Program-made: the position numbers and the translations under genes | NCBI GenBank assembly: GCA_963664405.1 | Contig: OY761158.1 | Location: 3,040,001-3,104,000 of the forward strand | Direction: 5' to 3' | DNA from: Thermoanaerobaculia bacterium | Lineage (GTDB): Bacteria > Acidobacteriota > Thermoanaerobaculia > Multivoradales > Multivoraceae | Length of the DNA: 64,000 nt | The notes under the pieces: model-generated | The model's input: the letters and a program-made list of their open reading frames with translations, nothing else | Databases searched by the model: none | What the model was told of the DNA's origin: nothing | Shown here: piece after piece, positions 1 through 64,000 of the stretch | Layout of the letters: every line of letters starts with the position of its first letter | Numbering within the stretch: position 1 is the stretch's first letter

Positions 1-78
1 GGGCCGGATACAATCCTCTGTGCTTGTCGCCACTGCGGGTGCCAAGCCCCTCCTTGGTTGGTCCGAGAAGGAGAACAG

Positions 79-3000
79 ATGTCGATGTCGCGCTCATTCC
101 TGTCGGTTCTGGTCCTGCTCGTCTCTCTGTGCCTGCCCGGCCTGGCGTTTGGCCAGGTCGCCGGTTCGGTGTCGGGAGTGGTGAAGGACGCGGAAGGCAA
201 CGCCCTGCCGGGCGTTTCGGTTATCGTCAGTGGCGCGGCTCTTCAGCGAGAGAGCCTGCGCGCAGTCACCGATGCCGATGGCGCCTACCGAGTCTCGCCG
301 CTGCCTCCGGGTGCTTACGCCATGCGCTTCGAGCTCGACAGCTTCGCCCCCCAGGGCTTCGACGAAATACGGGTAGGTGTCAACGCCCGCGTCACCCTGG
401 ACTGGACTCTCCTGCCCGAGGCGGTGGCGGAGACCGTGGAGGTGCGGGGCGCGCTGCCTTTGATGGAGATCCAGAGGAGCGAGCTCGCGACCCGTATCGA
501 AGAAGAGTCGATCGACAACCTGCCGTTGCAGAGCAGAAACGCCGAAGATCTCGTGGTCCTCGTGCCAGGCGTCACGCCTCGGCCGGCCGAGGTTCGCGAC
601 CAGCAGTTCTCGATTTTCGGCGAGCGACCGTCGGCGACCAGCTTTCGCTACGACGGGGCCGACAATAACGATCCGCTCGACGGCGGGTCCTTCCAGCGCT
701 ACGCCCAGGACGCCATTCAGGAGTTCGAGGTGGTCACCACCGGTTACCAGGCCGAGTTCGGACGCGCGCAGGCAGGGGTGATCAACGTGCTGACGCGCTC
801 AGGCACCAATGCGGCCCAGGGCCGAGCCTTTTTCTTCAAGCGCAACGACGCCTGGGACTCCTCCAACGTCGAAGGTCAGGAGGCACCCGAGCTCTCGCGC
901 GAGCAGTGGGGGCTTTCGCTGGGGGGCAAGTTGCGGCGGGACCGCGCCTTCTTCTTCGTCGCGGGCGAGCTCCTCGACGAAGAGCGTGGTCGCAACATCG
1001 ATTTCAGCACTGTGCCGCAGTGGGTCCAAGACGGCATTTCGACGGTGGGGGGCGAGGAGAACTTCGCCGCAGGCCCCAAGATCGACGGCGAGACGCTGCT
1101 GGGCAAGATCGACTTTCTTCCCAATGACGCCCAGCGCTGGACCCTGAGCCTCAATAGCACTGTGGACGATGCCGACGGCGATATCCCCAGCGGCATTGCC
1201 GGTGCGCTGGTCTTGCCCAGTGCGGCCCGGCTGCAGGAGCGGGATTCACTGGGGTGGACTCTGAATCAGAGCACCGTCCTCAGCCAGCGTGGCGTGCTTG
1301 ATTCGCACGTTCGCCTTCTCGATGGAGAGACCGGCACCAATCTCGACAAGAACGAGCGTGCCGAGGCCATCCTGCTTCTCTTTCGCAGTGGTTTCATCCA
1401 GACCGGCGCGCAGCTTCCGGGCGGTCGGGCCGAGCGGAATATCGACCGCTTCTCCGTCGGCCAATCCTACAGTCGCCTGTCCGGCAGCCACGAGCTGAAG
1501 TTCGGCTATGAGTACCTCGACACATCTTTGGACGGCTTCGAAGAGGTTTCGAACGATGTGGAGTACTCGGCCTACTTTCTCTTTCCCAATGCCATCGATC
1601 TCAACGAGGACCTCTTCCAGAGATTCGGCTTCGAGCACGCGGCGGCCCGCTTCTTCTTCCTCTCCGCCAACCCCGATGGCTCGCTCAATCTCGATATCGA
1701 CAATGAAGACATCGGCCTCTATGGCCAGGACAAGTTGCAGATCAGTGACAACGTCATCATCGACATCGGCCTGCGCTACGACCAAGCCAGCCTCTTTGAT
1801 AATGACGACGACAACTTCGCCCCCCGCTTCGGTCTCACCTGGGACGTGGGCGGCAAGCACCGCACCGTGGTCAAGGCAAGCGCAGGGCTTTTCTACGATC
1901 AGAACGCCCTCATCGCCTCTACCGGCGTGCCCGAGAAGGGTGGCTTTTTCCGACTCAACGGCTTCGATGTCGCGCTTCCACGCCTCGGCGCTCCTTATAC
2001 CGACTCGCTGATCGACCTGGTCATCACATCAGGTTTCCCGATCGGGGGTGGGGCAAGAAGCCCGGCCGAGAATCCGCTCTACGCCCAGTTCGCGGCGGAC
2101 CTGCGCGCCAATCCTCTCCACCTCTACAACCTGCTCGGCATCAACGTGGCCGATGCCGCGAATCCACCTCTGGTCACCGCCGACAACGTGCAGGGGCTGA
2201 GTGGCCTCGGCCCCGACCAGGTGACCAGCTTGCTCGAGACCACTTATCCCGGCACCGACTGGATCTTTTTCGATGTGCCCGGTGGATCAGTCCTCGGCGA
2301 CCGAGTGCTCAGCTTCCTCCCGCGGGGTCCCCTGGACGTGACGCGTACGCTGCAGACCTACGACCGCGACCTGGTGCCCTCGACCGAGGCCTACACCCTC
2401 GGTGTCGAGCACCAACTGGGCTCCAACTACCGGGTCGCGCTCAATCTGGTGAAGCGTGAGACGAGAGACCTTCTCACCACTCGCATCGTCAACCTCTTCG
2501 ACGTTGCGCCAGGCGAGCCCGGCTTCGGCACCACGACCGACGGCGGCCCGCGGATCAGCGAGGTCGGCTACGACGGCGTCATCGACTACGAAGGTGCGAC
2601 AGTGAGCTTGTGGAGACCCTTCCGAGATCGCTGGGGCTTCATGTTCTCTTATACCTACTCGGAGAACGACGACAATCTTCTGACCGGGAACGTGGGCTCG
2701 GGGTTCAGTAACAACAATCATCCGGAGTTCGACTACGGCACCTCGAGCCTTTCGGTCCCGAACGTCGCCGTCGCCAACGTCAGTGCGCTTCTGCCTCTCG
2801 ATTTCCGTGTGAGCGCGATCGCCTTCTACCGTGACGGTCCGGCATTTTCCCCCAGGGGCATCGTCGACACGGACGGCGATGGTCTCGTTGATCAGAGAGA
2901 TCTCAGCCAGCCTCGCAACGCTTTCCGCGTTGACGAGATCTTGAACGTCGACTTGCGCGTCGAGAAGCCCTTCTCTCTTGGCAACGGCCACGAGATATCC

Positions 3001-3147
3001 CTTCTGGTGGACGCTTTCAACATCACCAACGAAGACAATGTGGCCGGCGTAAACAACGTGTCGGGCCCCGACTTCGGTACCCCCAATAGCTTTCTCCCGG
3101 GCCGCGAGATCCAGGTCGGGGTGCGCTACTTTCTCGGCGGTCGCTAG
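79..3147 (+). CDS. TonB-dependent outer-membrane receptor with N-terminal carboxypeptidase-regulatory-like domain (Oar-like)
   Basis: Signal peptide; 'GSVSGVVKDAEGNALPGVSV' CarboxypepD_reg pattern; plug motif 'DAIQEFEVVTTGYQAEFGRAQAGVINVLTRSGTN'; C-terminal 'GREIQVGVRYF'. ATG at 79 follows GAAGGAG. Confidence 0.92.
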   Translation: MSMSRSFLSVLVLLVSLCLPGLAFGQVAGSVSGVVKDAEGNALPGVSVIVSGAALQRESLRAVTDADGAYRVSPLPPGAYAMRFELDSFAPQGFDEIRVGVNARVTLDWTLLPEAVAETVEVRGALPLMEIQRSELATRIEEESIDNLPLQSRNAEDLVVLVPGVTPRPAEVRDQQFSIFGERPSATSFRYDGADNNDPLDGGSFQRYAQDAIQEFEVVTTGYQAEFGRAQAGVINVLTRSGTNAAQGRAFFFKRNDAWDSSNVEGQEAPELSREQWGLSLGGKLRRDRAFFFVAGELLDEERGRNIDFSTVPQWVQDGISTVGGEENFAAGPKIDGETLLGKIDFLPNDAQRWTLSLNSTVDDADGDIPSGIAGALVLPSAARLQERDSLGWTLNQSTVLSQRGVLDSHVRLLDGETGTNLDKNERAEAILLLFRSGFIQTGAQLPGGRAERNIDRFSVGQSYSRLSGSHELKFGYEYLDTSLDGFEEVSNDVEYSAYFLFPNAIDLNEDLFQRFGFEHAAARFFFLSANPDGSLNLDIDNEDIGLYGQDKLQISDNVIIDIGLRYDQASLFDNDDDNFAPRFGLTWDVGGKHRTVVKASAGLFYDQNALIASTGVPEKGGFFRLNGFDVALPRLGAPYTDSLIDLVITSGFPIGGGARSPAENPLYAQFAADLRANPLHLYNLLGINVADAANPPLVTADNVQGLSGLGPDQVTSLLETTYPGTDWIFFDVPGGSVLGDRVLSFLPRGPLDVTRTLQTYDRDLVPSTEAYTLGVEHQLGSNYRVALNLVKRETRDLLTTRIVNLFDVAPGEPGFGTTTDGGPRISEVGYDGVIDYEGATVSLWRPFRDRWGFMFSYTYSENDDNLLTGNVGSGFSNNNHPEFDYGTSSLSVPNVAVANVSALLPLDFRVSAIAFYRDGPAFSPRGIVDTDGDGLVDQRDLSQPRNAFRVDEILNVDLRVEKPFSLGNGHEISLLVDAFNITNEDNVAGVNNVSGPDFGTPNSFLPGREIQVGVRYFLGGR

Positions 3148-3148
3148 G

Positions 3149-4411
3149 GTGTCCCAGGCCTCTGTCGATGCGGTCCTCGCCGAGGTCGAGGAGGCCGCCG
3201 ACGAGCTCGTCGAGCTCGCTCTCGAGCTGATACGGGTACCGACCGTCAACCCGCCGGGAGAGCACTACCGCGACTGCGCAGAGCTCATAGGTCGCCGGCT
3301 GGAGGACTTCGGATTCGAGGTCGATTACCCGTGCCCCCGCCAGCAGCCCAGCCCCGCTTACCCTCGAGTGAACGTCGTTGGGACTCGCCGGGGTGAGGAG
3401 GCTCACCCGATGGTCCATTTGAATGGCCACTTCGATGTTGTGCCTGTCGGTGACGGCTGGACGGTCGATCCCTTCGCCGGAGTGGTGCGCGACGGTCGCG
3501 TCTATGGTCGGGGCTCCGCCGACATGAAGTGCGGCCTGGCGGCGGCGATGATCGCTGCCGAGGCGCTACGTCGCGCCGGGGTGCCGCTGCGTGGCTCGAT
3601 CGAGATCAGTGGCACCGTCGATGAGGAGAGTGGCGGTTTCGCCGGCATGGCCGAGCTCGCCGAGACCGGGCGAGTCTCGGCGGCTCGTACCGATCACGTG
3701 ATCATTCCGGAGCCTTTGAACGTCGACCGTATCTGCGTAGGTCATCGCGGCGTCTACTGGTTCAAGGTGTCGGCGCGCGGGCGGATCGGCCACGGCAGCA
3801 TGCCCTTCCTCGGCTCGAGCGCGATCGACCCCATCGGTCGGCTGCTCGAGAAGGTGCGCACCGAGCTTCGGCCGGCGATCGCTATGCGGCGAACGGAGAT
3901 GCCGGTAGTCCCGGAAGAGGCGCGACATGGCTCGATCAATGTCAACGCGATAATGGGCGGGCAGGCGGGGCTCGACCCCCAGACACCCTGTGTCGCCCAC
4001 GCCGGCGAAGCGATCTTCGACCGCCGCTACCTCTTGGAAGAGGGCTTCGAGGCGACCCGCCAGGAAGTGCGCGACCTTGTCGAGGCGGTCGCGGCCGAGG
4101 ATTCATCGTGGCGTCTCGAGATCGAGGATCTGCTAACGGTGCGACCGACCCAGACCCCCGACGGCGATCCGCTGGTGCAGTGCCTGGAGAACAGCATCTC
4201 CAAGCTGCTCGGTCGCCCGGCCACCCTGGTGGCGAGCCCCGGTACCTACGACCAAAAGCACGTCACCCAGATCGGGGGTGTCGCAAGCTGCGTGGCCTAT
4301 GGCCCCGGCGTTCTCGAGCAGGCGCACCAGCCCGACGAGTGGTGCGATGTGCGCGACATGGTCGATGCGGCTAGAGTGATGGCGCTAACCCTCCTCGACT
4401 TGGTTGGATGA
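3149..4411 (+). CDS. M20 family metallo-amidohydrolase (ArgE/DapE-like)
   Basis: Motifs 'NGHFDVV', 'GRGSADMK', 'DEESGG', 'AHQPDE'. Confidence 0.92.
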   Translation: MSQASVDAVLAEVEEAADELVELALELIRVPTVNPPGEHYRDCAELIGRRLEDFGFEVDYPCPRQQPSPAYPRVNVVGTRRGEEAHPMVHLNGHFDVVPVGDGWTVDPFAGVVRDGRVYGRGSADMKCGLAAAMIAAEALRRAGVPLRGSIEISGTVDEESGGFAGMAELAETGRVSAARTDHVIIPEPLNVDRICVGHRGVYWFKVSARGRIGHGSMPFLGSSAIDPIGRLLEKVRTELRPAIAMRRTEMPVVPEEARHGSINVNAIMGGQAGLDPQTPCVAHAGEAIFDRRYLLEEGFEATRQEVRDLVEAVAAEDSSWRLEIEDLLTVRPTQTPDGDPLVQCLENSISKLLGRPATLVASPGTYDQKHVTQIGGVASCVAYGPGVLEQAHQPDEWCDVRDMVDAARVMALTLLDLVG

Positions 4412-5486
4412 CGGCTACGAGGTGCTGAACATGATGAACGAGACCTTCTCCTGGTTTGTGCTCCCGCTCTTTGTGATGGCGGCCATGAGTCCGGCGCGAG
4501 GCGCCGAGAGGAGGGGTCTGACCGCGGTCGAAGGACTCAAGGTAGGTCACTTCACTCTCGACGAAAGGCCGACCGGGTGCACCGTGATCCTTGCCGAAGG
4601 CGGCGCGGTGGGGGGCGTCGACATTCGTGGCGGCGCGCCGGCGACCCGAGAGACGGATCTTCTCGATCCGGTGAACATGGTGCAGGAGATCCACGCGGTC
4701 GTGCTTTCAGGAGGAAGCGCCTTCGGGCTCGATTCCGCCGCCGGAGTGATGCGATATCTGGAGGAGAAGAAGATCGGCTTCCCGGTCGGTGTCGGTGTCG
4801 TCCCTATCGTCGTCGGCGCCAGCCTCTTCGATCTCGGTATCGGTGGTCGACCCGAGATTCGGCCGGACGCGGCGTGCGGCTACGCGGCGGCAAAAGCCGC
4901 TGGCAGCGGAGAGGTAGCCGAGGGCAACGTCGGTGCCGGCGCCGGGGCGACGGTTGGCAAGCTTGGTGGAAGGGGGCGCGCGATGAAGGCGGGCATCGGC
5001 ACCGCTGCGATCGAGCTCGAAGACGGGCTGGTGGTCGCGGCCCTGGTCGCGGTCAATGCGATCGGCGACATCATCGATCCGGCGACCGGCCGCACCGTCG
5101 CGGGTGTCCGTAGCGAGGATGGCCGCAGCTTGGCCGACGCTCGTGTGCTGCTCCGCTCCGGCGGCGGGATCCCGCCGCGGCCGCTCGAAAATACGACCCT
5201 CGGCGTGGTCGCGACCAATGCCAATCTCACCAAAGCCGAGGCGACCAAGATGGCGCAGATGGCCCACGACGGCTACGCCCGAGCGATTGCTCCGGCCCAT
5301 ATGCAGGGCGACGGGGACACGATCTTCGCGCTGGCGACCGGCGCCCTCGGCCGAGGCGCGGATGTCTCGAGGCTCGGGGCGCTCGGCGCCGACGTCATGG
5401 CGCAGGCGATCGTGCGCGCCGCGTTTGCGGCGAAGGGCATCGAAGGGCTGCCTGCGGCCGGCGACCTCGATGGCGAGAACCCTTGA
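4404..5486 (+). CDS. P1/S58 family peptidase (DmpA-like L-aminopeptidase/D-esterase)
   Basis: 'GGAPATRETDLL', 'LSGGSAFGL', 'ENTTLGVVATNA', 'DGDTIFALATG'. Start codon uncertain. Confidence 0.9.
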   Translation: MDDGYEVLNMMNETFSWFVLPLFVMAAMSPARGAERRGLTAVEGLKVGHFTLDERPTGCTVILAEGGAVGGVDIRGGAPATRETDLLDPVNMVQEIHAVVLSGGSAFGLDSAAGVMRYLEEKKIGFPVGVGVVPIVVGASLFDLGIGGRPEIRPDAACGYAAAKAAGSGEVAEGNVGAGAGATVGKLGGRGRAMKAGIGTAAIELEDGLVVAALVAVNAIGDIIDPATGRTVAGVRSEDGRSLADARVLLRSGGGIPPRPLENTTLGVVATNANLTKAEATKMAQMAHDGYARAIAPAHMQGDGDTIFALATGALGRGADVSRLGALGADVMAQAIVRAAFAAKGIEGLPAAGDLDGENP

Positions 5487-5493
5487 AGAGGGA

Positions 5494-6288
5494 ATGACGA
5501 TGAAGAGTCTCTTCGACTTGAGCGGCAAGAGTGTCGCGGTCGTCGGCTCCGGCTCCGGCATCGGGGCCGCTGCCGCCGCCGGATGCGCCGCGCACGGCGC
5601 CAGCGTCTGGTGTCTAGATCTCGATCACGATGCGGCCGAGACGACGGCCGATGCCATTCGTTCTGCCGGTGGCAAGGGCGTTGCGGGTGTCGTCGACGTC
5701 TTGGATGGCGACCAGACTCGTGCGTCACTTGCCGCGATCCAGCGCGATCACGGCGCTCTCGACGCCGCGGTGGCGACTCCGGGTGTCAATGTTCGCAAGC
5801 CCCTCCTCGAATACGACGACGACGAGTTCGATCGCGTCGTCGGCGTCAATCTCAAGGGCTCGCTACACGTTCTCCAGGCCGCGGGCGTGATCATGAAGGA
5901 GCAGGGTCGAGGCTCGATCGTGCTCTACTCGTCGATCCGCTCTCTCGTTGTCGAACCGGGTCAGGGCGTCTACGCCGCTACCAAGGCAGGCATCGTGCAG
6001 ATGGTGAGATCGCTCGCCGCTGAGCTCGGACCTTCGGGTGTGCGGGTGAACGCAGTAGCTCCCGGCGTGGTCGAGACCCCCCTGACCAAGCCGATCAAGG
6101 ACCAGCCTGATTGGTACCGGGCGTACGCTGAGAAGGGCGCGCTCGGCCGCTGGGCACGGGCCGAGGAGATGGCTGGTCCTACGGTTTTTCTTCTCTCCGA
6201 GGCGGCCAGCTACGTAACCGGCAGTGTTCTCTTCGTCGACGGCGGGTGGACCGCCGTTGATGGTCGCTTCACCCCGCCCGGAATGTGA
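5494..6288 (+). CDS. Short-chain dehydrogenase/reductase
   Basis: 'GSGSGIG' Rossmann motif, 'YAATK' catalytic motif, 'VTGSVLFVDGG'; ATG after GAGGGA. Confidence 0.93.
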   Translation: MTMKSLFDLSGKSVAVVGSGSGIGAAAAAGCAAHGASVWCLDLDHDAAETTADAIRSAGGKGVAGVVDVLDGDQTRASLAAIQRDHGALDAAVATPGVNVRKPLLEYDDDEFDRVVGVNLKGSLHVLQAAGVIMKEQGRGSIVLYSSIRSLVVEPGQGVYAATKAGIVQMVRSLAAELGPSGVRVNAVAPGVVETPLTKPIKDQPDWYRAYAEKGALGRWARAEEMAGPTVFLLSEAASYVTGSVLFVDGGWTAVDGRFTPPGM

Positions 6289-6585
6289 TCTCGCAGGTCC
6301 TCGGCGCCGTTGTCCGGCACAAGGTGCTGATCGAGGGTCGTAGCGAGCGATCGGTGGCCCTTGAGCTGGGAGTGAGCCGGAATACGGTTCGCAAGTACAG
6401 GGAGCTGAGCGAGCCTCGGCGGGTGGTGTTGGCACCGCGCCGTCGCATGGTGCTGGAGCGGGTGGCTCCGCGTATGGAGGAGCTTCTTGAGGATTGGTCG
6501 AGACGGACGACTCGCAAGCAGCGGATCACGGGGAGTCGTCTGCACAGCCAGCTGGTGTCGGAAGGCTTGGAGGTCGGGATCACGA
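6285..6585 (+). pseudogene. istA: IS21-family transposase IstA, N-terminal HTH fragment, interrupted by a group II intron
   Basis: 'RHKVLIEGRSERSVALELGVSRNTVRKY...TTRKQRITGSRLHSQL'; frame is broken at GTGCG (6586). Confidence 0.8.
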
Positions 6586-6981
6586 GTGCGCTGGGAGAAG
6601 CTGATGTTTGACATGAAGGTGAGAGTCCTTCGTCACCAAAGCCGTAGCAGGCAGGTGAGAACCGAGTCTTGCGGGCGCGCCGGTAACGTCGTGTTCGAAG
6701 CGTAGACAGGAGTCGTGCAGGGTGCAGGAAGTCAGCCCCGAAAGCACCAAAGTCGTGGAGGCCGAGCGTGTTCGTGAGCGCGAAGGCAGTATGAGCATCG
6801 CCGCTATCGCGAGGCGGAGTCGCTCCACCGGGGTCGAGGACTGTGTCACGTACGAAAGGTCGACATCGGAACCCAGGAGACCCGACCGGGTCCGACGGGC
6901 TGGTCCCCGTCGGGGGCGTCGCGCGAGGGAGAACCACAGCGCGTCGCTGAGCTGAGGTCGGGAGTCGGACTGGCTGATAGT
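6586..6981 (+). mobile_element. Group II intron A, 5' part only (DI, DII, start of DIII)
   Basis: 5' GTGCG; DI motifs 'GAAGGTGAGAGTCCTTC', 'GAAGCGTAGACAG', 'GGAACCCAGGAGACCC'; DII/J2-3/DIII 'GGAGTCGGACTGGCTGATAGT', then a new GTGCG. Confidence 0.8.
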
Positions 6982-8371
6982 GTGCGCCAGGCAGCGCGTT
7001 GATCGGGAGGGTTTGAGTCCCTCCGGCGCTCGGATGAGGGGCGTCGTATCCAAAAGCGGGGGTAATGCCTCGCTGGCCGAAGAGGGAGACAGGTATGGAG
7101 AGCTCTAAACGGGCACGAAGGGGAAACCCGGAAACAGCCAAGGGTGACCTGGAGCCAGCTCTCGTGAGACTTCGGAGGGCAGGGTGTCCACCGCGAGGTG
7201 GGATCCGAAGGGCTTGCGGAGAAGTACCGGGCCGTAGTCGATGGGGGCCACCCCGAAGACGAACCGGTCGGCCAAAGGTGGGACAAGGTCGAGCCTGCAG
7301 TATGGAGGCGAAGGCATTTTTCATCCACCCACCGCACCAAGGTGTTTGCGGACGGCACGGTACGGAAGATCAGCGTGTGACCCTGGGAGAGCTCGTCGTG
7401 TCTGCGGGTGGCACCGCGGTAACGGACCCTATAAGCGCAAGCGAAGTGGGAAGGGATGCGCGGCGAGCAGTCGGACGGTCGAGTAGTACTTCAAGCGCGG
7501 TGAAAGCCGTGTGACCGCGAGGAGCGGCAGCTGTGTGAGCTGGGGAAGGCGGCCGGCGAAGACGGTAGGGGAGAGAAGGAAGGCGAGCGAGTAAGGCGGT
7601 CGAGGCTGGATAGTTCCATGAGTGAAAAACCCGAACATCGACAGCCGAGGAGACTGGCTGACTGGATCAACCCGTCGGGAGAGAGGAAGATTCACTCTCT
7701 GATCGACAAGGTGTACAAGCGCAAGAACCTGGAGATCGCCTGGGAACGCGTCAAGTCCAATCGGGGCGCGGGCGGCATCGACGGCCAGAGCATCGAGGAG
7801 TTCTCCGAGGGGCTCTCTGAGCACCTCGACAGACTTCACGAGGAGCTGTGTCGTGATGAGTACCGACCGCAACCCGTGAGGCAGAAGCGGATCCCGAAGG
7901 CGGGCCAGCCGGGGAAGTACCGCACGTTGGGCATCCCCACGGTCTATGACCGTGTCTGCCAGCAAGCGATGCTGAATCGGTTGGAGCCGATCTTCGAGCC
8001 GGTATTCGATGCTGCCAGCTTCGGATACCGTCGAGGGCGATCCCAACACGGGGCTCTGCGCAAGGTTTGGAAGGAGATCCAATCGGGCAAGGAGTGGATC
8101 GTGGACGCGGACCTGAGGGATTTCTTCGGGAGCGTGGACCACGAGAAGCTGTTGACGCTCGTGAGCCAACGGGTTTCCGACGGTCGGGTGCTGAGGGTTT
8201 TGCGCTCAGTACTCAAAGCCGGGAGCTACGGGGAGGGTCGCCTGTTTCCGACCGAGCGTGGGACTCCGCAGGGCGGGGTCGTATCGCCCTTGCTGAGCAA
8301 CATTCTTCTGACTCCTTTTGATCAGGAGATGCGACGCAGAGGGTTTCGACTCACGCGGTATGCCGACGACT
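6982..8371 (+). mobile_element. Group II intron B, 5' part (DI-DIV up to YADD), nested in intron A
   Basis: GTGCG at 6982, 'GGGAGGGTTTGAGTCCCTCC' hairpin, 'CAGTCGGACGGTCGAGTAGTAC' J2/3-DIII, followed by an RT ORF. Confidence 0.82.
7618..8371 (+). pseudogene. ltrA: Group II intron reverse transcriptase/maturase, N-terminal half (RT0 to YADD)
   Basis: 'HSLIDKVY', 'GAGGIDG', 'RTLGIPTVYDRVCQQA', 'GTPQGGVVSPLLSNI', 'RYADD', then interrupted. Confidence 0.9.
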
Positions 8372-10253
8372 GTGCGCCACGACGGCGCGAAAGGAGTACT
8401 CATGTAATTGGGTGTTCTAGAGCAGCCTTGCTACACGAGAGATGAGGGTGGGCCCCTCGGAGCCGGCATGCAGGTGCAGGCTTCAAACCGCCACGAGCTG
8501 CGCGGGTCAAGAGCCCGGGTGGTGAGCGTCGCTGGAAAAGGCGGGACAAGATTCCGTCAGGTGTGGATCGAGGAGACGAGCGCAAGCGAACCGTCGATGA
8601 CCTGTCGAAAGCGTAGGGACGACGTCAAAACCGGAGGGAGTCGTTACTCCGGGAGGAGTCTGGGTGTTACCTGCCTACAGCCCAGGCGGCGTCCGGCAGC
8701 AAGGCGGCGTGACCTCGATGCAGGCTCTCGTGTGGAACGTGGGAACCTGTCGTCCCGATGCGAAGGGAGAATTCCAAGTGGTCGACCCATGAGGAAGAGA
8801 GTACCGATGCGGGGCACAGGGGCGGAGTCGCGCGTAGTAGTGAGGAAGGTCCTGTAATGGGGCCGGAGCGAAGGCGCGGCACCAACCAGCCGGGTCCGGA
8901 GGCCAACCGGCAACGGGAGGAGTCTTTGGCGAAGGCAAAGCCCTTTCGCATTCCCAAGCGGTGGGTTTGGGAGGCGTACAAGCGGGTAAAGGCAAACCGA
9001 GGCGCGGCAGGCGTGGATGGGCAGTCGTTGGCAGCTTTCGAGGAGCGTCTGAGAGACAATCTGTACAAGCTGTGGAATCGGCTGTCATCAGGGAGCTACA
9101 TGCCGCCGCCGGTCAAGCGGGTAGAGATCCCGAAGCCCGGCGGTGGAACGCGTCCCCTGGGTGTGCCAACCGTGGCGGATCGGATCGCGCAAACGGTCGT
9201 GAAGAGGATCCTGGAGGCCGAGGTGGAGACACACTTCCACCCAGACTCCTACGGGTACCGGCCCGGGAAATCAGCGCTTGGTGCGTTGGGTGTGGCGCGG
9301 CAGCGATGCTGGCGCTACGACTGGGTTTTGGATCTCGATGTCAAAGGTTTTTTCGACGCGATCGATCACGATCTTCTGCTGCGGGCGGTGCGTTACCACA
9401 CGGATTGCCGTTGGGTGCTGCTCTACATTGGGCGGTGGCTCCGTGCCCCCGTTCAGTTGAAGGATGGCACTCTTGAGTCTCGGGAGAGGGGGACTCCCCA
9501 GGGGTCGGTGGTTTCACCACTGCTGGCGAACCTCTTCTTGCACTATGCGTTCGACCGGTGGATGGCGCGTCACCACTCGGACATTCCGTTCGAGAGGTTT
9601 GCTGACGATGCGATCTGCCATTGCCGAACGGCGGAGCAAGCGCAGAGACTGAAGCAGGAGCTCGCGGGTCGCTTTGCGGCATGTGGGCTTGAGCTGCATC
9701 CGCGCAAGACGAAGATCGTCTACTGCAAGGATGACGACCGACGGGGGACGTACGAGAACGAGAAGTTTGACTTCTTGGGCTACACGTTTCGTGCTCGGCG
9801 ATCGAAGAATCGCTGGGGTAAGTACTTCGTCAACTTCAGTCCCGGCGTGAGCAACGCGGCGGGTAAAGCGATGCGTCAGACCATTCGGGGCTGGCGTCTC
9901 GACTGTCGGATCGACAAGCAAGTGGACGACCTGGCTCGGATGTTCAATCCGATCGTCCAGGGCTGGATCAACTACTACGGTCGGTACTACAAGTCGGCGC
10001 TCTATCCGTCCCTTTGCCATCTTGATCGTCATCTGGCTCGCTGGGCGAGGGCGAAATACAAACGTCTGCGGAGACATCGAAGGAGATCGGATCAGTGGGT
10101 GCGGAAAGTCCGTGACCGGGATCCACATCTCTTTGCGCATTGGCGCTTCATGTCGTCTCAGGCGAAGGCTGGATGGTAAGAGCCGGATGAGTGGAGACAT
10201 TCACGTCCGGTTCTGTGAGGGGGTGGGGGTGAGATTCCCCCGCCCTACTCGAC
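8372..10253 (+). mobile_element. Group II intron C, complete (class D / RmInt1-like), inserted 1 nt after the YADD codons
   Basis: 5' GTGCG at 8372; DV 'GAGCCGGATGAGTGGAGACATTCACGTCCGGTTC'; DVI with bulged A, ending ...CTACTCGAC at 10253. Confidence 0.9.
8926..10179 (+). CDS. ltrA: Group II intron RT/maturase without endonuclease domain (FADD active site)
   Basis: TTG start after GGGAGGAG; 'AKPFRIPKRWVWEAYKRVKANRGAAGVDG', 'GTPQGSVVSPLLANL', 'RFADD', X-domain 'NPIVQGWINYYG'. Confidence 0.93.
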   Translation: MAKAKPFRIPKRWVWEAYKRVKANRGAAGVDGQSLAAFEERLRDNLYKLWNRLSSGSYMPPPVKRVEIPKPGGGTRPLGVPTVADRIAQTVVKRILEAEVETHFHPDSYGYRPGKSALGALGVARQRCWRYDWVLDLDVKGFFDAIDHDLLLRAVRYHTDCRWVLLYIGRWLRAPVQLKDGTLESRERGTPQGSVVSPLLANLFLHYAFDRWMARHHSDIPFERFADDAICHCRTAEQAQRLKQELAGRFAACGLELHPRKTKIVYCKDDDRRGTYENEKFDFLGYTFRARRSKNRWGKYFVNFSPGVSNAAGKAMRQTIRGWRLDCRIDKQVDDLARMFNPIVQGWINYYGRYYKSALYPSLCHLDRHLARWARAKYKRLRRHRRRSDQWVRKVRDRDPHLFAHWRFMSSQAKAGW

Positions 10254-10837
10254 TCGTGATGGGCTTTCAGTACCGGGACGATGCAGAAAGACTGCGGGTG
10301 GCTTTGGAGAAACGCCTTCGGGAGTTTTCCCTGGAGCTCCACTCGGAGAAGACGCGGCTGATCGAATTCGGTCGGCTTCCAGCCCTGCGCCGACAGCGGC
10401 TCGGGCAGCGTCGCCCCTCGACCTTCGCCTTCCTGGGCCTCACGCACTACTGTGGGTGGACTCGGGATGGGCGATTCGTCTGCAAGCAAAGGACGCAGTC
10501 GACGCGATTGTCGCGGAAGCTGCGGGAGGTCAAGGTGGAAGCTCGGCGCCGGATGCATCGGCCGGTGGCGGAACAGCATCGCTGGCTTACCAGTGTGCTG
10601 CGAGGTCACTATCGGTACTACGGTCTGCCTGGCAACTCCAAAGCTCTGGCCTCGTTTCGCAACCAGGTGAGCCAGATCTGGTACCGGTCGCTTCGAAGAC
10701 GAAGCCAACGCGGCCTGCTCTGGCTCGCCTACAACGAGATCCTGCGCCGACTGCCACTCTTGCCAGCTCGTGTTGATGGCTGCGAGAAAGCGCATCCCGT
10801 TGGCTGCGAGCGCAGTTTCCGGGATGGAGTGAGCTGA
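10254..10837 (+). pseudogene. C-terminal half of a group II intron RT (class E-like); no DV/DVI downstream
   Basis: '(F)VMGFQYRDDAER...LHSEKTRLIEFGR...TFAFLGLTHYCG...LRGHYRYYG'. Confidence 0.85.
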
Positions 10838-10939
10838 GGGCTTCGCGACCGCGGGAGAGCTAGCCCTTCTTCAGGAGGGCGGCATCATCCCGCCGGAACG
10901 GCGGTCCGGGTGCGTGGTCCCGGCTCCGGTACCGTTTCC

Positions 10940-12408
10940 TCACTCGCCAATGGCGGTAGTGGACCAGCCAGCTTGGACACGGCTACGCCGGAGGACGACT
11001 TCGAACTGCTCGGGCGGCATCGGCTTGCCAAACAAGAAGCCTTGCCCCGCGTCGCAGCCCTTCTGCTGCAAGAACGCAAGCTGACTCTCGGTCTCGACAC
11101 CCTTGGCGATCACCTCCAGGCCTAGTTCTTTGGCGAGAACGATGGTCGCGTTGATGATGCTGCGCTGTCCGAATGCCCGGGTACTCCCGCAACGAGGGAG
11201 CCATCGATCTTCAGCGAGCTGAGAGGATAGCGAAGGAGGTTGCTGAGCGACGAATAGCCGGTACCAAAGTCGTCCATCATGAATCTCACCCCGGCCTTAC
11301 CGAGCTCGGCGAGATACTGAACCACTCGTTCCATCTGGCTGGCCGCGTCCTTCTCGTTGATCTCCAGGCGCAACCACTCGGGAGCAAGACCGCTGACCTC
11401 GAGGGCACGGGTGACGACCGGCACGAGGTTTCCGGCCTGAATCTGGCGCAGCGATACATTCACCGAAATGGGGACCGGGGGCAATCCCGCTCGTTGCCAC
11501 TCGGCGTTCTGGCGACATGCCTGGGCGATCACCCAAGCGCCGAGAGAGGGGATGAGCCCACATTCTTCTGCCAGCGGGATGAATGTCTCTGGCGCTATGG
11601 TGCCCTTTCTTGGATGTTCCCAGCGGGTCAGGACTTCAACCCCGATCACCTGCCCATCGGTCAGGGCGACCTGCGGCTGGAAGTGGAGACAGAGCTCGTC
11701 CCGATTGAACGCGCCACGGAGATCCTGCTCGAGACCCCTTCGAAACTGCGCCCACTCCTTCATCGACGGGTCGAAGACTTGTAGGCTGTTGCTACGCTCT
11801 CTCTTCGCTCGATACAGCGCGGCGTCAGCGTTTCTCATCAGCTGAACAGGCAGCGGAACCCTCTTCCTCCACCCAAGTCCGCCGCGCACGCGGAGCAGTT
11901 GCTGGTGGTCGGGGTCGATCTCGAGACCTCGGTCAAGAGCCTCTATGGCAAGCCTCCGCTGCTCGGCTAGTAGATGAGTCCGCGCCAGATTGAGGTAGTT
12001 CTCAGGCTCTGACGGCTCAGCCCGAAGGGCACGTTGGCAGAGTGCGAGGCCCTCGGATTGCTTTCCTTCGAGAGACGCGATCCCGTAACCCAGATACGAC
12101 CAGGCGAGTGTTGGCGGACCTGGCGCAATCGGCGGGCTGTTAGCTGGGGCCCGCGCGCTTTCTAGCGTATAGGAAGGCAACCGGCGGTGGGCTTTCGCGC
12201 CGAACTTGTTGACGGAGAAGAGCAGGTTGGGGAGCCCCTCCTTCCACATCCCCGTGCGGCAGAGATTGATGCCGTGCCAGGCGAGGTCAATCAGGTCCTG
12301 CGTGCCGGAATCAATGCTAGGTGCACTCGCACTTCGTAGGTCTTGAACGACCCTCGCTCTGATCAACCTGTTCATGACTGGAACCTGGGCTATGGAACTA
12401 GAGCACAT
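10940..12408 (-). pseudogene. TPR protein fused to a GGDEF tail plus EAL domain, frameshifted near 11160
   Basis: TPR 'YLNLARTHL...ALDRGLEIDPDH'; 'NADAALYRAK'; 'EVLTRW', '[10 protein letters not shown]'. The shifted frame continues '[23 protein letters not shown]...QGFLFGKP' to TGA at 10940. Confidence 0.82.
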
Positions 12409-12896
12409 CTCCGTCAGGCTATCGTCAGGGGATCTCTCCCTCGGCCCCGAGTTCTACACCCTTCCGCAGGAGCGATGTTTGCCCGGCGTACCGCCGTCGC
12501 TCTCCACGATGAACGGTCGGTTGCGGCCAGCCTCCACGTTCGATGGAAGCAGCAGCTTGGTGGCGTGCCTCCGCCGCCGCGCCCCTTCATGTTGGCGTTC
12601 GGCAGTCGCGAAACCAAGGACCCACGAGGCCGTATCAAGGGTCGAATAGGCTCGCAAGTGAAACATCCGATGTGTGGGGAGACAGATCGATGAAGAAGAG
12701 ACTGCATCTTTCGTATGAGACCCTGACCCTGATCGTTCTTGCCGGCGCGGCGGCACTCTTGGCCAGCCCGATCTCTGCGGCTGCCGCCGACGTCGAGCAG
12801 CCCACCTATGTCGAGCACATAGCTCCCCTTCTCCACGCCAACTGTGTCTCCTGCCATCGGCCCGGAGAGATCGCGCCGATGTCTCTACGCACCTAT

Positions 12897-14411
12897 CCCC
12901 AATTCGCGAATAAATCAGGCGGCTCGGAGGGCTTTAGCGACTCTTTGGAAGTCTTGTTGAGCGGCGGCTGAAGTGCCGAGGTCGAGGGTGATTCGGCCAG
13001 CAGGGTGAAGGAGGACGCCGGCTCGGCCGAGGAGTTTGAATCGCAGGGTGTGGATGGTTTCGAAGCGATGCAGAGTTCTCCGTTTGCGAGTCCGTGAGCG
13101 GGGCTGCGGGCGTGCCGCGACCTGAAACGACCGGGCGAGGTTGAAGGCGAGGACGCTGAGCACTTGCCAGGCAGCATTGGCCGCTGCCTTGAGACTGGGG
13201 ACACAGTTGAACGCGAAGCCGTTGCGTAACTCAGCGTAGGCCTTCTCGTGGGTCCCTCGACCGTTGAGGAAGTGCCACAGATTCCGGCCGTTCAGCTGTT
13301 TGTTGGTGGTGATCGCCGAGTACTCGTAGTGGCCGTCGTCGGGGTCGAACAGGTCGAGCTGGAAGTTCTTGCGCGTCTCGTGAGCCACCCGCTTGCGGTA
13401 GAGCACGATGCGGCGCACCTGGTTCCAGGCGGCCACCCGAGTGCGGGTCTCACAAAAGCTCACCGTGTCGTCGATGCGGATCCACTTCGCAGCCTGAGCC
13501 ACCGCCGCCTTCAGGTGCAGCCAGGGGTAGAACGGGACCTTGATCGCGTACTCCGCCCTCGCCGAGTCCAGGAACTCCAAGACATCCCGGCGAAAGAACG
13601 CCCCGTCCATGCGGAACTCCAGGCGTACGCCACGATCGACCGTGGCGCGAATCTGGTCGAGAAGCGCTGAGAGAAAGTTAAGAGACGCTTTTCCATCGTG
13701 CACGTTGCCTGGGCGGTTCTCGACCCGCAGGATCTGACCCGACTGCGCCTCGTAGGCGGTGATCGGGTAGTAGCTCGGAACCTTCCGGTGGTGAGGGTTG
13801 AAGCCACGCTTCGCTCCTTCGACCGTCTGTCCGGTCGACACCACCGAGCCGTCGACATCGATCGTCAAACGCGCCAGTCTCGCCTTCTGAAGAGCCTCGC
13901 CCACCACCTCAGAGTTCAGCCGCACCAAACGCGCCACGTGACTCTCAGACAGTTGCGCCAGCCACCCGCTCACGGTCCTCGGCGACGGCAGTCGGCGGAG
14001 TCCGGCGAACCGGGCCAAGATCGGATCCGACTGCACGTAGCGAAGGTGCCAGATCCGTCGACCGCCGACCATCAGAAGGCCAAGCAGCACAAGGAGCATC
14101 GGAACGGTGCCGAAGTCGCTTCTCGGGAACGACCTTCCGACCCACCGCCGAAGCCGCTCGCGAAACCTCCGCCTCTGAAGGAAGTCCCGGAACAGCTCCA
14201 ATCCGGCCTGCGAAGTAACTTGCTGCAGGCCGCACCGGTACTCGACCCGACCGTTGACCCGACCCCTGAGATCTGCTCTGCTTAACCGCACTGAGAGTGC
14301 CCTTTCGTTGTGGTGACTTCTTTCGGCTTTGACACCCGAAGTACACCACAGCGGAGGGCCCTTTCGCTTCTTAGACCACCAGATCAGACCGCTCTTTTTC
14401 GCGAATTGGGG
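12897..14411 (-). mobile_element. IS1380-family insertion sequence, complete (1515 bp)
   Basis: Terminal IRs CCCCAATTCGCGAA / TTCGCGAATTGGGG; 4-bp target duplication CTAT at 12893-12896 and 14412-14415. Confidence 0.93.
12915..14291 (-). CDS. IS1380-family DDE transposase
   Basis: 'VTSQAGL', 'TIDVDGSV', 'FRMDGAFF', 'RGTHEKAYAELRNG'. Confidence 0.92.
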   Translation of the reverse strand: MRLSRADLRGRVNGRVEYRCGLQQVTSQAGLELFRDFLQRRRFRERLRRWVGRSFPRSDFGTVPMLLVLLGLLMVGGRRIWHLRYVQSDPILARFAGLRRLPSPRTVSGWLAQLSESHVARLVRLNSEVVGEALQKARLARLTIDVDGSVVSTGQTVEGAKRGFNPHHRKVPSYYPITAYEAQSGQILRVENRPGNVHDGKASLNFLSALLDQIRATVDRGVRLEFRMDGAFFRRDVLEFLDSARAEYAIKVPFYPWLHLKAAVAQAAKWIRIDDTVSFCETRTRVAAWNQVRRIVLYRKRVAHETRKNFQLDLFDPDDGHYEYSAITTNKQLNGRNLWHFLNGRGTHEKAYAELRNGFAFNCVPSLKAAANAAWQVLSVLAFNLARSFQVAARPQPRSRTRKRRTLHRFETIHTLRFKLLGRAGVLLHPAGRITLDLGTSAAAQQDFQRVAKALRAA

Positions 14412-14519
14412 CTATGACGAGGTGCGGCCCTGGGCTCGGTCGATCGGCAAGAGTGTTCGCCAGCGCGACATGCCGCCCTGGGACGCCGATGAAGGGTACG
14501 GGCCCTTCACCAACGACAC

Positions 14520-15010
14520 CAGCCTCCGCATCGAGACGACCGCGCACCACCAGCATGCCGTCGTCGTCGAAGTAGGCCTCGAGCGACCGGCTGGCATGTC
14601 GGCGCCGCTCTTCTTCCTGGTCCTCCAGGCGATCGACCCGTCGCCACGCTCGCACCAGCCTCTCGACATGCGCAGCGCTCCCGCAGCGAGCAAACGCGAG
14701 GAGCTCCTCTTCATTCTCTGGCGTCGCCACTCGGGTGAGCGCGCGAATCTTCGAGTACGACAACTCGCCTCGGCTCATCGACTCACTCAAGAGCGGCAGC
14801 TCGCCCAGAGCATGAGCAACCCGAACCTTCTCGCGTGCCGCGCCGAGAACCAGGCCGGTGCGCTAGTTGAGCCAGTGGGCGCAGGAGGCGAAGCCAACGT
14901 TCCAGCCGCCACGTTCGTCGAATTGGCGGATCAGAGTGAGGAGGCAGTAATTGGCAGCCTGAATACGAGCCGAGCTCGGCGATTTCTTCACCGAGTCTTT
15001 CGACCTGGCC
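14520..15010 (-). pseudogene. DUF222 (HNH-associated) protein fragment
   Basis: 'LGEEIAEL...FDERGGW...SCAHWLN*RTG...AREKVRVAHAL...GELSYSKIRALTRVATPENEEELL'; frameshift and stop; no HNH part. Confidence 0.75.
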
Positions 15011-15060
15011 GTCGAGAAGCGGCGGACCGGGGTTGGGAGAAAGCTCCGAGGGTTCTTGTC

Positions 15061-15210
15061 TCATTGCCTGTCGAGCCAGCGTGGCGGCTTCGGCGTGCCC
15101 TCCGGTGGCGGCGACTCGTCTCCACACTCCCGATCGGGGCGATACGTGCCCCTCAATTTCTTGACGGCGGTCGGCGTCTTGCGCCGCCCAGAGCGTGAAT
15201 TACCTGTCAT
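15061..15210 (-). pseudogene. Phage terminase small subunit (P27-like), N-terminal remnant
   Basis: Not in the ORF track: GGAGG RBS, then MTGNSRSGRRKTPTAVKKLRGTYRPDRECGDESPPPEGTPKPPRWLDRQ*. Confidence 0.65.
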
Positions 15211-15542
15211 TTAAAACCTCCATTTTTTGACGGGGGACAGAGAGTGGGCGTGGTCGCATTGCCGGGAGATCGAGACTCCAGGGGTTGGATAGGCCCCCCT
15301 AGGCCTGGAGTCCATAGACGACGGGCCCATTGCCAGCCGTCACGCTCGATCCCTCGCGCAAAACGGCGGCAGAGGAACCGGGGGCGGAGGGGGGGCTCCG
15401 CGGCGGCTCCCTGCCGCTCGGGGGCCGGGATGGGTCCGGCCCAAAAGCCTGGTCTGATCATACTCCTTCGGCATCGTTAGGGACGGTCTGGGGCTTCTTC
15501 GTTCACGCCGCGCCCGCCACAGGCCGCCCGTAGACGCCTCCT

Positions 15543-15875
15543 CTAGCGTACTTCCAGTAGGGAGAGGAGAACGGCTCGGTCCTGACGGGAAAGGCTCGTG
15601 AACTCGGCTCCGATTTCGAGGAGACCACCCTCGGCGAGCTCGACGTGAACCACTCGCGCCTCGGCTTGAATCAGCTCCTCGCGAGCGCCAATCTCGAGCT
15701 CCAAAAGGTCGCCCTCCTCCAGCCCTGTACTGACTTTAAAGCGGACGCCAGACCGGCTGAGATCGAGGGTTCTACCCATCGCGATCGATGTTTTTCGGCG
15801 CTCGCGCCTGGTATAGGCAACGAGCCTGATGGAGCGGACGCGAGGCGTCCTCCTGCGGTTCTGATCGCTTGGCAT
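15543..15875 (-). CDS. Single-domain PilZ protein (c-di-GMP receptor)
   Basis: RxxxR 'RRTPR' and DxSxxG 'DLSRSG'. Confidence 0.85.
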   Translation of the reverse strand: MPSDQNRRRTPRVRSIRLVAYTRRERRKTSIAMGRTLDLSRSGVRFKVSTGLEEGDLLELEIGAREELIQAEARVVHVELAEGGLLEIGAEFTSLSRQDRAVLLSLLEVR

Positions 15876-16262
15876 CTGTGCCACCGGCACGGGTAGTTTA
15901 CGAGGCTCAGTGTACTCCTGCGCCACCCTGATCGTCCCCCAGTTCCACCCGCGGCGCGCCGATACGCAGGCAGTCCGGCGTAGGGCCACACAGAGGTGCC
16001 TAGAGCGCCCTAACACGGCCAGGGCGGGGGTGTGTATGCACCTAAGAAACGATCGGCCCCTGTAGGCGCAACTAGAGCGTAACTAAGTAGCTCTCGCCAC
16101 CTTCTTCTTCCGCACCAGCTCGACATAGCCCGCGCCTCAGCCTTCCGCTTGAAGGCTTCCACGCACGGGTCAACCTGGTAGAAGGCATCTTCAAGACCGA
16201 GATCTTCAGCGCGGTCCATAATAGCTAACGTACCGTGCCGGGGCTCATACCCAGCTTCGCCG

Positions 16263-16922
16263 CTATCTCGTCGAATCGAGGTAGGGCCGCAGTCGGTCGA
16301 GCACTTGCTCCGGCTCGGCGACAGCTACGGCTATGCCTGCCGGTTGGTCGCCCGGCGCCTGCCCAGCGGGGATTCTTTGCACCACCACGGCCGCCGCTCG
16401 AATCGGTTCGGCATCGTCCGGTGGCTGGAACTCCAGCGTGATCTCCGTGTTCAAAGGCGGGGGACTCTCGGTGGGAATGAAGAATCCTCCGAGCTCGATC
16501 TCGCTGGCGGAGACCTCCAGGAGGACGCGGTCCTCGTCGAGGGCGATGTGGTAGACGCCTTCCTCCTCGACCACCCCGTACTTCGCCTCCTCTCCTTGCT
16601 CGCCGAGTCTGGCCACCAACTCCTCAGGCGTCTGGAAGCGTACGCCCATACCCGAAGGGCCCAAGCGCCGTAGGTCCGGAGCGACCCATACGCGACGGGT
16701 CACGACGGCCTCGAAAGTCAACGGGTTCTTCCCGTGCATCACTTCCATGCGCATCTCGGTGCCGCGCCTGTAGGGGTAGGGCGTGACGATGAAGGCTCCG
16801 GTAGACGAGATGTCGTTGGTAAAGCCGTATCGGCCCTGCGAGGAGTCCCCCCCGACCCAGTAACGCACCTTAGATCGTCGCGAAATGCGGCGTGCTACGC
16901 GGCGCTCGGATGTCCTCTGCAT
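16263..16922 (-). CDS. Tandem PilZ-domain protein
   Basis: 'ERRVARR', 'DISSTG', 'GMGVRF'; second degenerate PilZ 'GGFFIPTESPPPLNTEITLEF'. Confidence 0.82.
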   Translation of the reverse strand: MQRTSERRVARRISRRSKVRYWVGGDSSQGRYGFTNDISSTGAFIVTPYPYRRGTEMRMEVMHGKNPLTFEAVVTRRVWVAPDLRRLGPSGMGVRFQTPEELVARLGEQGEEAKYGVVEEEGVYHIALDEDRVLLEVSASEIELGGFFIPTESPPPLNTEITLEFQPPDDAEPIRAAAVVVQRIPAGQAPGDQPAGIAVAVAEPEQVLDRLRPYLDSTR

Positions 16923-17056
16923 TCGCCTCTCTCCTCTGCTTTCCTAGTCGCGACGAGACTCGGCTTCCGCTCTAGAAAGGTGCTCCTCGCACCCCATTAT
17001 AGCTGAGAGGCTATTTGTTGGCCACGGGAGGCTCACGAAGAGCGAGCCCTTTGTGC

Positions 17057-17252
17057 GGCATTGTCAGGTTGAGGCGGTCGCGGTCAGACTGGACCGATGA
17101 AGAGCGACAAACCCAGCTACTGCGGCCATCGGTTCCCACGCGAGATCATCAGCCACGCCGTCTGGCTGTACCATCGGTTCTGCCTGAGCTTCCGCGACGT
17201 CGAGGATCTCTTGGCGGAGCGCGGAATCGATGTCTCCTATGAGGCCATCCGT
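17057..17252 (+). mobile_element. IS6-family remnant (left IR plus transposase N-terminus)
   Basis: IR-like GGCATTGTCAGGTTGAG; ATG at 17097 gives 'GHRFPREIISHAVWLYHRFCLSFRDVEDLLAERGIDVSYEAIR'. Confidence 0.85.
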
Positions 17253-17254
17253 CC

Positions 17255-17551
17255 ATGGACGAGCTGGAAATCTTAGACCCCGAGGTGCTCGTCATCGTCA
17301 CTTGTCTTGCGGTAAAGAAGGGCGGCGACTGGTACGCTTGTGCGATAAATTTCAAACTCGTCCAGACTGTCGAAGTCCCCCGTTTTGACGAAGGAGGGGT
17401 TCCGTTCTTCGGGCTCCAAAGCGCGGCCATCTGGGAAATGCACGCCATTACATTCGACGAAGACACCAGAAGAGGGGCTCGCTCGCAGATCGGCGATATG
17501 ACCGATCTTCTAATCAACGATTGGCTCGCGGCCAACACGGTGTCCCGATGA
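17255..17551 (+). CDS. Hypothetical protein (possibly a fragment)
   Basis: 98-aa ORF with protein-like composition between IS remnants; no motif recognised. Confidence 0.4.
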   Translation: MDELEILDPEVLVIVTCLAVKKGGDWYACAINFKLVQTVEVPRFDEGGVPFFGLQSAAIWEMHAITFDEDTRRGARSQIGDMTDLLINDWLAANTVSR

Positions 17552-17563
17552 AGTATCCGAAGC

Positions 17564-18598
17564 TAGTACACCGGGACGGAAGTTCTGGAACGTATTATTT
17601 CAAGCTGCATGAGCGAAAGAGGGACACCGTTGGAGGAGGCGTACGAGGTCGTCGCGGGTGAAGCTCCACTGGAAGGGCTGCGCGATCTTCTGGTAGTGGT
17701 CTTGGAAGTCGAGGATGCGCTGGGTGATCTGGTGACAGGAGGCGAAGTCGTCGGGGGTGAGGGCCTTGCGTTGCAGGACGGAGAAGTAGATTTCGATTTG
17801 GTTCAGCCAGCTGGCGTGCACTGGCAGGTGAACCAGGATGAGCCTGGGCCACTGGCGGCGGAGTCTGTCAATGGCGCGCTGGCCTCGGTGGACGGTGCCG
17901 TTGTCGACAACCCAGAAGACCCGCTTCGCCGAGCGGTAGGGCTTGACGCTCATGACCGAGGCGACGAGAGCATCGAAACAGTCGATGGTGGATCGTTCAA
18001 CGACGTGGCCGAAGAGGCGGGCGCGATGGACATCCCAGGCGGCCTGGTACGCGCAGGTGCCGCGTCGACGGTACTCGTGCTCGACGCGGAGGGCACGGCG
18101 AGGGGCGGTCGGGCGAATCGGATGGCGCCGCTGGCGGATCTGAAGTCCCGCCTTCTCATCGGCGGAGAGGACGAAATCCCCTTCCTTGAGGGGCTTGTCT
18201 TCCCAATGACCGTCGTACAGATCCAGGACCCGACCGGCCTTGCGGGCGAAATCGGGATCGCGAGGAAAGATCCAGCTCCGGTAACTCCAGGGTCGAATGG
18301 CGTCTTGCGAGAGCCAGCGCCAGATAGTCGTGCCCGAGATCTCGGCGACGATGCCCTGGTCGAGGACATGGCGACGCAGCTCGCTGCGGCTGAACCGCGA
18401 CAAAGGAAGTCCCTCCGTGGCGGGGAGCTGGCAGGCCAGGGCTTTGACCTCAGCAATGATCGCCGGGGGGGAAATCGGAGGGGCGTCCTCCGCGGGGTCG
18501 ATCCTCTAGCCCCGCGAGTCGCCGATAGAAGAACCGTTTTCGCCACTTCGAGACCTTTGGCCGCGTGAGCTGAAGGGTGGCCGCGATGTCCTTGTTTT
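17564..18598 (-). mobile_element. IS630-family element, 5'-truncated by IS3; two-frame transposase
   Basis: HTH 'KVSKWRKRF...EDRPRGGRP'; slippery TTTCCCCCCC near 18465-18474; DDE part 'SADEK', 'VVDNGTVH', 'HASWLNQIEIYFS'; TA at the end. Confidence 0.88.
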
Positions 18599-19615
18599 TG
18601 GAGCTACCCCGATTTGGTGGACACCGCTGAAAGTCCGAGAATGGACTTGGAGGTGTTCAGGAGATGGGTCAGTCACGGAGAAGATTCAGCGAGGAGTTCA
18701 AGCGCGAGGCGGTCCGCCTGGCTTACGGGACGGGGCGTTCGGTCGTCGAGGTGGCTCGGGAGTTGGATGTGCGTGCGGAGCAGATTCGTCGTTGGCGCAA
18801 GCATTTCGAGCACCGGGAGTCGTTGGGATCGGAGCCCGATCCCGCGGAGGAGGTCAAGCGCCTTCGTCGCGAGCTGGCTCGGGTGAAGCAGGAGCATGCG
18901 ATCCTAAAAAAAGCCTTGGCGATCTTCTCGGAGACGCAGCGATGCGTCTGAGTGTGGCGCAGCGTGTCGCGGTGTCGTTTCCGGTGGCGCAGGTATGTAG
19001 CGTCCTGGGAGTGTCCCGCAGCGGCTACTACGCACGTCTCGGGCGCGGTGAATCGGCCCGTGTGCGAGAAGATCGCCGACTCAAGCAGCAGATTCTGGCG
19101 GTGCATGTGGAGGCACGGCAGCGCTACGGGACGCCTCGTGTCGAGCGCGCGCTGCGCCGGTCGGGGACGCGGACGTCTCGCAAGCGCGTGGCGCGTTTGC
19201 GTCGTGAACTGGGATTGCGCACCCGCGACTCCCGCCGCTTCCGCGTGACGACCGATTCCGACCATCGCAAGCCAATCGCACCGAATCGCTTGCAGCGCAG
19301 CTTCACGTCCCGTGCTCGAGATCGCATCTGGGTCGGCGACATCACCTATCTGCGTGCCGGTGCGAGCTGGCTGTATCTCGCCGTGCTTCTGGACGTCTAT
19401 TCCCGCCGAGTGGTGGGATGGAGCCTCTCGAGCCGCATCGACGAGGGGCTTGTCCGCAAGGCCTTGGATCGAGCCCTAGCCGCTCGTCGGCCGGCCCGAG
19501 GCTGGATCCATCATACCGACCGAGGCGGCCAATACTGCGCGGACGACTACCGCGAGCGGGTCGACAAACTCGGAGGGGTCGCGAGCATGAGTCGCAAAGG
19601 CGATTGCTGGGACAA
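18599..19615 (+). mobile_element. IS3-family element, left part (IRL, orfA, orfB truncated at 'GDCWD')
   Basis: IRL TGGAGCTACCCCGATTTGGTGGACACC; A7G -1 frameshift motif at 18906-18913; orfB 'WVGDITY', 'HHTDRGGQY', 'SMSRKGDCWD'. Confidence 0.92.
18664..18951 (+). CDS. IS3 OrfA (HTH)
   Basis: 'RRRFSEEFKREAVRL...VARELDV...ILKKA'. Confidence 0.9.
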   Translation: MGQSRRRFSEEFKREAVRLAYGTGRSVVEVARELDVRAEQIRRWRKHFEHRESLGSEPDPAEEVKRLRRELARVKQEHAILKKALAIFSETQRCV

Positions 19616-19618
19616 GGG

Positions 19619-21712
19619 CTACGCTTCACACTGCACCTCCTCCGTAGGGTTCGGTTCGACGTCGAGGCGGCGCCGTCGTTGCGAGAGTTTTCGGCCCTGC
19701 ATTTTGACGGGCGGGTCGTCGCCGAGATGCTCGTAGAGGCACTCGTTCTTGTCGTTGTAGGCATGGGCACGCAGCAGGCCGTGGTTGCGCCATGTCTTCA
19801 CCGTGTGGGTCGCGACACCCAGTAGGTCAGCCATCTCTTCGAGGGTAAGCATTCCCCCCTCACGCAGTCGGTCGTACCTCTTCTTGATGTCGTAGTCACG
19901 GCGCAGTCGCCGGACGATGCCGGCGTGAAATCGTTTGCCCTCTCCGGAGAGATGGCCTCTGTCGTTGAGGATGCTCGCAATCTCGGCCTCGGTGTAGTCA
20001 TCAAGCAGGGTATCAATCTCGGCAACGACCTGTTTCGATGTTTGGCGTAACTCCCATGCTGTCGGCGGAATGGGCAGTTTGAGACTTCGTGTCGCGCCAC
20101 CTCGGAAGCGGACACCGACAACGATCTCGTCGCCCTTCGTCAAGGTGACGTCCTCGATGAGCAAGCGCACCATGCGCTTGCGCTCGCGTTGAGGCGTCTT
20201 CGGGTCGTTCCACAACCGCGGGAAGTCGGTGGCGAGGGCGAGGATCTCTTCTCGTTGCTGGTCGCCGAGCTGTTGGTGATCTTGCTGGCGGCGCTGCTCG
20301 AGCTCCTCCTGTGCGTCGTGCAGCCCGCGCAGCCTCTCGTTCCACTCGGCCTCGAGGACATCCACCACGAGGCGGTTCCCCGGATCGACCTCCATGAAGC
20401 GACGCCGAGCCAAGTCAGCCTCCTGTCGAGCTCGCTGTACGTGCTGGCGCCGCAGGGAATCGGCCTCGTGGATCCGTGCATCGAGCTCGACCTGGACTTT
20501 CAGTGCAACCTCCAGAGTCACAGGCGTAACCGTCTCCACAAGCAGCTCTCCGATGGCCCGATCGATGCCCTTGCCCGGGATCGACTGACACTTGGGTGTC
20601 GCGGTGTCGATGCCCTCGCGCTGGCAGACGTACTCGGGCCACTGAGTGCCCCTGCGCGTGTGATAGCGGACCGTCATCCGATGGCCACAAACGCCGCAGA
20701 GGACCAAGCCCTGCACCAGCGCTGGCCCCTCGCGCGGTGGGCTCTTGCGCCGGTCTCGGCCGTGGGCCTGGGCGTTGTCTCGTAGTCGTCTCAGGTTTTC
20801 TTCGAATTGTTCCCAGGGAATGTAACCGGGGTGCGCGTCGAGCAACAGCGCGGTCCACTCCTCACGCGGAAGCGACTTGACCTCGATGGTGCCGTTGACG
20901 CGCTTTTGCGTGTGAGTGCGACCGAAACAGAAAGCGCCAGCGTAGCGGGGATTGTGCAGCACCCTCAGGACGCGCCAGTGGCGCAACGACTCCCACAACA
21001 GCTCTCCCTTGTGGGGGCCGAAGCGCGGCCGGCGCGGAAACCGCAAGCCTTGCTCGCGGAAGTGTTTGACCGTCGCCGAGGCCGAGCCCATACGCTCGAA
21101 GGTCTCGAACAGGTGCTCGAAGCTCCGTTGGACCTGGCCGTCGGGATCTAACACCACGTTGCCGGTCGGGTCGTAGAGTAGGCCGACGGGTAACGGGGTT
21201 TGCAGCGCACCTCGGCGCGCCTGATTCAGAATGCCTCCGCGCAGCCGAGCCCGCATCACGTGAAGCTCCGCCTCGCTCATCGTGCCCTTGAGCCCGAGCA
21301 GAAGGCGATCGTTGAAATCACTCGGGCTGTAGACCCCGTCCTCGTCAAGGATCAGCGTGTCGGTCAGCGCGCAGATCTCCAGCAGTCGATGCCAGTCCGT
21401 GCTATTGCGTGCCAGGCGCGAAACCTCCAGCCCGAGAACGATCCCGGCTCGGCCCATACCGACCTCGCCGACGAGCTTCTGAAAGCCCTCGCGGTCGACG
21501 CTGGAAGCTGCGGACTTACCCAGGTCGGAGTCGATCACGATGACTCGCTCGATGGGCCATCCCATCGCCACCGCGCGCTCTCGCAACGCGTACTGGCGTC
21601 TCGTGCTCTCCGTATTCTCGAACACCTGGCGCACGGTCGACTGGCGAACATACAGGTACGCATCGCGTCGCAGGTGGCTTGGGGTCACTTTCTGGTGGGC
21701 GCTTGCGCTCAT
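19619..21712 (-). CDS. Large serine recombinase (resolvase, recombinase, Zn-ribbon, coiled coil, C-terminal HTH)
   Basis: 'YLYVRQST' catalytic Ser, 'EVSRLARN', 'LHNPRYAG', 'GLVLCGVCG...YVC...C'. Confidence 0.93.
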   Translation of the reverse strand: MSASAHQKVTPSHLRRDAYLYVRQSTVRQVFENTESTRRQYALRERAVAMGWPIERVIVIDSDLGKSAASSVDREGFQKLVGEVGMGRAGIVLGLEVSRLARNSTDWHRLLEICALTDTLILDEDGVYSPSDFNDRLLLGLKGTMSEAELHVMRARLRGGILNQARRGALQTPLPVGLLYDPTGNVVLDPDGQVQRSFEHLFETFERMGSASATVKHFREQGLRFPRRPRFGPHKGELLWESLRHWRVLRVLHNPRYAGAFCFGRTHTQKRVNGTIEVKSLPREEWTALLLDAHPGYIPWEQFEENLRRLRDNAQAHGRDRRKSPPREGPALVQGLVLCGVCGHRMTVRYHTRRGTQWPEYVCQREGIDTATPKCQSIPGKGIDRAIGELLVETVTPVTLEVALKVQVELDARIHEADSLRRQHVQRARQEADLARRRFMEVDPGNRLVVDVLEAEWNERLRGLHDAQEELEQRRQQDHQQLGDQQREEILALATDFPRLWNDPKTPQRERKRMVRLLIEDVTLTKGDEIVVGVRFRGGATRSLKLPIPPTAWELRQTSKQVVAEIDTLLDDYTEAEIASILNDRGHLSGEGKRFHAGIVRRLRRDYDIKKRYDRLREGGMLTLEEMADLLGVATHTVKTWRNHGLLRAHAYNDKNECLYEHLGDDPPVKMQGRKLSQRRRRLDVEPNPTEEVQCEA

Positions 21713-21996
21713 GCGTGGTTCTCCTGTAGATGGCTGAGAGCCATGGCGGCCAGCACGTTGATCAGATCCGCGCTCGTATCGTGAGGCAGTGCGGACGGCC
21801 TGGCTATCTCGGCGGACGGTGCCGGGGTCGGCGCGGGCATCTTGGACCCCTGTTCAACCCAAGCGGCCAGCCCTTGTCGCAGGAGAACGGCCAAGCCGAA
21901 CCGAACCGATAGGAGCTGCCGCTTCGCCGCATGTCCTCGGAGCTCCTCGTAGCGAGCGACATGGGCCGGAGCGTTCTGCTGGCGTGTCGCGCTCAT
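21709..21996 (-). CDS. Small accessory protein of the recombinase element
   Basis: ATGA overlaps with both neighbours; 'YEELR...GLAVLLRQGLAAW'. Confidence 0.7.
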   Translation of the reverse strand: MSATRQQNAPAHVARYEELRGHAAKRQLLSVRFGLAVLLRQGLAAWVEQGSKMPAPTPAPSAEIARPSALPHDTSADLINVLAAMALSHLQENHA

Positions 21997-22460
21997 GGCC
22001 GGCGTTTTTTTTCCTGGCGAGCCAGGGCTCGCTCAATGCTGCGCGGATGGATCGAGATGCCAAAGCGCTTCTGCACCCACTCGGCCAGGGCGGTTGCATC
22101 TGCGTCCGGCTCCCCCTCCAGCCTGTCGTGCAGGGCCTCGACGACCTCCTCGGATAGCTTGTGGGCGCGGCGCGGCCCCGGCTTTCTTGGCAGCAACGCG
22201 GGTAGGCCGCCTTCTTCGTAAACCACCTGGGCGTGGTAGAAGGATGGGCGCGACAACCCGAAGCTTGCCGCGCTCCGGCTCACCGTGTGTCTGTCCACCC
22301 GGACACGGCGCAGCATCTCGTACTTGACCTGCACGAGGTCTCGAGGGTCGAAGAACTCGCTCGAGGTGAACAAATCGTCCGAGACCTTCTCCGGCTGGGG
22401 ATGAAGGCACCCTCGTTGACGGAGGGCCTCGGCTTTCGGGTCGGGTCTGCGTCGCGGCAT
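21993..22460 (-). CDS. Helix-turn-helix protein of the recombinase element
   Basis: GAGGAG RBS; 'FFDPRDLVQVKYEMLRRV...SAASFGLSRPSFY...GLPALLPRKPGPRRAHKL'. Confidence 0.85.
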   Translation of the reverse strand: MPRRRPDPKAEALRQRGCLHPQPEKVSDDLFTSSEFFDPRDLVQVKYEMLRRVRVDRHTVSRSAASFGLSRPSFYHAQVVYEEGGLPALLPRKPGPRRAHKLSEEVVEALHDRLEGEPDADATALAEWVQKRFGISIHPRSIERALARQEKKRRP

Positions 22461-22488
22461 GATCGTCTCCTCATGGAATGTAATTCTA

Positions 22489-22516
22489 ATTATGCCTCTC
22501 ATGGATCCTCTGTCAA
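22489..22516 (-). promoter_or_regulatory. Sigma70-like promoter for the HTH-orf-recombinase operon
   Basis: TTGACA-N16-CATAAT on the minus strand, overlapped by one arm of a 21-bp imperfect inverted repeat. Confidence 0.6.
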
Positions 22517-22675
22517 GGGGTGTCCACCAAGAGAGTACCGATAGATCGTGCATTAAATTGGCCTATCTCTACACTCCTGGTCACACTCCGGCACTCTTCC
22601 CGACATAATTGTGATTACATTCACGGCATAATCTCCTTTACGCACGGTGCCCCTCAACCGTCCTCACGCAGGTCT

Positions 22676-22968
22676 TCATCGCTCGCTCTCCCGGGTCAGC
22701 TTGGCGAGCTCGAGCAGGTCGGCCACGCGGTACATCGATCTGCCTGCGGAGATGACAACCACGGGGTCCTCGGCCACCGCACTCGTCCAACGCGCTGGAA
22801 GGGAGCGTAGCTCCTCGCATTCATCCAGGTAGAAGACCCGGTCCTCGCCCCAGCACTGGCGATAGTGAGCCAGCTCGTACTCACGCCCCAACAGCGGGTG
22901 GAACGGATGGGTTACCCGAAAACGTCGTTGCTCACAATCTGTATCGGGTGCATTCGACCATTGAGCCC
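22676..22968 (-). CDS. DUF5372 / Y4bD-like small protein with no start codon upstream of its conserved core inside the element
   Basis: 'FRVTHPFHPLLGREY...WGEDRVFY...SLPARWT'; the frame is open to the element end with no ATG/GTG/TTG before the conserved core. Confidence 0.75.
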
Positions 22969-23731
22969 AAAGGCCGCGTCGAGCGCGCAATCCGCTTCCT
23001 GCGAAGCTCGTTCTTCGGCGCCCGAACGGTGAGCGATTTGGATCGTCTGAATCGGCAGGTCCTGGAATGGTGCCAGAGGTCGCAGCGCAGACCCTGGCCG
23101 CAGGACCGACAGCGAACCGTGAAAAGCGCCCTGGCCCAGGAACGGCCTCGACTGCTTGAGCTTCCCGGAGACGACGTCGAAACCGATCTGCGAGTGGAGA
23201 TCAAGGTCAGAAAGACGCCGATCGTGCGTTTCGACCTCAACGACTACTCGGTGCCGCACAGTCATGTGCAGAGGACCGTCACGCTCCTCGCCAGCGAGCA
23301 TCGGGTGCGGATCCTCGATGGCCAGGAGCTCCTCGCCGAGCACCCTCGCTCGTACTCCCGGGGCGAGCAGATCCTCGATCCTCAACATCTCGAGGAGCTC
23401 CTCGCTCACAAACGCAGGGCCCGACGACACCGGGGCTTCCATCGGCTGTTTTCCGCTGTGCCTCGATGCGAAGAGCTGATGCAGCAGCTCGCCGAGCGAG
23501 GCGAGAACCTCGGAACGCAGAATCCTCGAGGTTGTGCGGTCTCACGGAGAGATCTCGCTGTTGGAGCTCCTGGCTGAGCGGCACCGGTAAAGCCGGAGGC
23601 TGACCGAGGCCGCGCGGGTGCCGTTCGAGTAGGAGCCGGCGGACTGGAATCGCGGTGCGTGGTTCAGGAGCGCTTCGCGCACGGCTTTGTCGAGTCGCTG
23701 GGGGCCGTACTGGCGCAGGAGTCGGACTAGT
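22969..23731 (+). pseudogene. istA: IS21 IstA C-terminal half; the last ~210 bp are inverted
   Basis: 'KGRVERAIRFLRSSFF...VRFDLNDYSVP...AEHPRSY...GENLG' on plus; continuation 'LVRLLRQYG...EALLNHAP...VRPHNLED' on minus at 23731-23522. Confidence 0.85.
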
Positions 23732-24318
23732 ACTGGGCGTCGTGACCATACGCTGCTTCTTACCCTGTTCAACACCGGCGCTCGCGTGCAGGAGCTCCTC
23801 GACCTACGGCCCGTCGATCTACAGCTGGATCGTCCCTTCCAGGTCCGGCTGCGCGGCAAGGGGCGCAAGGAGCGTCTTTGACTAGTGCTTGAGTCGATCG
23901 CATCGAACAGGGCGCGAAGCTCGCTGGCATCGAGATACTCGACGACCGGGATCGGGGCGCGCTTGAAAGGTACAGCGAGCAGGAGCTGGCAGGTTTCGAG
24001 ATGTTCGGGATGCCTGCCGGCAACAAAACGCGCGAAGGCATGAAGTGCAGCCAAGCGGGCGTTGCGCGTGGCGACACCGTTTGCTCGCTCCTGCTCCAGG
24101 TGATCGAGGAAAGCAATCACGGCGTCGGGCTCGAAGTCCGACAGATCGAGATCGATAACGGATCGGCCCCGGTCTGCTGCGAGGAAGCGAAGGAAGAGCG
24201 CCAAGGCGTCTCGGTAGCTCCTGACTGTGTGCGGACTTGCACCTTGTACTTGCGGAAGGTGCTCGCTGAAGAAACTACGAAGGGCTCGTGCGAGATCGTT
24301 CGGTGGGGCGGCTCTCAT
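23732..24318 (-). pseudogene. RIT recombinase C, truncated, with an internal inversion
   Basis: 'SPHTVRSYRDAL...TRNARLAALHAF...DSSTS' on minus; next residues 'TGRRDHTLLLTLFNTGARVQE...GKGRKER' lie on plus at 23732-23880. Confidence 0.85.
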
Positions 24319-25304
24319 CGTGCACATTCCTCAGGAGCGTCGATGACGATCGACTGAGCGTGGCGAGCGAAGAGCTCGTCGGCTTTTTGAGCGAATGGCT
24401 CGAAGAGGGCAAGGTAGTGCTGTGTGGAGACGATAGAGACGTGGCCCATGTAGATCGCGAGGGCGGGCAGTTTGGCCTGCACGTCGACGCCCTCTCGGTA
24501 CCAGCGAAGGAGCGCTTGGTGGGCGAAACTGTGGCGCAGGTCGTGCACACGAGGGAGATCGCCTGTGGAGGTCTTGATCCTTGCGCTACGGAAAAGCTCC
24601 CGGAGTCCCTGGGCAAGACCGGCACCGGTATACGGACGCAGTCCCCGGCTGCAGTTACACAAAAGAGGCTGGTCGCCAGAAGATAGCAGCCTCCGGCGCA
24701 CCTGGAGGTAGTCTTCGATCTCGCGTGCGGCGTCACCCGACAGCGGCACGAGTCGCGACTTATGAAACTTGGTGGCGTCGATTCGAAGCGTGCGCTCAGC
24801 TGCGTCGTAGTCGGCGATAGTGAGCCGGGTGAGCTCGCCACGGCGTAGGCCGGTCGTGTAGAGCAGAACGACCGCTAGGCGAAAGACCTCACGATGTAAC
24901 GGCGAATGAGCGTGTGGCAGCAGGGCGTCGGTCACTCGTAAAAGGCGGGCGATTTCCTCCTGAGTGAAGAGATGAGGGCGTCTAGGCTGATGAGGATCTG
25001 GAAAGCCGCTGCGATCCGGCACAAAGCAGACGGGCTCATTGCGCTGCCGATAGAGGCAGAGATTGCGAACGATTCGCATCCGGTTGCGCCGCACGCCTGG
25101 CGAGAGGTGGGCCATCGTCGTGCACCACTGGGCGAACGTGTCGGCGCTGAGCTCCACTCCGTGACCCAGCGAAACGAGAAAATGGTCGAGATGCAGAAGC
25201 ACGTCGCGCTCCACTGCGTACTGCCGTCCGAGGCTCTGTTTCACGCGGACATAGCGGGCCATCGTGGGACCGAGGAGCGAGCAAAAGGAGGTGTGCCCCC
25301 TCAT
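24315..25304 (-). CDS. RIT recombinase B (tyrosine recombinase)
   Basis: 'LYTTGLRRGE', 'TKFHKSRLVP', 'HDLRHSFA', 'YMGHVSIVSTQHYL'. Confidence 0.92.
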   Translation of the reverse strand: MRGHTSFCSLLGPTMARYVRVKQSLGRQYAVERDVLLHLDHFLVSLGHGVELSADTFAQWCTTMAHLSPGVRRNRMRIVRNLCLYRQRNEPVCFVPDRSGFPDPHQPRRPHLFTQEEIARLLRVTDALLPHAHSPLHREVFRLAVVLLYTTGLRRGELTRLTIADYDAAERTLRIDATKFHKSRLVPLSGDAAREIEDYLQVRRRLLSSGDQPLLCNCSRGLRPYTGAGLAQGLRELFRSARIKTSTGDLPRVHDLRHSFAHQALLRWYREGVDVQAKLPALAIYMGHVSIVSTQHYLALFEPFAQKADELFARHAQSIVIDAPEECAR

Positions 25305-26545
25305 CGCCGGGCCTCTTCGTGTGCAATCCCAGGCAAGTCGAGGGGACATCCCTCAGGTCCTCGACGTGGAGCCGGAGATAGACCGCTGGTACTTTCAACG
25401 CTCCGATGGCCGAGAAGGCCACCGATACTCTTGAGTGCCGCACCTTTCCGGAGCAGATGAATGGCCAGAGAGTGGCGCAGGCAATGAGGGCCTTGGAACG
25501 GAATCGGGAGGCCAGCACGGCGGACCCACCCCTGGAAGGCCTCTGTGACAGCCGTCGGTTTGAGCGTCCCCGCGGGAGCCCGGACGCGGAGGAAGACCTC
25601 TCGCAGCGGCAGAGCTGGACGACCGCCTCGAAGGTAAGAGAGGATCGCGGCGCCCACCTCCGGGGTCAATGGCACCTCCAGGGGGGAACGCACCTTGGGC
25701 CGCGGCACCCGCACCCTACCGTCGCGCCACGCGATGTCGTCGAGGGTGACCGAGACGACTTCGCAGGTGCGCAGGCCGTAGGTGACAATGAGCAGGAACA
25801 TGGCGTAGTCGCGCCGTCCCATCGCCGTCGAGCGATCGATGGCCCGGACGAAGGTGCGAACGGTCTCCCAGGACAGCGCGCGAGGGAGTCGCTCGCCACG
25901 ATAAACGCGAGGTGTATCGATGGCCGAATCGAGACCGGCCGCAGCGAGGCCACGCGCAGCTAGAAAGCGGAGGAACGAGCGCACGTGGGAGACGGTGTGC
26001 TGGAGACTCTCGCGGCTGAGCCGCTGCGCCTTGAGCTCAAGGAAGCCCTCAATCACTCCTCCGTCCAGAGATCGCAGGCAGTCATCGAGCTGCTCGTCTC
26101 CGCTGTCTCGTAGGTAGGCGAGCAACTCGCGCACGGTCGCGGCGTAGTGATTCAGCGTGCTGCGCGATAGCCCTCGCACTTTCTCGAGGTGAGAGCGGTA
26201 CGAGGCGCTTAATTCGAGAGCCGGGGTCGGACGCTGAGGTGCCAGCGCTCCTTGCGCCCCGAAATAGCGCACCAGCGAAAGGACAAGAGCGGAGCGGTAG
26301 ATGTCGTCCTGTGAAGACGCCGGAGCGTACACCAGGAGCTCTTGCGCCGAAAGCTCTTCGATCTTGCTGACTCCATCGCGCCGAAACTGAGCGTCAAGTC
26401 CCTTGGCGGCACGGACGCGCAGGCGAATGGGAAGGCGAGGATAGCCCTGAGACCTGAGCCAAACAATCAACCCCTCGAGATACGGTCCCAACACGGGCAG
26501 GCACCGGTAGCGAGCATGGGCTCGCGGAAACATCTCGGCAAGCAT
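25301..26545 (-). pseudogene. RIT recombinase A, probably frameshifted just before the catalytic Tyr
   Basis: 'TYGLRTCEV', 'HCLRHSLA', 'LGHRSVEST'; the expected 'VYLRLHVEDLRDV' is in another frame. Confidence 0.75.
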
Positions 26546-26690
26546 CGCAACCTCCTTGCAGATAGCAGCGCCGCTATTGGCGCAGCCGCGATGCTATGGA
26601 GACCGTTTATGTGGAGTCGGGAGGACGAAAAAAGCAGCAACTACGCGAGATCCTCATGCAAACTCTACATAACGAAGTACTTCACATGAG

Positions 26691-26720
26691 TCGACTTATG
26701 TGGTGCACCACATAAGTCGA
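26691..26720. repeat. 30-bp perfect palindrome at the RIT end
   Basis: TCGACTTATGTGGTG|CACCACATAAGTCGA. Confidence 0.95.
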
Positions 26721-27013
26721 TGAGCTGGGCTATCTCTCCTACGACCACCGCCACGCGGATCTCCTCTTCGAGGTCGTCTCCAGACGATACGGCAACAAGC
26801 CCCCTTCTCACCACCAACAAGCCCTTCGCCGAATGGGCCGAAGTCTTTCCCAACGCCTCCTGCGTCGTCACTCTCGTCGATCGACTCACCCACCACGCCG
26901 AGATCGTCAAGATCGAGGCTAACTCCTATCGCCGCAAGGAGGCCAAGGAGGCTGCTGAAAAAAGGGCCAAGGCCCGCGCCAAAAGGCGGAGCGCAGCACG
27001 ACGACGCTCATGA
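26716..27013 (+). pseudogene. istB: IS21 IstB ATPase, C-terminal part from Walker B onward, frameshifted
   Basis: '[26 protein letters not shown]', then '[41 protein letters not shown]'. Confidence 0.88.
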
Positions 27014-27340
27014 CCCGAAGCCACTATCGGCGCCAGCTCCTCCGCCTCTATCGACTCCTTCCCGACACCCCTCACCGCTTCCACCACGGCGACCGCGTCA
27101 TCGTCGACCAGCTCTTCGACCAAGACCTGCCTCTCACCGTCCTCCAGGCCGCCCTCCTCCTCGGCTCCGCCCGACGCGCATGCCGAGATCCGCGCCTACC
27201 AAAGCTCCAGCCCATCCGATCCCTCGCCTACTTTCTCCCCATCCTCCGAGAACTCCCCACGACGCCACCCCCCGATGGGTACCTCGACTATCTACGCCAC
27301 ACCCTGAGTCGCGCCTCGCGGGCACAAAAAACCGACACTC
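27010..27340 (+). CDS. Hypothetical protein coupled to istB; 3' end uncertain
   Basis: ATGA overlap with the istB stop; 'LYRLLPDTP...AALLLGSARR...LQPIRSLAYFLP'. Confidence 0.55.
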
Positions 27341-27411
27341 GCAGCCAACTATGTGCGTTATGTCGAGCTCTACATAGCCCGCGTTTCCTAAGCGCCGTTG
27401 ACAGACGAGCA

Positions 27412-27732
27412 GCTCGACGAGCGTTTGTCTCGCGGTGCATGAAAACGGTCTGGCGACCGGGCGTTCTCGAGGAAGTCGCTCGAGCGATCGAATAGAAGAA
27501 TGCTGAGCGACCAGGCCGCGGCGATCGCCTCCGGAAGGCTCTGGAAGAGACCATCGCGAGGATCGAGCTCTTCCCACAGAGCGTACAGAAGCGCAACGGA
27601 ACAGAAGCACGGCTCGCAGTGCTCCGAAACTCGCGCTATGTCGTTGCCTACATCATCAGGGCCGACGAGCTGACGATCGTCGCTTTCCTATATGGCGCAA
27701 GGAACCCTGATCAGTGGCGCGATCGTCTTTGA
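27412..27732 (+). pseudogene. Degraded type II TA module: antitoxin tail plus RelE/ParE toxin with internal TAG
   Basis: 'LDERLSRGA*' overlaps 'MKTVWRPGVLEEVARAIE*KNAERPGRGDRLR...AFLYGARNPDQWRDRL*' (27439-27732); paralog of 36724-37232. Confidence 0.85.
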
Positions 27733-27993
27733 CGACTGATATCGTTGTTGTCTGTCAGCTCCGCGAACCGGCGATGCCGCCCGCTGCTCTCGGTGTCGGC
27801 GAGACGAACTCGGTGGGCTTTGCCCAGAGTACTTCTTCCACGCACACGATGTTGCCCGAGGAGTGCACATCTGAGGACCCCGACCTTGGCTCGGAGATGG
27901 CTAGGAGAAACGGGGTACGCCGCGGCGTCGAGCTATTAGAAACATAGTCGTCCCAACAGGGAGGTCTCGATGAAGGACTCTGGAGACCGTGCG

Positions 27994-30900
27994 CTAGAAC
28001 TCCTTCCAGTTCTTCGGGACGATACACACCGGGATCTGGGCAATGGGGAGCTGCCCACGATTCGCCAGGCTCGCGCCCACGTTGAGATTGAAATTGGCGA
28101 AGCGGCAGTTCGCCGGCATCAAGCCCATCAGGCTCTGCCTCATCCCCTGGATCTCGGCGGTGCTGAACGGATCCTCCGTACCCTCTGGGGTCTGCACACT
28201 GAAGCTCTGGTCCGTCACTACAGCTCGCCCAGCCAGGCCCTCGATTCCGCCGAGGGTCCTTTCGCCCGTCAGGCGGAGGGCGTTGGCGTTCGTGGACAGG
28301 AGGGCGTAGAGGCTGCCATTGCCGGAGTATTCACAGAGCGGACCCACGACAGGCGTGAAGCTCGAGAAAGTCAGAAGCCCGGAGATGGCCAGAGCCTCGG
28401 TCGTGACCCGCTCATTGTCATCGAGCTGGAGCACCCAGCCGGGCTGGTTCAACCCCAAAGGCGCCTGGAGGAAGTTGCCGCTCGCTGCGTCCGCGGTCTT
28501 GGCGATCTGCTGAAACTGGGCCTCGGTCAAGGGCCCTAGGTCGAGGGGGGCAACGCCCTCGACAAAGCCCTGATCGAGGATCATGAAGAAGCGCCCCGCC
28601 TCAGGCGGATCCTCTTGCGACCACAGATCCTCTCGATCGCCGGTGCCGAAAGCCAGAGCATAGGTGCCATTCGCGGCCACGAAGGTCACCGTCGGAGCAA
28701 AGAAAATGGGGCGGTCTTCGGTGTCGAAGATCTTGAAGGGGGCCCATTGCGCGGCATCAACGATGCGCCCGGTGGCATCGTCCACATCGGCCGGCTGCGA
28801 GACGTTCACTTTGTACATGAAGCCGGCCGTCGTGCCAATGTAGATCGTGTCGATGAAGCCGTCCTGGTTGGTATCGACGGCGGCGGGCTCGCTGGCCGCG
28901 GCGCCGTCGAGGGCCCGCTTATAAAGGGCCTTGCCGGTTTCCACGTCGACAATGTAGAGAAAGTTGCCTACTAGGTTCGGGTTGGCCCTATCGAGACCGC
29001 CGCCGAAGATAGCCACGAACTTTACTACCGGATCCGTCTCACCCACGACGTTGACCAGCATGCGACCGCTGTTGGGCTTCGACCAGCTGAAGCCGAGATC
29101 CGGGAAACTATTGGCGTCGTCGTCGCACGGTAAGCCGCCAGCACACAGGTCGTCGAACTCCCACAGGACCGCCGGATACGGGAGCGAACCGCACCCTGAG
29201 GGCAGACTCGATTTAAAAGACGAGCAGCCGGGCACGTAACTGGTTCCCGCTTCCGGAACCCACTCGATGTCCGGCAACCCGGCCGGATTCGTTACGGCCA
29301 CCTTCTCCAGTGGATCGGGCTGGGTAAGATCCAGGGCGTAGTACCCACGTCCCCCCTCCCGGTAGCTGCCGATCGCCACGGCGCGCCACTCCCGCTCTGT
29401 GTCCACCGGCGTCCCGTCGTGGAACGGGTCAATGAAGAAGTCGTCGAGCAGGAGCGTCCCGTCCACGCCAGGGCCGTGCTCCATGGTGGTCATATCGGCG
29501 GTGTGTTGCAGCGAGGGGCGCGTGATGTGGGCGAATATCTCGTGGCCGGTGCCGCTGTCGAACTCGCCTTGGAGCTGCCCTCCCACCTCCGAACCGGTGA
29601 AGAAGCCGGCGTCGAAGCCGTGGATCTGGCCGTCGTTCGAGCCCGCGATCAGCACCTTGCGTCGCCGGCGGTGCTTCTCGAAGAAGCAGCGGTAGCCCCT
29701 GTTGGGATCGCTGGTGTCGTCGCACGCCTTGCCGTTGCCCTCCAGGTCGGCCGACAGATAGCGGAAGTTCCCGGGACCGCCCAGGAGGCTAGGCTCGGCA
29801 TGGAAGAAGTCACCGGCAACGTAGGTCAGGATTGGCTGGGGGCCGGGGATCGTGACCGTCTTCTTTTCCAGGGTGTCTCTGATCATTTGCTGAGCTAGCT
29901 GGCGAGCGGCATTCTCAGAGGTCGCGTTGCCCTGTATGAAAGTGAGTCCCAGCCCCTGCCAGAGGTCGTACTCATCCAGAAGGTCATCGCTGGCGGTGTA
30001 GTCGAAGGCGCGAATCTCGCGCGGCACCAGGCCTCCGCCCCCGTCCTTGGTGTAGGTGACCCTCCTCTCCGTGGGCTGAAGGCCGATCTGACGATCCGAG
30101 CTCGCATCCACAGGCGCCTGCGCGAGAAGTTTCTCGCCCGCCTGCCAAGCCAGGCAGGCAGTGTCGTCGGGGCCGGAGCACACCGCGCTCCGGTCCGGAA
30201 TCAGATTGCCATCGGCGTCTTCGACCAACGGGAGGGGCTGGACGAAGGAGTCTACGTTCCCCGGCCAGCGAGACTGGTCGGCGACCGGTACGAAACTCGC
30301 GAGATAGACGGAAGCGGGGGCGTCGGCCTGGGTCACCGGCACTGTGGCGCTCGAGAAGGACACTTCGGAGGTCTGGATGCCGCCGAAAATCTGGAGGTCG
30401 CCGATCGCGTTCTCGCTCTCGAGGCATACCCCAGCGGGGGCGATGTTGGTGAACTCACAGATGACGTGACTGCCCGTGCACAGGGAGAAGCTGTCGGTCA
30501 GCGGTCCCACACCCGAGATCTCCGCCCCCGTCCAAGGGGTAGCATCGCAGGCCACCTCAGCGAGGTCAGCGGGACAGGTGAGGTAGTCCAGACCCGGCCC
30601 GGCCGCGGCGGCGCAGCTTGGATTGATCGCCTTGCACTGCCAGCTCACGTCGTAGACAGGGTCGGCCTGGGCCGGGGTCTCGACGATGCTGTAGAGAGCG
30701 CCGCCGAACACCGGGTTGTCGGTGGCGATCATGTCGTTGAAAGTCACCCGGTCCGGGTAGGTCCAGGCGGCAGTGTTGTCGCAAGCGGGCAAGGGCGCGC
30801 CCGTCGGATCCGTCAGGGCCGGCGGCGGGCATTCGTTGCTGCCCCAGTCCTGGAGGCTGGTCAGCGCGGGGGTCGGGCCCTGGACCTCGAAGGTGAACTT

Positions 30901-32112
30901 GGGCCACGGGTTGTCGAGGTCGGTGTCCTTGATGATGGTCAGGGAAGCGAGAGTCTCGGGTGCGCCGCAGAGCTCGAAGGCCTCTTTGGAGGGCGAAGCG
31001 TGGGTGTTGTCGTCCCAGGACAGCAGCCACTGGTCAGGATCCACAGGCTCGCAGCCCGACACGTCCCAGCGCACCTCGTAGACCACCTGCCACTCCCAGA
31101 GGTGGATGGGGTCCCACCAGGTGGTGCCGTACCCCAGCTGCTGGCACGCGGCGTCACAGCCGGGCCCGACGAGGACATCGCCGGCACCGGTGAAGGGAGA
31201 CTTCCAGGTTCGCTCCCCGGTCCGCTCCTCGGTGCCGTCGAGGTCGTTGTCCGCGATGTTCCAGTCGCTGAAGGTGATGTTCCAGACCGACGAGGTGGCG
31301 GCAGCGTATCCGGGCGGAGGGGTGCCTGACAGGATGGGCTGGATCCAATCCTGATCGAGATTATCCGCCCCTCCTCCGCTCGACCCCTCCGAAGGCTCGA
31401 TCAGGTCGACCTCCAGAGGCAGGAGCGAAATGCCGGGGTTTCCCGCACATTCGAAATTCGTCACCGCCTTGTCGCTGAAGCGCAACTCACGGTGGCTGTG
31501 CGTCCTTCCCCACCCAACGCTCTCGGTGTATGCCACATCTTCAGGCGGATTCCTTCCAGCCGCGAACACGTTGTCGGTGTAGCAGCCGCTCAAGACCACT
31601 GCCATGTAGTAGAACTGCCCGTCGGTGCAGCCGATGTCGCCGGCATCGCAGAAGAGACCCGTGAGCGGGTCGTAGCTCGTCGTGAAGGGATCCAGGTACT
31701 CGTAGACCCGGCCGATGACGTCGTCCCTGGTTTCTATGCACACGTCAGTCCCAGAAACACATACGCTCGGATCCAGGGGATCGAACAGGTCGCACACGAA
31801 CTGGGTGGCGGCGCAACCCTGTACTGTGACGACCTCTCGCAGGTCGTAACGCTCGAAATCGCGCCCCTGCTTACCGGCACAGTTCGCGACGAAGCTCTGT
31901 TTCTCGGGAGTTAGGGTGCTGAAGAAGCTGTTGAGAGGATCGGTGGCGTGCTCGTCGAGGAGATCTTGATAGACGTCCCCGACATCGCCAGCAAACACGC
32001 CGTCCACACAGGGTGTGGGGTCCTGCGCCAGGAGGGGCGCCGGGAGCAGCCAGCAGACCGCCAGGGTACCGACCATGGCTATGCCAAAAGGAACCGAACG
32101 TGATGACATCAT
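27994..32112 (-). CDS. PilY1/PilC-like type IV pilus-associated adhesin with a long Cys-rich N-terminal region
   Basis: Signal peptide; 'GDFFHAEP', 'AGSNDGQIHGFDAG', 'REGGRGYYALDLTQP', 'LGFSWSKP', Ca-binding loop 'DTNQDGFID'. Confidence 0.85.
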   Translation of the reverse strand: MMSSRSVPFGIAMVGTLAVCWLLPAPLLAQDPTPCVDGVFAGDVGDVYQDLLDEHATDPLNSFFSTLTPEKQSFVANCAGKQGRDFERYDLREVVTVQGCAATQFVCDLFDPLDPSVCVSGTDVCIETRDDVIGRVYEYLDPFTTSYDPLTGLFCDAGDIGCTDGQFYYMAVVLSGCYTDNVFAAGRNPPEDVAYTESVGWGRTHSHRELRFSDKAVTNFECAGNPGISLLPLEVDLIEPSEGSSGGGADNLDQDWIQPILSGTPPPGYAAATSSVWNITFSDWNIADNDLDGTEERTGERTWKSPFTGAGDVLVGPGCDAACQQLGYGTTWWDPIHLWEWQVVYEVRWDVSGCEPVDPDQWLLSWDDNTHASPSKEAFELCGAPETLASLTIIKDTDLDNPWPKFTFEVQGPTPALTSLQDWGSNECPPPALTDPTGAPLPACDNTAAWTYPDRVTFNDMIATDNPVFGGALYSIVETPAQADPVYDVSWQCKAINPSCAAAAGPGLDYLTCPADLAEVACDATPWTGAEISGVGPLTDSFSLCTGSHVICEFTNIAPAGVCLESENAIGDLQIFGGIQTSEVSFSSATVPVTQADAPASVYLASFVPVADQSRWPGNVDSFVQPLPLVEDADGNLIPDRSAVCSGPDDTACLAWQAGEKLLAQAPVDASSDRQIGLQPTERRVTYTKDGGGGLVPREIRAFDYTASDDLLDEYDLWQGLGLTFIQGNATSENAARQLAQQMIRDTLEKKTVTIPGPQPILTYVAGDFFHAEPSLLGGPGNFRYLSADLEGNGKACDDTSDPNRGYRCFFEKHRRRRKVLIAGSNDGQIHGFDAGFFTGSEVGGQLQGEFDSGTGHEIFAHITRPSLQHTADMTTMEHGPGVDGTLLLDDFFIDPFHDGTPVDTEREWRAVAIGSYREGGRGYYALDLTQPDPLEKVAVTNPAGLPDIEWVPEAGTSYVPGCSSFKSSLPSGCGSLPYPAVLWEFDDLCAGGLPCDDDANSFPDLGFSWSKPNSGRMLVNVVGETDPVVKFVAIFGGGLDRANPNLVGNFLYIVDVETGKALYKRALDGAAASEPAAVDTNQDGFIDTIYIGTTAGFMYKVNVSQPADVDDATGRIVDAAQWAPFKIFDTEDRPIFFAPTVTFVAANGTYALAFGTGDREDLWSQEDPPEAGRFFMILDQGFVEGVAPLDLGPLTEAQFQQIAKTADAASGNFLQAPLGLNQPGWVLQLDDNERVTTEALAISGLLTFSSFTPVVGPLCEYSGNGSLYALLSTNANALRLTGERTLGGIEGLAGRAVVTDQSFSVQTPEGTEDPFSTAEIQGMRQSLMGLMPANCRFANFNLNVGASLANRGQLPIAQIPVCIVPKNWKEF

Positions 32113-32228
32113 TCCACTCTCCAAGCAACGTTATGGAAAACCGGCTCCCGAACGTAAGGGTGAAAGTCCGCCGCGATGGCCAGCTCCACCCGAAGATTGC
32201 GATTCCGTGGCTGGTCCCGAAAACACGT

Positions 32229-32264
32229 TCATTTGTGTGCTCGGTGTCATTTGTGTGCTCGGTG
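32229..32264. repeat. Tandem 18-bp direct repeat upstream of the PilY1-like gene
   Basis: (TCATTTGTGTGCTCGGTG)x2. Confidence 0.9.
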
Positions 32265-32439
32265 TTTACCTGGATGCACGGTCTGTGCCAGTGGCCTCTC
32301 CCCCCATTACACACTGAGGCCCCGCAGCACTTTTCGGTGGGTCGAACGCGTTAGCACTGGCGAAGGGTCCTCTTCTTGTCACGAAAGTTGTTACCATTCG
32401 ACACATCATTGACAAATGTAAATACCTCTCCCGAGACGG

Positions 32440-32520
32440 CCATCGTACGGCTCAATTGGCGGCTAGTCCAGGCTCCGATGAGGCTGGTCGACCACGTTGT
32501 TGCGCACGAGTTGTGCATCT
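32440..32520 (+). pseudogene. YgjP/M48-like zinc metallopeptidase fragment
   Basis: 'IVRLNWRLVQAPMRLVDHVVAHELC', cut at the HExxH motif by the next element. Confidence 0.6.
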
Positions 32521-32522
32521 CC

Positions 32523-33148
32523 TGTCCCTCCTCAGAATGCATCCGCTCGAAGATTCAACGACTTAGGGCACTACTGTTCCGACGCGGGGGGTCAGCTCTT
32601 GCAGCTGACGGCAGATTCGGTCAACCTGAGAGGCTATGCTCCGGCTCCTCTTCCTGCTCATCACTCTCGTTATCAAAGCGCTTCAAGTGGCTCTTCGGTC
32701 GCGGTCCTCGCTCGTTCTCGAGAACATCGCCTTGAAACAGCAGGTCGAGGCGCTGAAGCGGAAGCGACCTCGCCCGCAACTCGACGACGCCGACCGTGCT
32801 TTCTGGGTGGCAATGAGAAGCGCGTGGAGTGGCTGGGCCGAACGCCTAGTCATTGTGAAGCCGGAGACCGTTGTGAAGTGGCATCGCGACCGTTCTCGGC
32901 TGTGCCTGCTCAAAACCCGTCCGCCTTTGGAATGATTGGACCTAGCGCATTTCCGTAGTCCTTTCGCCTGCCGATGTCAAAGTTGGCCAGGCGCGTTCGC
33001 GACGCGCTCTCCCCAGGGGACACAAGGCCCCATCGGGGAGGTAGCGCTTCTCTCGAACCGCGACGGAGGACGACCCAGCTAGCCGCAGGACCGTTCTCAG
33101 CCGTAAGTTGTTTGAATCTTCGGAACGGATGCATTCTGAGGAGGGACA
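32523..33148 (+). mobile_element. Internally deleted IS (integrase-core type), non-autonomous, 626 bp
   Basis: TGT...ACA ends with a 23-bp perfect IR TGTCCCTCCTCAGAATGCATCCG that extends imperfectly to about 43 bp; ORF at 32636 'ENIALKQQVEALKRKRPRPQL...IVKPETVVKWHR' lacks the DDE core. Confidence 0.85.
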
Positions 33149-33975
33149 GGCGAACAGCGGCACCGTGCCTACTACCTCGTCGGTGCCGGCGTTCGCCGAA
33201 GCCGCCTTGGTCGAGAGGAAGTCTGCCTCGGTTAGAACCCCACCGTCGCGCAGGCCGTCTGGAGGTGTTTCGACGATGTCGACGAAGCCGGTATCCAGGA
33301 TCATGTAGAACCTGCCTTCTTCGCCGGCTAGGGCCTCGGACCACATGTCTTCGCGGTCGCCGCTGCCGAAGGCCAGCGCGTAGCCCCCGGAGTTGGCGTC
33401 GAAGACAACCGTCGGCGGGAAGAAGAGATCGCGCCCGCCGGTATCGAAGATCTTGAAGGGCTTCCATTCGTCGAGATCGTCGATCAGCCCGGTCGACGTG
33501 TTGAGGACGGCCGCTTCGAATAGGTTGACCTTGTACATGAATCCACCACCGGCACCGGCGGTGCCGATATAGATGGTGTCGATGATCCCGTCAAGGTTGG
33601 TGTCGACGGCCGCGGGCTGGCTGGGTGCGGCCCCCGACAACGCCCGCTTGTAGATCACCTTGCCGGTCTCAATGTCGAGGATGTAGAGGTTGGTGCCCTT
33701 GCTTGCGTCGTCGGGATCGATGCCGCCGCCGAAGATGGCGACGAATCGGATCTCGGGGGACTCCACCTCCGTCGGGGTCGACCCGAATGCGCCCGGTGTT
33801 GGGTTTGGACCAGCTGAAGCCCAGATTGGGATCGTCGAGCTCGTCGAGCTCCCACAGTACGGTGCCGTAGGCGATGCTGCAGTTCCCCGGCAGCGACGAG
33901 TGGAGGGCGCTGCAGCCCGGAACGCCGTCAACCGCACCGCTCTCGTCGGATATGTAATCGAGTTGGGTCAGCCCC
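33149..33975 (-). pseudogene. Internal fragment of a second PilY1-like beta-propeller gene, frameshifted
   Basis: 'LGFSWSKPNTGR', 'FVAIFGGG', 'PAAVDTNLDGIIDTIYIGT', 'LAFGSGDREDMWS' align with the intact gene. Confidence 0.88.
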
Positions 33976-34284
33976 CCTTGTGCCTGTATCGGAGTCGTAC
34001 TCGCCCTCTGCCACTGGCAAAACACAGGCCACCGTGGATGCCCGGTTCAGGGGGCTCCTGAGACCTTGACAATCAGCTGCTAATACAAGCACTGCGCAGC
34101 CTACTGCGCAGCTACTGCGCAGGGATGTTTGGTATAGAAATAGTTACTATTGGTAATATTCTTGCCATGCATGCCGACGGGCGGCAGCTGAGGGAGGAGA
34201 GATCTCTCTACCCCCGAGATCGACGGAATGCTAGTCTCCCGCGCGCGGGTTTCGAGTTGAGCGAGGAAATCCAGAGAGGAACCA

Positions 34285-34686
34285 ATGACGTCGAAGAGAT
34301 CTTCCATGATCATCGTCGCGATCGTCGGTCTCGGATCCATGCAGCTGGTTTCTGCGGTCGCAGAGGAGGCGGTCGATTTCGAGGGCGATGTTTGGCCGAT
34401 CCTCGAAAAGCACTGTGTTTCGTGCCACGGCCCCGAGGACGAGTTCAATGATCTCCGCTTCGACTCCAAGGAGGCGATTCTCAAAGGCGGCAAGAGCGGC
34501 GAGGTGCTGGTACCGGGAGAGCCGGAAAAGAGCTCGATGTATGTGCGTCCGAGTCTCCCCGCCGACGACTTCGACATCATGCCCGCAGAGGGAGATCCCC
34601 TGACCAAGGAACAGGTCGAGATCCTACGGCGGTGGATCGCGGCAGGCGCAGATTTCGGGTCCTGGACGGGCTCGAGCGCCGGCTAG
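34285..34686 (+). CDS. Planctomycete-type cytochrome c domain protein
   Basis: Signal peptide; 'VDFEGDVWPILEKHCVSCHG', 'IMPAEG', 'ILRRWIAAGA'. Confidence 0.88.
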   Translation: MTSKRSSMIIVAIVGLGSMQLVSAVAEEAVDFEGDVWPILEKHCVSCHGPEDEFNDLRFDSKEAILKGGKSGEVLVPGEPEKSSMYVRPSLPADDFDIMPAEGDPLTKEQVEILRRWIAAGADFGSWTGSSAG

Positions 34687-34734
34687 AGACGGGCGCTGGG
34701 TGTAGGGTCGACCGACAGACACGGAGGTAGGGAC

Positions 34735-35931
34735 ATGAGTGGATCCGCAGGCTCTCATGGTGTCGGTATTCTGAGCGACGAGCGAAGGATGCTACAAGAG
34801 ATGGCTCGGGAGTTCACCCTGAAAGAAGTGCTTCCGGTGGCCAACGAGCTCGACCCGGTCAAGGGTGATATTCCGCAGTCTCTGATCGAGAAGCTCGGAG
34901 ACATGGGTTACTTCGGAATCGTCATCCCGGAGGAGTATGGCGGGGCCGGACTCGGCGTCTTCGAGTACTGCCTGATCACCGAGCAATTGGCGCAGGGCTG
35001 GATGAGTGTGGCAAGTCTCATTGCCCGCGGCAATGGCTTCTACCGCTCCATCCCTGGCAGCGGAGAAGAGCGCACCAAGAAGATCGAGGCGATGGCTCGG
35101 GGCGAGTATCTCGGCGCGTTGGCCATGTCCGAGCCCGAGGTCGGATCGGATATCGCTTCGATCAAGACTCGGGCTCGTCGCGAGGGAGACGAGTGGGTGA
35201 TCAACGGCTCCAAGTATTGGTGCACCTTTGCCGACGGCGCTGATTTCATCCAGGTGATGGCGCGCAGCGAGGATCCTACGGACGACAAGCGCCGGCACGT
35301 AGGGCTGACGTCGATCGCGGTGGAGAAGCCCAAAGGGGAGCTACCCAAGGGTGTCACCGGTAGCCCGATCCCCAAGATCGGTTACTTCGGCTGGAAGACA
35401 TGGGAGCTGCACTTCGACAATGTGCGTGCGCCGGTGCAGGAGAGGCGGAGCGAGAACGAGGGCCGTGCCTTCTACGGTATGGCGCGAGGGCTCGAGTCGG
35501 CCCGAGCCCACACCGCCGCCCGATCGATCGGCCTGGCGCAGGGCGCGCTGGAGACGGCGATTGACTACTCTCTGGAGCGCATCCAGTTCCAGCGACCGAT
35601 CGCCGACTTCCAAGCCATCCGCTTCAAGATCGCAACGATGGCGACCGAGGTAGAGGCGGCGCGCCAGCTCCTCTATTCGGTCTGCGCCGGCATCGACTCC
35701 GGCGAGAGCCGAGCCAAGGAGGCGGCGATGGTCAAGTACTTCGCCGCCGAGATGTCCGAGCGAGTCACCAGCGAGGCGCTGCAGGTACTCGGCGGCGCCG
35801 GCTACACGACCCTCTACCCGGTGGAGCGCTTCTGGCGCGATGCCCGGCTCACCAAGGTCTTCGAGGGCACGTCAGAGATCATGCAGCGAATCATCTCCGA
35901 CGCCATCCTCGGCAAACCTTCGCGGCGCTGA
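34735..35931 (+). CDS. Acyl-CoA dehydrogenase
   Basis: 'AMSEPEVGSD', 'INGSKYW', 'RIQFQRPIADFQ', 'RDARLTKVFEGTSEI'. Confidence 0.95.
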   Translation: MSGSAGSHGVGILSDERRMLQEMAREFTLKEVLPVANELDPVKGDIPQSLIEKLGDMGYFGIVIPEEYGGAGLGVFEYCLITEQLAQGWMSVASLIARGNGFYRSIPGSGEERTKKIEAMARGEYLGALAMSEPEVGSDIASIKTRARREGDEWVINGSKYWCTFADGADFIQVMARSEDPTDDKRRHVGLTSIAVEKPKGELPKGVTGSPIPKIGYFGWKTWELHFDNVRAPVQERRSENEGRAFYGMARGLESARAHTAARSIGLAQGALETAIDYSLERIQFQRPIADFQAIRFKIATMATEVEAARQLLYSVCAGIDSGESRAKEAAMVKYFAAEMSERVTSEALQVLGGAGYTTLYPVERFWRDARLTKVFEGTSEIMQRIISDAILGKPSRR

Positions 35932-36029
35932 ACGTTGTCGCGCGCGCCGTGAGCTTGTGTCGTCGCTGGGGCGTCTCGAGCGGGTGCCGGGTCGCCGCTG
36001 GGGCCTCTCAGGGTGAGGCGTCGGCGCGA

Positions 36030-36212
36030 GGCGGGCCGGAGGCGAGCGGAGTGTCCCTCCGCGGGAACGGCGGCCGCTCCTGAGAGTGCGCTGGTCGATC
36101 ATGCGGCCGCCTCGGCTTCCGCTCGCTTCGATCGTTCCCCCTTCGCCAACGTTGGTGCGGCGCTCGCTCCAGACGCCCCGCCAAGGGGCACTCCGCCCGC
36201 CTCCTCTCCGTC
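36030..36212. repeat. MITE/REPIN-like element, copy 1 (degenerate)
   Basis: Shares 'CGGGAACGGCGGCCGCTCCTGAGAGTGCG', 'TTCCGCTCGCTTCGATCG' and 'CGCTCGCTCCAGACGCCCCGCC' with 38728-38931 in the opposite orientation. Confidence 0.85.
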
Positions 36213-36224
36213 GCTGCCTCAACC

Positions 36225-36441
36225 TCACCTGAGCTGATGAAGCGCATGGAAAAGCGTTGTGCCTCTGTCTTCAAAGTACGCAGGCTCATAGCCTGCGTAC
36301 TTTGTGAGGCTTGCCTGGGGATCCGTAATCCACCATGAGAACACGCTTGCCTTGTTGGGCAAGGGCGTGGGCAAGATTAATCGTCGTCGTTGTCTTACCG
36401 GCCCCTCCTTTCTGGTTGACGATGGCGATGGTGGTGGTCAT
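36225..36441 (-). pseudogene. ParA/Soj ATPase N-terminal fragment
   Basis: '[38 protein letters not shown]', frameshift, 'DPQASLT'. Confidence 0.85.
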
Positions 36442-36474
36442 ACGGGTTCAGTATGGGGAAGTCCCCGACGAGTA

Positions 36475-36654
36475 CTACTCGTCGGCCTTATTAACCTCCC
36501 AACCCTCTTTGAGCATGCGCGCCTCCTGTCTAGTAGGCTCGACCACGACTCTTGGCAGCGGATGCAACCGGTCGAATATTTCATCGGCGAGCTCAAGGCG
36601 CTCCGCTAGTGGGAGCTCGAGGAGGGCCTTCCGAACGTCTTCCTTGTCTGTCAT
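36475..36654 (-). CDS. Orphan addiction-module antitoxin-like protein (59 aa)
   Basis: 'MTDKEDVRKALLELPLAERLELADEIFDRL'; preceded by TTGACA-N16-TAGGCT. Confidence 0.6.
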   Translation of the reverse strand: MTDKEDVRKALLELPLAERLELADEIFDRLHPLPRVVVEPTRQEARMLKEGWEVNKADE

Positions 36655-36723
36655 AACTTCAGCCTAGGCGCGGTGGGTCATGTGTCAAGGACGCGTGCAA
36701 CCGCGTTGTCGAGCCGAGCAGTG

Positions 36724-37014
36724 TTAGACGCTCTTGCGCCAATGGTCAGGGTCGCGGTGGCCATGTAGGAAGGCAACGACGAGGAGCTCGTCGTCTTTGA
36801 TTCTGTAGACGACGTTGTAGGGGAAATCTCGAAGCACGGCCAGACGCGCCGTGCCTTCTCGTATCTGCACGCTCTCCGGAAAGAGCTCGATGTTTGCCAG
36901 CGTTTGCTCAAGGGACCGACGGAGGCGATCGCCATATCCGTGGCGTTGCGCCTCGACGTACTCGATAGCTACGGCCACCTCTTCGAGGACGCCGGGACTC
37001 CAGACCGTTTTCAT
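36724..37014 (-). CDS. RelE/ParE-family toxin
   Basis: 96 aa; 'RLAVLRDFPYNVVYRI...VVAFLHGHRDPDHW'; ATGA overlap with the antitoxin. Confidence 0.9.
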   Translation of the reverse strand: MKTVWSPGVLEEVAVAIEYVEAQRHGYGDRLRRSLEQTLANIELFPESVQIREGTARLAVLRDFPYNVVYRIKDDELLVVAFLHGHRDPDHWRKSV

Positions 37015-37232
37015 GCACCGCGAGACAAGCGCTCGTCAAGGCCCGCGTCGAACTCTTCCTGTGAGAGAGACGACGAGTGGTCTCTATCGTGCTGTTGGAT
37101 TCGCGTATGGATAAGCTCTTGCTGTGCCTGGGTCAGGTTCGGTAGCGTGCTTTCGATAAGCCGAACGCCGAGCTCACGACGCTCCGGCTCGGGGAGCTTG
37201 AAGGCTTGCTTCTCGATCTCTGTCTTGGTCAT
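37011..37232 (-). CDS. Addiction-module antitoxin
   Basis: 73 aa; 'AFKLPEPERRELGVRLIESTL'; directly upstream of the toxin. Confidence 0.82.
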   Translation of the reverse strand: MTKTEIEKQAFKLPEPERRELGVRLIESTLPNLTQAQQELIHTRIQQHDRDHSSSLSQEEFDAGLDERLSRGA

Positions 37233-37241
37233 ACGTTCTTC

Positions 37242-37269
37242 AGAATAGACCCTCTGGGGAGGGTGTCAA
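37242..37269 (-). promoter_or_regulatory. TA operon promoter with palindromic operator
   Basis: TTGACA-N16-TATTCT, 9 nt before the ATG; ACCCTC-N4-GAGGGT palindrome spanning the spacer. Confidence 0.6.
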
Positions 37270-37337
37270 GCGACGCAGTGTCCTCACAGCTGAACCTGAA
37301 GCATCGACGGCCTTCGAGGGAGGAGTAGGATATCGGG

Positions 37338-37703
37338 GTGCAGAGGAAGCACCTCCACCTCCAGCTCATTCAGCAAGTCATCGAGAGAATGGCTCGTTGT
37401 TCTTTCCAGGTCTGAGCCTGGAGTGTCGTTCTGGTCTCAGCCCTGTTCGCACTGGCCACAAGTAGAGGGGGCGATGCACCCGACCAGCAGTTCATCCTCT
37501 TGGCCTTCTTTCCCGCTCTCGTCTTTTGGGGTCTAGACACCTTCTATCTCTCTGAAGAGCGCCAATTTCGAGATCACTACGACGAGGTTCGGAAGCGAGA
37601 AGAAGAGGAAATCGACTTCTCAATGGACAAGCGCGCCTATAACAAGGGGCGCAACACGTGGCTGACTACGAGCTACTCAAAGACGTCACGGTTGTATGCC
37701 TGA
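37338..37703 (+). pseudogene. Transmembrane protein (TIR-associated type), internal stop, truncated
   Basis: 'HLQLIQQVIERMARCSFQV*AWSVVLVSALFAL...FWGLDTFYLSEERQFRDHYDEVR...IDFSM'; TGA at 37413. Confidence 0.65.
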
Positions 37704-37739
37704 CTTACGGATGTTCCGGAAGGAAGTGGATCAATTACG

Positions 37740-37938
37740 AAATCGACGAATCGCTAGCGCGAGGAAATGTCTTGTAGGGGTTCAAATCCACCATCTCAAG
37801 GATCAGAACGAGAACACGAGCTCCGTAGGAGCCATCCCAAGCCAAATCGAGGCAAACGGATTCAAGGCGTATAAGTACACCAACAGGGATGCCCTGGCTC
37901 GGTGGATCGAGGCCGCCGCCCAAGCCGCGGGCAAGTAG
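37740..37938 (+). pseudogene. C-terminal fragment of a ThsB/MTH538-like TIR protein
   Basis: 'KCLVGVQIHHLKDQNENTSSVG...LARWIEAAAQAAGK'. Confidence 0.55.
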
Positions 37939-38084
37939 CGGCAGTAAACATGAAGAGCCACGCCGGCATCACGCCGCGTCGCTCGACCCGTGCTCGATAT
38001 CGATCGAGGTGGGCTTGGAGATCCTCGAGCTCCGGAGGCCGGGTCTTCTTCCTGGGTGTCGGGAGCTTCACGACTTTCTCCACT

Positions 38085-38522
38085 TCAGATCCGGATGCGT
38101 TCGATTTCAGCGAGGGAGATGCGTTCGGGATTGCGGTTGTAGAGCTGGGTGGTGCGCGTTGAGGCGTGGCCCGCGATCTGCGCGGCAGTCTCTAGCTTCC
38201 CACCGTTGGCGAGATAGTCGGTAATGCCTGTCGCTCGAAAGGTGTGATTGCCGATCGACACCGGCAAGCCAGCGTCTTTGGCTCGACGCTTGGTCATGTG
38301 GAGTGCATCGCTTTGGCTCATCCCTCGATCGGTCAGCTCTCGGGTTTTGCCACGAACGGTGCGAAAGAGAGGCGAGGTACCCGCCTTCGCGATACCTGCA
38401 GCCTCGAGATAGGCATCAAAATACTCGACGGCCTTGTGGTGTGCCGGCACGCGGTGATACCGGCCGCTTTTCTCATGGAGCACGAACGACGCTCGGTGTC
38501 CATCAAACCCGGGCAGGTCCAA
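38085..38522 (-). pseudogene. Tyrosine recombinase C-terminal fragment
   Basis: 'HTFRATGIT', 'AGHASTRTTQLY'; N-terminal half absent. Confidence 0.88.
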
Positions 38523-38727
38523 AGAAAGAGATCGTCGCTTGTCCTTCTTTCATACTCTGGGCTAAGGCTATCGTGGAGCGCCACCAAGGGCGCTATGGAA
38601 CTGCTCTTGAGATGCGGGTACGACGGGCCGCGCTGGAGCGTCGGGTTAGGTGTGGCTCTACAGAAAATTCGATGGGACTTTCGTGTGCATAGGGCTGGGG
38701 GCTGGATGATGAAGTCTGACGACGAGA

Positions 38728-38931
38728 GGAGGGAGGCGGGGCGAGGCGGGCGAGAGCGGTGTGCCTGGGCGGGGCGTCTGGAGCGAGCGCGTGCAGAGAG
38801 ATGGTGCAGGGGGCATCGATCGAAGCGAGCGGAATACGAGGCGGCCGCATCACCGATGAACGCACTCTCAGGAGCGGCCGCCGTTCCCGGCGGGGCACAC
38901 CACTCTCGCCCGCCTCGCCCCGCCTCCCTCC
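38728..38931. repeat. MITE/REPIN-like element, copy 2, with 38-bp terminal IR
   Basis: 38728-38765 and 38894-38931 are reverse complements with one mismatch. Confidence 0.9.
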
Positions 38932-38953
38932 GGCCCGCCCGCGAAAACGTGAG

Positions 38954-39814
38954 CTATGCGGTAACAGCCGCAACGCGCCAGCGGTCGCCATTGGCGGTGA
39001 TGTGCATTGCGGTGGGGGTGTTCCAGTGGGTGCCGATGACCAGGATGCCCGAGTCGGCGTAGCGTTGGAGGAAGGAGAGGCGGGTGCGGCGGGCCAGGTC
39101 GGGGTCGATGTCGGCTCCACAGGCCCACTCGGGGTGCATGCACTGCGAGGGGTGGTGGATGAGGTCGCCGGTGATGATCGCTTCTGCGCCCGATGAGATG
39201 GTGACGCTGCAGTGGCCGGGGGTGTGGCCGGGAGTGGAGAGGAAGCCCAGCTCGCCGGTGATCTCGTGATCGGGGTCGACGAGGTCGACTAGCCCGGCGT
39301 CGAAGATCGGTTTGACCGAGTCGGCGAAGACGTCGACCTCGCCGGCGTCGTCTTTCTGCGTGCTCCAGTAGTCGTAGTCGGTGCGGGCCATCACGTAGCG
39401 GGCATTGGGGAAGGTGGGTACCCATGCGCCGTCGACGAGCTTGGTGTTCCAGCCCACGTGATCGACGTGGAGGTGGGTGCAGACGACGGTGTCGACTTTC
39501 TCCGGCGGGAAGCCGGCGTCGCTGATGTTCTCGAGAAAGGGTGTGTCCAGTTGGTCGAAGGGGGCGAAACCGCGTGACTTGCCGTTGCCGATACAGGTGT
39601 CGACGATGATCTTTCGCCCCTTTGACTCGACCAGGAAGGCCTGGATGGTGAGAAAGATCCGGCTCTCCTCGTCGATGAAGTTGGGCCGGAGCCAGTCGGT
39701 GTAGGGAGCCAGATTCTCCGGTGTCGCCTCCGGCAAGAGCCAGCGGCCCGGCATCGGTACGTTGATCTCGATCACCGGGGTCACGCTCACCGACCCGACC
39801 TTCCATCCCGTCAT
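38954..39814 (-). CDS. MBL-fold metallo-hydrolase
   Basis: 'THLHVDHVGWN', 'TPGHTPGH', 'TGDLIHH'; the upstream extension in the ORF track is not supported. Confidence 0.93.
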   Translation of the reverse strand: MTGWKVGSVSVTPVIEINVPMPGRWLLPEATPENLAPYTDWLRPNFIDEESRIFLTIQAFLVESKGRKIIVDTCIGNGKSRGFAPFDQLDTPFLENISDAGFPPEKVDTVVCTHLHVDHVGWNTKLVDGAWVPTFPNARYVMARTDYDYWSTQKDDAGEVDVFADSVKPIFDAGLVDLVDPDHEITGELGFLSTPGHTPGHCSVTISSGAEAIITGDLIHHPSQCMHPEWACGADIDPDLARRTRLSFLQRYADSGILVIGTHWNTPTAMHITANGDRWRVAAVTA

Positions 39815-39892
39815 TTCGAGCTCCCTTTCTTTCGTTAGGCTAGAATGCGACCCGGCAAACCAGCATGCAATGGTACAGAAAGGACCTCGGGT

Positions 39893-40195
39893 ATGGTCCG
39901 TAGAGAGAGTTTGCGAGGACGGCGTCAGTTTCTGAAGATGTTGGCTGCGAGTCCGCTGCTCAGGTATGTGGGTCTGCCGCCGCTGCTTGGTCTCGGGCCC
40001 GGCGCTGACGCTGTTGCGATCGGGCGCCCCTACGCATGGGGTCTGGCGAGCTTTGGCCAGGACGGAGTCGAGAAGGTGCTCGATATCCTCCACTTCGAGC
40101 TCATGCTGATCATGAAACAGATGGGCACGAGATCGATCGAAGAGATCCGGCGCGGTGGCTGGGTGGTGGACCGCCGGACGGGCAAACGGTTGTAG
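39893..40195 (+). pseudogene. FMN-dependent alpha-hydroxy-acid oxidase with a large internal deletion
   Basis: Tat-like 'RRQFLK' joined directly to C-terminal 'GADAVAIGRPYAWGLASFGQDGVEKVLDIL'. Confidence 0.8.
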
Positions 40196-40213
40196 GCGCA
40201 CAGGAGAAGTCGT

Positions 40214-40783
40214 ATGTCGCTTCGGGTAGGAACACTTGCGATCGTGCTTTCGATCTCGTCTCTGGTGGTGGTGCCGCTGGTGGCCCAGACGGCGACGGCT
40301 GAATTCAGCATTTCCGGCACCTCTACAGTACGGGCGTGGACCTGCACGGCCGAGGGAGCGATGGAGATCGAGCCGGGCAGCTCGAGCGAACCGGTTCCTG
40401 GATTCCCGAGCGGAGTCGAGGCCGTCTCCATCGTTGTTTCGGTGGCGGCGATCGAATGCCCGGAAGAAGACATGATGGAGCACCTCCAGGAGGCCCTGGA
40501 AGAGCCCGAATACCCGGAGATCACCTATCGCCTCGAGGAGTACAGCTTCAAGACCGAAAACAGCGCCGAGGCGACCGGCACGATGACGATCCACGGCACT
40601 CCCAAACCGATCACCTTCGACATCCAGCTCGAAGAGAGCGCCGGGGGCGTTCGGGGGGTGGGCGAGACTTCGATCGACATGACCGAGTTCGGAGTCGAGC
40701 CGCCTTCGGTGTGGCTGGGAATGCTCAACGTCGGCGAGGTCGTCACCATCAAGTTCATGGCGTTGCTCCCGGCCGCCCAGTAG
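40214..40783 (+). CDS. YceI-family secreted protein
   Basis: Signal peptide; 'ISGTSTVRAW', 'EYPEITY', 'GTMTIHGTPKPI', 'IDMTEFGVEPP'. Confidence 0.88.
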   Translation: MSLRVGTLAIVLSISSLVVVPLVAQTATAEFSISGTSTVRAWTCTAEGAMEIEPGSSSEPVPGFPSGVEAVSIVVSVAAIECPEEDMMEHLQEALEEPEYPEITYRLEEYSFKTENSAEATGTMTIHGTPKPITFDIQLEESAGGVRGVGETSIDMTEFGVEPPSVWLGMLNVGEVVTIKFMALLPAAQ

Positions 40784-40793
40784 AGTTGGCCGA

Positions 40794-41287
40794 ATGTCCC
40801 GAACATCTCTTCCAATACTCACTCGAGCTGCAGCTCTCTCTGCCTTGATAGCGAGCTCCGCCTTCGCTCAGAGCGCGGAGTCTTCGTATCAACTCCAAGA
40901 GGGCTGGGCGCAGCTTCCCGACGGCGTAGAGGCGTGGGGTCAGACGATCGGAATCGATCTCGATGCCGCGAGCAACCTATGGGTCTTTCATCGCTGCTTC
41001 GCGAACAATTGCGTCGGGCTCGATGACGTCCCAGCGGTGCTCCGGTACGACCCCTCGGGCGAACTGATCGACAGCTGGGGTCGAGGGATGTTCGTGTGGC
41101 CGCATGGCTTCTTCGTCGATGCCGAAGAACATCTGGACCACCGACGCTCGCGGGGAAGGCGGCCGCGGTCGGCTTCATCCCCGACGCGCTCCCCGAGGGA
41201 GTGGCTGTTGACGCGGGGGGAAATGTTTACGCGGCGGAGGTCACGGGCCGCAATCTCAAGAAGCTCGCAAGCGGTAGGGGCGACTGA
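40794..41287 (+). pseudogene. NHL-repeat (PAL-like) protein with frameshift and internal deletion
   Basis: 'WGRGMFVWPHGFFVD', 'IWTTD', then C-terminal 'EGVAVDAGGNVYAAEV'. Confidence 0.78.
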
Positions 41288-41318
41288 GCCGCGCCCGCCG
41301 CCGCGGGGCTGAATCACC

Positions 41319-42356
41319 TTGTTTGAACACGAGCGCGCTATCGGCGCCCAGGCCGACATCCATCACGCCTACTTCTTGGGCCTGCAGCTCATGGTCTCGA
41401 CCCGGGAGGGCGCCGAGGTCGTCGGCGACTGGATGTTCAGGCTCTTTCGTCGCCAACACGAGGAGAAGTTCCTCTCCAGCTTCGACAAGCTCGGCTTGCG
41501 GGGCCTACCCGACGCGGTCGCCTGTGCTCGATACCACGTGCTCTCGAACAGCATGGGAGGGGTGCCGGTGGAATACATGGAGGAATCGGACACCAAGGCC
41601 TGGGTGCGGTTTCGCTATCCGCGCTGGATGTTCGACGGACCGACGCTCTGTGGGGTTCCCGTCGAGGCGAGCCGCGGGTTCCTCAGAGGCTGGTATGCGC
41701 ACAATGGCGTGTCGCTCGGCAATCCGCGCCTGGGATTCGTCTGCGTGTCCGAGGACATGACCGGGGAGTTCGGTTTCTGCGGCTACTTCAAGGAGTTCGA
41801 CCATGTCCTCTCCGAGGGCGAACGTCTGAGCTTCGCCCAGTGCGAGCTACCGCCTCCGTTCGATGCCGCAGCTCAGCCGCAGCCACCGGCCGAAGAGTGG
41901 AGTGAAGAGCGCCTCGCCAAGGCGACACGCAACTATGCGGTCGAGTATGTGCGCAACGGTATCCGTGAGCTGGTCGGCGTCCTCGGCCGCGAGCGCGCCC
42001 TCGAGCTCGGTCGCCTCGCCGCCCGATTGACCGGCCTGCAGTATTTTCGGCAGCTGGCCGACGCGGTTGGCGCCAAGGATGGCGATGCCGGGGATACGGC
42101 GCGATTTCTGGCGGCCATGTTCCAGGGTATGGGTGACGAGGTGAGCGTGGTCGTTGACGAGGGTGGGCGGCACGCATCCCTGACCCAGCGCGGGCTGCGG
42201 GTCGCGCGCGGCCTTTCTGGCGCGGATCGCGCCGACCTGATCGAATGTTGGGCCGAGCTCTGGCGCGGCACGGTCCATTCTCACCGGCGCCTCAAGACCG
42301 TGGAGGCGACGGCTTGCCCCGACCGGATCGAGTGGGTGATCGAGGACAGGCACTAA
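41319..42356 (+). CDS. Hypothetical protein
   Basis: 345-aa ORF with typical codon usage; no motif recognised. Confidence 0.8.
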   Translation: MFEHERAIGAQADIHHAYFLGLQLMVSTREGAEVVGDWMFRLFRRQHEEKFLSSFDKLGLRGLPDAVACARYHVLSNSMGGVPVEYMEESDTKAWVRFRYPRWMFDGPTLCGVPVEASRGFLRGWYAHNGVSLGNPRLGFVCVSEDMTGEFGFCGYFKEFDHVLSEGERLSFAQCELPPPFDAAAQPQPPAEEWSEERLAKATRNYAVEYVRNGIRELVGVLGRERALELGRLAARLTGLQYFRQLADAVGAKDGDAGDTARFLAAMFQGMGDEVSVVVDEGGRHASLTQRGLRVARGLSGADRADLIECWAELWRGTVHSHRRLKTVEATACPDRIEWVIEDRH

Positions 42357-42380
42357 GAGTCGCGGGATCACTTACCAGGG

Positions 42381-42548
42381 CTAGTGGACCGTAACACCCA
42401 AACGTTTAGCGCCTGAGTGGCCCTCGCGGCCGATCTCTGCGTTACGCTTCCTCGACATAGTCCCCGCTATGCCTGCGTCAGCGCGCCTTGATCTCGACCA
42501 CGAATGACTCACTCAGCCACTAAACGTTCGAGTGTTACGGTCCACTAG
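42381..42548. mobile_element. 168-bp MITE with about 39-bp terminal IRs and CTAG ends
   Basis: CTAGTGGACCGTAACACCCAAACGTTTAG... / ...CTAAACGTTCGAGTGTTACGGTCCACTAG. Confidence 0.85.
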
Positions 42549-44307
42549 ATCCGTGTCTCGCGATCAGATAGATGGCAAACGCTGCGATCCCGGCGACCAG
42601 CACAGAGCCGGCGTTGAGAAAGCCGGTCCGGGCGTAGCTCACGATCAGGTAGCCAAGCGAACCGGATAGCAGTGCGTAGTAGAGGAAGGCGACGCCAGTG
42701 AGGCGGATGACCGCGCCCTCCCGTCCGAGCAGGCCGACCACGGCCGATGCGGCGACGACGTTGTGTACGCAGATCATGTTGCCCGCGGCCCCGCCTACGG
42801 CCTGCAGTGCGACCACCCAGGTCGGGTCGACTCCGATTCGCTGGCCCATGTCGAACTGAAAGAGCGAGAACATCATGTTGCTGACGGTGTTCGATCCCGC
42901 GACAGCGGCACCGATGCCGCCGATAAAGGGCGAGAAGATCGGCCACGCCGAGCCGACCAGCGCGGCGACCCCGTCGGCCAGCGCGATCGGCATGCGCTCG
43001 TAACCGGCGGCCCCGCCGTAGCTGTTGATAAAGATCTGCACCATGGGAACGGTGAAGACCAACGCTACCGATGCGGCTGCGGTCACCTTGAGAGATGAAA
43101 CCCACGACGCCTTGTAGGAGCCGGAGGGAATCTGGTGCAGCTTCCAGGTGAGGAGAGAGGCTACAACGAAGACGGTTCCCGGTAGAAACAGCGGCTGAAC
43201 GCTGGCCGAGACTTCGGTGCCGAAGATATTGGGCCAGCTGATGGTCCAAGCTTGGAGCCAGCCGCCGAAGGGAAGCCCGCGCAGCCGGGTGACCAGGAGA
43301 AGCACAGCGACGATCACGTAGGGCAACCAAGCCTTGAACATGCTCATCGAGCCGCTGGCGTGAGTGACCTCCTTGGTTTCGATCGAGCCGGTCCAGTCGG
43401 CTGGCCAGTTCTCCTTCTTGTCAAAGTCCCACGCGTCTTCAGGTGCCGGGACCAGAAAGCCGCGGCGAGAGGCGGTGACGACGATGGCCAGTCCGATCAG
43501 ACTGCCGAGCAGAGCGGGGAACTCCGGCCCCAGAAAGTAGGCCGCTGCGACGTAAGGAATCGTCATCGCGAAGGCGGCGAAGAGGGCGAATTTCCAGACT
43601 TGGAGCCCCTCGGCGAGGGAGCGATTCTTGCCGAAGAAACGGGTCATCGTTGCTACCAGAATGAGCGGTACCAGCGTTCCGGCGGCGGCGTGAAGGATAG
43701 CGACCTTGAAGCCGATGAAGGCCAGGAAATCGGTCCACTCGGCATAGCCGAGCTGAGCCGCGTACTCCTGAAGCGCCGGGTCAGCCGAGAGGCCGGTGCT
43801 GACACCGACGAGGATCGGGGTGCCGGCCGCACCGAAGCTCACCGGCGTGCTCTGGATGATCATGCCCGCGGTGACCGCTGCCATACCGGGAAAGCCCAGG
43901 CCCACCAGTAGCGGCACCGCAACGGCCGCCGGTGTGCCGAAGCCGGCCGATCCTTCGATGAAGGCGCCGAACAACCAAGCGACGATGATGACCTGCACTC
44001 GCCGGTCAGGAGTGATGTCGATGAATCCTTGGCGAATGGTCTTTAGAGCGCCGCTCTCTTGCAGCGTGTTGAGCAGCAGGATGGCGCCGAAGATGATGTA
44101 GAGCAACGTGAAGGCCACGATCAGGCCATTGATCGACGCGGCGACGACCTGCAGAGCCGGTACCTGCCATACAAAGAGTGCAAGGACGATCGCGACCGCC
44201 AGCGAGAGTGGCATGGCACGGCTCGCCGGCCAGCGAAGACCGACCAGAAAGACAGCGACCGTAATGATCGGTAGCAGCGAAAGGACCGAGAGAGTCGCAG
44301 CGTTCAT
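42535..44307 (-). CDS. lctP: L-lactate permease
   Basis: Many TM helices; '[14 protein letters not shown]', '[11 protein letters not shown]', '[10 protein letters not shown]', '[15 protein letters not shown]'. Confidence 0.92.
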
Positions 44308-44741
44308 TGAGGTTCGTCCAATCTAGGGAAGAGACCGGAGAAGAATCGCTCCGACTCCACGATCGCGGTAAATTACGAAACTGGCAAGAGAGACAGGAAA
44401 CGCAATTGTAGACTCCCGAGGTCCGTTGTGACAACGATGGCCCGATGGCTCTAGACCGGTCGGTCTATTCCGGTGCTAACATCCCGCCGTCAACGAGAAT
44501 GAGCTTCGAGACCCTAGATCCGGCGAGTCCGCCGGGTGGCCGAATCGATCGAGCCTCTAGGAGCGACGGAGGGGGCGCCGGCACGCCGCGACGATCTCCC
44601 GGCCGGTGTCGAGTTGCTGCGCGAAGGCGACGGCATCCGGGTCGTAAACGTGGGCTGACGCCGCTCTCGGTGGGTGCCTGTCCACTCTCGGCGAGCATGT
44701 AGAGTAGTGGTCCCAGCCAGCCGTCAGCAGAGGAGGAACCG

Positions 44742-45959
44742 ATGCCAGCCCTCGATGGAATGCGAATTCTCGACCTCACCCAGTACGAAGCAGGAACTTC
44801 GTGTACGCAGGCTCTGGCCTGGATGGGAGCGGATGTAGTGAAGGTAGAGCGCCCGGGCGTCGGCGACCCCGGGCGAGGAGCCCTCGACCCCAATAGTGTC
44901 GAGGACTCAGAGTACTTTCTCAACTGGAACAGCAATAAGCGCAGCGTGACGATCGCGTTGGACAGACCCGAGGGCCGTGAGCTCCTGCTGCGAATGGCAC
45001 CGGCTTACGACGCAGTCGTCGAGAACTTCGGTCCGGGTGTGGTGGAGAAGTTGGGTGTTGCGTACGAGGACTTCACCGAAGTGCATCCCGAGATCATCTA
45101 TGCGCGGATCAAGGGCTTCGGCTCGAGCGGCCCGTATGCCGAGTACAAGTGTTTCGACCCGGTGGCGCAGGCGACCGGCGGTGCGATGTCGGTGACCGGA
45201 GACGAAGATGGGCCGCCGGTGAAACCTGGCGCGACGATCGGCGACTCCGGCACCGGCGTTCAGATGGCCTTGGCTCTCTGTGCCGCCTACGTTCAGAAGC
45301 TGCGCACCGGTCGCGGCCAGCTGGTCGAGCTGTCGATGCAAGAAGCCCTCACCTATTACATGCGCACCAGCATCGCGATGGGCTCCAACTTCGGTCGCCG
45401 AGCTACCCCGCGTCGGAGCAACGGCTTCGGCGCCGTCGCTACCCTCTATCCCACCAAGGGCGGTGGACCGAACGACTACCTCTACATCATGGCCATCACT
45501 CCTCGCATGTGGTCCTCGCTGTGCGAGGCGATGGGCCGCCCGGAGCTGATCGAGGACCCACGATTCGTCAAGGCGAAGCTGCGTCGCGAGAACGAAGAGG
45601 CTCTCAAAGAAGAGATCGCAGCGTGGATGCTCAGCCACGACAAGCACGAGGCGATGCGCATCCTCGGCGAGGCGGGAGTGCCGGCGGGTGCGGTCTTCGA
45701 CACCGTCGACCTCTTCGAGGATCCTCACCTCCAAGCACGCGGCTTCATCAAATCGGTCCCCCACCCCGAGCGCGGCTCGATTCGCCTGCTGGGCTGGCCG
45801 GCAAGGATGTCCGCCAGCGAGGTCCCCCTCGAAGCGGCCCCTTTGCTCGGCCGCGACACCGACGAGGTGCTCGCCGCAGACCTCGGTCTCGATGCCGAAC
45901 AGATCGCAGCGCTGCGCACCGACGGAGTGCTCGGTGACGAGGCGACGGAGCCCGAGTAG
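44742..45959 (+). CDS. Family III CoA transferase (formyl-CoA transferase-like)
   Basis: 'LDLTQYEAGTSCTQALAWMGADVVKVE', 'NSNKRS', 'ENFGPG', 'IGDSGTG'. Confidence 0.93.
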   Translation: MPALDGMRILDLTQYEAGTSCTQALAWMGADVVKVERPGVGDPGRGALDPNSVEDSEYFLNWNSNKRSVTIALDRPEGRELLLRMAPAYDAVVENFGPGVVEKLGVAYEDFTEVHPEIIYARIKGFGSSGPYAEYKCFDPVAQATGGAMSVTGDEDGPPVKPGATIGDSGTGVQMALALCAAYVQKLRTGRGQLVELSMQEALTYYMRTSIAMGSNFGRRATPRRSNGFGAVATLYPTKGGGPNDYLYIMAITPRMWSSLCEAMGRPELIEDPRFVKAKLRRENEEALKEEIAAWMLSHDKHEAMRILGEAGVPAGAVFDTVDLFEDPHLQARGFIKSVPHPERGSIRLLGWPARMSASEVPLEAAPLLGRDTDEVLAADLGLDAEQIAALRTDGVLGDEATEPE

Positions 45960-46037
45960 GTCGCGGCGGGGGGGCGTCTTGTTACCAATCACCAGAACGG
46001 GCTCGTGATTCCTCATAGCTCGAGCTCGAATTCTGGG

Positions 46038-46748
46038 TCAGTCGCGCCAGAGGAAGCCGTTGCCTGTGGTTCTATACGTGCGCCTGAAAGTGACCACGGG
46101 TTCAACGCCTTTTGCCGACATCCTTGGTCCCAGGACCAGGTGCTTCGGGTCTTCGGCATGTCTTTGACGGGCTGCCTCGTCGGTAGTCCCCATCACGAAA
46201 ATCAGATCTCCCTTCTTGACGTCAATCTCGCGGTCGGCGTCCGCGGCGGCAATACCTCCACTGTAGATCAGCGTATCCGGCTCGTTATCCCGGCAGTAGT
46301 CCGCGTGTTCTGCCGACAAACGAATAAACGCCTCGAGAGCGTCGGTCTCGAGTCGGAGCCCCACCACGATCAGCATGCACCCTGTGTCGGTACTGGCACT
46401 TCCCGATCCGGGCCGCCCCCACCAGCCGTAATCGGGCAGGTCTACAAACCGGGTGCTCATGACGCGACGCTTGGTCATGTTTGCCGCTCCCATCGTTTCC
46501 ATGAGAGCCGCATGAGCAGGCCGTTCGCTGTGAGCCTTCAGGCTGCTGGAACCGTTCTGGTAACGCTCATAGACGAGAACGTTGAGCTCGTTCTCCACGT
46601 TCACACTGGCGGCGTAGGCGGTGGTCTCCGGCTCTCCGTCCCGTGCGTCCTCGGCTCGTTTGTTCCACACCTCCAGCCAGTCAGTCAGTGATGTGGTCTC
46701 CGGTCGAATCTGAAACTCGACCAGTGCGGTCATGGATTCATTAGTCAT
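46038..46748 (-). CDS. Two-domain ABM (antibiotic biosynthesis monooxygenase-like) protein
   Basis: Internal duplication 'GEPETTAY' / 'NEPDTLIY'; 'VYERY...AHSERPAH'. Confidence 0.75.
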   Translation of the reverse strand: MTNESMTALVEFQIRPETTSLTDWLEVWNKRAEDARDGEPETTAYAASVNVENELNVLVYERYQNGSSSLKAHSERPAHAALMETMGAANMTKRRVMSTRFVDLPDYGWWGRPGSGSASTDTGCMLIVVGLRLETDALEAFIRLSAEHADYCRDNEPDTLIYSGGIAAADADREIDVKKGDLIFVMGTTDEAARQRHAEDPKHLVLGPRMSAKGVEPVVTFRRTYRTTGNGFLWRD

Positions 46749-46948
46749 ACCATCTCCTTGCTTCCATGCTGCTCGGCAGGGTCCGGTATGTTACCCCCTG
46801 ACTGTAACCGTCCCTCTGGCCCCGTTCAGCGAGGCTGGTGGATCGTGAGCCACCTCGATCTGGAGGTCTTCCATCAGGGAGACCTTGTTGACGGGTGAGG
46901 CGACGGTGCGCGAGCATGGGTGAAACTTCGAGTCGGGAGGAGGCTGGC

Positions 46949-47809
46949 ATGGGTGTATTGGACGGTAAGGTGGCGATCATCACCGGGGCGGGAAACGGGA
47001 TCGGCAAGGAGCACGCCCTGCTCTTTGCGCGCGAAGGGGCCAGAGTGCTGGTGAACGATCCGGGTGGGGACCGTCATGGGTCGGGAACGTCGGGGGCTGC
47101 CGAGAAGGTGGTCGAGGAGATTCGGGCTGAGGGGGGTGAGGCGGTGGCTAGCCTCGTTCCGGTCGGCGACAGGGCGGCTGCCGAGAAGATTGTTGGCGAG
47201 GCCGTCGAGGCCTTCGGCAAGGTCGATATTCTGGTCAATAACGCCGGTATTCTTCGTGATCGCACGATCCTAAAGACTTCTGAGGAGGAATGGGATCAAG
47301 TTCTGGAGGTCCACCTCAAGGGTAGCTTCATGATGATGCAGGCGGCGGCGCTGCAGATGCGGGAGCAGGGCTGGGGCGGACGCATCATCCATACCTCTTC
47401 CGGCTCAGGGCTCCTGGGCAACTTCGGCCAGGCCAACTATGGAGCGGCGAAGGCCGGAATGTGGGCGCTCACCCGTATCGGGGCGATGGAGCTGGCCCAC
47501 TACCAGATCACCGTCAACGCCATCGCGCCCATGGCCTACACGCGGATGACCGAGGACCTGGTCGGTAATCGTGGTCTCGACCCCGAGGAGCGCGTCGAAA
47601 GCCAGGGGCCGCAGCACATTGCACCTCTCGTCGCCTACTTGGCCTCGGACAAGGCCGCGGCGGTCAGCGGTGAGGTTTTCGGTGTCGGCGGTACCCGCGT
47701 CTTCATCTATAAGATGATGGTCACCCGGGGCATAGAAAAGCGCGGCACCGCCGAGCCCTGGACGCAGGACGAGCTCGCCGCTACATTCGATCGCGCTCTA
47801 CGCGTGTAG
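46949..47809 (+). CDS. Short-chain dehydrogenase/reductase
   Basis: 'TGAGNGIG', 'NNAGILRD', 'GNFGQANYGAAK'. Confidence 0.94.
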   Translation: MGVLDGKVAIITGAGNGIGKEHALLFAREGARVLVNDPGGDRHGSGTSGAAEKVVEEIRAEGGEAVASLVPVGDRAAAEKIVGEAVEAFGKVDILVNNAGILRDRTILKTSEEEWDQVLEVHLKGSFMMMQAAALQMREQGWGGRIIHTSSGSGLLGNFGQANYGAAKAGMWALTRIGAMELAHYQITVNAIAPMAYTRMTEDLVGNRGLDPEERVESQGPQHIAPLVAYLASDKAAAVSGEVFGVGGTRVFIYKMMVTRGIEKRGTAEPWTQDELAATFDRALRV

Positions 47810-47849
47810 GCATCCTCCGGCGGCCGTTGTCGCAGGGGACGACCGCAGG

Positions 47850-47952
47850 GGGGTCTTGGGGCCCGGGGTGCTCCGCGCGTTGGGTGGGCCCTCGTGGTGA
47901 AGCCGAGTGGTGCTCGAATAGTTATGCTGCGCACCCCGGCCCCCAAGACCCC
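47850..47952. repeat. Intergenic REP-like inverted repeat (22-bp arms)
   Basis: GGGGTCTTGGGGCCCGGGGTGC / GCACCCCGGCCCCCAAGACCCC, one mismatch, between convergent genes. Confidence 0.8.
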
Positions 47953-48241
47953 TTCGGCGGCCTGCGAGCCTGCCCCAACGAACGCCGGAGATCCTCCACG
48001 CAGTGCTCGCGCGCCATCGGTGCCTCGGAGTAGTTGCGCTGTATCAGGAATGTGAACCGTCTCCGCAGTCCGACACTCACGTTGAGCTGGCACTGTCACG
48101 AAGGCCGGTGAGCGGCTCTGGTGTGCGGGGCCGGGCCCGGGGGCCTCCGCGAGCGGGGGAACGGGGGAGTGAGGGAGTGAAGGAGTGAAGACTAGGATCC
48201 GTAGAGGCTTCCCCACTCTTATTTTTCACTTTTTCACTTTC

Positions 48242-48856
48242 TTACTCTTTCACTTCTTCAACAGTAGTCCTCCACTCGGTGTCTCCCCAGGCGATGCGGA
48301 ACGATGCGCTGCCGTTCGCTTCTGCGAGCTCGATGATGAGCTCCGACGCACTCTCGGCAGGCTTGCCGACCGTCAGCGCGATCTCGCCGACGTCGGCTTC
48401 GGGGTTGTGCATGGTGGCCCAGATGTCGGGCTCGGAGTTGGCTACCAGGTTCCAGCCGTTGGTGGTCTTTTTCAGCCAGAGGCTGTAGACGCCAGGGTAG
48501 TTTGCGGCGACGTTCTCGGTGTCGAGTCTCAGCTCGCCACCGACGATGAGGTCGACCTCGGTGCGGAGCTTCCATGCCGCGGATCTCGTCAACCGGAGGA
48601 CCTCTCCCTCTTTCACTTTCTGGAGCTGAGGGTAGTCGTCGCTCGAGGTGGCCAGGGAGTGGTAGAGGATGCTGAGTTTGCGACCCCCCAGCTCGATCTC
48701 CGTCCTCGGCATCTGGGCGTAGCTCGAGCGGCTGCTGCTCCGAGTCGATTGCCCGGCGTCCGCCGTCTGACCATCGTCCCTGGAGCGATCTTGAGCAACC
48801 AGCCCGGCGCCGGGTAGAAGGAGGGCAACGAGAATGAATGCTTGGATGAGTCTCAT
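48242..48856 (-). CDS. DUF2911-like secreted protein
   Basis: Signal peptide; 'GVYSLW...WNLVAN...WATMHNPEADV...FRIAWGD'. Confidence 0.75.
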   Translation of the reverse strand: MRLIQAFILVALLLPGAGLVAQDRSRDDGQTADAGQSTRSSSRSSYAQMPRTEIELGGRKLSILYHSLATSSDDYPQLQKVKEGEVLRLTRSAAWKLRTEVDLIVGGELRLDTENVAANYPGVYSLWLKKTTNGWNLVANSEPDIWATMHNPEADVGEIALTVGKPAESASELIIELAEANGSASFRIAWGDTEWRTTVEEVKE

Positions 48857-48865
48857 TGATCGTCC

Positions 48866-49672
48866 TCAGATAAGCCGGTCGAAGAATGAACGAAGCGATC
48901 GTGTCACTTTTCCCGGCGACTCGGACATCATCATATGCCCCACGTTGGGGAGGATCTCGAATTCCCCATTAGGGATGCTCTCCGCCAGCGCTCTTCCTGC
49001 CCCAGGGGGCGTCATACGATCGCCGGCGCCGGAGAGCACCAGAGTCGGAGCTTCGACCGAAGGGGCCAGCGCCTCACCCTCCCAGGCGTTACAGGCGTGA
49101 AAGTCGCGCTCGAGCACGTGCGGGTCGCAGCGCTCGAGAAGCGCCATGCCGGCCCCGAGCATCCATACGCCTGGTGCCTCGCTGCCACCGAAGTGTGCCT
49201 CCTGAGCATGACCGAATGCGGTGATGAAGCGAGTTGCTTGCTGCGGATCGTTAGTGGTGTCGTGCAAGAGACTGTCGTTGACGTTGAGCGTCGGGCCGCT
49301 GCCGAGGAGAGCCAGCGCTCGCACACGCTGCGGGACCGTGGCTGCAAGGGTCAAGGCGATGCAGGCGCCCATCGAGTGACCGACCAGGGCGACCTCCGAG
49401 GCGCCGAGCGCGACGATGAAGCGTTCGAGCCAACCCGCGTAGCCTTCGATCGAGTCGGTGCCTTCGGCATCTTCGCTGCGCCCGTGCCCGGGTAGGTCGG
49501 GAGCGGCCACATTCCATCCGTGCTGCGCCAGAGCCCTGGCCTGGAGTGCCCACACCGAATGGTCGAGCGCGGCGCCGTGCACTAGGACGACAGTCCCAAG
49601 ACCCTCCCGCCATGCCACACCGCCATCGCCGTAGCCGATCGAGCGGCCGTCGACGTCGACCCGTGGGGTCAT
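48866..49672 (-). CDS. Alpha/beta hydrolase
   Basis: 'DLPGHGRS', 'GHSMG', 'GAGDRMTP', 'GHMMM'. Confidence 0.93.
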   Translation of the reverse strand: MTPRVDVDGRSIGYGDGGVAWREGLGTVVLVHGAALDHSVWALQARALAQHGWNVAAPDLPGHGRSEDAEGTDSIEGYAGWLERFIVALGASEVALVGHSMGACIALTLAATVPQRVRALALLGSGPTLNVNDSLLHDTTNDPQQATRFITAFGHAQEAHFGGSEAPGVWMLGAGMALLERCDPHVLERDFHACNAWEGEALAPSVEAPTLVLSGAGDRMTPPGAGRALAESIPNGEFEILPNVGHMMMSESPGKVTRSLRSFFDRLI

Positions 49673-50970
49673 CCGACCGCCTTCTGCGATCGGGCCAGCG
49701 CGCGGCCGAGGTCCGCGAGTAGGTCCTGAGTGTCCTCCAACCCGATCGAGAGACGGATCATGTCTTCTCCGATGCCGGCCTCCGCCATCTGCTCATCACT
49801 CATCTGCTGGTGGGTGGTGCTGGCTGGGTGGATCACCAGGCTCTTGGCGTCTCCGACATTGGCGAGGTGGCTGAAGAGCTGCATCCCCTCGATGAAGGCG
49901 ATTCCCGCCTCGAGCCCACCCTTGAGGCCAAAGGTCATCACCGCCCCCTCACCCCGCGGCAGATATTTTCTTGCCAGTTCGTGGTCGCTATGGCTCGCCA
50001 ATCCCGGATAGCTGATCCAGCTGAGGGCCTCATGATCCTCCAGGAAGGCGGCGACCGATCGCGCGTTGGCAACGTGGCGCTCCATGCGCAGAGGAAGAGT
50101 CTCGAGGCCCTGGAGAAGATAGAACGCAGCTTGGGGGTTCAAGCAGGCGCCGAAGTCGCGCAGGCCCTCGAGTCGCGCCTTCATGATGAAGGCAGTGGGT
50201 CCGAAATGGTCGGCGAAGGCGACTCCGTGATATCCCGGTGAGGGCTCGGTCATGATTGGGAAGCGGCCGGATCCGGACCAGTCGAAGCGACCGCTGTCGA
50301 CGACGAGACCACCGATGGTTACGCCGTGGCCGCCGAGGAACTTGGTTGCCGAGTGCAAAACGAGATCGGCGCCATGCTCGAAGGGTCGACATAGATACGG
50401 AGTCGCGAAGGTGCTGTCGATGAGCAGGGGCACGCCCGCCTCGTGTGCGATCTGCGCGACCGCCTCGAGATCGAGAACATCGATCCGTGGGTTGCCGATG
50501 GTCTCGCCGTAGACCATCTTGGTGCGCGGGTTTATGGCACTGGCGAAGCCCTCGAGATCGCCGGGAGCGACGAAAGTCGTCTCTATCCCGAAACGACTGA
50601 GGGTGTGGGCGAAGAGGTTGTGGGAGCCGCCGTACAGCGAGCTCGACGAGACCACATGGTCTCCGGCGCCAAGCAATGTGGTGACAGCGAGGTGGAGAGC
50701 CGCCTGCCCGGAGGCAGTGGCGACGGCTCCGACTCCACCTTCGAGAGCGGCGATGCGTTCTTCCAGCACTGCGGTGGTCGGATTCGAGATCCGAGAGTAG
50801 ATGTGGCCTGCTGTTTCGAGGTTGAAAAGGCCGGCGGCATGGTCGGTATCGCGAAAGACGTAGGAGGTGGTGTTGTAGACCGGGACGGCCCGAGCGCCGG
50901 TCGCGGCGTCGGGGCGCTGGCCGGCGTGTAGGGCCAAGGTGTCGAACTGGTAGAACCACTTCTCAGACAT
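49669..50970 (-). CDS. metY: O-acetylhomoserine aminocarboxypropyltransferase (OAH/OAS sulfhydrylase)
   Basis: 'YSRISNPT', PLP lysine '[11 protein letters not shown]', '[17 protein letters not shown]'. Confidence 0.92.
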
Positions 50971-51094
50971 TCGGCCTGCCTCCTAAAGGATTGTACTCGC
51001 CACTGGAGCTGGGCCGCGGTTGGCAGCCCCGCACGCGTTGTCCATCGTCATGGACATCGTCATTGACTTCTCGGAAGCTCTCCAGTACTTTGCA

Positions 51095-51275
51095 AGAGTA
51101 CTTTGGGGTGCCCCATTCGGGGAAAAAAGGGAAGCAGGTCGAAAACCTGCGCGGACCCGCCACTGTAGCCGGCGAGCTCTCCTCCTTGGTGTAAGTCACG
51201 CCGCCACTCGGATCGATCCGGGGAAGGTTGGAGGAAGGGCGCTCGAGCCGGGAGCCAGGAAACCTGCCCCAATTC
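51095..51275 (+). ncRNA. Cobalamin riboswitch
   Basis: 'GGTG...AAAAGGGAAGCAGGTCGAAAACCTGCGCGGACCCGCCACTGT...GCCACT...GGGAAGG...AGCCAGGAAACCTGCC' upstream of a TonB receptor. Confidence 0.92.
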
Positions 51276-51364
51276 GTCCAGCCGGAGGCTTCTCGGATGA
51301 CAGAGGCTTTTGCTCCTAAGCGACCTCGATATCGTTCGCTGCCGCCTCCAGCAGGAGGTCAGCG

Positions 51365-53545
51365 ATGCGGATTTTCGTCGCGCTTCTCTTCTTCTCTCTT
51401 GCTTCGTCAACTCTAGACGCGGTCGACCTCAGGGGCTCGGTTCGGACCGACGACGGCCGGCCGATTCCTCATCTGGTCTTGGTCCTCAAAGGGCCATCGG
51501 GATCGCGCACTGTGCTCACCGGTCTAGCCGGCCGGTACCACGTCTCTGAGCTCGTCGCCGGGCACTATCGCCTGCGGCCCCGCACAGAGAGCTTCCAGAT
51601 CGAAAGTCCCGGTGAGATCGAGCTCGGCGCCAGCGATGCCGACTTGGATTTGGTCCTAACTCCCAGTCCGCTGGAGGAGGAAGTGGTGGTCACGGCGGCT
51701 CGTACGGAGGCGGTTGCCTCCACTCTGGGGGTCTCCACAAGTCTCCTCGACCGCGATGACATAAACAGCCTCAAGCGGGCCTCGGTTCTCGATTTATTGC
51801 AGACACTGCCCGGCCTGACCGTTGCTCGTAACGGCGGCCTCGGCAGCCAGGGCTCGGTCTTCATTCGTGGCGGCGAGTCCGACTTCGCGCGAGTTCTCGT
51901 CGACGGAGTGCCGGTCAACCAACCCGGTGGCGGCTTCGATTTCGGCTCCCTTCTTCCGCTCGAGCTCGATCGAATAGAAGTGGTGCGTGGCGCCGCCTCG
52001 AGCCTCTATGGTACCGATGCGCTCGCCGGTGTCGTGCAGCTGTTCACCCGCCGTGGCCAGGGCGAAACGCCGATCGGTCGGGTCGAGGCCGAAGGAGGCA
52101 GCAACTCCTATGAGCGGTTACTTCTAGGGACTTCGGGCAGTCTGCCGGCGCTGGACTGGAACTTGGGAGCGCAGACCCTCGAAACCGACAACGAGATCCC
52201 GAACAACGGCTTCGAGAGCGATGGCGGAGCTCTTTCCTTGCGAGCCGGGCCGGATGAGTCGATCTCGCTGCGAGCTACCCTGAGGATCGACGACAGTCTT
52301 CTGGGGACTCCCGGTGCTGTCGCCTTTGGGCGGCCGGACCTCGACGCCTTCTTCGACCGGCAGGATCTCGTTACCGGGGTCGCCGGCATCTTCGCCCAAC
52401 GCCAGGCGCAGCACGAGATTCGCCTCGGTTGGGCGCAGACCGAGCAGGTGTCGGTGAATCCCGAAGACTCCGGTCCCTATCTCCCAGCCGCGGGCGACAT
52501 GACGGGGTCGTTCCCGGTGTTCGACTTCGTGAATCCGGTCGGTTTCAGAAACGACACCGAGCGTCTGAGTCTCGGTTACAGGGGAGAGTTTCAGATCGGG
52601 GAGCGCCACTTGCTTTCGGGCGGTGGCGATTTCGAAAGGGAGACCGGCTCGGTCGGCGACGTGCGTGAGGGTCTTCTCGAGCCCGAGCGCGACACCGCCG
52701 GGATCTACCTTCAGGATCGGGTCTTTCTCGGTGATCGGGTCTTCCTGACTGTGGGAGGGCGGGTCGACGAGAACGACAGCTTTGGCACTTTCTTTGCCCC
52801 GCGGGCGGTCATCGCTTGGGAAAGCGGTGGCGGCAGAGTGCTCAAGGGGAGTGCCGGGCTGGGGGTCAAAGAGCCCAGCTTCTTCGAGTCTTTCGGGACC
52901 TCCTTCTTCGCCCGTGGCAATCCGGATCTTCTTCCCGAAAAGAGCGCGACCTTCGATCTGTCGCTTTCCCAGCGGCTGGCCCAGGGTCGGGTGGAGCTCG
53001 AGGCTACCCTTTTCCAACACGACTACGAGGACCAGATCGCGTTCGACATCGTCGACTTCGTCACCTTCGAAGGCACCTTCGTCAATCTCGGAGAGACTCG
53101 GGCTCGAGGCCTCGAGCTGGGCTTACGTGCGTCGCCGCTGCCCAGCTTGCGTGTACGCGCCGACTACACCTGGCTCGACGGCGAGATTCTTGTCAGCGGC
53201 AACGCTTTCTCGCCGCTCTTCGCAGCCGGCCAGAGCCTGCTGCGCCGCCCCGAGCATGCGGGTGGATTGACCGTGGAGAGGCTGGGAAAGCGTGTTCACT
53301 TTGGCGGCACGCTACGCGTTGTGGGTCGATATGCCGACAGCGACTTTCTGGGCATCGGCCTGGTGGAGAACTCCGGCTACACTCGGGTCGACCTTCGCGT
53401 ACGCGGTGAGCTGACCGAATCGATCGAGCTCTTTGTGGTGCTCGACAACGCTTTCGATGAAGAATACGAAGAGGCGCTCGGCTTCCCCGCTCTCGGCAGC
53501 ACTGTGCGCGTAGGAGTCAGCCTTCGCCTAGGGGGAGGAATCTGA
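51365..53545 (+). CDS. btuB: TonB-dependent cobalamin receptor
   Basis: 'EEVVVTAAR', 'VFIRGGESD..RVLVDGVP', 'RIEVVRGAASSLYGTDALAGVV', 'GNPDLLPE'; lies under the B12 riboswitch. Confidence 0.85.
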   Translation: MRIFVALLFFSLASSTLDAVDLRGSVRTDDGRPIPHLVLVLKGPSGSRTVLTGLAGRYHVSELVAGHYRLRPRTESFQIESPGEIELGASDADLDLVLTPSPLEEEVVVTAARTEAVASTLGVSTSLLDRDDINSLKRASVLDLLQTLPGLTVARNGGLGSQGSVFIRGGESDFARVLVDGVPVNQPGGGFDFGSLLPLELDRIEVVRGAASSLYGTDALAGVVQLFTRRGQGETPIGRVEAEGGSNSYERLLLGTSGSLPALDWNLGAQTLETDNEIPNNGFESDGGALSLRAGPDESISLRATLRIDDSLLGTPGAVAFGRPDLDAFFDRQDLVTGVAGIFAQRQAQHEIRLGWAQTEQVSVNPEDSGPYLPAAGDMTGSFPVFDFVNPVGFRNDTERLSLGYRGEFQIGERHLLSGGGDFERETGSVGDVREGLLEPERDTAGIYLQDRVFLGDRVFLTVGGRVDENDSFGTFFAPRAVIAWESGGGRVLKGSAGLGVKEPSFFESFGTSFFARGNPDLLPEKSATFDLSLSQRLAQGRVELEATLFQHDYEDQIAFDIVDFVTFEGTFVNLGETRARGLELGLRASPLPSLRVRADYTWLDGEILVSGNAFSPLFAAGQSLLRRPEHAGGLTVERLGKRVHFGGTLRVVGRYADSDFLGIGLVENSGYTRVDLRVRGELTESIELFVVLDNAFDEEYEEALGFPALGSTVRVGVSLRLGGGI

Positions 53546-53550
53546 CCTCG

Positions 53551-54432
53551 ATGAGAATTGTCACTCTGCTTCCGGCCGCGACCGAGATGGTCTGCGCTCT
53601 GGGCTTGGAGGAGTCTCTGGTGGGCCGCTCGCACGAGTGCGATTTTCCGGCCTCGGTAGAGAGGCTTGCGACCCTGACTCGCGCGCGCGTCGACTCGAGC
53701 CTTTCCAGTGTCGAGATCGATGAGCAGGTTCAGCGGCTCCTCTCCGCTGGAGGGCCGCTGTACGAAGTAGAGGAGTCCGCGCTAGCGGCGCTCGATCCGG
53801 ATGTGGTCGTCACTCAGGAAGCGTGCGAAGTTTGCGCGGTGTCTTTCGAACAGGTGGCGGGCTCTCTGGCGCGTGCAGGGCTGAAGAGTCGCGTTGTTTC
53901 ACTGGGGCCCGAGCGCCTGGAAGACGTTCTCAGCGACCTAGGGACCGTTGCCGAAGCGTGTGGAGTCGCGCCAACCGGCCGAGAGCTGAAGGCGAGTCTC
54001 GAGGCTCGTCTCGCAGCTCTCGAGGCCGGCTGGATGGCGCCGAAGCCGCGCGTCGGAGTGGTCGAGTGGCTCGATCCGCCAATGCTGGCGGGCCACTGGG
54101 TGCCGGACGTGGTCGAGGCCGCCGGGGGCCACAGTCTCGGACCTGCGCCAGGTGCCGTCTCGCCCTACCTCTCCTGGGAAGATCTCGGGTCACTGGCGCC
54201 CGATATTCTCGTCGTCGCGCCCTGTGGCTTCGATCTGTCACGGGTCGAGGTCGAGGCAGCGCCATGCCTGTCGATGCTCCAGCGCCTCGCCCCTCGGGTC
54301 TTGCTACTCGACGGCAACGCATACCTCAACCGCCCCGGTCCGCGCTTGGTCGACGCGGCTGAAATGCTCGCGCCCTACTTTTCCGGTCAGCCCTTTTCCA
54401 CTTCGGCGGCGGGCCGGGAGATCCCAGCATGA
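53551..54432 (+). CDS. Cobalamin-binding periplasmic-type protein (BtuF-like)
   Basis: 'RIVTLLPAATEMVCALG...GRSHECDFP', 'YLNRPGPRL'. Confidence 0.88.
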   Translation: MRIVTLLPAATEMVCALGLEESLVGRSHECDFPASVERLATLTRARVDSSLSSVEIDEQVQRLLSAGGPLYEVEESALAALDPDVVVTQEACEVCAVSFEQVAGSLARAGLKSRVVSLGPERLEDVLSDLGTVAEACGVAPTGRELKASLEARLAALEAGWMAPKPRVGVVEWLDPPMLAGHWVPDVVEAAGGHSLGPAPGAVSPYLSWEDLGSLAPDILVVAPCGFDLSRVEVEAAPCLSMLQRLAPRVLLLDGNAYLNRPGPRLVDAAEMLAPYFSGQPFSTSAAGREIPA

Positions 54433-54463
54433 GCGGGTTTAGATCACCGGCGATGGACTCGCT

Positions 54464-55099
54464 CTATTCGAGCGCGGGCATCTGGGGCAGAGTCGCCTTG
54501 AAGGCGTCTATCTCCTCCAGCTGGCTGTACCAGCGCTGGATTTCGGCGTAGCCGTCCAGGGGTAATCGGGCCGGCGCAGCGAAGGTGACGAAGACGCCGG
54601 TGCTGATGTCGGCGAGAGTCACTTCGTCGCCGACGAGCCACTGTCGGCCGGCTAGACTCTGGTTGAGAACCGCGGCGTATTTGTGCACCTGCTGTTCACC
54701 GGCCTTCACCTTTTCAGGGTCGGGACCGCTGGTGTCGCCAAAGAGCGCTTTGACCATGTTCTCGAAAACCAGGGACCCGCAGGCAGGCGCCCAGTGGGCG
54801 AGCTCCCAGCACTGCCATCGGTTGACGTCTGCTTGGGACTTCGGGTCCGACGGAAACAAGGTCTGGCTTGCAGACTTGCTACACAGATACTGGGAGATGG
54901 CGTTCGACTCCCACAGCACGAAGTCGCCGTCGACCAGGGTCGGCATCATCTCGTTTGGGTTGAGCTTCGCGTAGTCGGCAGCGTGCTGTGCGCTGCTACT
55001 GAGATCGACGATCTCGGTGTCGTGCTCGAGGCCCAGATGGTGGGCGACAAACATCGGCTTGCGTGCATTCGGAGAGGGTGGAAATACGTAGAGTTTCAT
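54464..55099 (-). CDS. Glutathione S-transferase
   Basis: 'SPNARK', 'LNPNEMMPTLVDGDFVLWESNAI', 'TLADI'. Confidence 0.93.
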   Translation of the reverse strand: MKLYVFPPSPNARKPMFVAHHLGLEHDTEIVDLSSSAQHAADYAKLNPNEMMPTLVDGDFVLWESNAISQYLCSKSASQTLFPSDPKSQADVNRWQCWELAHWAPACGSLVFENMVKALFGDTSGPDPEKVKAGEQQVHKYAAVLNQSLAGRQWLVGDEVTLADISTGVFVTFAAPARLPLDGYAEIQRWYSQLEEIDAFKATLPQMPALE

Positions 55100-55125
55100 C
55101 GCTGGCTCCTTGGCCGGGCTCGTCT

Positions 55126-56352
55126 TCAAGCGCCGGTCGGAATCTCGTTGAAGGGTGTGTCGCGATCGACGCGAATGTCTCCCGGGAGGCCGAGGACGCG
55201 CTCGGCGATGACGTTGCGCAGGATCTCGTCGGTGCCGCCGGCGAGTCGCATTCCGGCGGCGTAGAAGAAACCCGTGGTGAAGGCCTCCTGAGCTGGGTTG
55301 CTGTCTTCGGTCGCCAACGCTCCCCCCTGATGTAGGAGGTCGAGCGCGAAGTCGGAGATCTCCTGAGTCTTCTGAGCGCCGACGACCTTGAAGATCGAGG
55401 CTTCCGGCCCGGGCGTCATGCCCTTCGAGAGCGCGGTGCGCACGCGGGCGCCGGTAAGGCGGAGACCTTCTGACTCGACGAACCAATCCGCCAGTCGGTG
55501 GCGTATCCCTGGGTCGTCGAGTGCCCTTCCTGTCTCCAATTCGATACCGCGCAGAAAAGCGAACAGCTCGCGAGCGTCGGGCCTGATATTTCCGCCCACT
55601 GCGACACGTTCGTTCATGAGCGTCGTGATCGAGACCTGCCACCCCTCGCCGATCTCGCCGAGGCGTTGGCTGTCGGGAATGCGCACGTTGGTGAAGAAGA
55701 CCTCGTTGAAGTCGGCAGAGCCGGTGATCTGGCGGATCGGTCGGCATTCGATGCCAGGGCTCTTCATGTCCACGAAGAAGAAGGTCAGTCCCTTGTGCTT
55801 TGCCAGGGTCGGGTCGTGGCGAGTAACCAGGATGCCCCAATCGCAGTAGTGGCCTCCAGAGGTCCACATCTTCTGGCCGTTGACGACCCACTCGTCGCCG
55901 TCGCGCTCGGCGCGCATGCGCAGACCTGCGAGATCAGAGCCGGCGGCCGGCTCCGAGAACAGTTGGCACCACACCTCGTCGGCGCGGATCAGCGGGGGAA
56001 TAAGACGCTTCTTCTGGTCCTCGGTGGCGTAGCGCATGAGCACGGGCGCGCACATCCCAAGACCGATATCGAAATAGTCGGTCGGCACATCGAAATCGTC
56101 CTCTTCTTCGAGAAAGATCATGTTCATGAGGGGGGATGCGCCTCTGCCGCCGTACTCTTCGGGAAAGTGGATGCAGGCGTAACCGGCGTCGCTCTTTTTC
56201 GCTTGCCACTCTCTGGCCGCCTCGAGGCCGAGCTCGGAGTCGATACGGCGACTGAGACTACGTCGGCCGCTCTTCGGCGTGCCGTTGGCCTCGAGCCAGG
56301 CCCTTGCTTCGGCCCTAAACTCGGCTTGCTCGGGGGTGTCGTTGAAATCCAT
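55126..56352 (-). CDS. Acyl-CoA dehydrogenase
   Basis: 'WCQLFSEPAAGSDLA', 'NGQKMWTS', 'FNEVFF', 'GGTDEILRN'. Confidence 0.95.
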   Translation of the reverse strand: MDFNDTPEQAEFRAEARAWLEANGTPKSGRRSLSRRIDSELGLEAAREWQAKKSDAGYACIHFPEEYGGRGASPLMNMIFLEEEDDFDVPTDYFDIGLGMCAPVLMRYATEDQKKRLIPPLIRADEVWCQLFSEPAAGSDLAGLRMRAERDGDEWVVNGQKMWTSGGHYCDWGILVTRHDPTLAKHKGLTFFFVDMKSPGIECRPIRQITGSADFNEVFFTNVRIPDSQRLGEIGEGWQVSITTLMNERVAVGGNIRPDARELFAFLRGIELETGRALDDPGIRHRLADWFVESEGLRLTGARVRTALSKGMTPGPEASIFKVVGAQKTQEISDFALDLLHQGGALATEDSNPAQEAFTTGFFYAAGMRLAGGTDEILRNVIAERVLGLPGDIRVDRDTPFNEIPTGA

Positions 56353-56468
56353 CTCTGTTCTACCTATGGCTGACAAATCTGTTCTCGGGGATCGGCATTG
56401 TACCCTCGGGGCGCTAGACTGGTGCCTCATTCGGATCGGGCGCGGTTTTCTTCTCGAAGGGAGATGCG

Positions 56469-56840
56469 ATGGCCTTTGTCAGAAACGTACTCGGCGGTCC
56501 TCTGGAGCCTTGCTGCATGGAGCCATTGACTGGCTTTTACCGCAACGGGCGCTGCGACACGGGTCCGGAGGATGGCGGCGCGCACGTCGTGTGCGCGCGC
56601 ATGACCGAGCCCTTTCTCGCCTACTCTCGCTCGGCGGGCAACGATCTCAGTACTCCCGTTCCCGGGCAGGGTTTTTCGGGACTCGAGCCGGGCGACTGCT
56701 GGTGCTTGGGTGCGGCCCGCTGGAAAGAGGCCTTCGACGCCGGGGCCGCGCCCCCGATCGTGCTCAAATCGACCCACGAAGACGTACTGCGTTTCACTAC
56801 TCTCGACGAGCTCGTCGAGCATGCCGTCGACATCTCCTGA
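56469..56840 (+). CDS. DUF2237 family protein
   Basis: 'NVLGGPLEPC..EPLTGFYRNG.C', 'GNDLSTP', 'GDCWCL'. Confidence 0.9.
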   Translation: MAFVRNVLGGPLEPCCMEPLTGFYRNGRCDTGPEDGGAHVVCARMTEPFLAYSRSAGNDLSTPVPGQGFSGLEPGDCWCLGAARWKEAFDAGAAPPIVLKSTHEDVLRFTTLDELVEHAVDIS

Positions 56841-56892
56841 GCGGGGCGGGCGCAATCGGCGCCATCGGCAAGCCAGACGCTTGCCACGAGAT

Positions 56893-57900
56893 ATGAGCGC
56901 TCCGATCCAGGAGTGGAGGTTCGAGGTCGGCGAGCCCGACGCCGGAGCCCGCCTCGATGCGTTCCTGAGCCGGTCTCTTTCGTGGTCCTCCCGCACTCGA
57001 GTGAAGAGTCTTATTGCTGCGGGCCGCATCGAGATTTTCGCCGGCAAGGACCCGCACGGGGTCCGCCCCACCGAGTTGCGGCCGGCCACTCGGCTAAGGC
57101 GGGGTCAGGATGTGGTGGCTTGGATCGACGCTCCTCAAGTCCAGGCCGGTGAATCGGAGCCGGCGCCGACCGAGGAGCTGAGGGTCATCCATGAGGACGA
57201 CCAGTTGGTGGCGGTATCGAAGGGTGCCCCGATGAACGTGATTCCGTCGCGCCGACATCGCAGCTCTTCGCTGATCGAGCTCGTTCATCGTCGGCACGGC
57301 GAGTTGGGGCTCGCGGGTTTTCCTCCCTCCCCCTGTCACCGTCTCGATCGTGAGACGACTGGGGTGGTGCTCTTTGCGAAAGAGCTCGAAAGCCGAGCCG
57401 AGATCGGGCGCCAGTTCGAGGAGCGGACCGTGGAGAAGGTGTACTTGGCTCTGGTTCAAGGCTGCGTCAGCGAGGATGAGGGGCGTCTCGACTTGCCGCT
57501 CGGGCCCGACCCGAGGTCGAAGATCGAGCTGAAGAGGGCCGAGGTCGCGCTGCCCGAAGGCCAGCCGGCGAGTACGCGCTGGCGGGTGCGACGGCGGCTA
57601 GCTGAGGCGACGCTGGTCGAGCTCTACCCGGAGACCGGGCGCCAGCACCAATTGCGCGCTCACATGGCTGCTCTCGGGCACCCCATCCTCGGCGACAAGC
57701 TATACCTGGGCGGCGATGATCTCTTTCTCGCTTCCATGGGTCGGGACCTCAGCGAGAGGGAGCTGGCCCTGGTCGTCCTTCGGCGGCAGGCGCTTCACGC
57801 ATGGCGCCTCGCTTTCGTCCATCCCGCCACCGGCCGGCCGATCACTCTCGAAGCCCCACTCCCGCACGACATCAGTGCTTTCATCGATGGCGAGGTGTGA
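56893..57900 (+). CDS. RluA/RluD-family pseudouridine synthase
   Basis: S4-like 'RLDAFL', 'HRLDRETTG', 'TGRQHQLRAH', 'HPILGDKLY'. Confidence 0.93.
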   Translation: MSAPIQEWRFEVGEPDAGARLDAFLSRSLSWSSRTRVKSLIAAGRIEIFAGKDPHGVRPTELRPATRLRRGQDVVAWIDAPQVQAGESEPAPTEELRVIHEDDQLVAVSKGAPMNVIPSRRHRSSSLIELVHRRHGELGLAGFPPSPCHRLDRETTGVVLFAKELESRAEIGRQFEERTVEKVYLALVQGCVSEDEGRLDLPLGPDPRSKIELKRAEVALPEGQPASTRWRVRRRLAEATLVELYPETGRQHQLRAHMAALGHPILGDKLYLGGDDLFLASMGRDLSERELALVVLRRQALHAWRLAFVHPATGRPITLEAPLPHDISAFIDGEV

Positions 57901-57919
57901 GCTCGTGGCGGCGCTTGCG

Positions 57920-59251
57920 ATGGTAGTGGTGGAGCCGAGCTCTCGGTGGTTCCGCATCGCGCGGCGGACCCTCATCGCAGCTGTGGTGACCGGTGCCTTC
58001 TTTCCCGCCGAGGGTCAGTTACGGGCCGGTGCCGGCGTGAGCGATATCACTCCGCCGTTGGGCACGCCCTCGGCAGGCTACGGCGACCGCCGCGGTGCGG
58101 GTATGGAGGGCGTTCACGATCCTCTTCTCGCCACCGCGTTAGCGCTCGACAACGGTGCGCGGCGGGTCGTTTTGGTGGGAGTCGACCATCTCGGTTTCGA
58201 CCATGAGATGGTCAATGAGGTCGTGCGACACGCTCGGGACGCCACCGGCGACGAGGAGGTAGAGATCTTCGTCGGTGCGTCGCATACCCACGCCGGAGGT
58301 GGCGCATTTCTCGACATACCGGGTCTGGGGGAAGCACTGGCTGGGAAGTTCGATCCCGGCGCTCGTCAGATCTACATCGACGGCACGGTGAGCGCGATCG
58401 AGAAGGCGCTGGGCACGATGGGCCCGGCACGGGTCGGCGTTGGCTACGGGCATGCCGAAGGTCTCAACCGTTATCGAGGCGACTGGCCACCTGGGGTCGA
58501 GCCTCGCGACGACGTTGCGGTTTTGAAGGTGACGACTCCGCAAGGGAAGCCGATCGCGGTTTGGTTGAACTTCGCTGCCCACCCCACTGTTCTTCCCGGC
58601 CGCGAGAACATGCATTTCTCCGCCGACTTCGTCGGCTACGCTCGGGATGCACTGCGTGACTCGCTCGGCGCGGAGACAGTTGCCGTCTTTTTCAACGGTG
58701 CGCAGGGCGATGTCTCACCCAGCCCTCCTCGCGGTGCGGATATGTGGGAGCGCTGCGAGTCGATGGGCCGTACTTTGGCGGCCTCGGTGCTCGAAATCTG
58801 GCATCGAAGCGAGACCGCTGAAGAGCTTGAGATCGAGACTCGCAAGCACACCTACGCTTTGGAGCTGGCGGCTTCCTCGAGCGGGGTCAGGCTGCTCGAG
58901 GGGACCCGTACTTCGGAGCTCGGTCTTCTCGTCCTCGATGGTGTACACGCCTTCCTCGCGGTGCCTGGCGAGCTCTCGACCCTCTACGACGCCGACATCA
59001 AGCGCTTCGGCGGCTGGCTTGGGTTTGCTCACACTTCGATTCTCGGCCTCACCAACGACGCTCACGCCTACATCATCACCCCCGAGTCGTGGCGCCATCG
59101 CACTTATGAATCGACGGTCTCCTTTGGCGGCGAGACCTATGGCGAGCGGGTCAAAAGTATGGCCTATGCCCTTCTCCACGAGCTCGAGCCCGCCGGGGCT
59201 CACCAGGCCGAGAAAGCGCTCCCCTCCGCTCTTCTCGATCCCGGGCCTTAG
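57920..59251 (+). CDS. Neutral/alkaline ceramidase-family hydrolase
   Basis: 'DITPP...GYG', 'GVHDPL', 'ASHTHAG', 'NFAAHPT', 'NGAQGDVSP'; start uncertain. Confidence 0.85.
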   Translation: MVVVEPSSRWFRIARRTLIAAVVTGAFFPAEGQLRAGAGVSDITPPLGTPSAGYGDRRGAGMEGVHDPLLATALALDNGARRVVLVGVDHLGFDHEMVNEVVRHARDATGDEEVEIFVGASHTHAGGGAFLDIPGLGEALAGKFDPGARQIYIDGTVSAIEKALGTMGPARVGVGYGHAEGLNRYRGDWPPGVEPRDDVAVLKVTTPQGKPIAVWLNFAAHPTVLPGRENMHFSADFVGYARDALRDSLGAETVAVFFNGAQGDVSPSPPRGADMWERCESMGRTLAASVLEIWHRSETAEELEIETRKHTYALELAASSSGVRLLEGTRTSELGLLVLDGVHAFLAVPGELSTLYDADIKRFGGWLGFAHTSILGLTNDAHAYIITPESWRHRTYESTVSFGGETYGERVKSMAYALLHELEPAGAHQAEKALPSALLDPGP

Positions 59252-59349
59252 CCGGGGCCGACATGGGAGAATGCCAAGGCCGTGCCCGAGGAACCCGTCC
59301 TTGCCGTCCTTCTGGTGAGCTCGCTCGCGGCGGCTTGGGCCGGCGTTGG

Positions 59350-59800
59350 CGCGCTGGCACGTAGTCGACCCCGGCGAGCATGGCGCCGTACAGCGAAGCG
59401 AGGTTGGGCGCCTGGATCTTTTCGAGGTAGTTGATACCGATCCGCCCCGAGTGGGCCTCCTTGGCGAGATAGACCTCCACGAAGTTGGCCAGCACGGTCA
59501 GCTCGACGAGCCTTTGCGGAGGGCGGGTCGAGTACATCGGGATGTTCTCGAACGGCCTGTCGGCAGGCTTGCCCCCTGGAACGAAATAGCGGCGCAGCGC
59601 TCGCTCGGCCACCAACCGATCGGGAAAGCGCGCGATCGCTCGCCGCAGATGCCCGCCCGGATCACCGACCTGCAGCTTGCGAGCCAGGATCGAGTCGAGC
59701 GCTGTACCGGAGACGACGCCGAGATGTCCCCGCGTGGAAACGGCCTTGGCGAGGGGCCAGCTCGAGCCGCCCCAGCCCGTGTGGGGTGCCGAGACGGGCA
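59350..59800 (-). pseudogene. Nitronate monooxygenase-like fragment
   Basis: 'SWPLAKAVS..GHLGVVSGTALD', 'GINYLEKIQ', 'YGAMLAGVDYV'; C-terminal part missing. Confidence 0.75.
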
Positions 59801-59896
59801 CTCGCACCTGCAGCGGCGCGACCCGTGCCGGCCTTGTGTGCGACGGCTGCAGTGGTACCATCCACGCCTTCCGGAACACTAGACAAGGGAGCTCAG

Positions 59897-61570
59897 ATGC
59901 AGACGTACAAGGGCCGCCAGGTCTTCATGGAGACACTCCTCTCCCACGGTGTCGAGTACCTCTTCGGCAACCCGGGAACCACCGAGATGCCGATCATGGA
60001 CAGTCTTCTCGAATACCCGGACCTCCAATACATCCTCACTCTGCAGGAGTCGGTCACCGTCGGTGTTGCCCACTACTACGCTCAGGCGAGCGGCCGCACG
60101 GGCGTCGTCAACGTGCATGTGGGGCCCGGTCTCGGCAACGCCCTGGGCATGCTCTACAACGTCTGGGAAGCCAACACGCCGATGCTCATGACCGCCGGCC
60201 AACAGGATACGCGATCGCGCTTGCGCGAGCCTCTCCTCGGTCACGACCTGGTCGCGATGGCCGCGCCTCTCACCAAATGGAGCGTGGAGGTGGGGACGGC
60301 AGACGAGATGGCCCCGATCCTCCATCGAGCGTTCAAGATCGCCAACGAGCCGCCGGAGGGCCCCGTTTTCGTGGCGCTGCCGATCGACGTGATGGAGCAG
60401 GACACCGAGATCGGACCGGCGGCGCCAAGTCGTCTCTTCCTGCGATCCGAGCCCGATCCGGCGGGGGTCGAGGCGGCGGCGGAAGTGCTGCGCTCGGCGT
60501 CGCGACCGGCGATCATCGTTGGTGATGCTGTCGCGCGAGCGGGCGCCCAAAAGGAGCTCGTTGCTTTCGCCGAAACGGTAGGAGCTCCGGTATTTCTGGA
60601 AGGGCTCTGTCATCGACTCAACTTTCCGACTGACCATGCCAGCAGCCGGTGGCGCATATCGTTGGAGCACAGTGGTATCAAACAGATCCTCGGCCAGAGC
60701 GACGTGGTTGTGCTGGTGGGGGGGAGCTTCTTCGAAGAACTCTGGTTCGACGACACCAGTCCCTTCCCTGAGGGGGCGCGGATCCTCCATCTCGAGCCCT
60801 CCACCCGCAAGCTCGCCCACAACTTTCCCGTCGAAGTCGGCCTGATCGGCGATCTCGTGGCTTCGCTGTCGGCGTTGACCGCGGCGGTCGGTGAAGGCTC
60901 CGGCGACGACTATGTTGTGGCTGCCCAGTCGCGCAACGAGGAGCTTCGGCGGGCTAAAGACGAAGAGCTGCAGAGCCAGGCGAAGCGAGCAGAGGCGCAT
61001 TGGGACGACCGACCGATCTCGCCGGCCCGCCTGATGGCCGAGATCAGAGACCACGCGCCTGACGATGTAGTGGTTGTCAACGAAGCAATCACCGCCGGTG
61101 GCGATCTCTCCAGAACCCTGAACTTCAGAGAATCAGCGGATTACTACGGCACGCGCGGCGGCGGCATCGGACAGGCGATGCCGGGTGCGATCGGGGTCAA
61201 GATCGCCCACCCCGATCGACCGGTTCTGGCGTTGTCCGGCGACGGCTCCGCTCTCTACACCATTCAGGCTCTATGGACCGCCGCCTATCACGACCTTCCT
61301 CTGGTGTGGGTGATCCTGCACAACCGCACCTATCGGATTCTCAAGATCAATATGGACATCTACCAGCGCCGCTTCGGGCTCCCCGGAGACAGGCCCTACC
61401 CCCACATGGACCTGACCGGTCCCGACGTCGGTTTCGTCGATGTGGCCCGAGGCTTCGGTGTCGAGGCGGAAACGGTAGAGCACCCTGAAGACATCCAGGC
61501 GGCACTGAAACGAGCCTTCGCCAGTGGCAAGCCGTATTTGCTCGATGTCGCAATCGAGGGGGGGATGTAG
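59897..61570 (+). CDS. Thiamine-pyrophosphate enzyme (benzoylformate decarboxylase-like)
   Basis: 'FGNPGTTE', 'GPGLGNA', 'GDGSALYTIQALWTAA...LHNRTY'. Confidence 0.92.
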   Translation: MQTYKGRQVFMETLLSHGVEYLFGNPGTTEMPIMDSLLEYPDLQYILTLQESVTVGVAHYYAQASGRTGVVNVHVGPGLGNALGMLYNVWEANTPMLMTAGQQDTRSRLREPLLGHDLVAMAAPLTKWSVEVGTADEMAPILHRAFKIANEPPEGPVFVALPIDVMEQDTEIGPAAPSRLFLRSEPDPAGVEAAAEVLRSASRPAIIVGDAVARAGAQKELVAFAETVGAPVFLEGLCHRLNFPTDHASSRWRISLEHSGIKQILGQSDVVVLVGGSFFEELWFDDTSPFPEGARILHLEPSTRKLAHNFPVEVGLIGDLVASLSALTAAVGEGSGDDYVVAAQSRNEELRRAKDEELQSQAKRAEAHWDDRPISPARLMAEIRDHAPDDVVVVNEAITAGGDLSRTLNFRESADYYGTRGGGIGQAMPGAIGVKIAHPDRPVLALSGDGSALYTIQALWTAAYHDLPLVWVILHNRTYRILKINMDIYQRRFGLPGDRPYPHMDLTGPDVGFVDVARGFGVEAETVEHPEDIQAALKRAFASGKPYLLDVAIEGGM

Positions 61571-61573
61571 TAA

Positions 61574-61636
61574 GCAGAAAGCAGAAAGCAGAAAGCAGAA
61601 AGCAGAAAGCAGAAAGCAGAAAGCAGAAAGCAGAAA
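61574..61636. repeat. (GCAGAAA)x9 heptamer tandem repeat
   Basis: Nine perfect copies; a complementary-type (CTTACT[A/T])n tract lies at about 61787-61826. Confidence 0.95.
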
Positions 61637-61806
61637 GAAGTAAGCAGTAGCAGTGATCAGAGCGGGGAGTGGCCTTTGATCGGTGTGGCTACTGGAGTCG
61701 CTGAGGCCTGAAACAGCTGGCTGCTTAACGCGTCGTAGTGGGATGGTCCTGAACGTGGCGCGGAGCCAGCGCCTCTCGGGTCTGTTTACTGCTTACTACT
61801 TACTAC

Positions 61807-63432
61807 TTACTTCTTACTTCTTACTTCCTCCCCCAGGCGCTCCATCGCCAGCCGACGCAGCCCCTTATAGTCGACCTTTCCCGACGGCGACCGGCCGATG
61901 GAGTCGACCTGGAGGACTCGCTTCGGCGCCTTGTAGTGGGCGAGCTCTTGCTTGACCCAACTGATGATGTCCGCTTCTTCGGGCTCGCCCTGGCACTCGA
62001 CGAGTGCGGTGATGGCCTCTCCGAAACGCTCGTCAGGGACTCCGACGCAGACCGCGTCGGTGACCGCGTCGTGCTTCTTGAGCACTTCCTCGACTTCCTC
62101 GGGGAAGACCTTCTCGCCGCCGGTGTTGATGCACACCGAGCCGCGGCCCAAGAGGGTGATGGAGCCGTCGGCCTCGATGGTGGCGTAGTCGCCGGCTACC
62201 GAATAGCGCACTCCGTTGATGACCGGAAAGGTGCGCGCCGACTTCTCTTCGTCTTTGTAGTAGCCAACCGGCAGGTTGCCGCTTACGGCGATGCGCCCGC
62301 CGCCGCCGCTTCCCGGCTCGAGGATGTTGCCGTCGTCGTCGATGACCACCGCGGCGTCGCTGAGTGTGAACCTGGCCGTCTTCTCGGCATCCGAGCCGGT
62401 CGACTCCGAGCTTCCCATGCTGAGCGCTTCGGTGGAGCCGAGAGCATCGCGGAGCATCATCTCGGGGTTGTGGTTCAACAGACCGCGTTTCAGCTCCTGG
62501 CTCCACATCACTCCCGAAGAGCTCATCATAATCAAGCTGGAAATGTCCCATCGGCCGGGATTGTCGTCCAGCGCTTGCACCAGGGGTCGCGCAAACGCGT
62601 CTCCGACGATCGCCGTACCCTCGATCTTGTTGCGCTCGATGGCGTCGAGCATCTCGGCGGCGTCGAAGCGGCGGCCGGTAAGAGTGACGACGGTGCCGCC
62701 GTTGACCAGGGTCAGAAGGCTGGTCATCAGCCCGGTGCCGTGCATCTGGGGGCTGGCAGGCAGTGAGATGCGACCGGGGCCTTCTTCCACTTTCTGCCGC
62801 AGGATGCCGTCCATGCCGTTGTCGGTGTTGTAGGGCTCGGGGACGCGGTTCCGGTTGTAGATCCGAAAGAGGTCGTCCTGCCGCCACATGACTCCCTTGG
62901 GCATGCCGGTGGTACCGCCGGTGTAGAGCAGGAGCAGATCGTCTCCGTCACGCTCCCAGCGGGTCGCGGGTTTGCGCCCTGAAGTCGCGGCCTCCTCGTA
63001 GCCCTGAGCCCAGGTGGGGCAGGGACCGGTGTCGTCGTCGACCCACAGCCAGCAGCGCACTTTCGGCAGACGGGAGCGAATACCTTCGATCCGTTCGGTG
63101 AAGGTACCGTGAAAAACAACGACCTCGACGTCGGCATTGTCCCATAGGTAGAGGAGCTCGGTGTCCTGGTAGCGGTAGTTGGTATTGACCGGCACCAGGG
63201 CGACCTTGAATGCAGCAACGATGCTCTCCAGGTATTCTGGGCAGTTGTAGAGGTATTGAGCCACTTTCGCCTGGCGCTCGACTCCGGCATCGAGGAGAGC
63301 GGCGGCGAGCGCATCACCACGCTGGTCGAGCTCGGCCCAGCTGATGTGTCGCGAGCCGTGGATCTGTGCCGTCGCCTGAGGATTTGCCCGGGCCGAAGCC
63401 TCGAACATGTCTGCAAAGTTCCACCCGCTCAT
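61807..63432 (-). CDS. Acyl-CoA synthetase (FadD19-like)
   Basis: 'YTGGTTGMPKG', 'GYYKD', 'INTGGEKVFPEEVE', 'SPSGKVDY'. Confidence 0.94.
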   Translation of the reverse strand: MSGWNFADMFEASARANPQATAQIHGSRHISWAELDQRGDALAAALLDAGVERQAKVAQYLYNCPEYLESIVAAFKVALVPVNTNYRYQDTELLYLWDNADVEVVVFHGTFTERIEGIRSRLPKVRCWLWVDDDTGPCPTWAQGYEEAATSGRKPATRWERDGDDLLLLYTGGTTGMPKGVMWRQDDLFRIYNRNRVPEPYNTDNGMDGILRQKVEEGPGRISLPASPQMHGTGLMTSLLTLVNGGTVVTLTGRRFDAAEMLDAIERNKIEGTAIVGDAFARPLVQALDDNPGRWDISSLIMMSSSGVMWSQELKRGLLNHNPEMMLRDALGSTEALSMGSSESTGSDAEKTARFTLSDAAVVIDDDGNILEPGSGGGGRIAVSGNLPVGYYKDEEKSARTFPVINGVRYSVAGDYATIEADGSITLLGRGSVCINTGGEKVFPEEVEEVLKKHDAVTDAVCVGVPDERFGEAITALVECQGEPEEADIISWVKQELAHYKAPKRVLQVDSIGRSPSGKVDYKGLRRLAMERLGEEVRSKK

Positions 63433-63526
63433 TGACTCATGCTCCTCGGGGACAAGTGCGCCTCCGGCGTGTGGTCTCGAATGTTTGACTCTTGGATGCA
63501 GGAGCTTAGCTCGAATTCATTCTCGA

Positions 63527-64000
63527 GTGAACCGGTGCCGGGCACTTCGTAGGCTCTTTGTCGTTGTGGCATGTCTCCTCCCATCGGCTCGGCTGCCGGG
63601 AGAAGAGCTGCCCTTTCGGGAGACGCGAGAGGCGATGGGTACGAGCTTCGAGATCAGGCTCTATGCAGAAAGCTCCGATCTTGCGACGCAGCAGCTCGCA
63701 CTCGCCTTTGCCGAGATCGAACGAGTCGAGGCCGCCCTCAGTCACTACCGGCCCACCAGCGAGATCTCTCGTATCAACGTCGCGGCCCCGTCGGGACCCG
63801 TGACAACCGACCCCGAGGTGTTCTCTCTTCTCGCTCGCGGCCGCGCTCTCTCCGTGCGCAGCGACGGAGCCTTCGATCTGACTCTCGGGCAGTTGGTGAA
63901 GAAGTGGGGCTTCCTGCGTGGAGAAGGGCGGATGCCGTCGTCGGTCGAGATCCTCGAGGCGCGGTCTCAGTCGGGCTGGCAACATCTCGAGCTTCGTCCC
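63527..64000 (+). CDS. apbE: FAD:protein FMN transferase, runs off the window
   Basis: Not in the ORF track: 'AMGTSFEI...AFAEIERVEAALSHYRPTSEISRIN...SDGAFDLTLG.LVKKWGF'. Confidence 0.88.
   Translation, partial: MNRCRALRRLFVVVACLLPSARLPGEELPFRETREAMGTSFEIRLYAESSDLATQQLALAFAEIERVEAALSHYRPTSEISRINVAAPSGPVTTDPEVFSLLARGRALSVRSDGAFDLTLGQLVKKWGFLRGEGRMPSSVEILEARSQSGWQHLELRP

What the first reader, a model, noticed from the sequence alone, without database searches (positions are those of the whole stretch)
19590..22995. Serine-recombinase element targeting the catalytic-Glu helix of DDE transposases across IS families
Seen: the left flank is IS3 orfB TGG GAC AA|, where W-D-N-x-x-x-E is expected. 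The right flank is IS21 istA |AAA GGC CGC GTC GAG (K-G-R-V-E). In both, the AA crossover is the first two bases of the codon four residues before the DDE glutamate. Excision would give an in-frame W-D-K-G-R-V-E-R. Inference: a hyperparasite of IS elements with a relaxed but position-specific attB. From memory the four-gene layout resembles y4bA-D of Sinorhizobium NGR234; this needs checking.
Basis: partly seen in the sequence, partly recalled or inferred. Interest (0 to 1): 0.88.

Follow-up and report, generated by a model that had tools for sequence, protein, structure and literature searches.

The report
Serine-recombinase element that targets transposase genes
A small four-gene mobile element, found across many bacterial phyla, inserts itself at one exact codon in front of the catalytic glutamate of the transposase genes of several unrelated insertion-sequence families, so it is a parasite of other mobile DNA.

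Summary
Window 19614-22970 is a 3355-bp element bounded by an AA dinucleotide. It carries four minus-strand genes: a DUF5372 protein, an HTH protein, a 95-aa ORF and a 697-aa large serine recombinase (LSR). The genome holds five 99-100% identical copies. Three are clean insertions, in IS21 istA, an IS481-like gene and another rve-type gene. Two are chimeras, including the window copy (IS3 left, IS21 right). Twenty-two empty IS21 sites and one empty paralogue show a precise AA crossover. In 172 homologous loci from plasmids, genomes and metagenomes, the AA is the start of an N/K codon four residues before a Glu in 58 of 65 and 46 of 48 unique right flanks. Other reading offsets give 0-9. The pNGR234a module has the same layout and the same kind of target. 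An unexpected addition is that the DUF5372 gene is split by integration. Its ribosome-binding site and start codon lie at the recombinase end, so the full ORF exists only on an excised circle (64 of 64 and 47 of 47 elements). A complex model places DUF5372 at the zinc-ribbon/coiled-coil junction of the LSR. Eight literature searches found no description.

The parts
18792..19613 (+). Left flank: IS3-family OrfB, the N-terminal part up to ...S-M-S-R-K-G-D-C-W-D. It is cut before the N codon that precedes the catalytic Glu.
   Evidence: ORF. Pfam rve and HTH_21. NCBIfam transpos_IS3 1.3e-57. This flank is unique in the genome.
19614..19615 (.). Left copy of the AA crossover dinucleotide.
   Evidence: It is the only sequence shared by both junctions in all five copies. 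It is present once in the empty sites.
19616..19643 (-). Recombinase-side terminal arm. On the minus strand it reads GGTGCA-N16 up to the crossover. Also on the minus strand it holds a GGAGG ribosome-binding site (19638-19643) and the GTG start codon (19629-19627) of the split DUF5372 ORF. That start overlaps the recombinase stop codon (19621-19619).
   Evidence: The end motif is conserved in 72 of 92 loci. The start codon and ribosome-binding site are conserved.
19619..21712 (-). Large serine recombinase, 697 aa. It has a catalytic domain (Y-x-R-x-S25), a recombinase domain, a four-Cys zinc ribbon, a long helical insert and an extra C-terminal HTH_17/MerR-like domain (residues 621-660).
   Evidence: Pfam. 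Invariant residues in alignments A1 and A4. PDB sequence matches cover the catalytic domain only.
21709..21996 (-). Small ORF of 95 aa with no family match. Its stop overlaps the recombinase start (ATGA).
   Evidence: No Pfam or NCBIfam hit. tblastn finds a relative at the same place in 41 of 80 loci.
21993..22460 (-). HTH protein with homeodomain-like and winged-helix domains, like the N-terminal DNA-binding part of IS630/IS481 transposases. The likely start is the ATG at 22460, which follows a GAGGAG. The listed ORF runs back to 22553.
   Evidence: Pfam HTH_32/29/28. NCBIfam partial matches to IS630 and IS481 transposase N-termini. Present in 78 of 80 loci.
22476..22622 (.). Control region. 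A sigma-70-like promoter lies on the minus strand (-35 TTGACA from 22516, -10 CATAAT to 22489; 11 of 12 matches). A 19-nt inverted repeat (22476-22494 and 22604-22622) has an arm over the -10 hexamer.
   Evidence: These are consensus matches only.
22676..22968 (-). DUF5372 gene body. It has no in-frame ATG, GTG or TTG between the element end and the conserved T-H-P-F-H-P motif. The ORF listed starts in the IS21 flank.
   Evidence: Pfam PF17342 2.3e-20. Split-gene analysis. AF2 model with pLDDT 88.
22947..22968 (+). DUF5372-side terminal arm, GGTGCA-N16 up to the crossover. It is the inverted partner of the arm at 19616-19637.
22969..22970 (.). Right copy of the AA crossover dinucleotide.
22971..23521 (+). 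Right flank: the 3' part of IS21 istA. With the AA it reads K-G-R-V-E-R.
   Evidence: It aligns to positions 2867-3419 of the extract that holds an intact 3390-bp IS21 copy.

Best explanation
This is a compact (3.3-3.5 kb), cargo-free mobile element moved by a large serine recombinase.

Shown by sequence comparison:
- It integrates by conservative recombination at an AA dinucleotide, with no target duplication.
- It is always antisense to the target gene.
- The AA is the first two bases of the Asn/Lys codon four residues before the catalytic Glu of rve-type DDE transposases (IS3, IS21, IS481, ISNCY and related families).
- Integration removes the catalytic Glu from the transposase reading frame. 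Precise excision would restore the gene.

Inferred:
- The recombinase reads a degenerate DNA image of the conserved peptide N/K-G-x-V-E-R, roughly GA-n-AA-nGG-n4-GTCGAG. That gives it many safe, multi-copy and horizontally travelling landing sites.
- The excised form is a circle whose joined ends form a symmetric site, GGTGCA-N16-TT-N16-TGCACC.
- Only on that circle is the DUF5372 reading frame joined to its ribosome-binding site and start codon and coupled to the recombinase gene.
- DUF5372 is therefore a circle-specific partner of the recombinase. It is modelled at the zinc-ribbon/coiled-coil junction, where recombination directionality factors dock.
- My reading is that it biases the enzyme towards integration, or away from re-excision, once the element is out. 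This last step is the least secure.
For: - Five copies at 99-100% identity, with ends defined to the base.
- 22 empty IS21 sites read GAG-AA-AGG, and one empty paralogue of the third target exists. Copy c2 has flanks 100% identical to the intact IS21 copies.
- All seven plasmid homologues examined sit in IS3, IS21 or ISNCY genes at the same codon.
- In the genome set, Glu is at codon +4 in 58 of 65 unique right flanks, against 0-9 at other offsets.
- In the metagenome set, the figure is 46 of 48 against 0-7, with the end-finding rules frozen beforehand.
- 40 of 62 left flanks match Pfam rve. NCBIfam tallies, which overlap, are IS481 36, IS21 25, IS3 21 and ISNCY_2 8.
- A weight matrix built only from sites in other genomes puts this genome's IS21 and IS3 transposase sites at the top of 13.6 Mb scanned. 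The five used sites score 14.0-23.2.
- An off-target insertion in a non-transposase sequence (L018) still has AA-GG-n5-GTCGAG. That points to DNA recognition rather than protein recognition.
- Split gene: the in-frame junction ORF exists in 64 of 64 and 47 of 47 elements, with ATG/GTG in 59 and 44 and a ribosome-binding site in 56 and 45. Only 1 of 63 distinct elements has an in-frame ATG inside the DUF5372 end. Length differences in this stretch come in whole codons.
- Complex model: ipSAE 0.72 in three runs against a best control of 0.00. The mark was reached by 58 of 80 solved complexes and 2 of 110 mismatched pairs. Runs agree in at least 72% of contacts, and partner pLDDT is at least 69. 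Contacts on the recombinase are 338-343, 394-413 and 482-543.
- Directionality factors are reported to bind the DBD2/coiled-coil junction (PMC12286644, passages read).
Against: - No experiment, read-level data or circle junction was seen.
- 7 of 65 and 2 of 48 right flanks lack the Glu. Some flanks are not transposases: citrate synthase in L048, and L018, L079, L081 and L092.
- The site matrix is not sufficient. Copy c5's site scores only 14.0 and 296 genomic positions score as high. About 15 non-IS sequences sit among the top 60 hits. Fourteen high-scoring IS3 copies are empty.
- Two of the five genomic copies are chimeras.
- The conserved start codon lies inside the recombinase-binding arm, so part of its conservation may serve DNA binding.
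- If DUF5372 behaved like a classical directionality factor, making it on the circle would hinder integration. So the direction of its effect is unknown.
- The complex model is a prediction made with my own alignments.
Confidence: 0.85

Rival explanations
1. A domesticated or semi-domesticated switch. The element acts as a reversible interrupter that keeps transposases off until excision restores them, like the recombinase-excised elements in heterocyst or spore development. On this reading it is not a selfish parasite.
For: - Insertion is precise and excision would restore the gene.
- The best NCBIfam match of the recombinase, far below cutoff, is the fdxN-element excisase XisF (2.2e-21, 76 bits against a cutoff of 375).
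Against: - Only 1-2 of 24 IS21 copies and 0 of 14 copies of a top-scoring IS3 are occupied.
- The element is multi-copy, spread across phyla and plasmids, and has no fixed host locus.
- It also lands in non-transposase genes.
Confidence: 0.07
2. Integration is nearly random at AA-containing sites, and the pattern is made afterwards by selection. Insertions in dispensable IS genes survive and the others are lost.
For: - IS genes are dispensable and multi-copy.
- A few insertions are outside transposases.
Against: - Selection cannot fix the same codon and the same strand in at least four transposase families.
- Other positions inside the same dispensable genes are never used.
- An off-target site keeps the DNA motif.
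Confidence: 0.03
3. The flanks are assembly or rearrangement artefacts. The element is a repeat, so assemblers join it to IS fragments that merely lie nearby. Alternatively, ISs insert next to the element rather than the reverse.
For: - Many metagenome loci have left and right flanks from different IS families, for example L100, L102, L108 and L117. Repeat-collapsed assemblies can produce this.
- Two of the five copies in this genome are chimeric.
Against: - Each single junction is still at the N/K codon.
- Clean insertions with 100% identical intact reference copies exist in a one-contig genome and in finished plasmids.
- IS insertion next to the element would leave IS ends at the junctions, not the middle of the transposase gene.
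Confidence: 0.03

Closest known systems
Tn4451/Tn4453 and Tn5397 (TnpX/TndX large-resolvase transposons of clostridia)
   Same: - Movement by a large serine recombinase through an excised circle.
- A 2-bp crossover and no target duplication.
- Several target sites rather than one.
- The circle joint changes gene expression. The title of Lyras & Rood 2000, seen only in the reference list of PMC13023037, says the Tn4451 circle forms a promoter for TnpX.
   Different: - There is no DUF4368 domain among the Pfam hits. Durrant et al. report that domain for the TndX-like multi-targeting clade (PMC10083194, passages read).
- The crossover is AA. GA for Tn4451 is recalled.
- There is no cargo or mobilisation gene.
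- The target is a defined codon of a protein motif shared by several IS families.
- What the joint restores is a coding sequence with its start codon, not a promoter.
Phage-type large serine integrases with recombination directionality factors (phiC31, Bxb1, SPbeta SprA/SprB, LI)
   Same: - Domain order: catalytic domain, recombinase domain, then zinc ribbon with a helical insert.
- A small partner is modelled at the zinc-ribbon/coiled-coil junction. That is where such factors bind (PMC12286644).
   Different: - One enzyme uses many dissimilar attB sequences.
- It has an extra C-terminal HTH domain.
- The candidate partner gene is intact only on the circle. That suggests a logic opposite to, or different from, the classical excision factor.
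The four-gene module of Sinorhizobium fredii NGR234 plasmid pNGR234a (record positions 33989-37258; recalled names y4bA-D) and its many rhizobial and Burkholderia relatives
   Same: - The same four genes in the same order.
- The recombinase is 52-62% identical.
- The same end motifs and the same kind of target.
   Different: - The target there is an ISNCY-type transposase gene.
- These records annotate the genes only as recombinase, HTH, DUF5372 and hypothetical/transposase.
- I found no paper that treats them as one element.
IS607 family (small serine transposases)
   Same: A serine recombinase moves a short element without target duplication and with low sequence specificity (abstract of PMC4058570, seen in the listing).
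   Different: IS607 uses a small recombinase with an N-terminal DNA-binding domain and shows no position-specific target. Here the enzyme is a 697-aa large serine recombinase with three accessory genes.

Membership tests
Large serine recombinase | N-terminal resolvase-type catalytic domain with the serine nucleophile | tested here: met
   PF00239 2.5e-17 at residues 18-169. Y21, R23, S25 and the S98-R99-L-A-R102 motif are invariant in 5 and in 25 aligned relatives. PDB sequence matches are to resolvase catalytic domains.
Large serine recombinase | Recombinase domain followed by a zinc-ribbon domain | tested here: met
   PF07508 4e-11 and PF13408 2.2e-07. C339, C342, C363 and C375 are invariant.
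Large serine recombinase | Coiled-coil insert in the zinc-ribbon domain | not tested
   No coiled-coil prediction or recombinase model was examined. Residues about 395-500 are assumed to be the insert from their position and from the contact pattern.
TnpX/TndX-like multi-targeting clade | DUF4368 domain in the recombinase (present in 63% of that clade according to PMC10083194) | tested here: not met
   DUF4368 is not among the five Pfam families found at E <= 0.01.
Pfam DUF5372 (PF17342) | Match above the gathering score | tested here: met
   72.8 bits against a cutoff of 25, E 2.3e-20. The same annotation appears in four plasmid records.
pNGR234a-type four-gene module | Gene order DUF5372, HTH, small ORF, recombinase on one strand, within about 3.3-3.5 kb | tested here: met
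   In L018-L097, DUF5372 lies upstream in 76 of 80 loci, the HTH gene in 78 of 80 and the small ORF in 41 of 80. Sizes are 3273-3513 bp.
Recombination directionality factor (as a role for DUF5372) | Binds its recombinase at the zinc-ribbon/coiled-coil junction and changes the preferred direction | tested here: inconclusive
   The model supports binding there (score 0.72, best control 0.00). This is a prediction only. The effect on direction cannot be tested with these tools.
Target: DDE (rve-type) transposase catalytic Glu | The Glu four codons after the crossover codon is the third residue of the DDE triad | tested here: met
   In the IS3 flank the junction lies 31 residues after the second Asp, so the Glu falls at the DD(35)E spacing. 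The Pfam rve model ends two residues before the junction. The identity of the catalytic Glu in these families rests on established knowledge, not on a call.

The most novel reading that the evidence does not exclude
A pan-bacterial family of 'transposase-killer' elements with three properties.

1. A single large serine recombinase recognises a degenerate DNA image of the catalytic N/K-x3-E motif, and so can land in most rve-type insertion sequences.
2. Direction is set by a gene that physically exists only on the excised circle. The recombinase alone would excise, and the recombinase plus DUF5372 would integrate, which is the reverse of the phage integrase logic.
3. Reversible knock-out of transposases makes the element a natural modulator of IS activity in genomes and plasmids.
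Probability: 0.3. Interest if true: 0.92.

Novelty: new variant of a known kind. Interest (0 to 1): 0.82.

Why it matters
- It would be a clear case of one class of mobile DNA specialising on the catalytic core of another class. The target is defined at the level of a protein motif shared by several IS families, not by one attachment site.
- It explains thousands of 'recombinase family protein / DUF5372' gene quartets and many broken transposase genes in plasmids and genomes.
- It offers a natural large serine recombinase that combines relaxed sequence choice with exact positioning. That is of interest for understanding how these enzymes read DNA.
- It shows a new way of sensing the integration state, in which a coding sequence is completed only by circularisation.

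Tried and rejected
- **Fold of DUF5372.** The AF2 model is good (pLDDT 88). Foldseek against the PDB gave no match at E <= 0.001. The best hits were partial likenesses to ribosomal protein eS4 at E 0.2-1. So there is no functional lead from the fold.
- **PDB by sequence.** The recombinase matches only two resolvase catalytic domains.
- **Recognition by attP likeness.** I looked for an attB motif that mirrors the attP arms. I compared the GGTGCA motif, shifted by 5 bp as in phage systems, by eye on the logos. I found none, so recognition of the outer half-sites is unexplained.
- **Weight matrix.** The matrix enriches IS sites but does not explain the choice among them.
- **Reciprocal products.** I searched for partners of the two chimeric copies and found none. 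Inversion between two copies is therefore rejected. Deletion between two copies, or sequence missing from the assembly, remains possible.
- **Literature.** Searches found no description. One search was wasted because the 'anywhere' match hit Cry4Ba. Of Durrant et al. 2022 I read only the passages returned. They name magnesium chelatase, prolyl isomerase and competence genes as enriched targets, and do not mention transposases. Their supplementary enrichment table was not visible and could bear on novelty.
- **ISfinder and TnCentral.** These could not be consulted.

Full report
**What is in the window.** Between 19614 and 22970 lies a 3355-bp element, counting one copy of the AA. All four genes are on the minus strand.
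- A DUF5372 protein (22676-22968; PF17342, 2.3e-20).
- An HTH protein (21993-22460/22553; HTH_32/29/28). It resembles the N-terminal DNA-binding part of IS630/IS481 transposases.
- A 95-aa ORF with no family match (21709-21996).
- A 697-aa large serine recombinase (19619-21712). It has Resolvase, Recombinase and Zn_ribbon_recom domains plus a C-terminal HTH_17/MerR-like domain.
- A strong promoter-like site (11 of 12 matches) lies upstream of the HTH gene. One arm of a 19-nt inverted repeat covers its -10 hexamer.

**Flanks of the window copy.** The left flank is an IS3-family OrfB that stops at ...C-W-D. The right flank is IS21 istA, and with the AA it reads K-G-R-V-E-R.

**Ends and mobility in this genome.** The window lies in a one-contig genome of 6.78 Mb that holds five copies at 99-100% identity. 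All share the same two ends and diverge just outside an AA on each side.
- Copy c2 sits in IS21. Its flanks are 100% identical to the other IS21 copies. Of the 22 empty copies, 21 read ...AATGAG-AA-AGGCC and one carries an extra A next to the site.
- Copy c5 sits in another rve-type gene (W-Q-|N-P-Y-A-E-R). An empty paralogue reads ...GGCAG-AA-TCCC.
- Copy c4 sits in an IS481-like gene (R-T-|N-G-K-A-E-R).
- The AA occurs once in empty sites and on both sides of occupied ones, with no other duplication. This is what a 2-bp serine-recombinase crossover leaves.
- The element is always antisense to the target gene.
- Two copies are chimeras. The window copy c1 joins an IS3 left flank to an IS21 right flank. 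Copy c3 joins an IS1182-like left flank (Pfam DUF772) to an IS481-like right flank.
- The last 13 bases of c3's left flank differ at one position from the IS481-like site.
- No reciprocal products exist.

**Relatives.** tblastn against plasmids found 530 records, and 394 of them cover at least 80% of the recombinase. I examined seven.
- They were pNGR234a, plasmids of Burkholderia, Rhodococcus, Aromatoleum, Streptomyces and Bradyrhizobium, and S. meliloti pSymA.
- The five with an annotation under the match (pNGR234a, Burkholderia, Rhodococcus, Aromatoleum, Bradyrhizobium) show the same module. In the Bradyrhizobium record the small ORF is merged into the recombinase CDS. The Streptomyces and pSymA stretches carry no annotation, but tblastn finds DUF5372 upstream of the recombinase in both.
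- All seven lie in IS3, IS21 or ISNCY transposase genes at the N/K codon.

Of these, 588 were confirmed and the best 80 were kept. The record titles span more than a dozen phyla, including two archaeal bins. DUF5372 lies upstream of the recombinase in 76 of these 80 loci, the HTH gene in 78 and the small ORF in 41.

**Finding the ends without looking at the flanks.**
- The recombinase end carries GGTGCAGT(A/G)TGA-N10-TT.
- The other end carries TT-N16-TGC(A/G)CC.
- Joined, the ends form GGTGCA-N16-TT-N16-TGCACC.
- The end rules use only sequence inside the element.

**The test.** I examined 92 loci: 5 of this genome, 7 plasmid and 80 genome loci.
- 67 had a confident DUF5372-side end and at least 60 nt of flank, giving 65 unique flanks.
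- Read from the AA, codon 1 is N (27) or K (38), as it must be for a codon that begins with AA. Codon 5 is Glu in 58 of 65.
- The other 11 offsets give 0-9 of 65.
- The seven exceptions are L023, L050, L061, L079, L081, L089 and L092.
- Of 62 usable left flanks, 40 match Pfam rve at E <= 0.001 and one is citrate synthase (L048).
- The NCBIfam tallies overlap: IS481 36, IS21 25, IS3 21, ISNCY_2 8.

**Replication.** I repeated the test with unchanged rules on 80 metagenome loci.
- 48 unique right flanks were usable and 46 have the Glu.
- Other offsets give 0-7.
- Many metagenome loci pair flanks from different IS families. Repeat-collapsed assembly can produce that, so I draw nothing from those pairings.

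**What is recognised.** The logo of 58 unique virtual empty sites is weak. Apart from the AA, only +2/+3 GG and +8 to +13 GTCGAG stand out, plus traces at -8, -5, -3 and -2.
- These bases are largely the ones forced by the peptide motif.
- L018, whose flanks are not a recognisable transposase, keeps AA-GG-n5-GTCGAG. That argues for DNA reading.
- A matrix trained only on other genomes ranks this genome's IS sites at the top: 21 IS21 copies, 14 copies of an IS3 and 8 copies of a second IS21. It scores the five used sites at 14.0-23.2.
- However, 296 positions reach 14, and several non-IS sites score about 19-22.
- Something more than this matrix therefore guides the choice. I could not identify it.

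**The split gene.** In the window there is no in-frame ATG, GTG or TTG between the element end and the conserved T-H-P-F-H-P motif of DUF5372. The ORF listed begins in the IS21 flank.
- At the other end, 14 nt from the crossover, sits a GTG. In most relatives it is an ATG. It is preceded by GGAGG and overlaps the recombinase stop codon.
- Joining the two ends in silico gives an open frame of 101-138 codons running into the DUF5372 domain in 64 of 64 elements. The start is ATG/GTG in 59 and a ribosome-binding site is present in 56.
- The metagenome set gives 47 of 47, 44 and 45.
- The other two frames mostly close within 0-2 codons.
- The stretch varies in length by whole codons.
- Only 1 of 63 distinct elements has an in-frame ATG on the DUF5372 side.
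- I infer that full-length DUF5372 is made only from the excised circle, as the last gene of an HTH, small ORF, recombinase, DUF5372 operon.
- The nearest precedent I know is the joint promoter of Tn4451 (title seen).

**What DUF5372 may do.** Its model is confident (pLDDT 88; three strands and two helices) but matches no solved fold.
- A complex model of the recombinase with DUF5372 scored 0.72 in three runs, against 0.00 for the best of three controls.
- That mark was reached by 58 of 80 solved complexes and 2 of 110 mismatched pairs. Those counts hold only roughly, because my own alignments were used.
- The runs agree in at least 72% of contacts, and partner pLDDT is at least 69.
- Contacts fall on recombinase residues 338-343 (zinc ribbon), 394-413 and 482-543, and on the H-P-F-H-P motif and C-terminal helices of DUF5372.
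- Directionality factors of phage integrases bind the junction of the zinc-ribbon domain and its coiled coil (PMC12286644, passages read).
- The model supports binding but does not show it.
- An integrated copy makes the recombinase without full-length DUF5372 and a circle makes both. The simplest life-cycle logic is therefore that DUF5372 favours integration or prevents re-excision. That is inference.

**Comparison and novelty.** The enzyme is a large serine recombinase by every feature I could test. The element works like the TnpX/TndX transposons, but it lacks their DUF4368 domain and their cargo. It also has a defined, motif-level target.
- It is the same kind of element as the pNGR234a quartet.
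- Eight searches of the paper library found no description.
- The passages of Durrant et al. 2022 that I read list other enriched targets. Their supplements, ISfinder and subscription-only papers were out of reach.
- I rate it a new variant of a known kind, with high interest.

Noticed in passing
window 23523-26717: Three tyrosine-recombinase ORFs lie in tandem on the minus strand (414 aa at 25301-26545, 344 aa at 24315-25349, 261 aa at 23542-24327). They look like a recombinase-in-trio element, a name I recall rather than tested. They sit inside the same IS21 copy. Next to them a 205-nt IS21 segment is inverted (window 23726-23523), and the IS21 right end resumes at 26717-27365.
   Followed up: partly
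window 10771-10924: A 155-nt piece of the IS21 left end (98% identical) lies 8.7 kb upstream of the element. The part of IS21 between it and the element's right flank is missing. The region between holds other IS fragments, such as an IS630-like ORF at 17600-18403 (family named from its sequence, not tested). This is a nest of rearranged mobile DNA.
   Followed up: partly
genome C1:2648203-2648208 (outside the window): One of the 22 empty IS21 copies has a single extra A three to four bases left of the crossover AA (...AATGA-A-GAAAGG). This shifts the istA frame exactly at the attachment site. It may be chance or a trace of past occupancy.
   Followed up: no
L048 (Desulfopila MAG contig), left flank 3648-4157: One homologous element has citrate synthase sequence as its left flank (Pfam 3.8e-30). 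This is an apparent off-target insertion in a housekeeping gene. The right end was not confidently placed.
   Followed up: partly
L019, L026, L047, L059, L074, L084, L091, L095 and many of L098-L177: Many metagenome and MAG contigs are 3.3-3.5 kb long and consist of the element alone. This is expected for a multi-copy repeat that breaks short-read assemblies. It means the element is under-connected in public assemblies.
   Followed up: no
window 22580-22609, + strand: A weaker promoter-like site (9 of 12 matches) faces outward towards the DUF5372 end and the downstream part of the target gene. Its -10 hexamer lies in the second arm of the inverted repeat. It could drive the 3' part of the interrupted IS, such as istB.
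   Followed up: no

What the first reader, a model, noticed from the sequence alone, without database searches (positions are those of the whole stretch)
19614..22970. A gene assembled only in the excised circle: the DUF5372-like ORF is split across attP
Seen: the DUF5372-like frame has no start upstream of its conserved core inside the element. Joining the two ends through one TT core (minus strand) gives GGAGGAGG-TGCAGT-GTG AAG CGT AGC CCT TGG GCT CAA TGG TCG AAT..., i.e. MKRSPWAQWSNAPD...FRVTHPFHP in frame. The strong RBS and GTG overlap the recombinase's last codons. Inference: a recombination-state switch. The protein would be made only after excision, coupled to the recombinase, and could act as a directionality, targeting or circle-maintenance factor.
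Basis: partly seen in the sequence, partly recalled or inferred. Interest (0 to 1): 0.92.

Follow-up and report, generated by a model that had tools for sequence, protein, structure and literature searches.

The report
Gene completed only when element circularises
A small mobile element that jumps into other transposons' enzyme genes keeps the ribosome-binding site and start codon of one of its own genes at the opposite end, so the gene is whole only when the ends are joined, probably telling its recombinase which state the DNA is in.

Summary
Window 19614-22970 is a 3.36-kb element present in 5 copies in this genome. All genes are on the minus strand: a start-less DUF5372 ORF, a promoter, an HTH gene, a 95-codon ORF and a large serine recombinase. 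The crossover dinucleotide is TT.

The recombinase end carries GGAGG, then GTG, then 11 nt, then TT. Joining the ends puts that GTG in frame with DUF5372.

- In 33 of 34 related loci from many phyla, the junction ORF is in frame.
- The leader has no stop in 0 of 70 loci, against 14 and 51 of 70 in the other two frames.
- 32 of 70 integrated copies have no canonical start at all.
- The recombinase stop shifts from -72 to +8 nt relative to the invariant ATG/GTG.

Two metagenome contigs carry the joined form with full 102- and 103-aa ORFs. A complex model places DUF5372 at the base of the recombinase's coiled coil, where RDFs bind (ipSAE 0.70, best control 0.01).

The sign of the effect on directionality is inferred. 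Closest precedents are archaeal suicidal integrases and circle-junction promoters. I rate it a new variant of a known kind.

The parts
19614..19615 (-). Crossover dinucleotide (TT on minus strand, AA on plus) at the recombinase end of the element
   Evidence: Boundary shared by 5 genomic copies with different flanks. An empty IS21 site shows a single AA.
19616..19643 (-). Left arm of attP. Holds the SD-like GGAGGAGG (19643-19636), the half-site motif GGTGCAGT (19637-19630), the start codon GTG (19629-19627) and four further codons AAG CGT AGC CC(T)
   Evidence: Sequence. In relatives, ATG 29 and GTG 9 of 38 at this fixed position 14 nt from the core; the mirror position in the right arm reads TGA or CGA.
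19619..21712 (-). Large serine recombinase, 697 aa, with a C-terminal HTH (MerR_1 at its cut-off, HTH_17 below its cut-off)
   Evidence: Pfam Resolvase, Recombinase and Zn_ribbon_recom; PHROG integrase phrog_95, E 3e-49
21709..21996 (-). 95-codon ORF with no family, overlapping both neighbours by 4 nt
   Evidence: no Pfam, PHROG or NCBIfam match; a tblastn relative at the same place in 46 of 80 loci
21993..22460 (-). HTH protein (about 155 aa from the ATG at 22460, preceded by GAGGAG). It resembles the N-terminal DNA-binding part of IS630 and IS481 transposases
   Evidence: Pfam HTH_32, HTH_29, HTH_28; NCBIfam hits below cut-off; conserved in 74 of 80 loci
22489..22516 (-). Sigma-70-type promoter TTGACA-16-CATAAT that would drive HTH, ORF95 and the recombinase, and DUF5372 in the joined form
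   Evidence: 11 of 12 consensus matches. The same hexamers occur in junction contig L147. A strict regex matches 21 of 79 loci against 0 of 68 control stretches.
22676..22969 (-). DUF5372 ORF without a start of its own (in-element part, 97 codons plus stop)
   Evidence: PF17342, E 2.3e-20. No in-frame ATG, GTG or TTG before the core. Folded at pLDDT 81 as a small beta-barrel plus a C-terminal helix.
22947..22954 (-). Right-arm half-site motif AATGCACC, the mirror image of GGTGCAGT at the same distance from the core. It is translated as part of the leader (S-N-A-P)
   Evidence: Consensus of 71 right arms against 38 left arms
22969..22970 (-). Crossover dinucleotide TT at the DUF5372 end
18792..19613 (+). 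Left flank: IS3-family OrfB (rve) cut after ...KGDCWD, four codons before the catalytic Glu
   Evidence: Pfam rve and HTH_21; flank sequence
22971..23577 (+). Right flank: C-terminal part of an IS21 IstA, beginning (K)GRVERAIRF
   Evidence: Pfam Mu-transpos_C_2; 22 further copies of this flank in the genome

Best explanation
The region is one copy of a compact insertion-sequence-like element moved by a large serine recombinase (LSR). The element inserts by a TT/AA crossover into genes of other mobile elements, most often four codons before the catalytic Glu of DDE (rve) transposases.

Its attP site lies inside the first codons of its own DUF5372 gene. The Shine-Dalgarno sequence, the start codon and four codons sit at the recombinase end. 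The rest of the gene sits at the other end, upstream of the element's only recognisable promoter.

In the integrated state DUF5372 therefore has no promoter, no RBS and no start of its own. When the ends are joined by excision, one transcription unit forms: promoter, HTH, ORF95, recombinase, attP/DUF5372, terminator. DUF5372 is then translated just downstream of the recombinase.

DUF5372 is a small beta-barrel with a C-terminal helix. It is predicted to clamp the base of the recombinase's coiled coil and its zinc-ribbon domain, the place where recombination directionality factors act. I therefore read it as a cofactor gated by the state of the DNA.

My favoured sign is inference only. Being present only in the circle, it would bias the enzyme toward integration, or block the reverse reaction. 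Integration then destroys the gene and resets the switch.

Shown: the anatomy, the ends, the targets, conservation of the split, and the existence of the joined form in assemblies. Modelled: binding to the recombinase. Inferred: circle-only expression and the direction of the effect.
For: Ends and copies: 5 copies with identical boundaries and different flanks; empty site in 7 IS21 loci.

Conserved split:
- 78 of 80 related loci (the record titles name many phyla) have the right-arm motif. The distance from core to conserved Val/Ile codon is 55 nt in 66 loci, 61 in 6, 64 in 2, 67 in 2, 52 in 1 and 56 in 1. Of the 71 whose predicted core reads TT, 70 are in frame with a start 14 nt before the other core.
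- The leader has a stop in 0 of 70 loci in the DUF5372 frame, against 14 and 51 of 70 in the other two frames.
- At the left arm, ATG occurs 29 times and GTG 9 times of 38, with no in-frame stop before the core in any of the 38. The mirror position of the right arm reads TGA or CGA, so the start is not part of the palindrome.
- The recombinase stop lies -72 to +8 nt from the start (+8 in 12 loci, +1 in 9, -11 in 7, and others). The start is therefore not a by-product of recombinase coding.
- The joined ORF is in frame and 101-120 aa long in 33 of 34 loci.
- 32 of 70 integrated copies have no canonical start anywhere in the open frame. Flank starts exist in only 20 of 70, at scattered positions.
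- The N-termini called by gene finders in 119 database homologues are scattered.

Joined form exists: contigs L146 and L147 read recombinase C-terminus, then GAGGTGCAGT-ATG, 11 nt, TT, then a complete DUF5372 ORF of 102 and 103 aa. L147 continues with a terminator-like hairpin, TTGACA-16-CATAAT and the HTH start. No joined form occurs in 5 assembled genomes that hold the element, so it is not a common tandem arrangement.

Binding: ipSAE 0.70 in three runs, best of 3 controls 0.01. That mark was reached by 58 of 80 solved complexes and 2 of 110 mismatched pairs. The runs agree in at least 85% of contacts, and the partner pLDDT is 70-71. The interface covers recombinase residues 338-343, 394-413, 482-518 and 533-541, and DUF5372 residues 21-26 and 68-95. 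The SPbeta RDF binds DBD2 and the inter-hinge segment of the coiled coil through an essential C-terminal helix (PMC11722253, passages read).
Against: - There are no RNA, ribosome or peptide data.
- The junction search used a pattern that presupposes the predicted geometry, so it cannot reveal other junctions. Only 2 of 6 metagenome hits and 0 of 8 viral hits were real.
- The two contigs could come from tandem copies rather than free circles.
- 38 of 70 integrated copies do have some in-frame ATG, GTG or TTG.
- In 33 of 119 database homologues, gene callers start at a Leu 15 codons before the core; in 22 of 119 they start at a flank ATG two codons before the core-spanning Trp. Some copies might therefore be translatable while integrated, if transcribed.
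- This window's own copy has a flank TTG at 22990.
- The left arm is also constrained as a recombinase binding site, and in part as recombinase coding sequence.
- One locus (L082) has a 56-nt leader and is out of frame.
- The complex is a model made with my own unpaired alignments.
- A classical RDF made only in the circle would be paradoxical, so the direction of the effect is a guess.
- Foldseek gives no informative structural relative (best E 5.6e-3).
Confidence: 0.7

Rival explanations
1. DUF5372 is an ordinary gene translated from integrated copies, from a non-canonical, internal or flank-supplied start. The start codon and GAGG at the recombinase end are kept only because they belong to the recombinase binding site and to the recombinase's C-terminal codons.
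For: 38 of 70 integrated copies have some in-frame canonical start. Gene callers find starts in thousands of database homologues, with recurrent classes at 15 codons (33 of 119) and 20 codons (22 of 119) before the core. GGTGCAGT is clearly a palindromic half-site motif.
Against: No start position is conserved; the best internal one occurs in 11 of 70. 32 of 70 have none at all, yet none of the 70 has a stop in the leader. Positions -14 to -12 are ATG or GTG in 38 of 38 left arms but TGA or CGA in the mirror arm. The recombinase stop moves across a range of 80 nt while the start stays fixed. Leader length changes are multiples of 3 (52, 55 and 61 nt) in 70 of 71 loci. The integrated gene lies upstream of the element's promoter and antisense to the target gene.
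Confidence: 0.12
2. The split is real, but the gene is completed in another joined form rather than a free excised circle: head-to-tail tandem copies, or an attP-bearing replicon.
For: Contigs L146 and L147 show only that the two ends are adjacent in some DNA. Contigs cannot tell a circle from a tandem.
Against: No joined ends in 5 assembled genomes that together hold more than 20 copies. None of the 142 loci held at that point has the junction pattern. Serine recombinases excise as circles (established knowledge).
Confidence: 0.08
3. The split is real and DUF5372 is a classical recombination directionality factor that stimulates attL x attR and blocks attP x attB. A circle, once formed or newly arrived, would then mobilise resident copies in trans and delay its own reintegration.
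For: The predicted interface is the one used by known RDFs (PMC11722253). Archaeal suicidal integrases show that integrated copies can depend on a factor supplied in trans by an intact incoming element (PMC8371274, passages).
Against: The first excision would have no RDF, and a non-replicating circle that blocks its own integration should be lost. The nearly identical multi-copy families (5 copies here; 11 matches in G279) argue for efficient reintegration.
Confidence: 0.2

Closest known systems
Archaeal 'suicidal' (SSV-type) tyrosine integrases
   Same: attP lies inside a gene of the element. The gene is whole only in the circular form and integration splits it. The split has been interpreted as built-in directionality control (PMC8371274, passages read).
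   Different: There the split gene is the tyrosine integrase itself, cut into two large halves, and the review states such enzymes are found exclusively in archaea. Here the host is bacterial and the enzyme is a serine recombinase that stays intact. The split gene is a small accessory protein, and only its RBS, start and four codons are on the far side.
Integration-dependent immunity of mycobacteriophage BPs and relatives
   Same: attP lies within a regulatory gene, so the integrated and free forms encode different products (PMC4557955, abstract read).
   Different: There the 3' end is exchanged: a degradation tag is removed, and the integrated form is the active one. It is a phage repressor with a tyrosine integrase. 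Here the 5' end is removed, with loss of translation initiation, and the joined form is the one that is expressed.
Circle-junction promoters (Tn4451/Tn4453 TnpX, ICEclc Pcirc, ICEKp1 P3'end)
   Same: Expression of a recombination gene is switched on by joining the ends. Tn4451 is also moved by a large serine recombinase (PMC13023037: discussion passage read, and the title of Lyras & Rood 2000 seen in its reference list; the 2000 paper itself was not read).
   Different: Those assemble or reposition a promoter. Here no promoter is seen at the junction (scan of the natural junction contig L147). What is supplied is the RBS and start codon, so the coding sequence itself spans attP, and the gene switched on is a cofactor, not the recombinase.
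Recombination directionality factors of large serine integrases (SPbeta SprB, phiC31 gp3)
   Same: A small protein predicted to bind the zinc-ribbon domain and the base of the coiled coil through a C-terminal helix (compared with PMC11722253).
   Different: There is no sequence or informative fold similarity. Known RDFs are ordinary genes expressed in the integrated state. The activity of DUF5372 is untested.
Multi-targeting / transposon-like LSRs (TndX, TnpX, DUF4368 clade)
   Same: An LSR that moves a small element among many sites with a TT core (10.1101/2021.11.05.467528, passages read).
   Different: No DUF4368 match appears in the Pfam results for this recombinase. The targets are not AT-rich relaxed sites but a conserved coding motif of other mobile elements' enzymes.

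Membership tests
Large serine recombinase element | N-terminal resolvase catalytic domain, recombinase domain and zinc-ribbon domain | tested here: met
   Pfam Resolvase 2.5e-17, Recombinase 4e-11, Zn_ribbon_recom 2.2e-7, all above their cut-offs
Large serine recombinase element | Recombination at a 2-bp non-palindromic core flanked by imperfect inverted half-sites | tested here: met
   A TT core is shared by both ends and by the empty site. The consensus of 38 left and 71 right arms is GGTGCAGT-N14-TT-N14-AMTGCACC.
Large serine recombinase element | Excision as a circle carrying attP | tested here: inconclusive
   Two metagenome contigs carry the joined ends, but circular topology is not shown.
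DUF5372 (PF17342) | Match to the Pfam model above the gathering score | tested here: met
   72.8 bits against a cut-off of 25; model positions 1-73 of 78
Recombination directionality factor | Binds its cognate integrase at the zinc-ribbon domain and coiled-coil base | tested here: inconclusive
   The model supports binding there (ipSAE 0.70, best control 0.01). This is a model only.
Recombination directionality factor | Switches the integrase from attP x attB to attL x attR | not testable with these tools
   Needs a recombination assay
Element gene split by its own attP (suicidal-integrase logic) | attP lies inside an element ORF, so that integration separates its parts | tested here: met
   The core lies between codons 5 and 6 of the joined ORF here and in 33 of 34 relatives
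Element gene split by its own attP (suicidal-integrase logic) | The split gene is the tyrosine integrase of an archaeal element | tested here: not met
   The recombinase is a serine enzyme and stays intact. The records titled are bacterial.
Circle-junction promoter elements (Tn4451, IS911 type) | A -35 and -10, or a whole promoter, brought together with the gene by end joining | tested here: not met
   The scan of the natural junction contig L147 finds only the internal TTGACA-16-CATAAT about 490 nt downstream of the junction

The most novel reading that the evidence does not exclude
A widespread and so far undescribed family of bacterial elements encodes its recombination directionality in DNA topology. 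Excision physically assembles the gene for a recombinase-binding cofactor, and integration dismantles it, so the enzyme 'knows' whether it sits on a circle or in a chromosome. The same elements are hyperparasites that home to the catalytic-residue codons of other mobile elements' transposases and recombinases and so inactivate them. This would be the first serine-recombinase and first bacterial counterpart of the archaeal suicidal-integrase principle, and it would give a natural, self-resetting one-way switch for LSR-based genome engineering.
Probability: 0.5. Interest if true: 0.9.

Novelty: new variant of a known kind. Interest (0 to 1): 0.82.

Why it matters
- How large serine recombinases of transposon-like elements choose between excision and integration without a phage-style regulatory circuit is an open question. 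A cofactor whose gene exists only in the joined form gives a concrete, testable answer.
- It assigns a first functional hypothesis to DUF5372. A full-text search for that name found no paper, and more than 3,000 database homologues scored E <= 1e-10.
- It explains why gene callers give these proteins inconsistent N-termini.
- The element family also targets the catalytic codons of DDE, IS91 and tyrosine-recombinase genes. That makes it a parasite of transposons that may limit their activity in genomes.
- An LSR with a small protein that sets its direction, plus a compact attP of about 46 bp, would interest genome engineers.

Tried and rejected
My first comparison suggested that three families (G279A, G279B, G353) were out of frame and had internal ATGs. 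That was my own printing error: one base was duplicated at the slice boundary. The translations corrected it, and notebook entry 2 is wrong on this point.

A search for the joined form found nothing in three places:
- the loci already held: 0 of 142;
- viral contigs: 8 pattern hits, none with DUF5372 or the recombinase;
- 5 assembled genomes: 0 of 5.

Four of the viral hits (L149, L151, L152, L154) share a GGTGCAGT-N14-TT-N14-AACTGCACC palindrome. No related recombinase lies in the fetched stretch. My pattern forced the RTG, so they say nothing about the start codon.

Other searches that gave nothing useful:
- Fold search of the DUF5372 model gave only weak barrel matches: ribosomal eS4 and NdhS-like, best E 5.6e-3.
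- PHROGs and NCBIfam gave nothing for DUF5372 or ORF95.
- The protein atlas returned only DUF5372 clusters.
- The PDB sequence search found only catalytic-domain fragments for the recombinase.

None of the 119 database homologues whose core I could locate (of the best 120) has the junction-type N-terminal length of 23 residues. Joined-form ORFs are therefore rare among the top hits. The other roughly 3,150 hits were not examined.

Literature: 'DUF5372' is in 0 papers. Searches combining serine recombinase, transposase-gene targets, hyperparasite and circular-only ORFs listed nothing that describes this element, judged from titles and the starts of abstracts only. Supplementary files were not consulted.

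I rejected programmed frameshifting once the frame error was found. I also rejected translational fusion to the target gene: the element is antisense to DDE targets, and it is out of frame with the IS91 targets.

Full report
**1. What is in the window**

All genes of the element lie on the minus strand, in this order:
- an ORF matching Pfam DUF5372 (22969 to 22676; E 2.3e-20, model position 1 = Val at 22915-22913);
- a 120-nt spacer with a near-consensus promoter, TTGACA-16-CATAAT (22516-22489, 11 of 12);
- an HTH protein (22460 to 21993; HTH_32, HTH_29, HTH_28);
- a 95-codon ORF with no family (21996 to 21709);
- a 697-aa large serine recombinase (21712 to 19619; Resolvase, Recombinase, Zn_ribbon_recom, and a C-terminal HTH at or below cut-off).

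The recombinase ends ...GAG GAG GTG CAG TGT GAA GCG TAG.

**2. The ends are real**

The own genome holds 5 copies at 99-100% identity. All stop at the same bases: query 112-114 to 3474 of a 3601-base query, which is window about 19614-22973. The flanks differ:
- one copy sits cleanly in an IS21 istA (..ARGNE|KGRVERAIRF);
- two sit in IS481-like genes (..RT|NGKAERF);
- one sits in another rve gene (..PWQ|NPYAERVIGS);
- the window copy has an IS3 OrfB on the left (..KGDCWD|N) and IS21 on the right.

The window copy is thus a chimera, best explained by recombination between two copies.

Seven uninterrupted IS21 loci read ...aatgagAAaggccgcg. The crossover dinucleotide is therefore AA on the plus strand (TT on the gene strand) and is present once in the empty site, as expected for a serine recombinase.

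In the IS3 flank the second Asp and the Glu are 36 positions apart, i.e. DD(35)E by my own count on the translation; the motif name is recalled. The insertion falls four codons before the catalytic Glu.

**3. The DUF5372 frame inside the element has no start**

From the core to the conserved VTHPFHP there are 18 codons (W A Q W S N A P D T D C E Q R R F R) without ATG, GTG or TTG. The next TTG lies after the conserved motif. The ORF listing reports a 104-aa ORF only because a TTG happens to lie in the IS21 flank at 22990. The copies in other targets have other flank sequence there.

**4. Is the split conserved?**

PF17342 occurs in 16 of 401 genomes sampled from the phylum, 14 above cut-off, and in several copies in some. 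Copy comparison in G279 (two families), G353, G332 and G258 gave ends of the same design:
- CAGGAGGTGCAGT-ATG-AAGCGTAAGCC-TT
- CACGAGGTGCAGT-ATG-AGTTCAAGCCC-TT
- AAGGAGGTGTAGT-GTG-AAGATAGTTGG-TT
- AGGAAGGCGCGTAGT-ATG-AAGCCTGAAAC-TT

I first misread three of these as out of frame because a script printed one base twice. The translations show that all five families are in frame.

A scan of one genome per species found 599 pattern matches and 406 relatives. The best 80 were kept; their record titles name Planctomycetota, Acidobacteriota, Actinomycetota, Chloroflexia, Gemmatimonadota, Spirochaetia, several proteobacterial classes and others. Gene order is conserved: by tblastn, HTH in 74, ORF95 in 46 and the recombinase in 65 of the 80, many contigs being short.

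Counts on these 80 loci:

(a) Right arm and leader length. 78 of 80 have the right-arm motif. The distance from predicted core to the Val/Ile codon is 55 nt in 66 loci, 61 in 6, 64 in 2, 67 in 2, 52 in 1 and 56 in 1. In 71 loci the predicted core reads TT, and 70 of these are congruent to 1 mod 3. The exception is L082.

(b) Stops. The leader contains a stop in 0 of 70 loci in the DUF5372 frame, against 14 of 70 and 51 of 70 in the other two frames.

(c) Internal starts. 46 of 70 have no in-element ATG, GTG or TTG, and none has ATG. The commonest position is a GTG two codons before the core, in 11 of 70.

(d) Flank starts. The flank offers an in-frame canonical start before the first stop in only 20 of 70, at scattered positions. 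32 of 70 integrated copies have no canonical start at all.

(e) Left arm. At the other end, 40 loci have the motif GGTGCAGT followed by xTG: ATG 29, GTG 11, and TT 11 nt later in 38.
- In those 38, positions -14 to -12 are ATG (29) or GTG (9).
- No in-frame stop precedes the core in any of the 38.
- GAGG precedes the start by 6 nt.
- The mirror position of the right arm reads TGA (44) or CGA (18) of 71.

The palindrome is GGTGCAGT-N14-TT-N14-AMTGCACC, and the start codon lies just inside it on one side only.

(f) Recombinase stop. It lies from 72 nt before to 8 nt after the first base of the start codon: +8 in 12 loci, +1 in 9, -11 in 7, and others. The start codon is therefore kept whether it lies inside, overlaps or follows the recombinase ORF.

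(g) Joined ORF. Joining the ends in silico gives an in-frame ORF of 101-120 aa in 33 of 34 loci with both ends defined.

These loci are related to one another, so the counts are not independent trials. Still, the leader-length classes 52, 55 and 61 nt all preserve the frame, and the moving recombinase stop shows several independent rearrangements around a fixed start.

**5. The joined form exists in sequenced DNA**

A pattern for the junction was scanned over metagenome contigs: GGTGCARTRTG, 11 N, TT, 11 N, TCRAMTRCA. Of 6 hits, 4 are unrelated and 2 are real.
- L146 (1068 bp) and L147 (2689 bp) read recombinase C-terminus (...EVQYEA in both; stop TGA directly after it in L147), then GAGGTGCAGT-ATG, 11 nt, TT, then a complete DUF5372 ORF of 102 and 103 aa starting at that ATG.
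- L147 holds nearly the whole recombinase (residues 8-697 aligned).
- After the DUF5372 stop, L147 carries a terminator-like hairpin, the same TTGACA-16-CATAAT promoter and the start of the HTH gene. No promoter lies at the junction.

The pattern presupposes the geometry, so this shows that the predicted junction occurs, not that it is the only one.

The pattern is absent from the 5 assembled genomes that hold the element, from the loci held and from real elements in viral contigs. The joined form is thus not a common chromosomal tandem.

**6. How gene finders see it**

3271 database proteins match at E <= 1e-10; 8000 candidates were scored and the best 120 were listed. I read those 120. In 119 the core could be located, and the length before the core is scattered: 15 residues in 33, 20 in 22, 24 in 8, 28 in 7, 16 in 6, and many singletons up to 98. 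None has the junction-type 23.

The two commonest classes have simple causes:
- a Leu codon in the translated att arm (LSNAP) that happens to be TTG in one subfamily; in the loci I read the codon is CTT, CTG or TTG, and it is TGG in this window;
- an ATG created on the antisense strand when the target reads AAY-xCA-T.. (M-x-W).

This is evidence that some integrated copies could be translated if transcribed. It is also evidence that no integrated-state start is conserved.

**7. What DUF5372 may do**

The model (67-row alignment, pLDDT 81) is a five-stranded barrel followed by two helices. The leader is poorly ordered: mean pLDDT 48 for residues 1-10 and 76 for residues 11-20. Foldseek finds only generic small barrels (best E 5.6e-3).

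A complex model of the whole recombinase (38-row alignment) with DUF5372 scored as follows:
- ipSAE 0.70, 0.70 and 0.71 in three runs;
- best of 3 controls 0.01;
- the mark was reached by 58 of 80 solved complexes and 2 of 110 mismatched pairs;
- the runs agree in at least 85% of contacts;
- partner pLDDT 70-71.

The tool notes that its calibration counts hold only roughly with my own alignments.

The contacts are the THPFHP motif and the C-terminal helix of DUF5372 (residues 21-26 and 68-95), against recombinase residues 338-343 (zinc ribbon), 394-413 and 482-518 (the outgoing and returning helices at the base of the coiled coil) and 533-541.

[quoted passage not shown] DUF5372 is therefore predicted to sit where directionality is set. 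This is a model, not a measurement.

**8. Mechanism proposed**

In the joined form the element is one operon: promoter, HTH, ORF95, recombinase, attP/DUF5372, terminator. Integration cuts it between codons 5 and 6 of DUF5372 and leaves the body of the gene upstream of the promoter, antisense to the target gene.

The recombinase is expressed in both states. DUF5372 is expressed only, or mainly, when the ends are joined.

A factor present only on the circle cannot be needed for the first excision. It would harm the element if it blocked integration. The consistent reading is therefore that it favours attP x attB or suppresses the reverse reaction, perhaps by competing with an excision factor (ORF95 or HTH) at the coiled-coil base. 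Integration then resets the system. This last step is inference; I give it about even odds against the alternatives listed as rivals.

**9. Targets**

In 67 of 80 loci, a TT 36-75 nt before the core is flanked on the opposite strand by [K/N]xxxE. Among 61 such flanks, the residues from the insertion codon on are N/K, G/A, x, V/A/I, E, R/S. At the DNA level the site is only weakly conserved.

Other members sit elsewhere:
- in IS91-type transposases (Y2_Tnp; L105 also has Zn_Tnp_IS91; L083 also matches Y2_Tnp);
- in a tyrosine recombinase (L118);
- in a possible HNH endonuclease (L067; E 3e-4, 0.1 bit below cut-off);
- one base displaced in an IS21-type gene (L091).

The family thus preys on the enzymes of other mobile elements.

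**10. Comparison with what is known**

The principle that a gene is whole only in the circular form is known from archaeal suicidal integrases. The review I read calls these exclusive to archaea and likens the split to a built-in RDF (PMC8371274).

An attP inside a regulatory gene is known from integration-dependent immunity (PMC4557955, abstract).

End-joining that switches on a recombination gene is known as junction promoters, including for the serine transposon Tn4451 (PMC13023037, passage and reference title).

What is different here:
- the enzyme class (serine) and the domain (bacteria);
- the split gene is a predicted recombinase-binding cofactor;
- what is separated is the translation-initiation region, so that attP is translated as the leader of the protein.

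A full-text search for 'DUF5372' found no paper, and my other searches listed nothing on this element. Supplements were closed and were not consulted.

**11. Verdict**

Expression and activity remain to be shown.

Noticed in passing
window 18792-19613 and 22971-23577: The window's copy has unlike flanks: IS3 OrfB on the left and IS21 IstA on the right. The other four copies sit cleanly in one gene. This suggests a deletion or inversion by recombination between two copies. No reciprocal copy is among the five.
   Followed up: partly
window 23542-26545 (minus strand): Three adjacent ORFs (261, 344 and 414 aa) that look to me like tyrosine recombinases, one apparently degraded. They resemble a 'recombinase in trio' element (the name is recalled) just beyond the IS21 fragment. 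No domain search was run on them.
   Followed up: no
L055:6693-10227: In genome G258 the serine recombinase gene of the related element is interrupted after about 144 codons by three consecutive ORFs that look to me like tyrosine recombinases, i.e. one mobile element nested in another. No domain search was run on them.
   Followed up: no
L063-L142 flanks; L105:4578-5945, L083:1-957, L118:5173-5580, L067:5798-5947: The element family inserts in genes of other mobile elements. Most insertions fall four codons before the catalytic Glu of DDE/rve transposases. Others lie in IS91 (Y2_Tnp) transposases, a phage-integrase-family gene and a possible HNH endonuclease.
   Followed up: partly
L051-L053 (G279, second family), 3' end: The recombinase frame has no stop inside the element (..GAG GTG CAG TAT GAG TTC AAG CCC TT). 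Its C-terminus therefore depends on the flank or on the joined form.
   Followed up: no
L149:1085-1128, L151:5510-5553, L152:2743-2786, L154:3692-3735: Four viral contigs share GGTGCAGT-ATG-N11-TT-N14-AACTGCACC, the same palindrome geometry as this element's attP. There is no DUF5372 and no related recombinase in the fetched stretch. It may be the attP of a distant serine integrase, or chance.
   Followed up: partly
window 21993-22460: The element's HTH protein resembles the N-terminal DNA-binding region of IS630 and IS481 transposases (NCBIfam E 6.5e-12 and 4.8e-8, far below cut-off). That is curious for an element that targets such transposase genes.
   Followed up: no
L082:5945-6000: The one locus whose leader is 56 nt, not 55, and so out of frame with the junction start. 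This is either a decayed copy or an indel error of the assembly.
   Followed up: no
L060, L061 (G230, G250): Distant DUF5372-like ORFs of 171 aa lie directly after an LL(K/R)KIYEVDPLxCPQC motif that looks to me like the C-terminal end of an IS91-type transposase (from recall; not tested). They may be a remote branch of the same kind of element.
   Followed up: no
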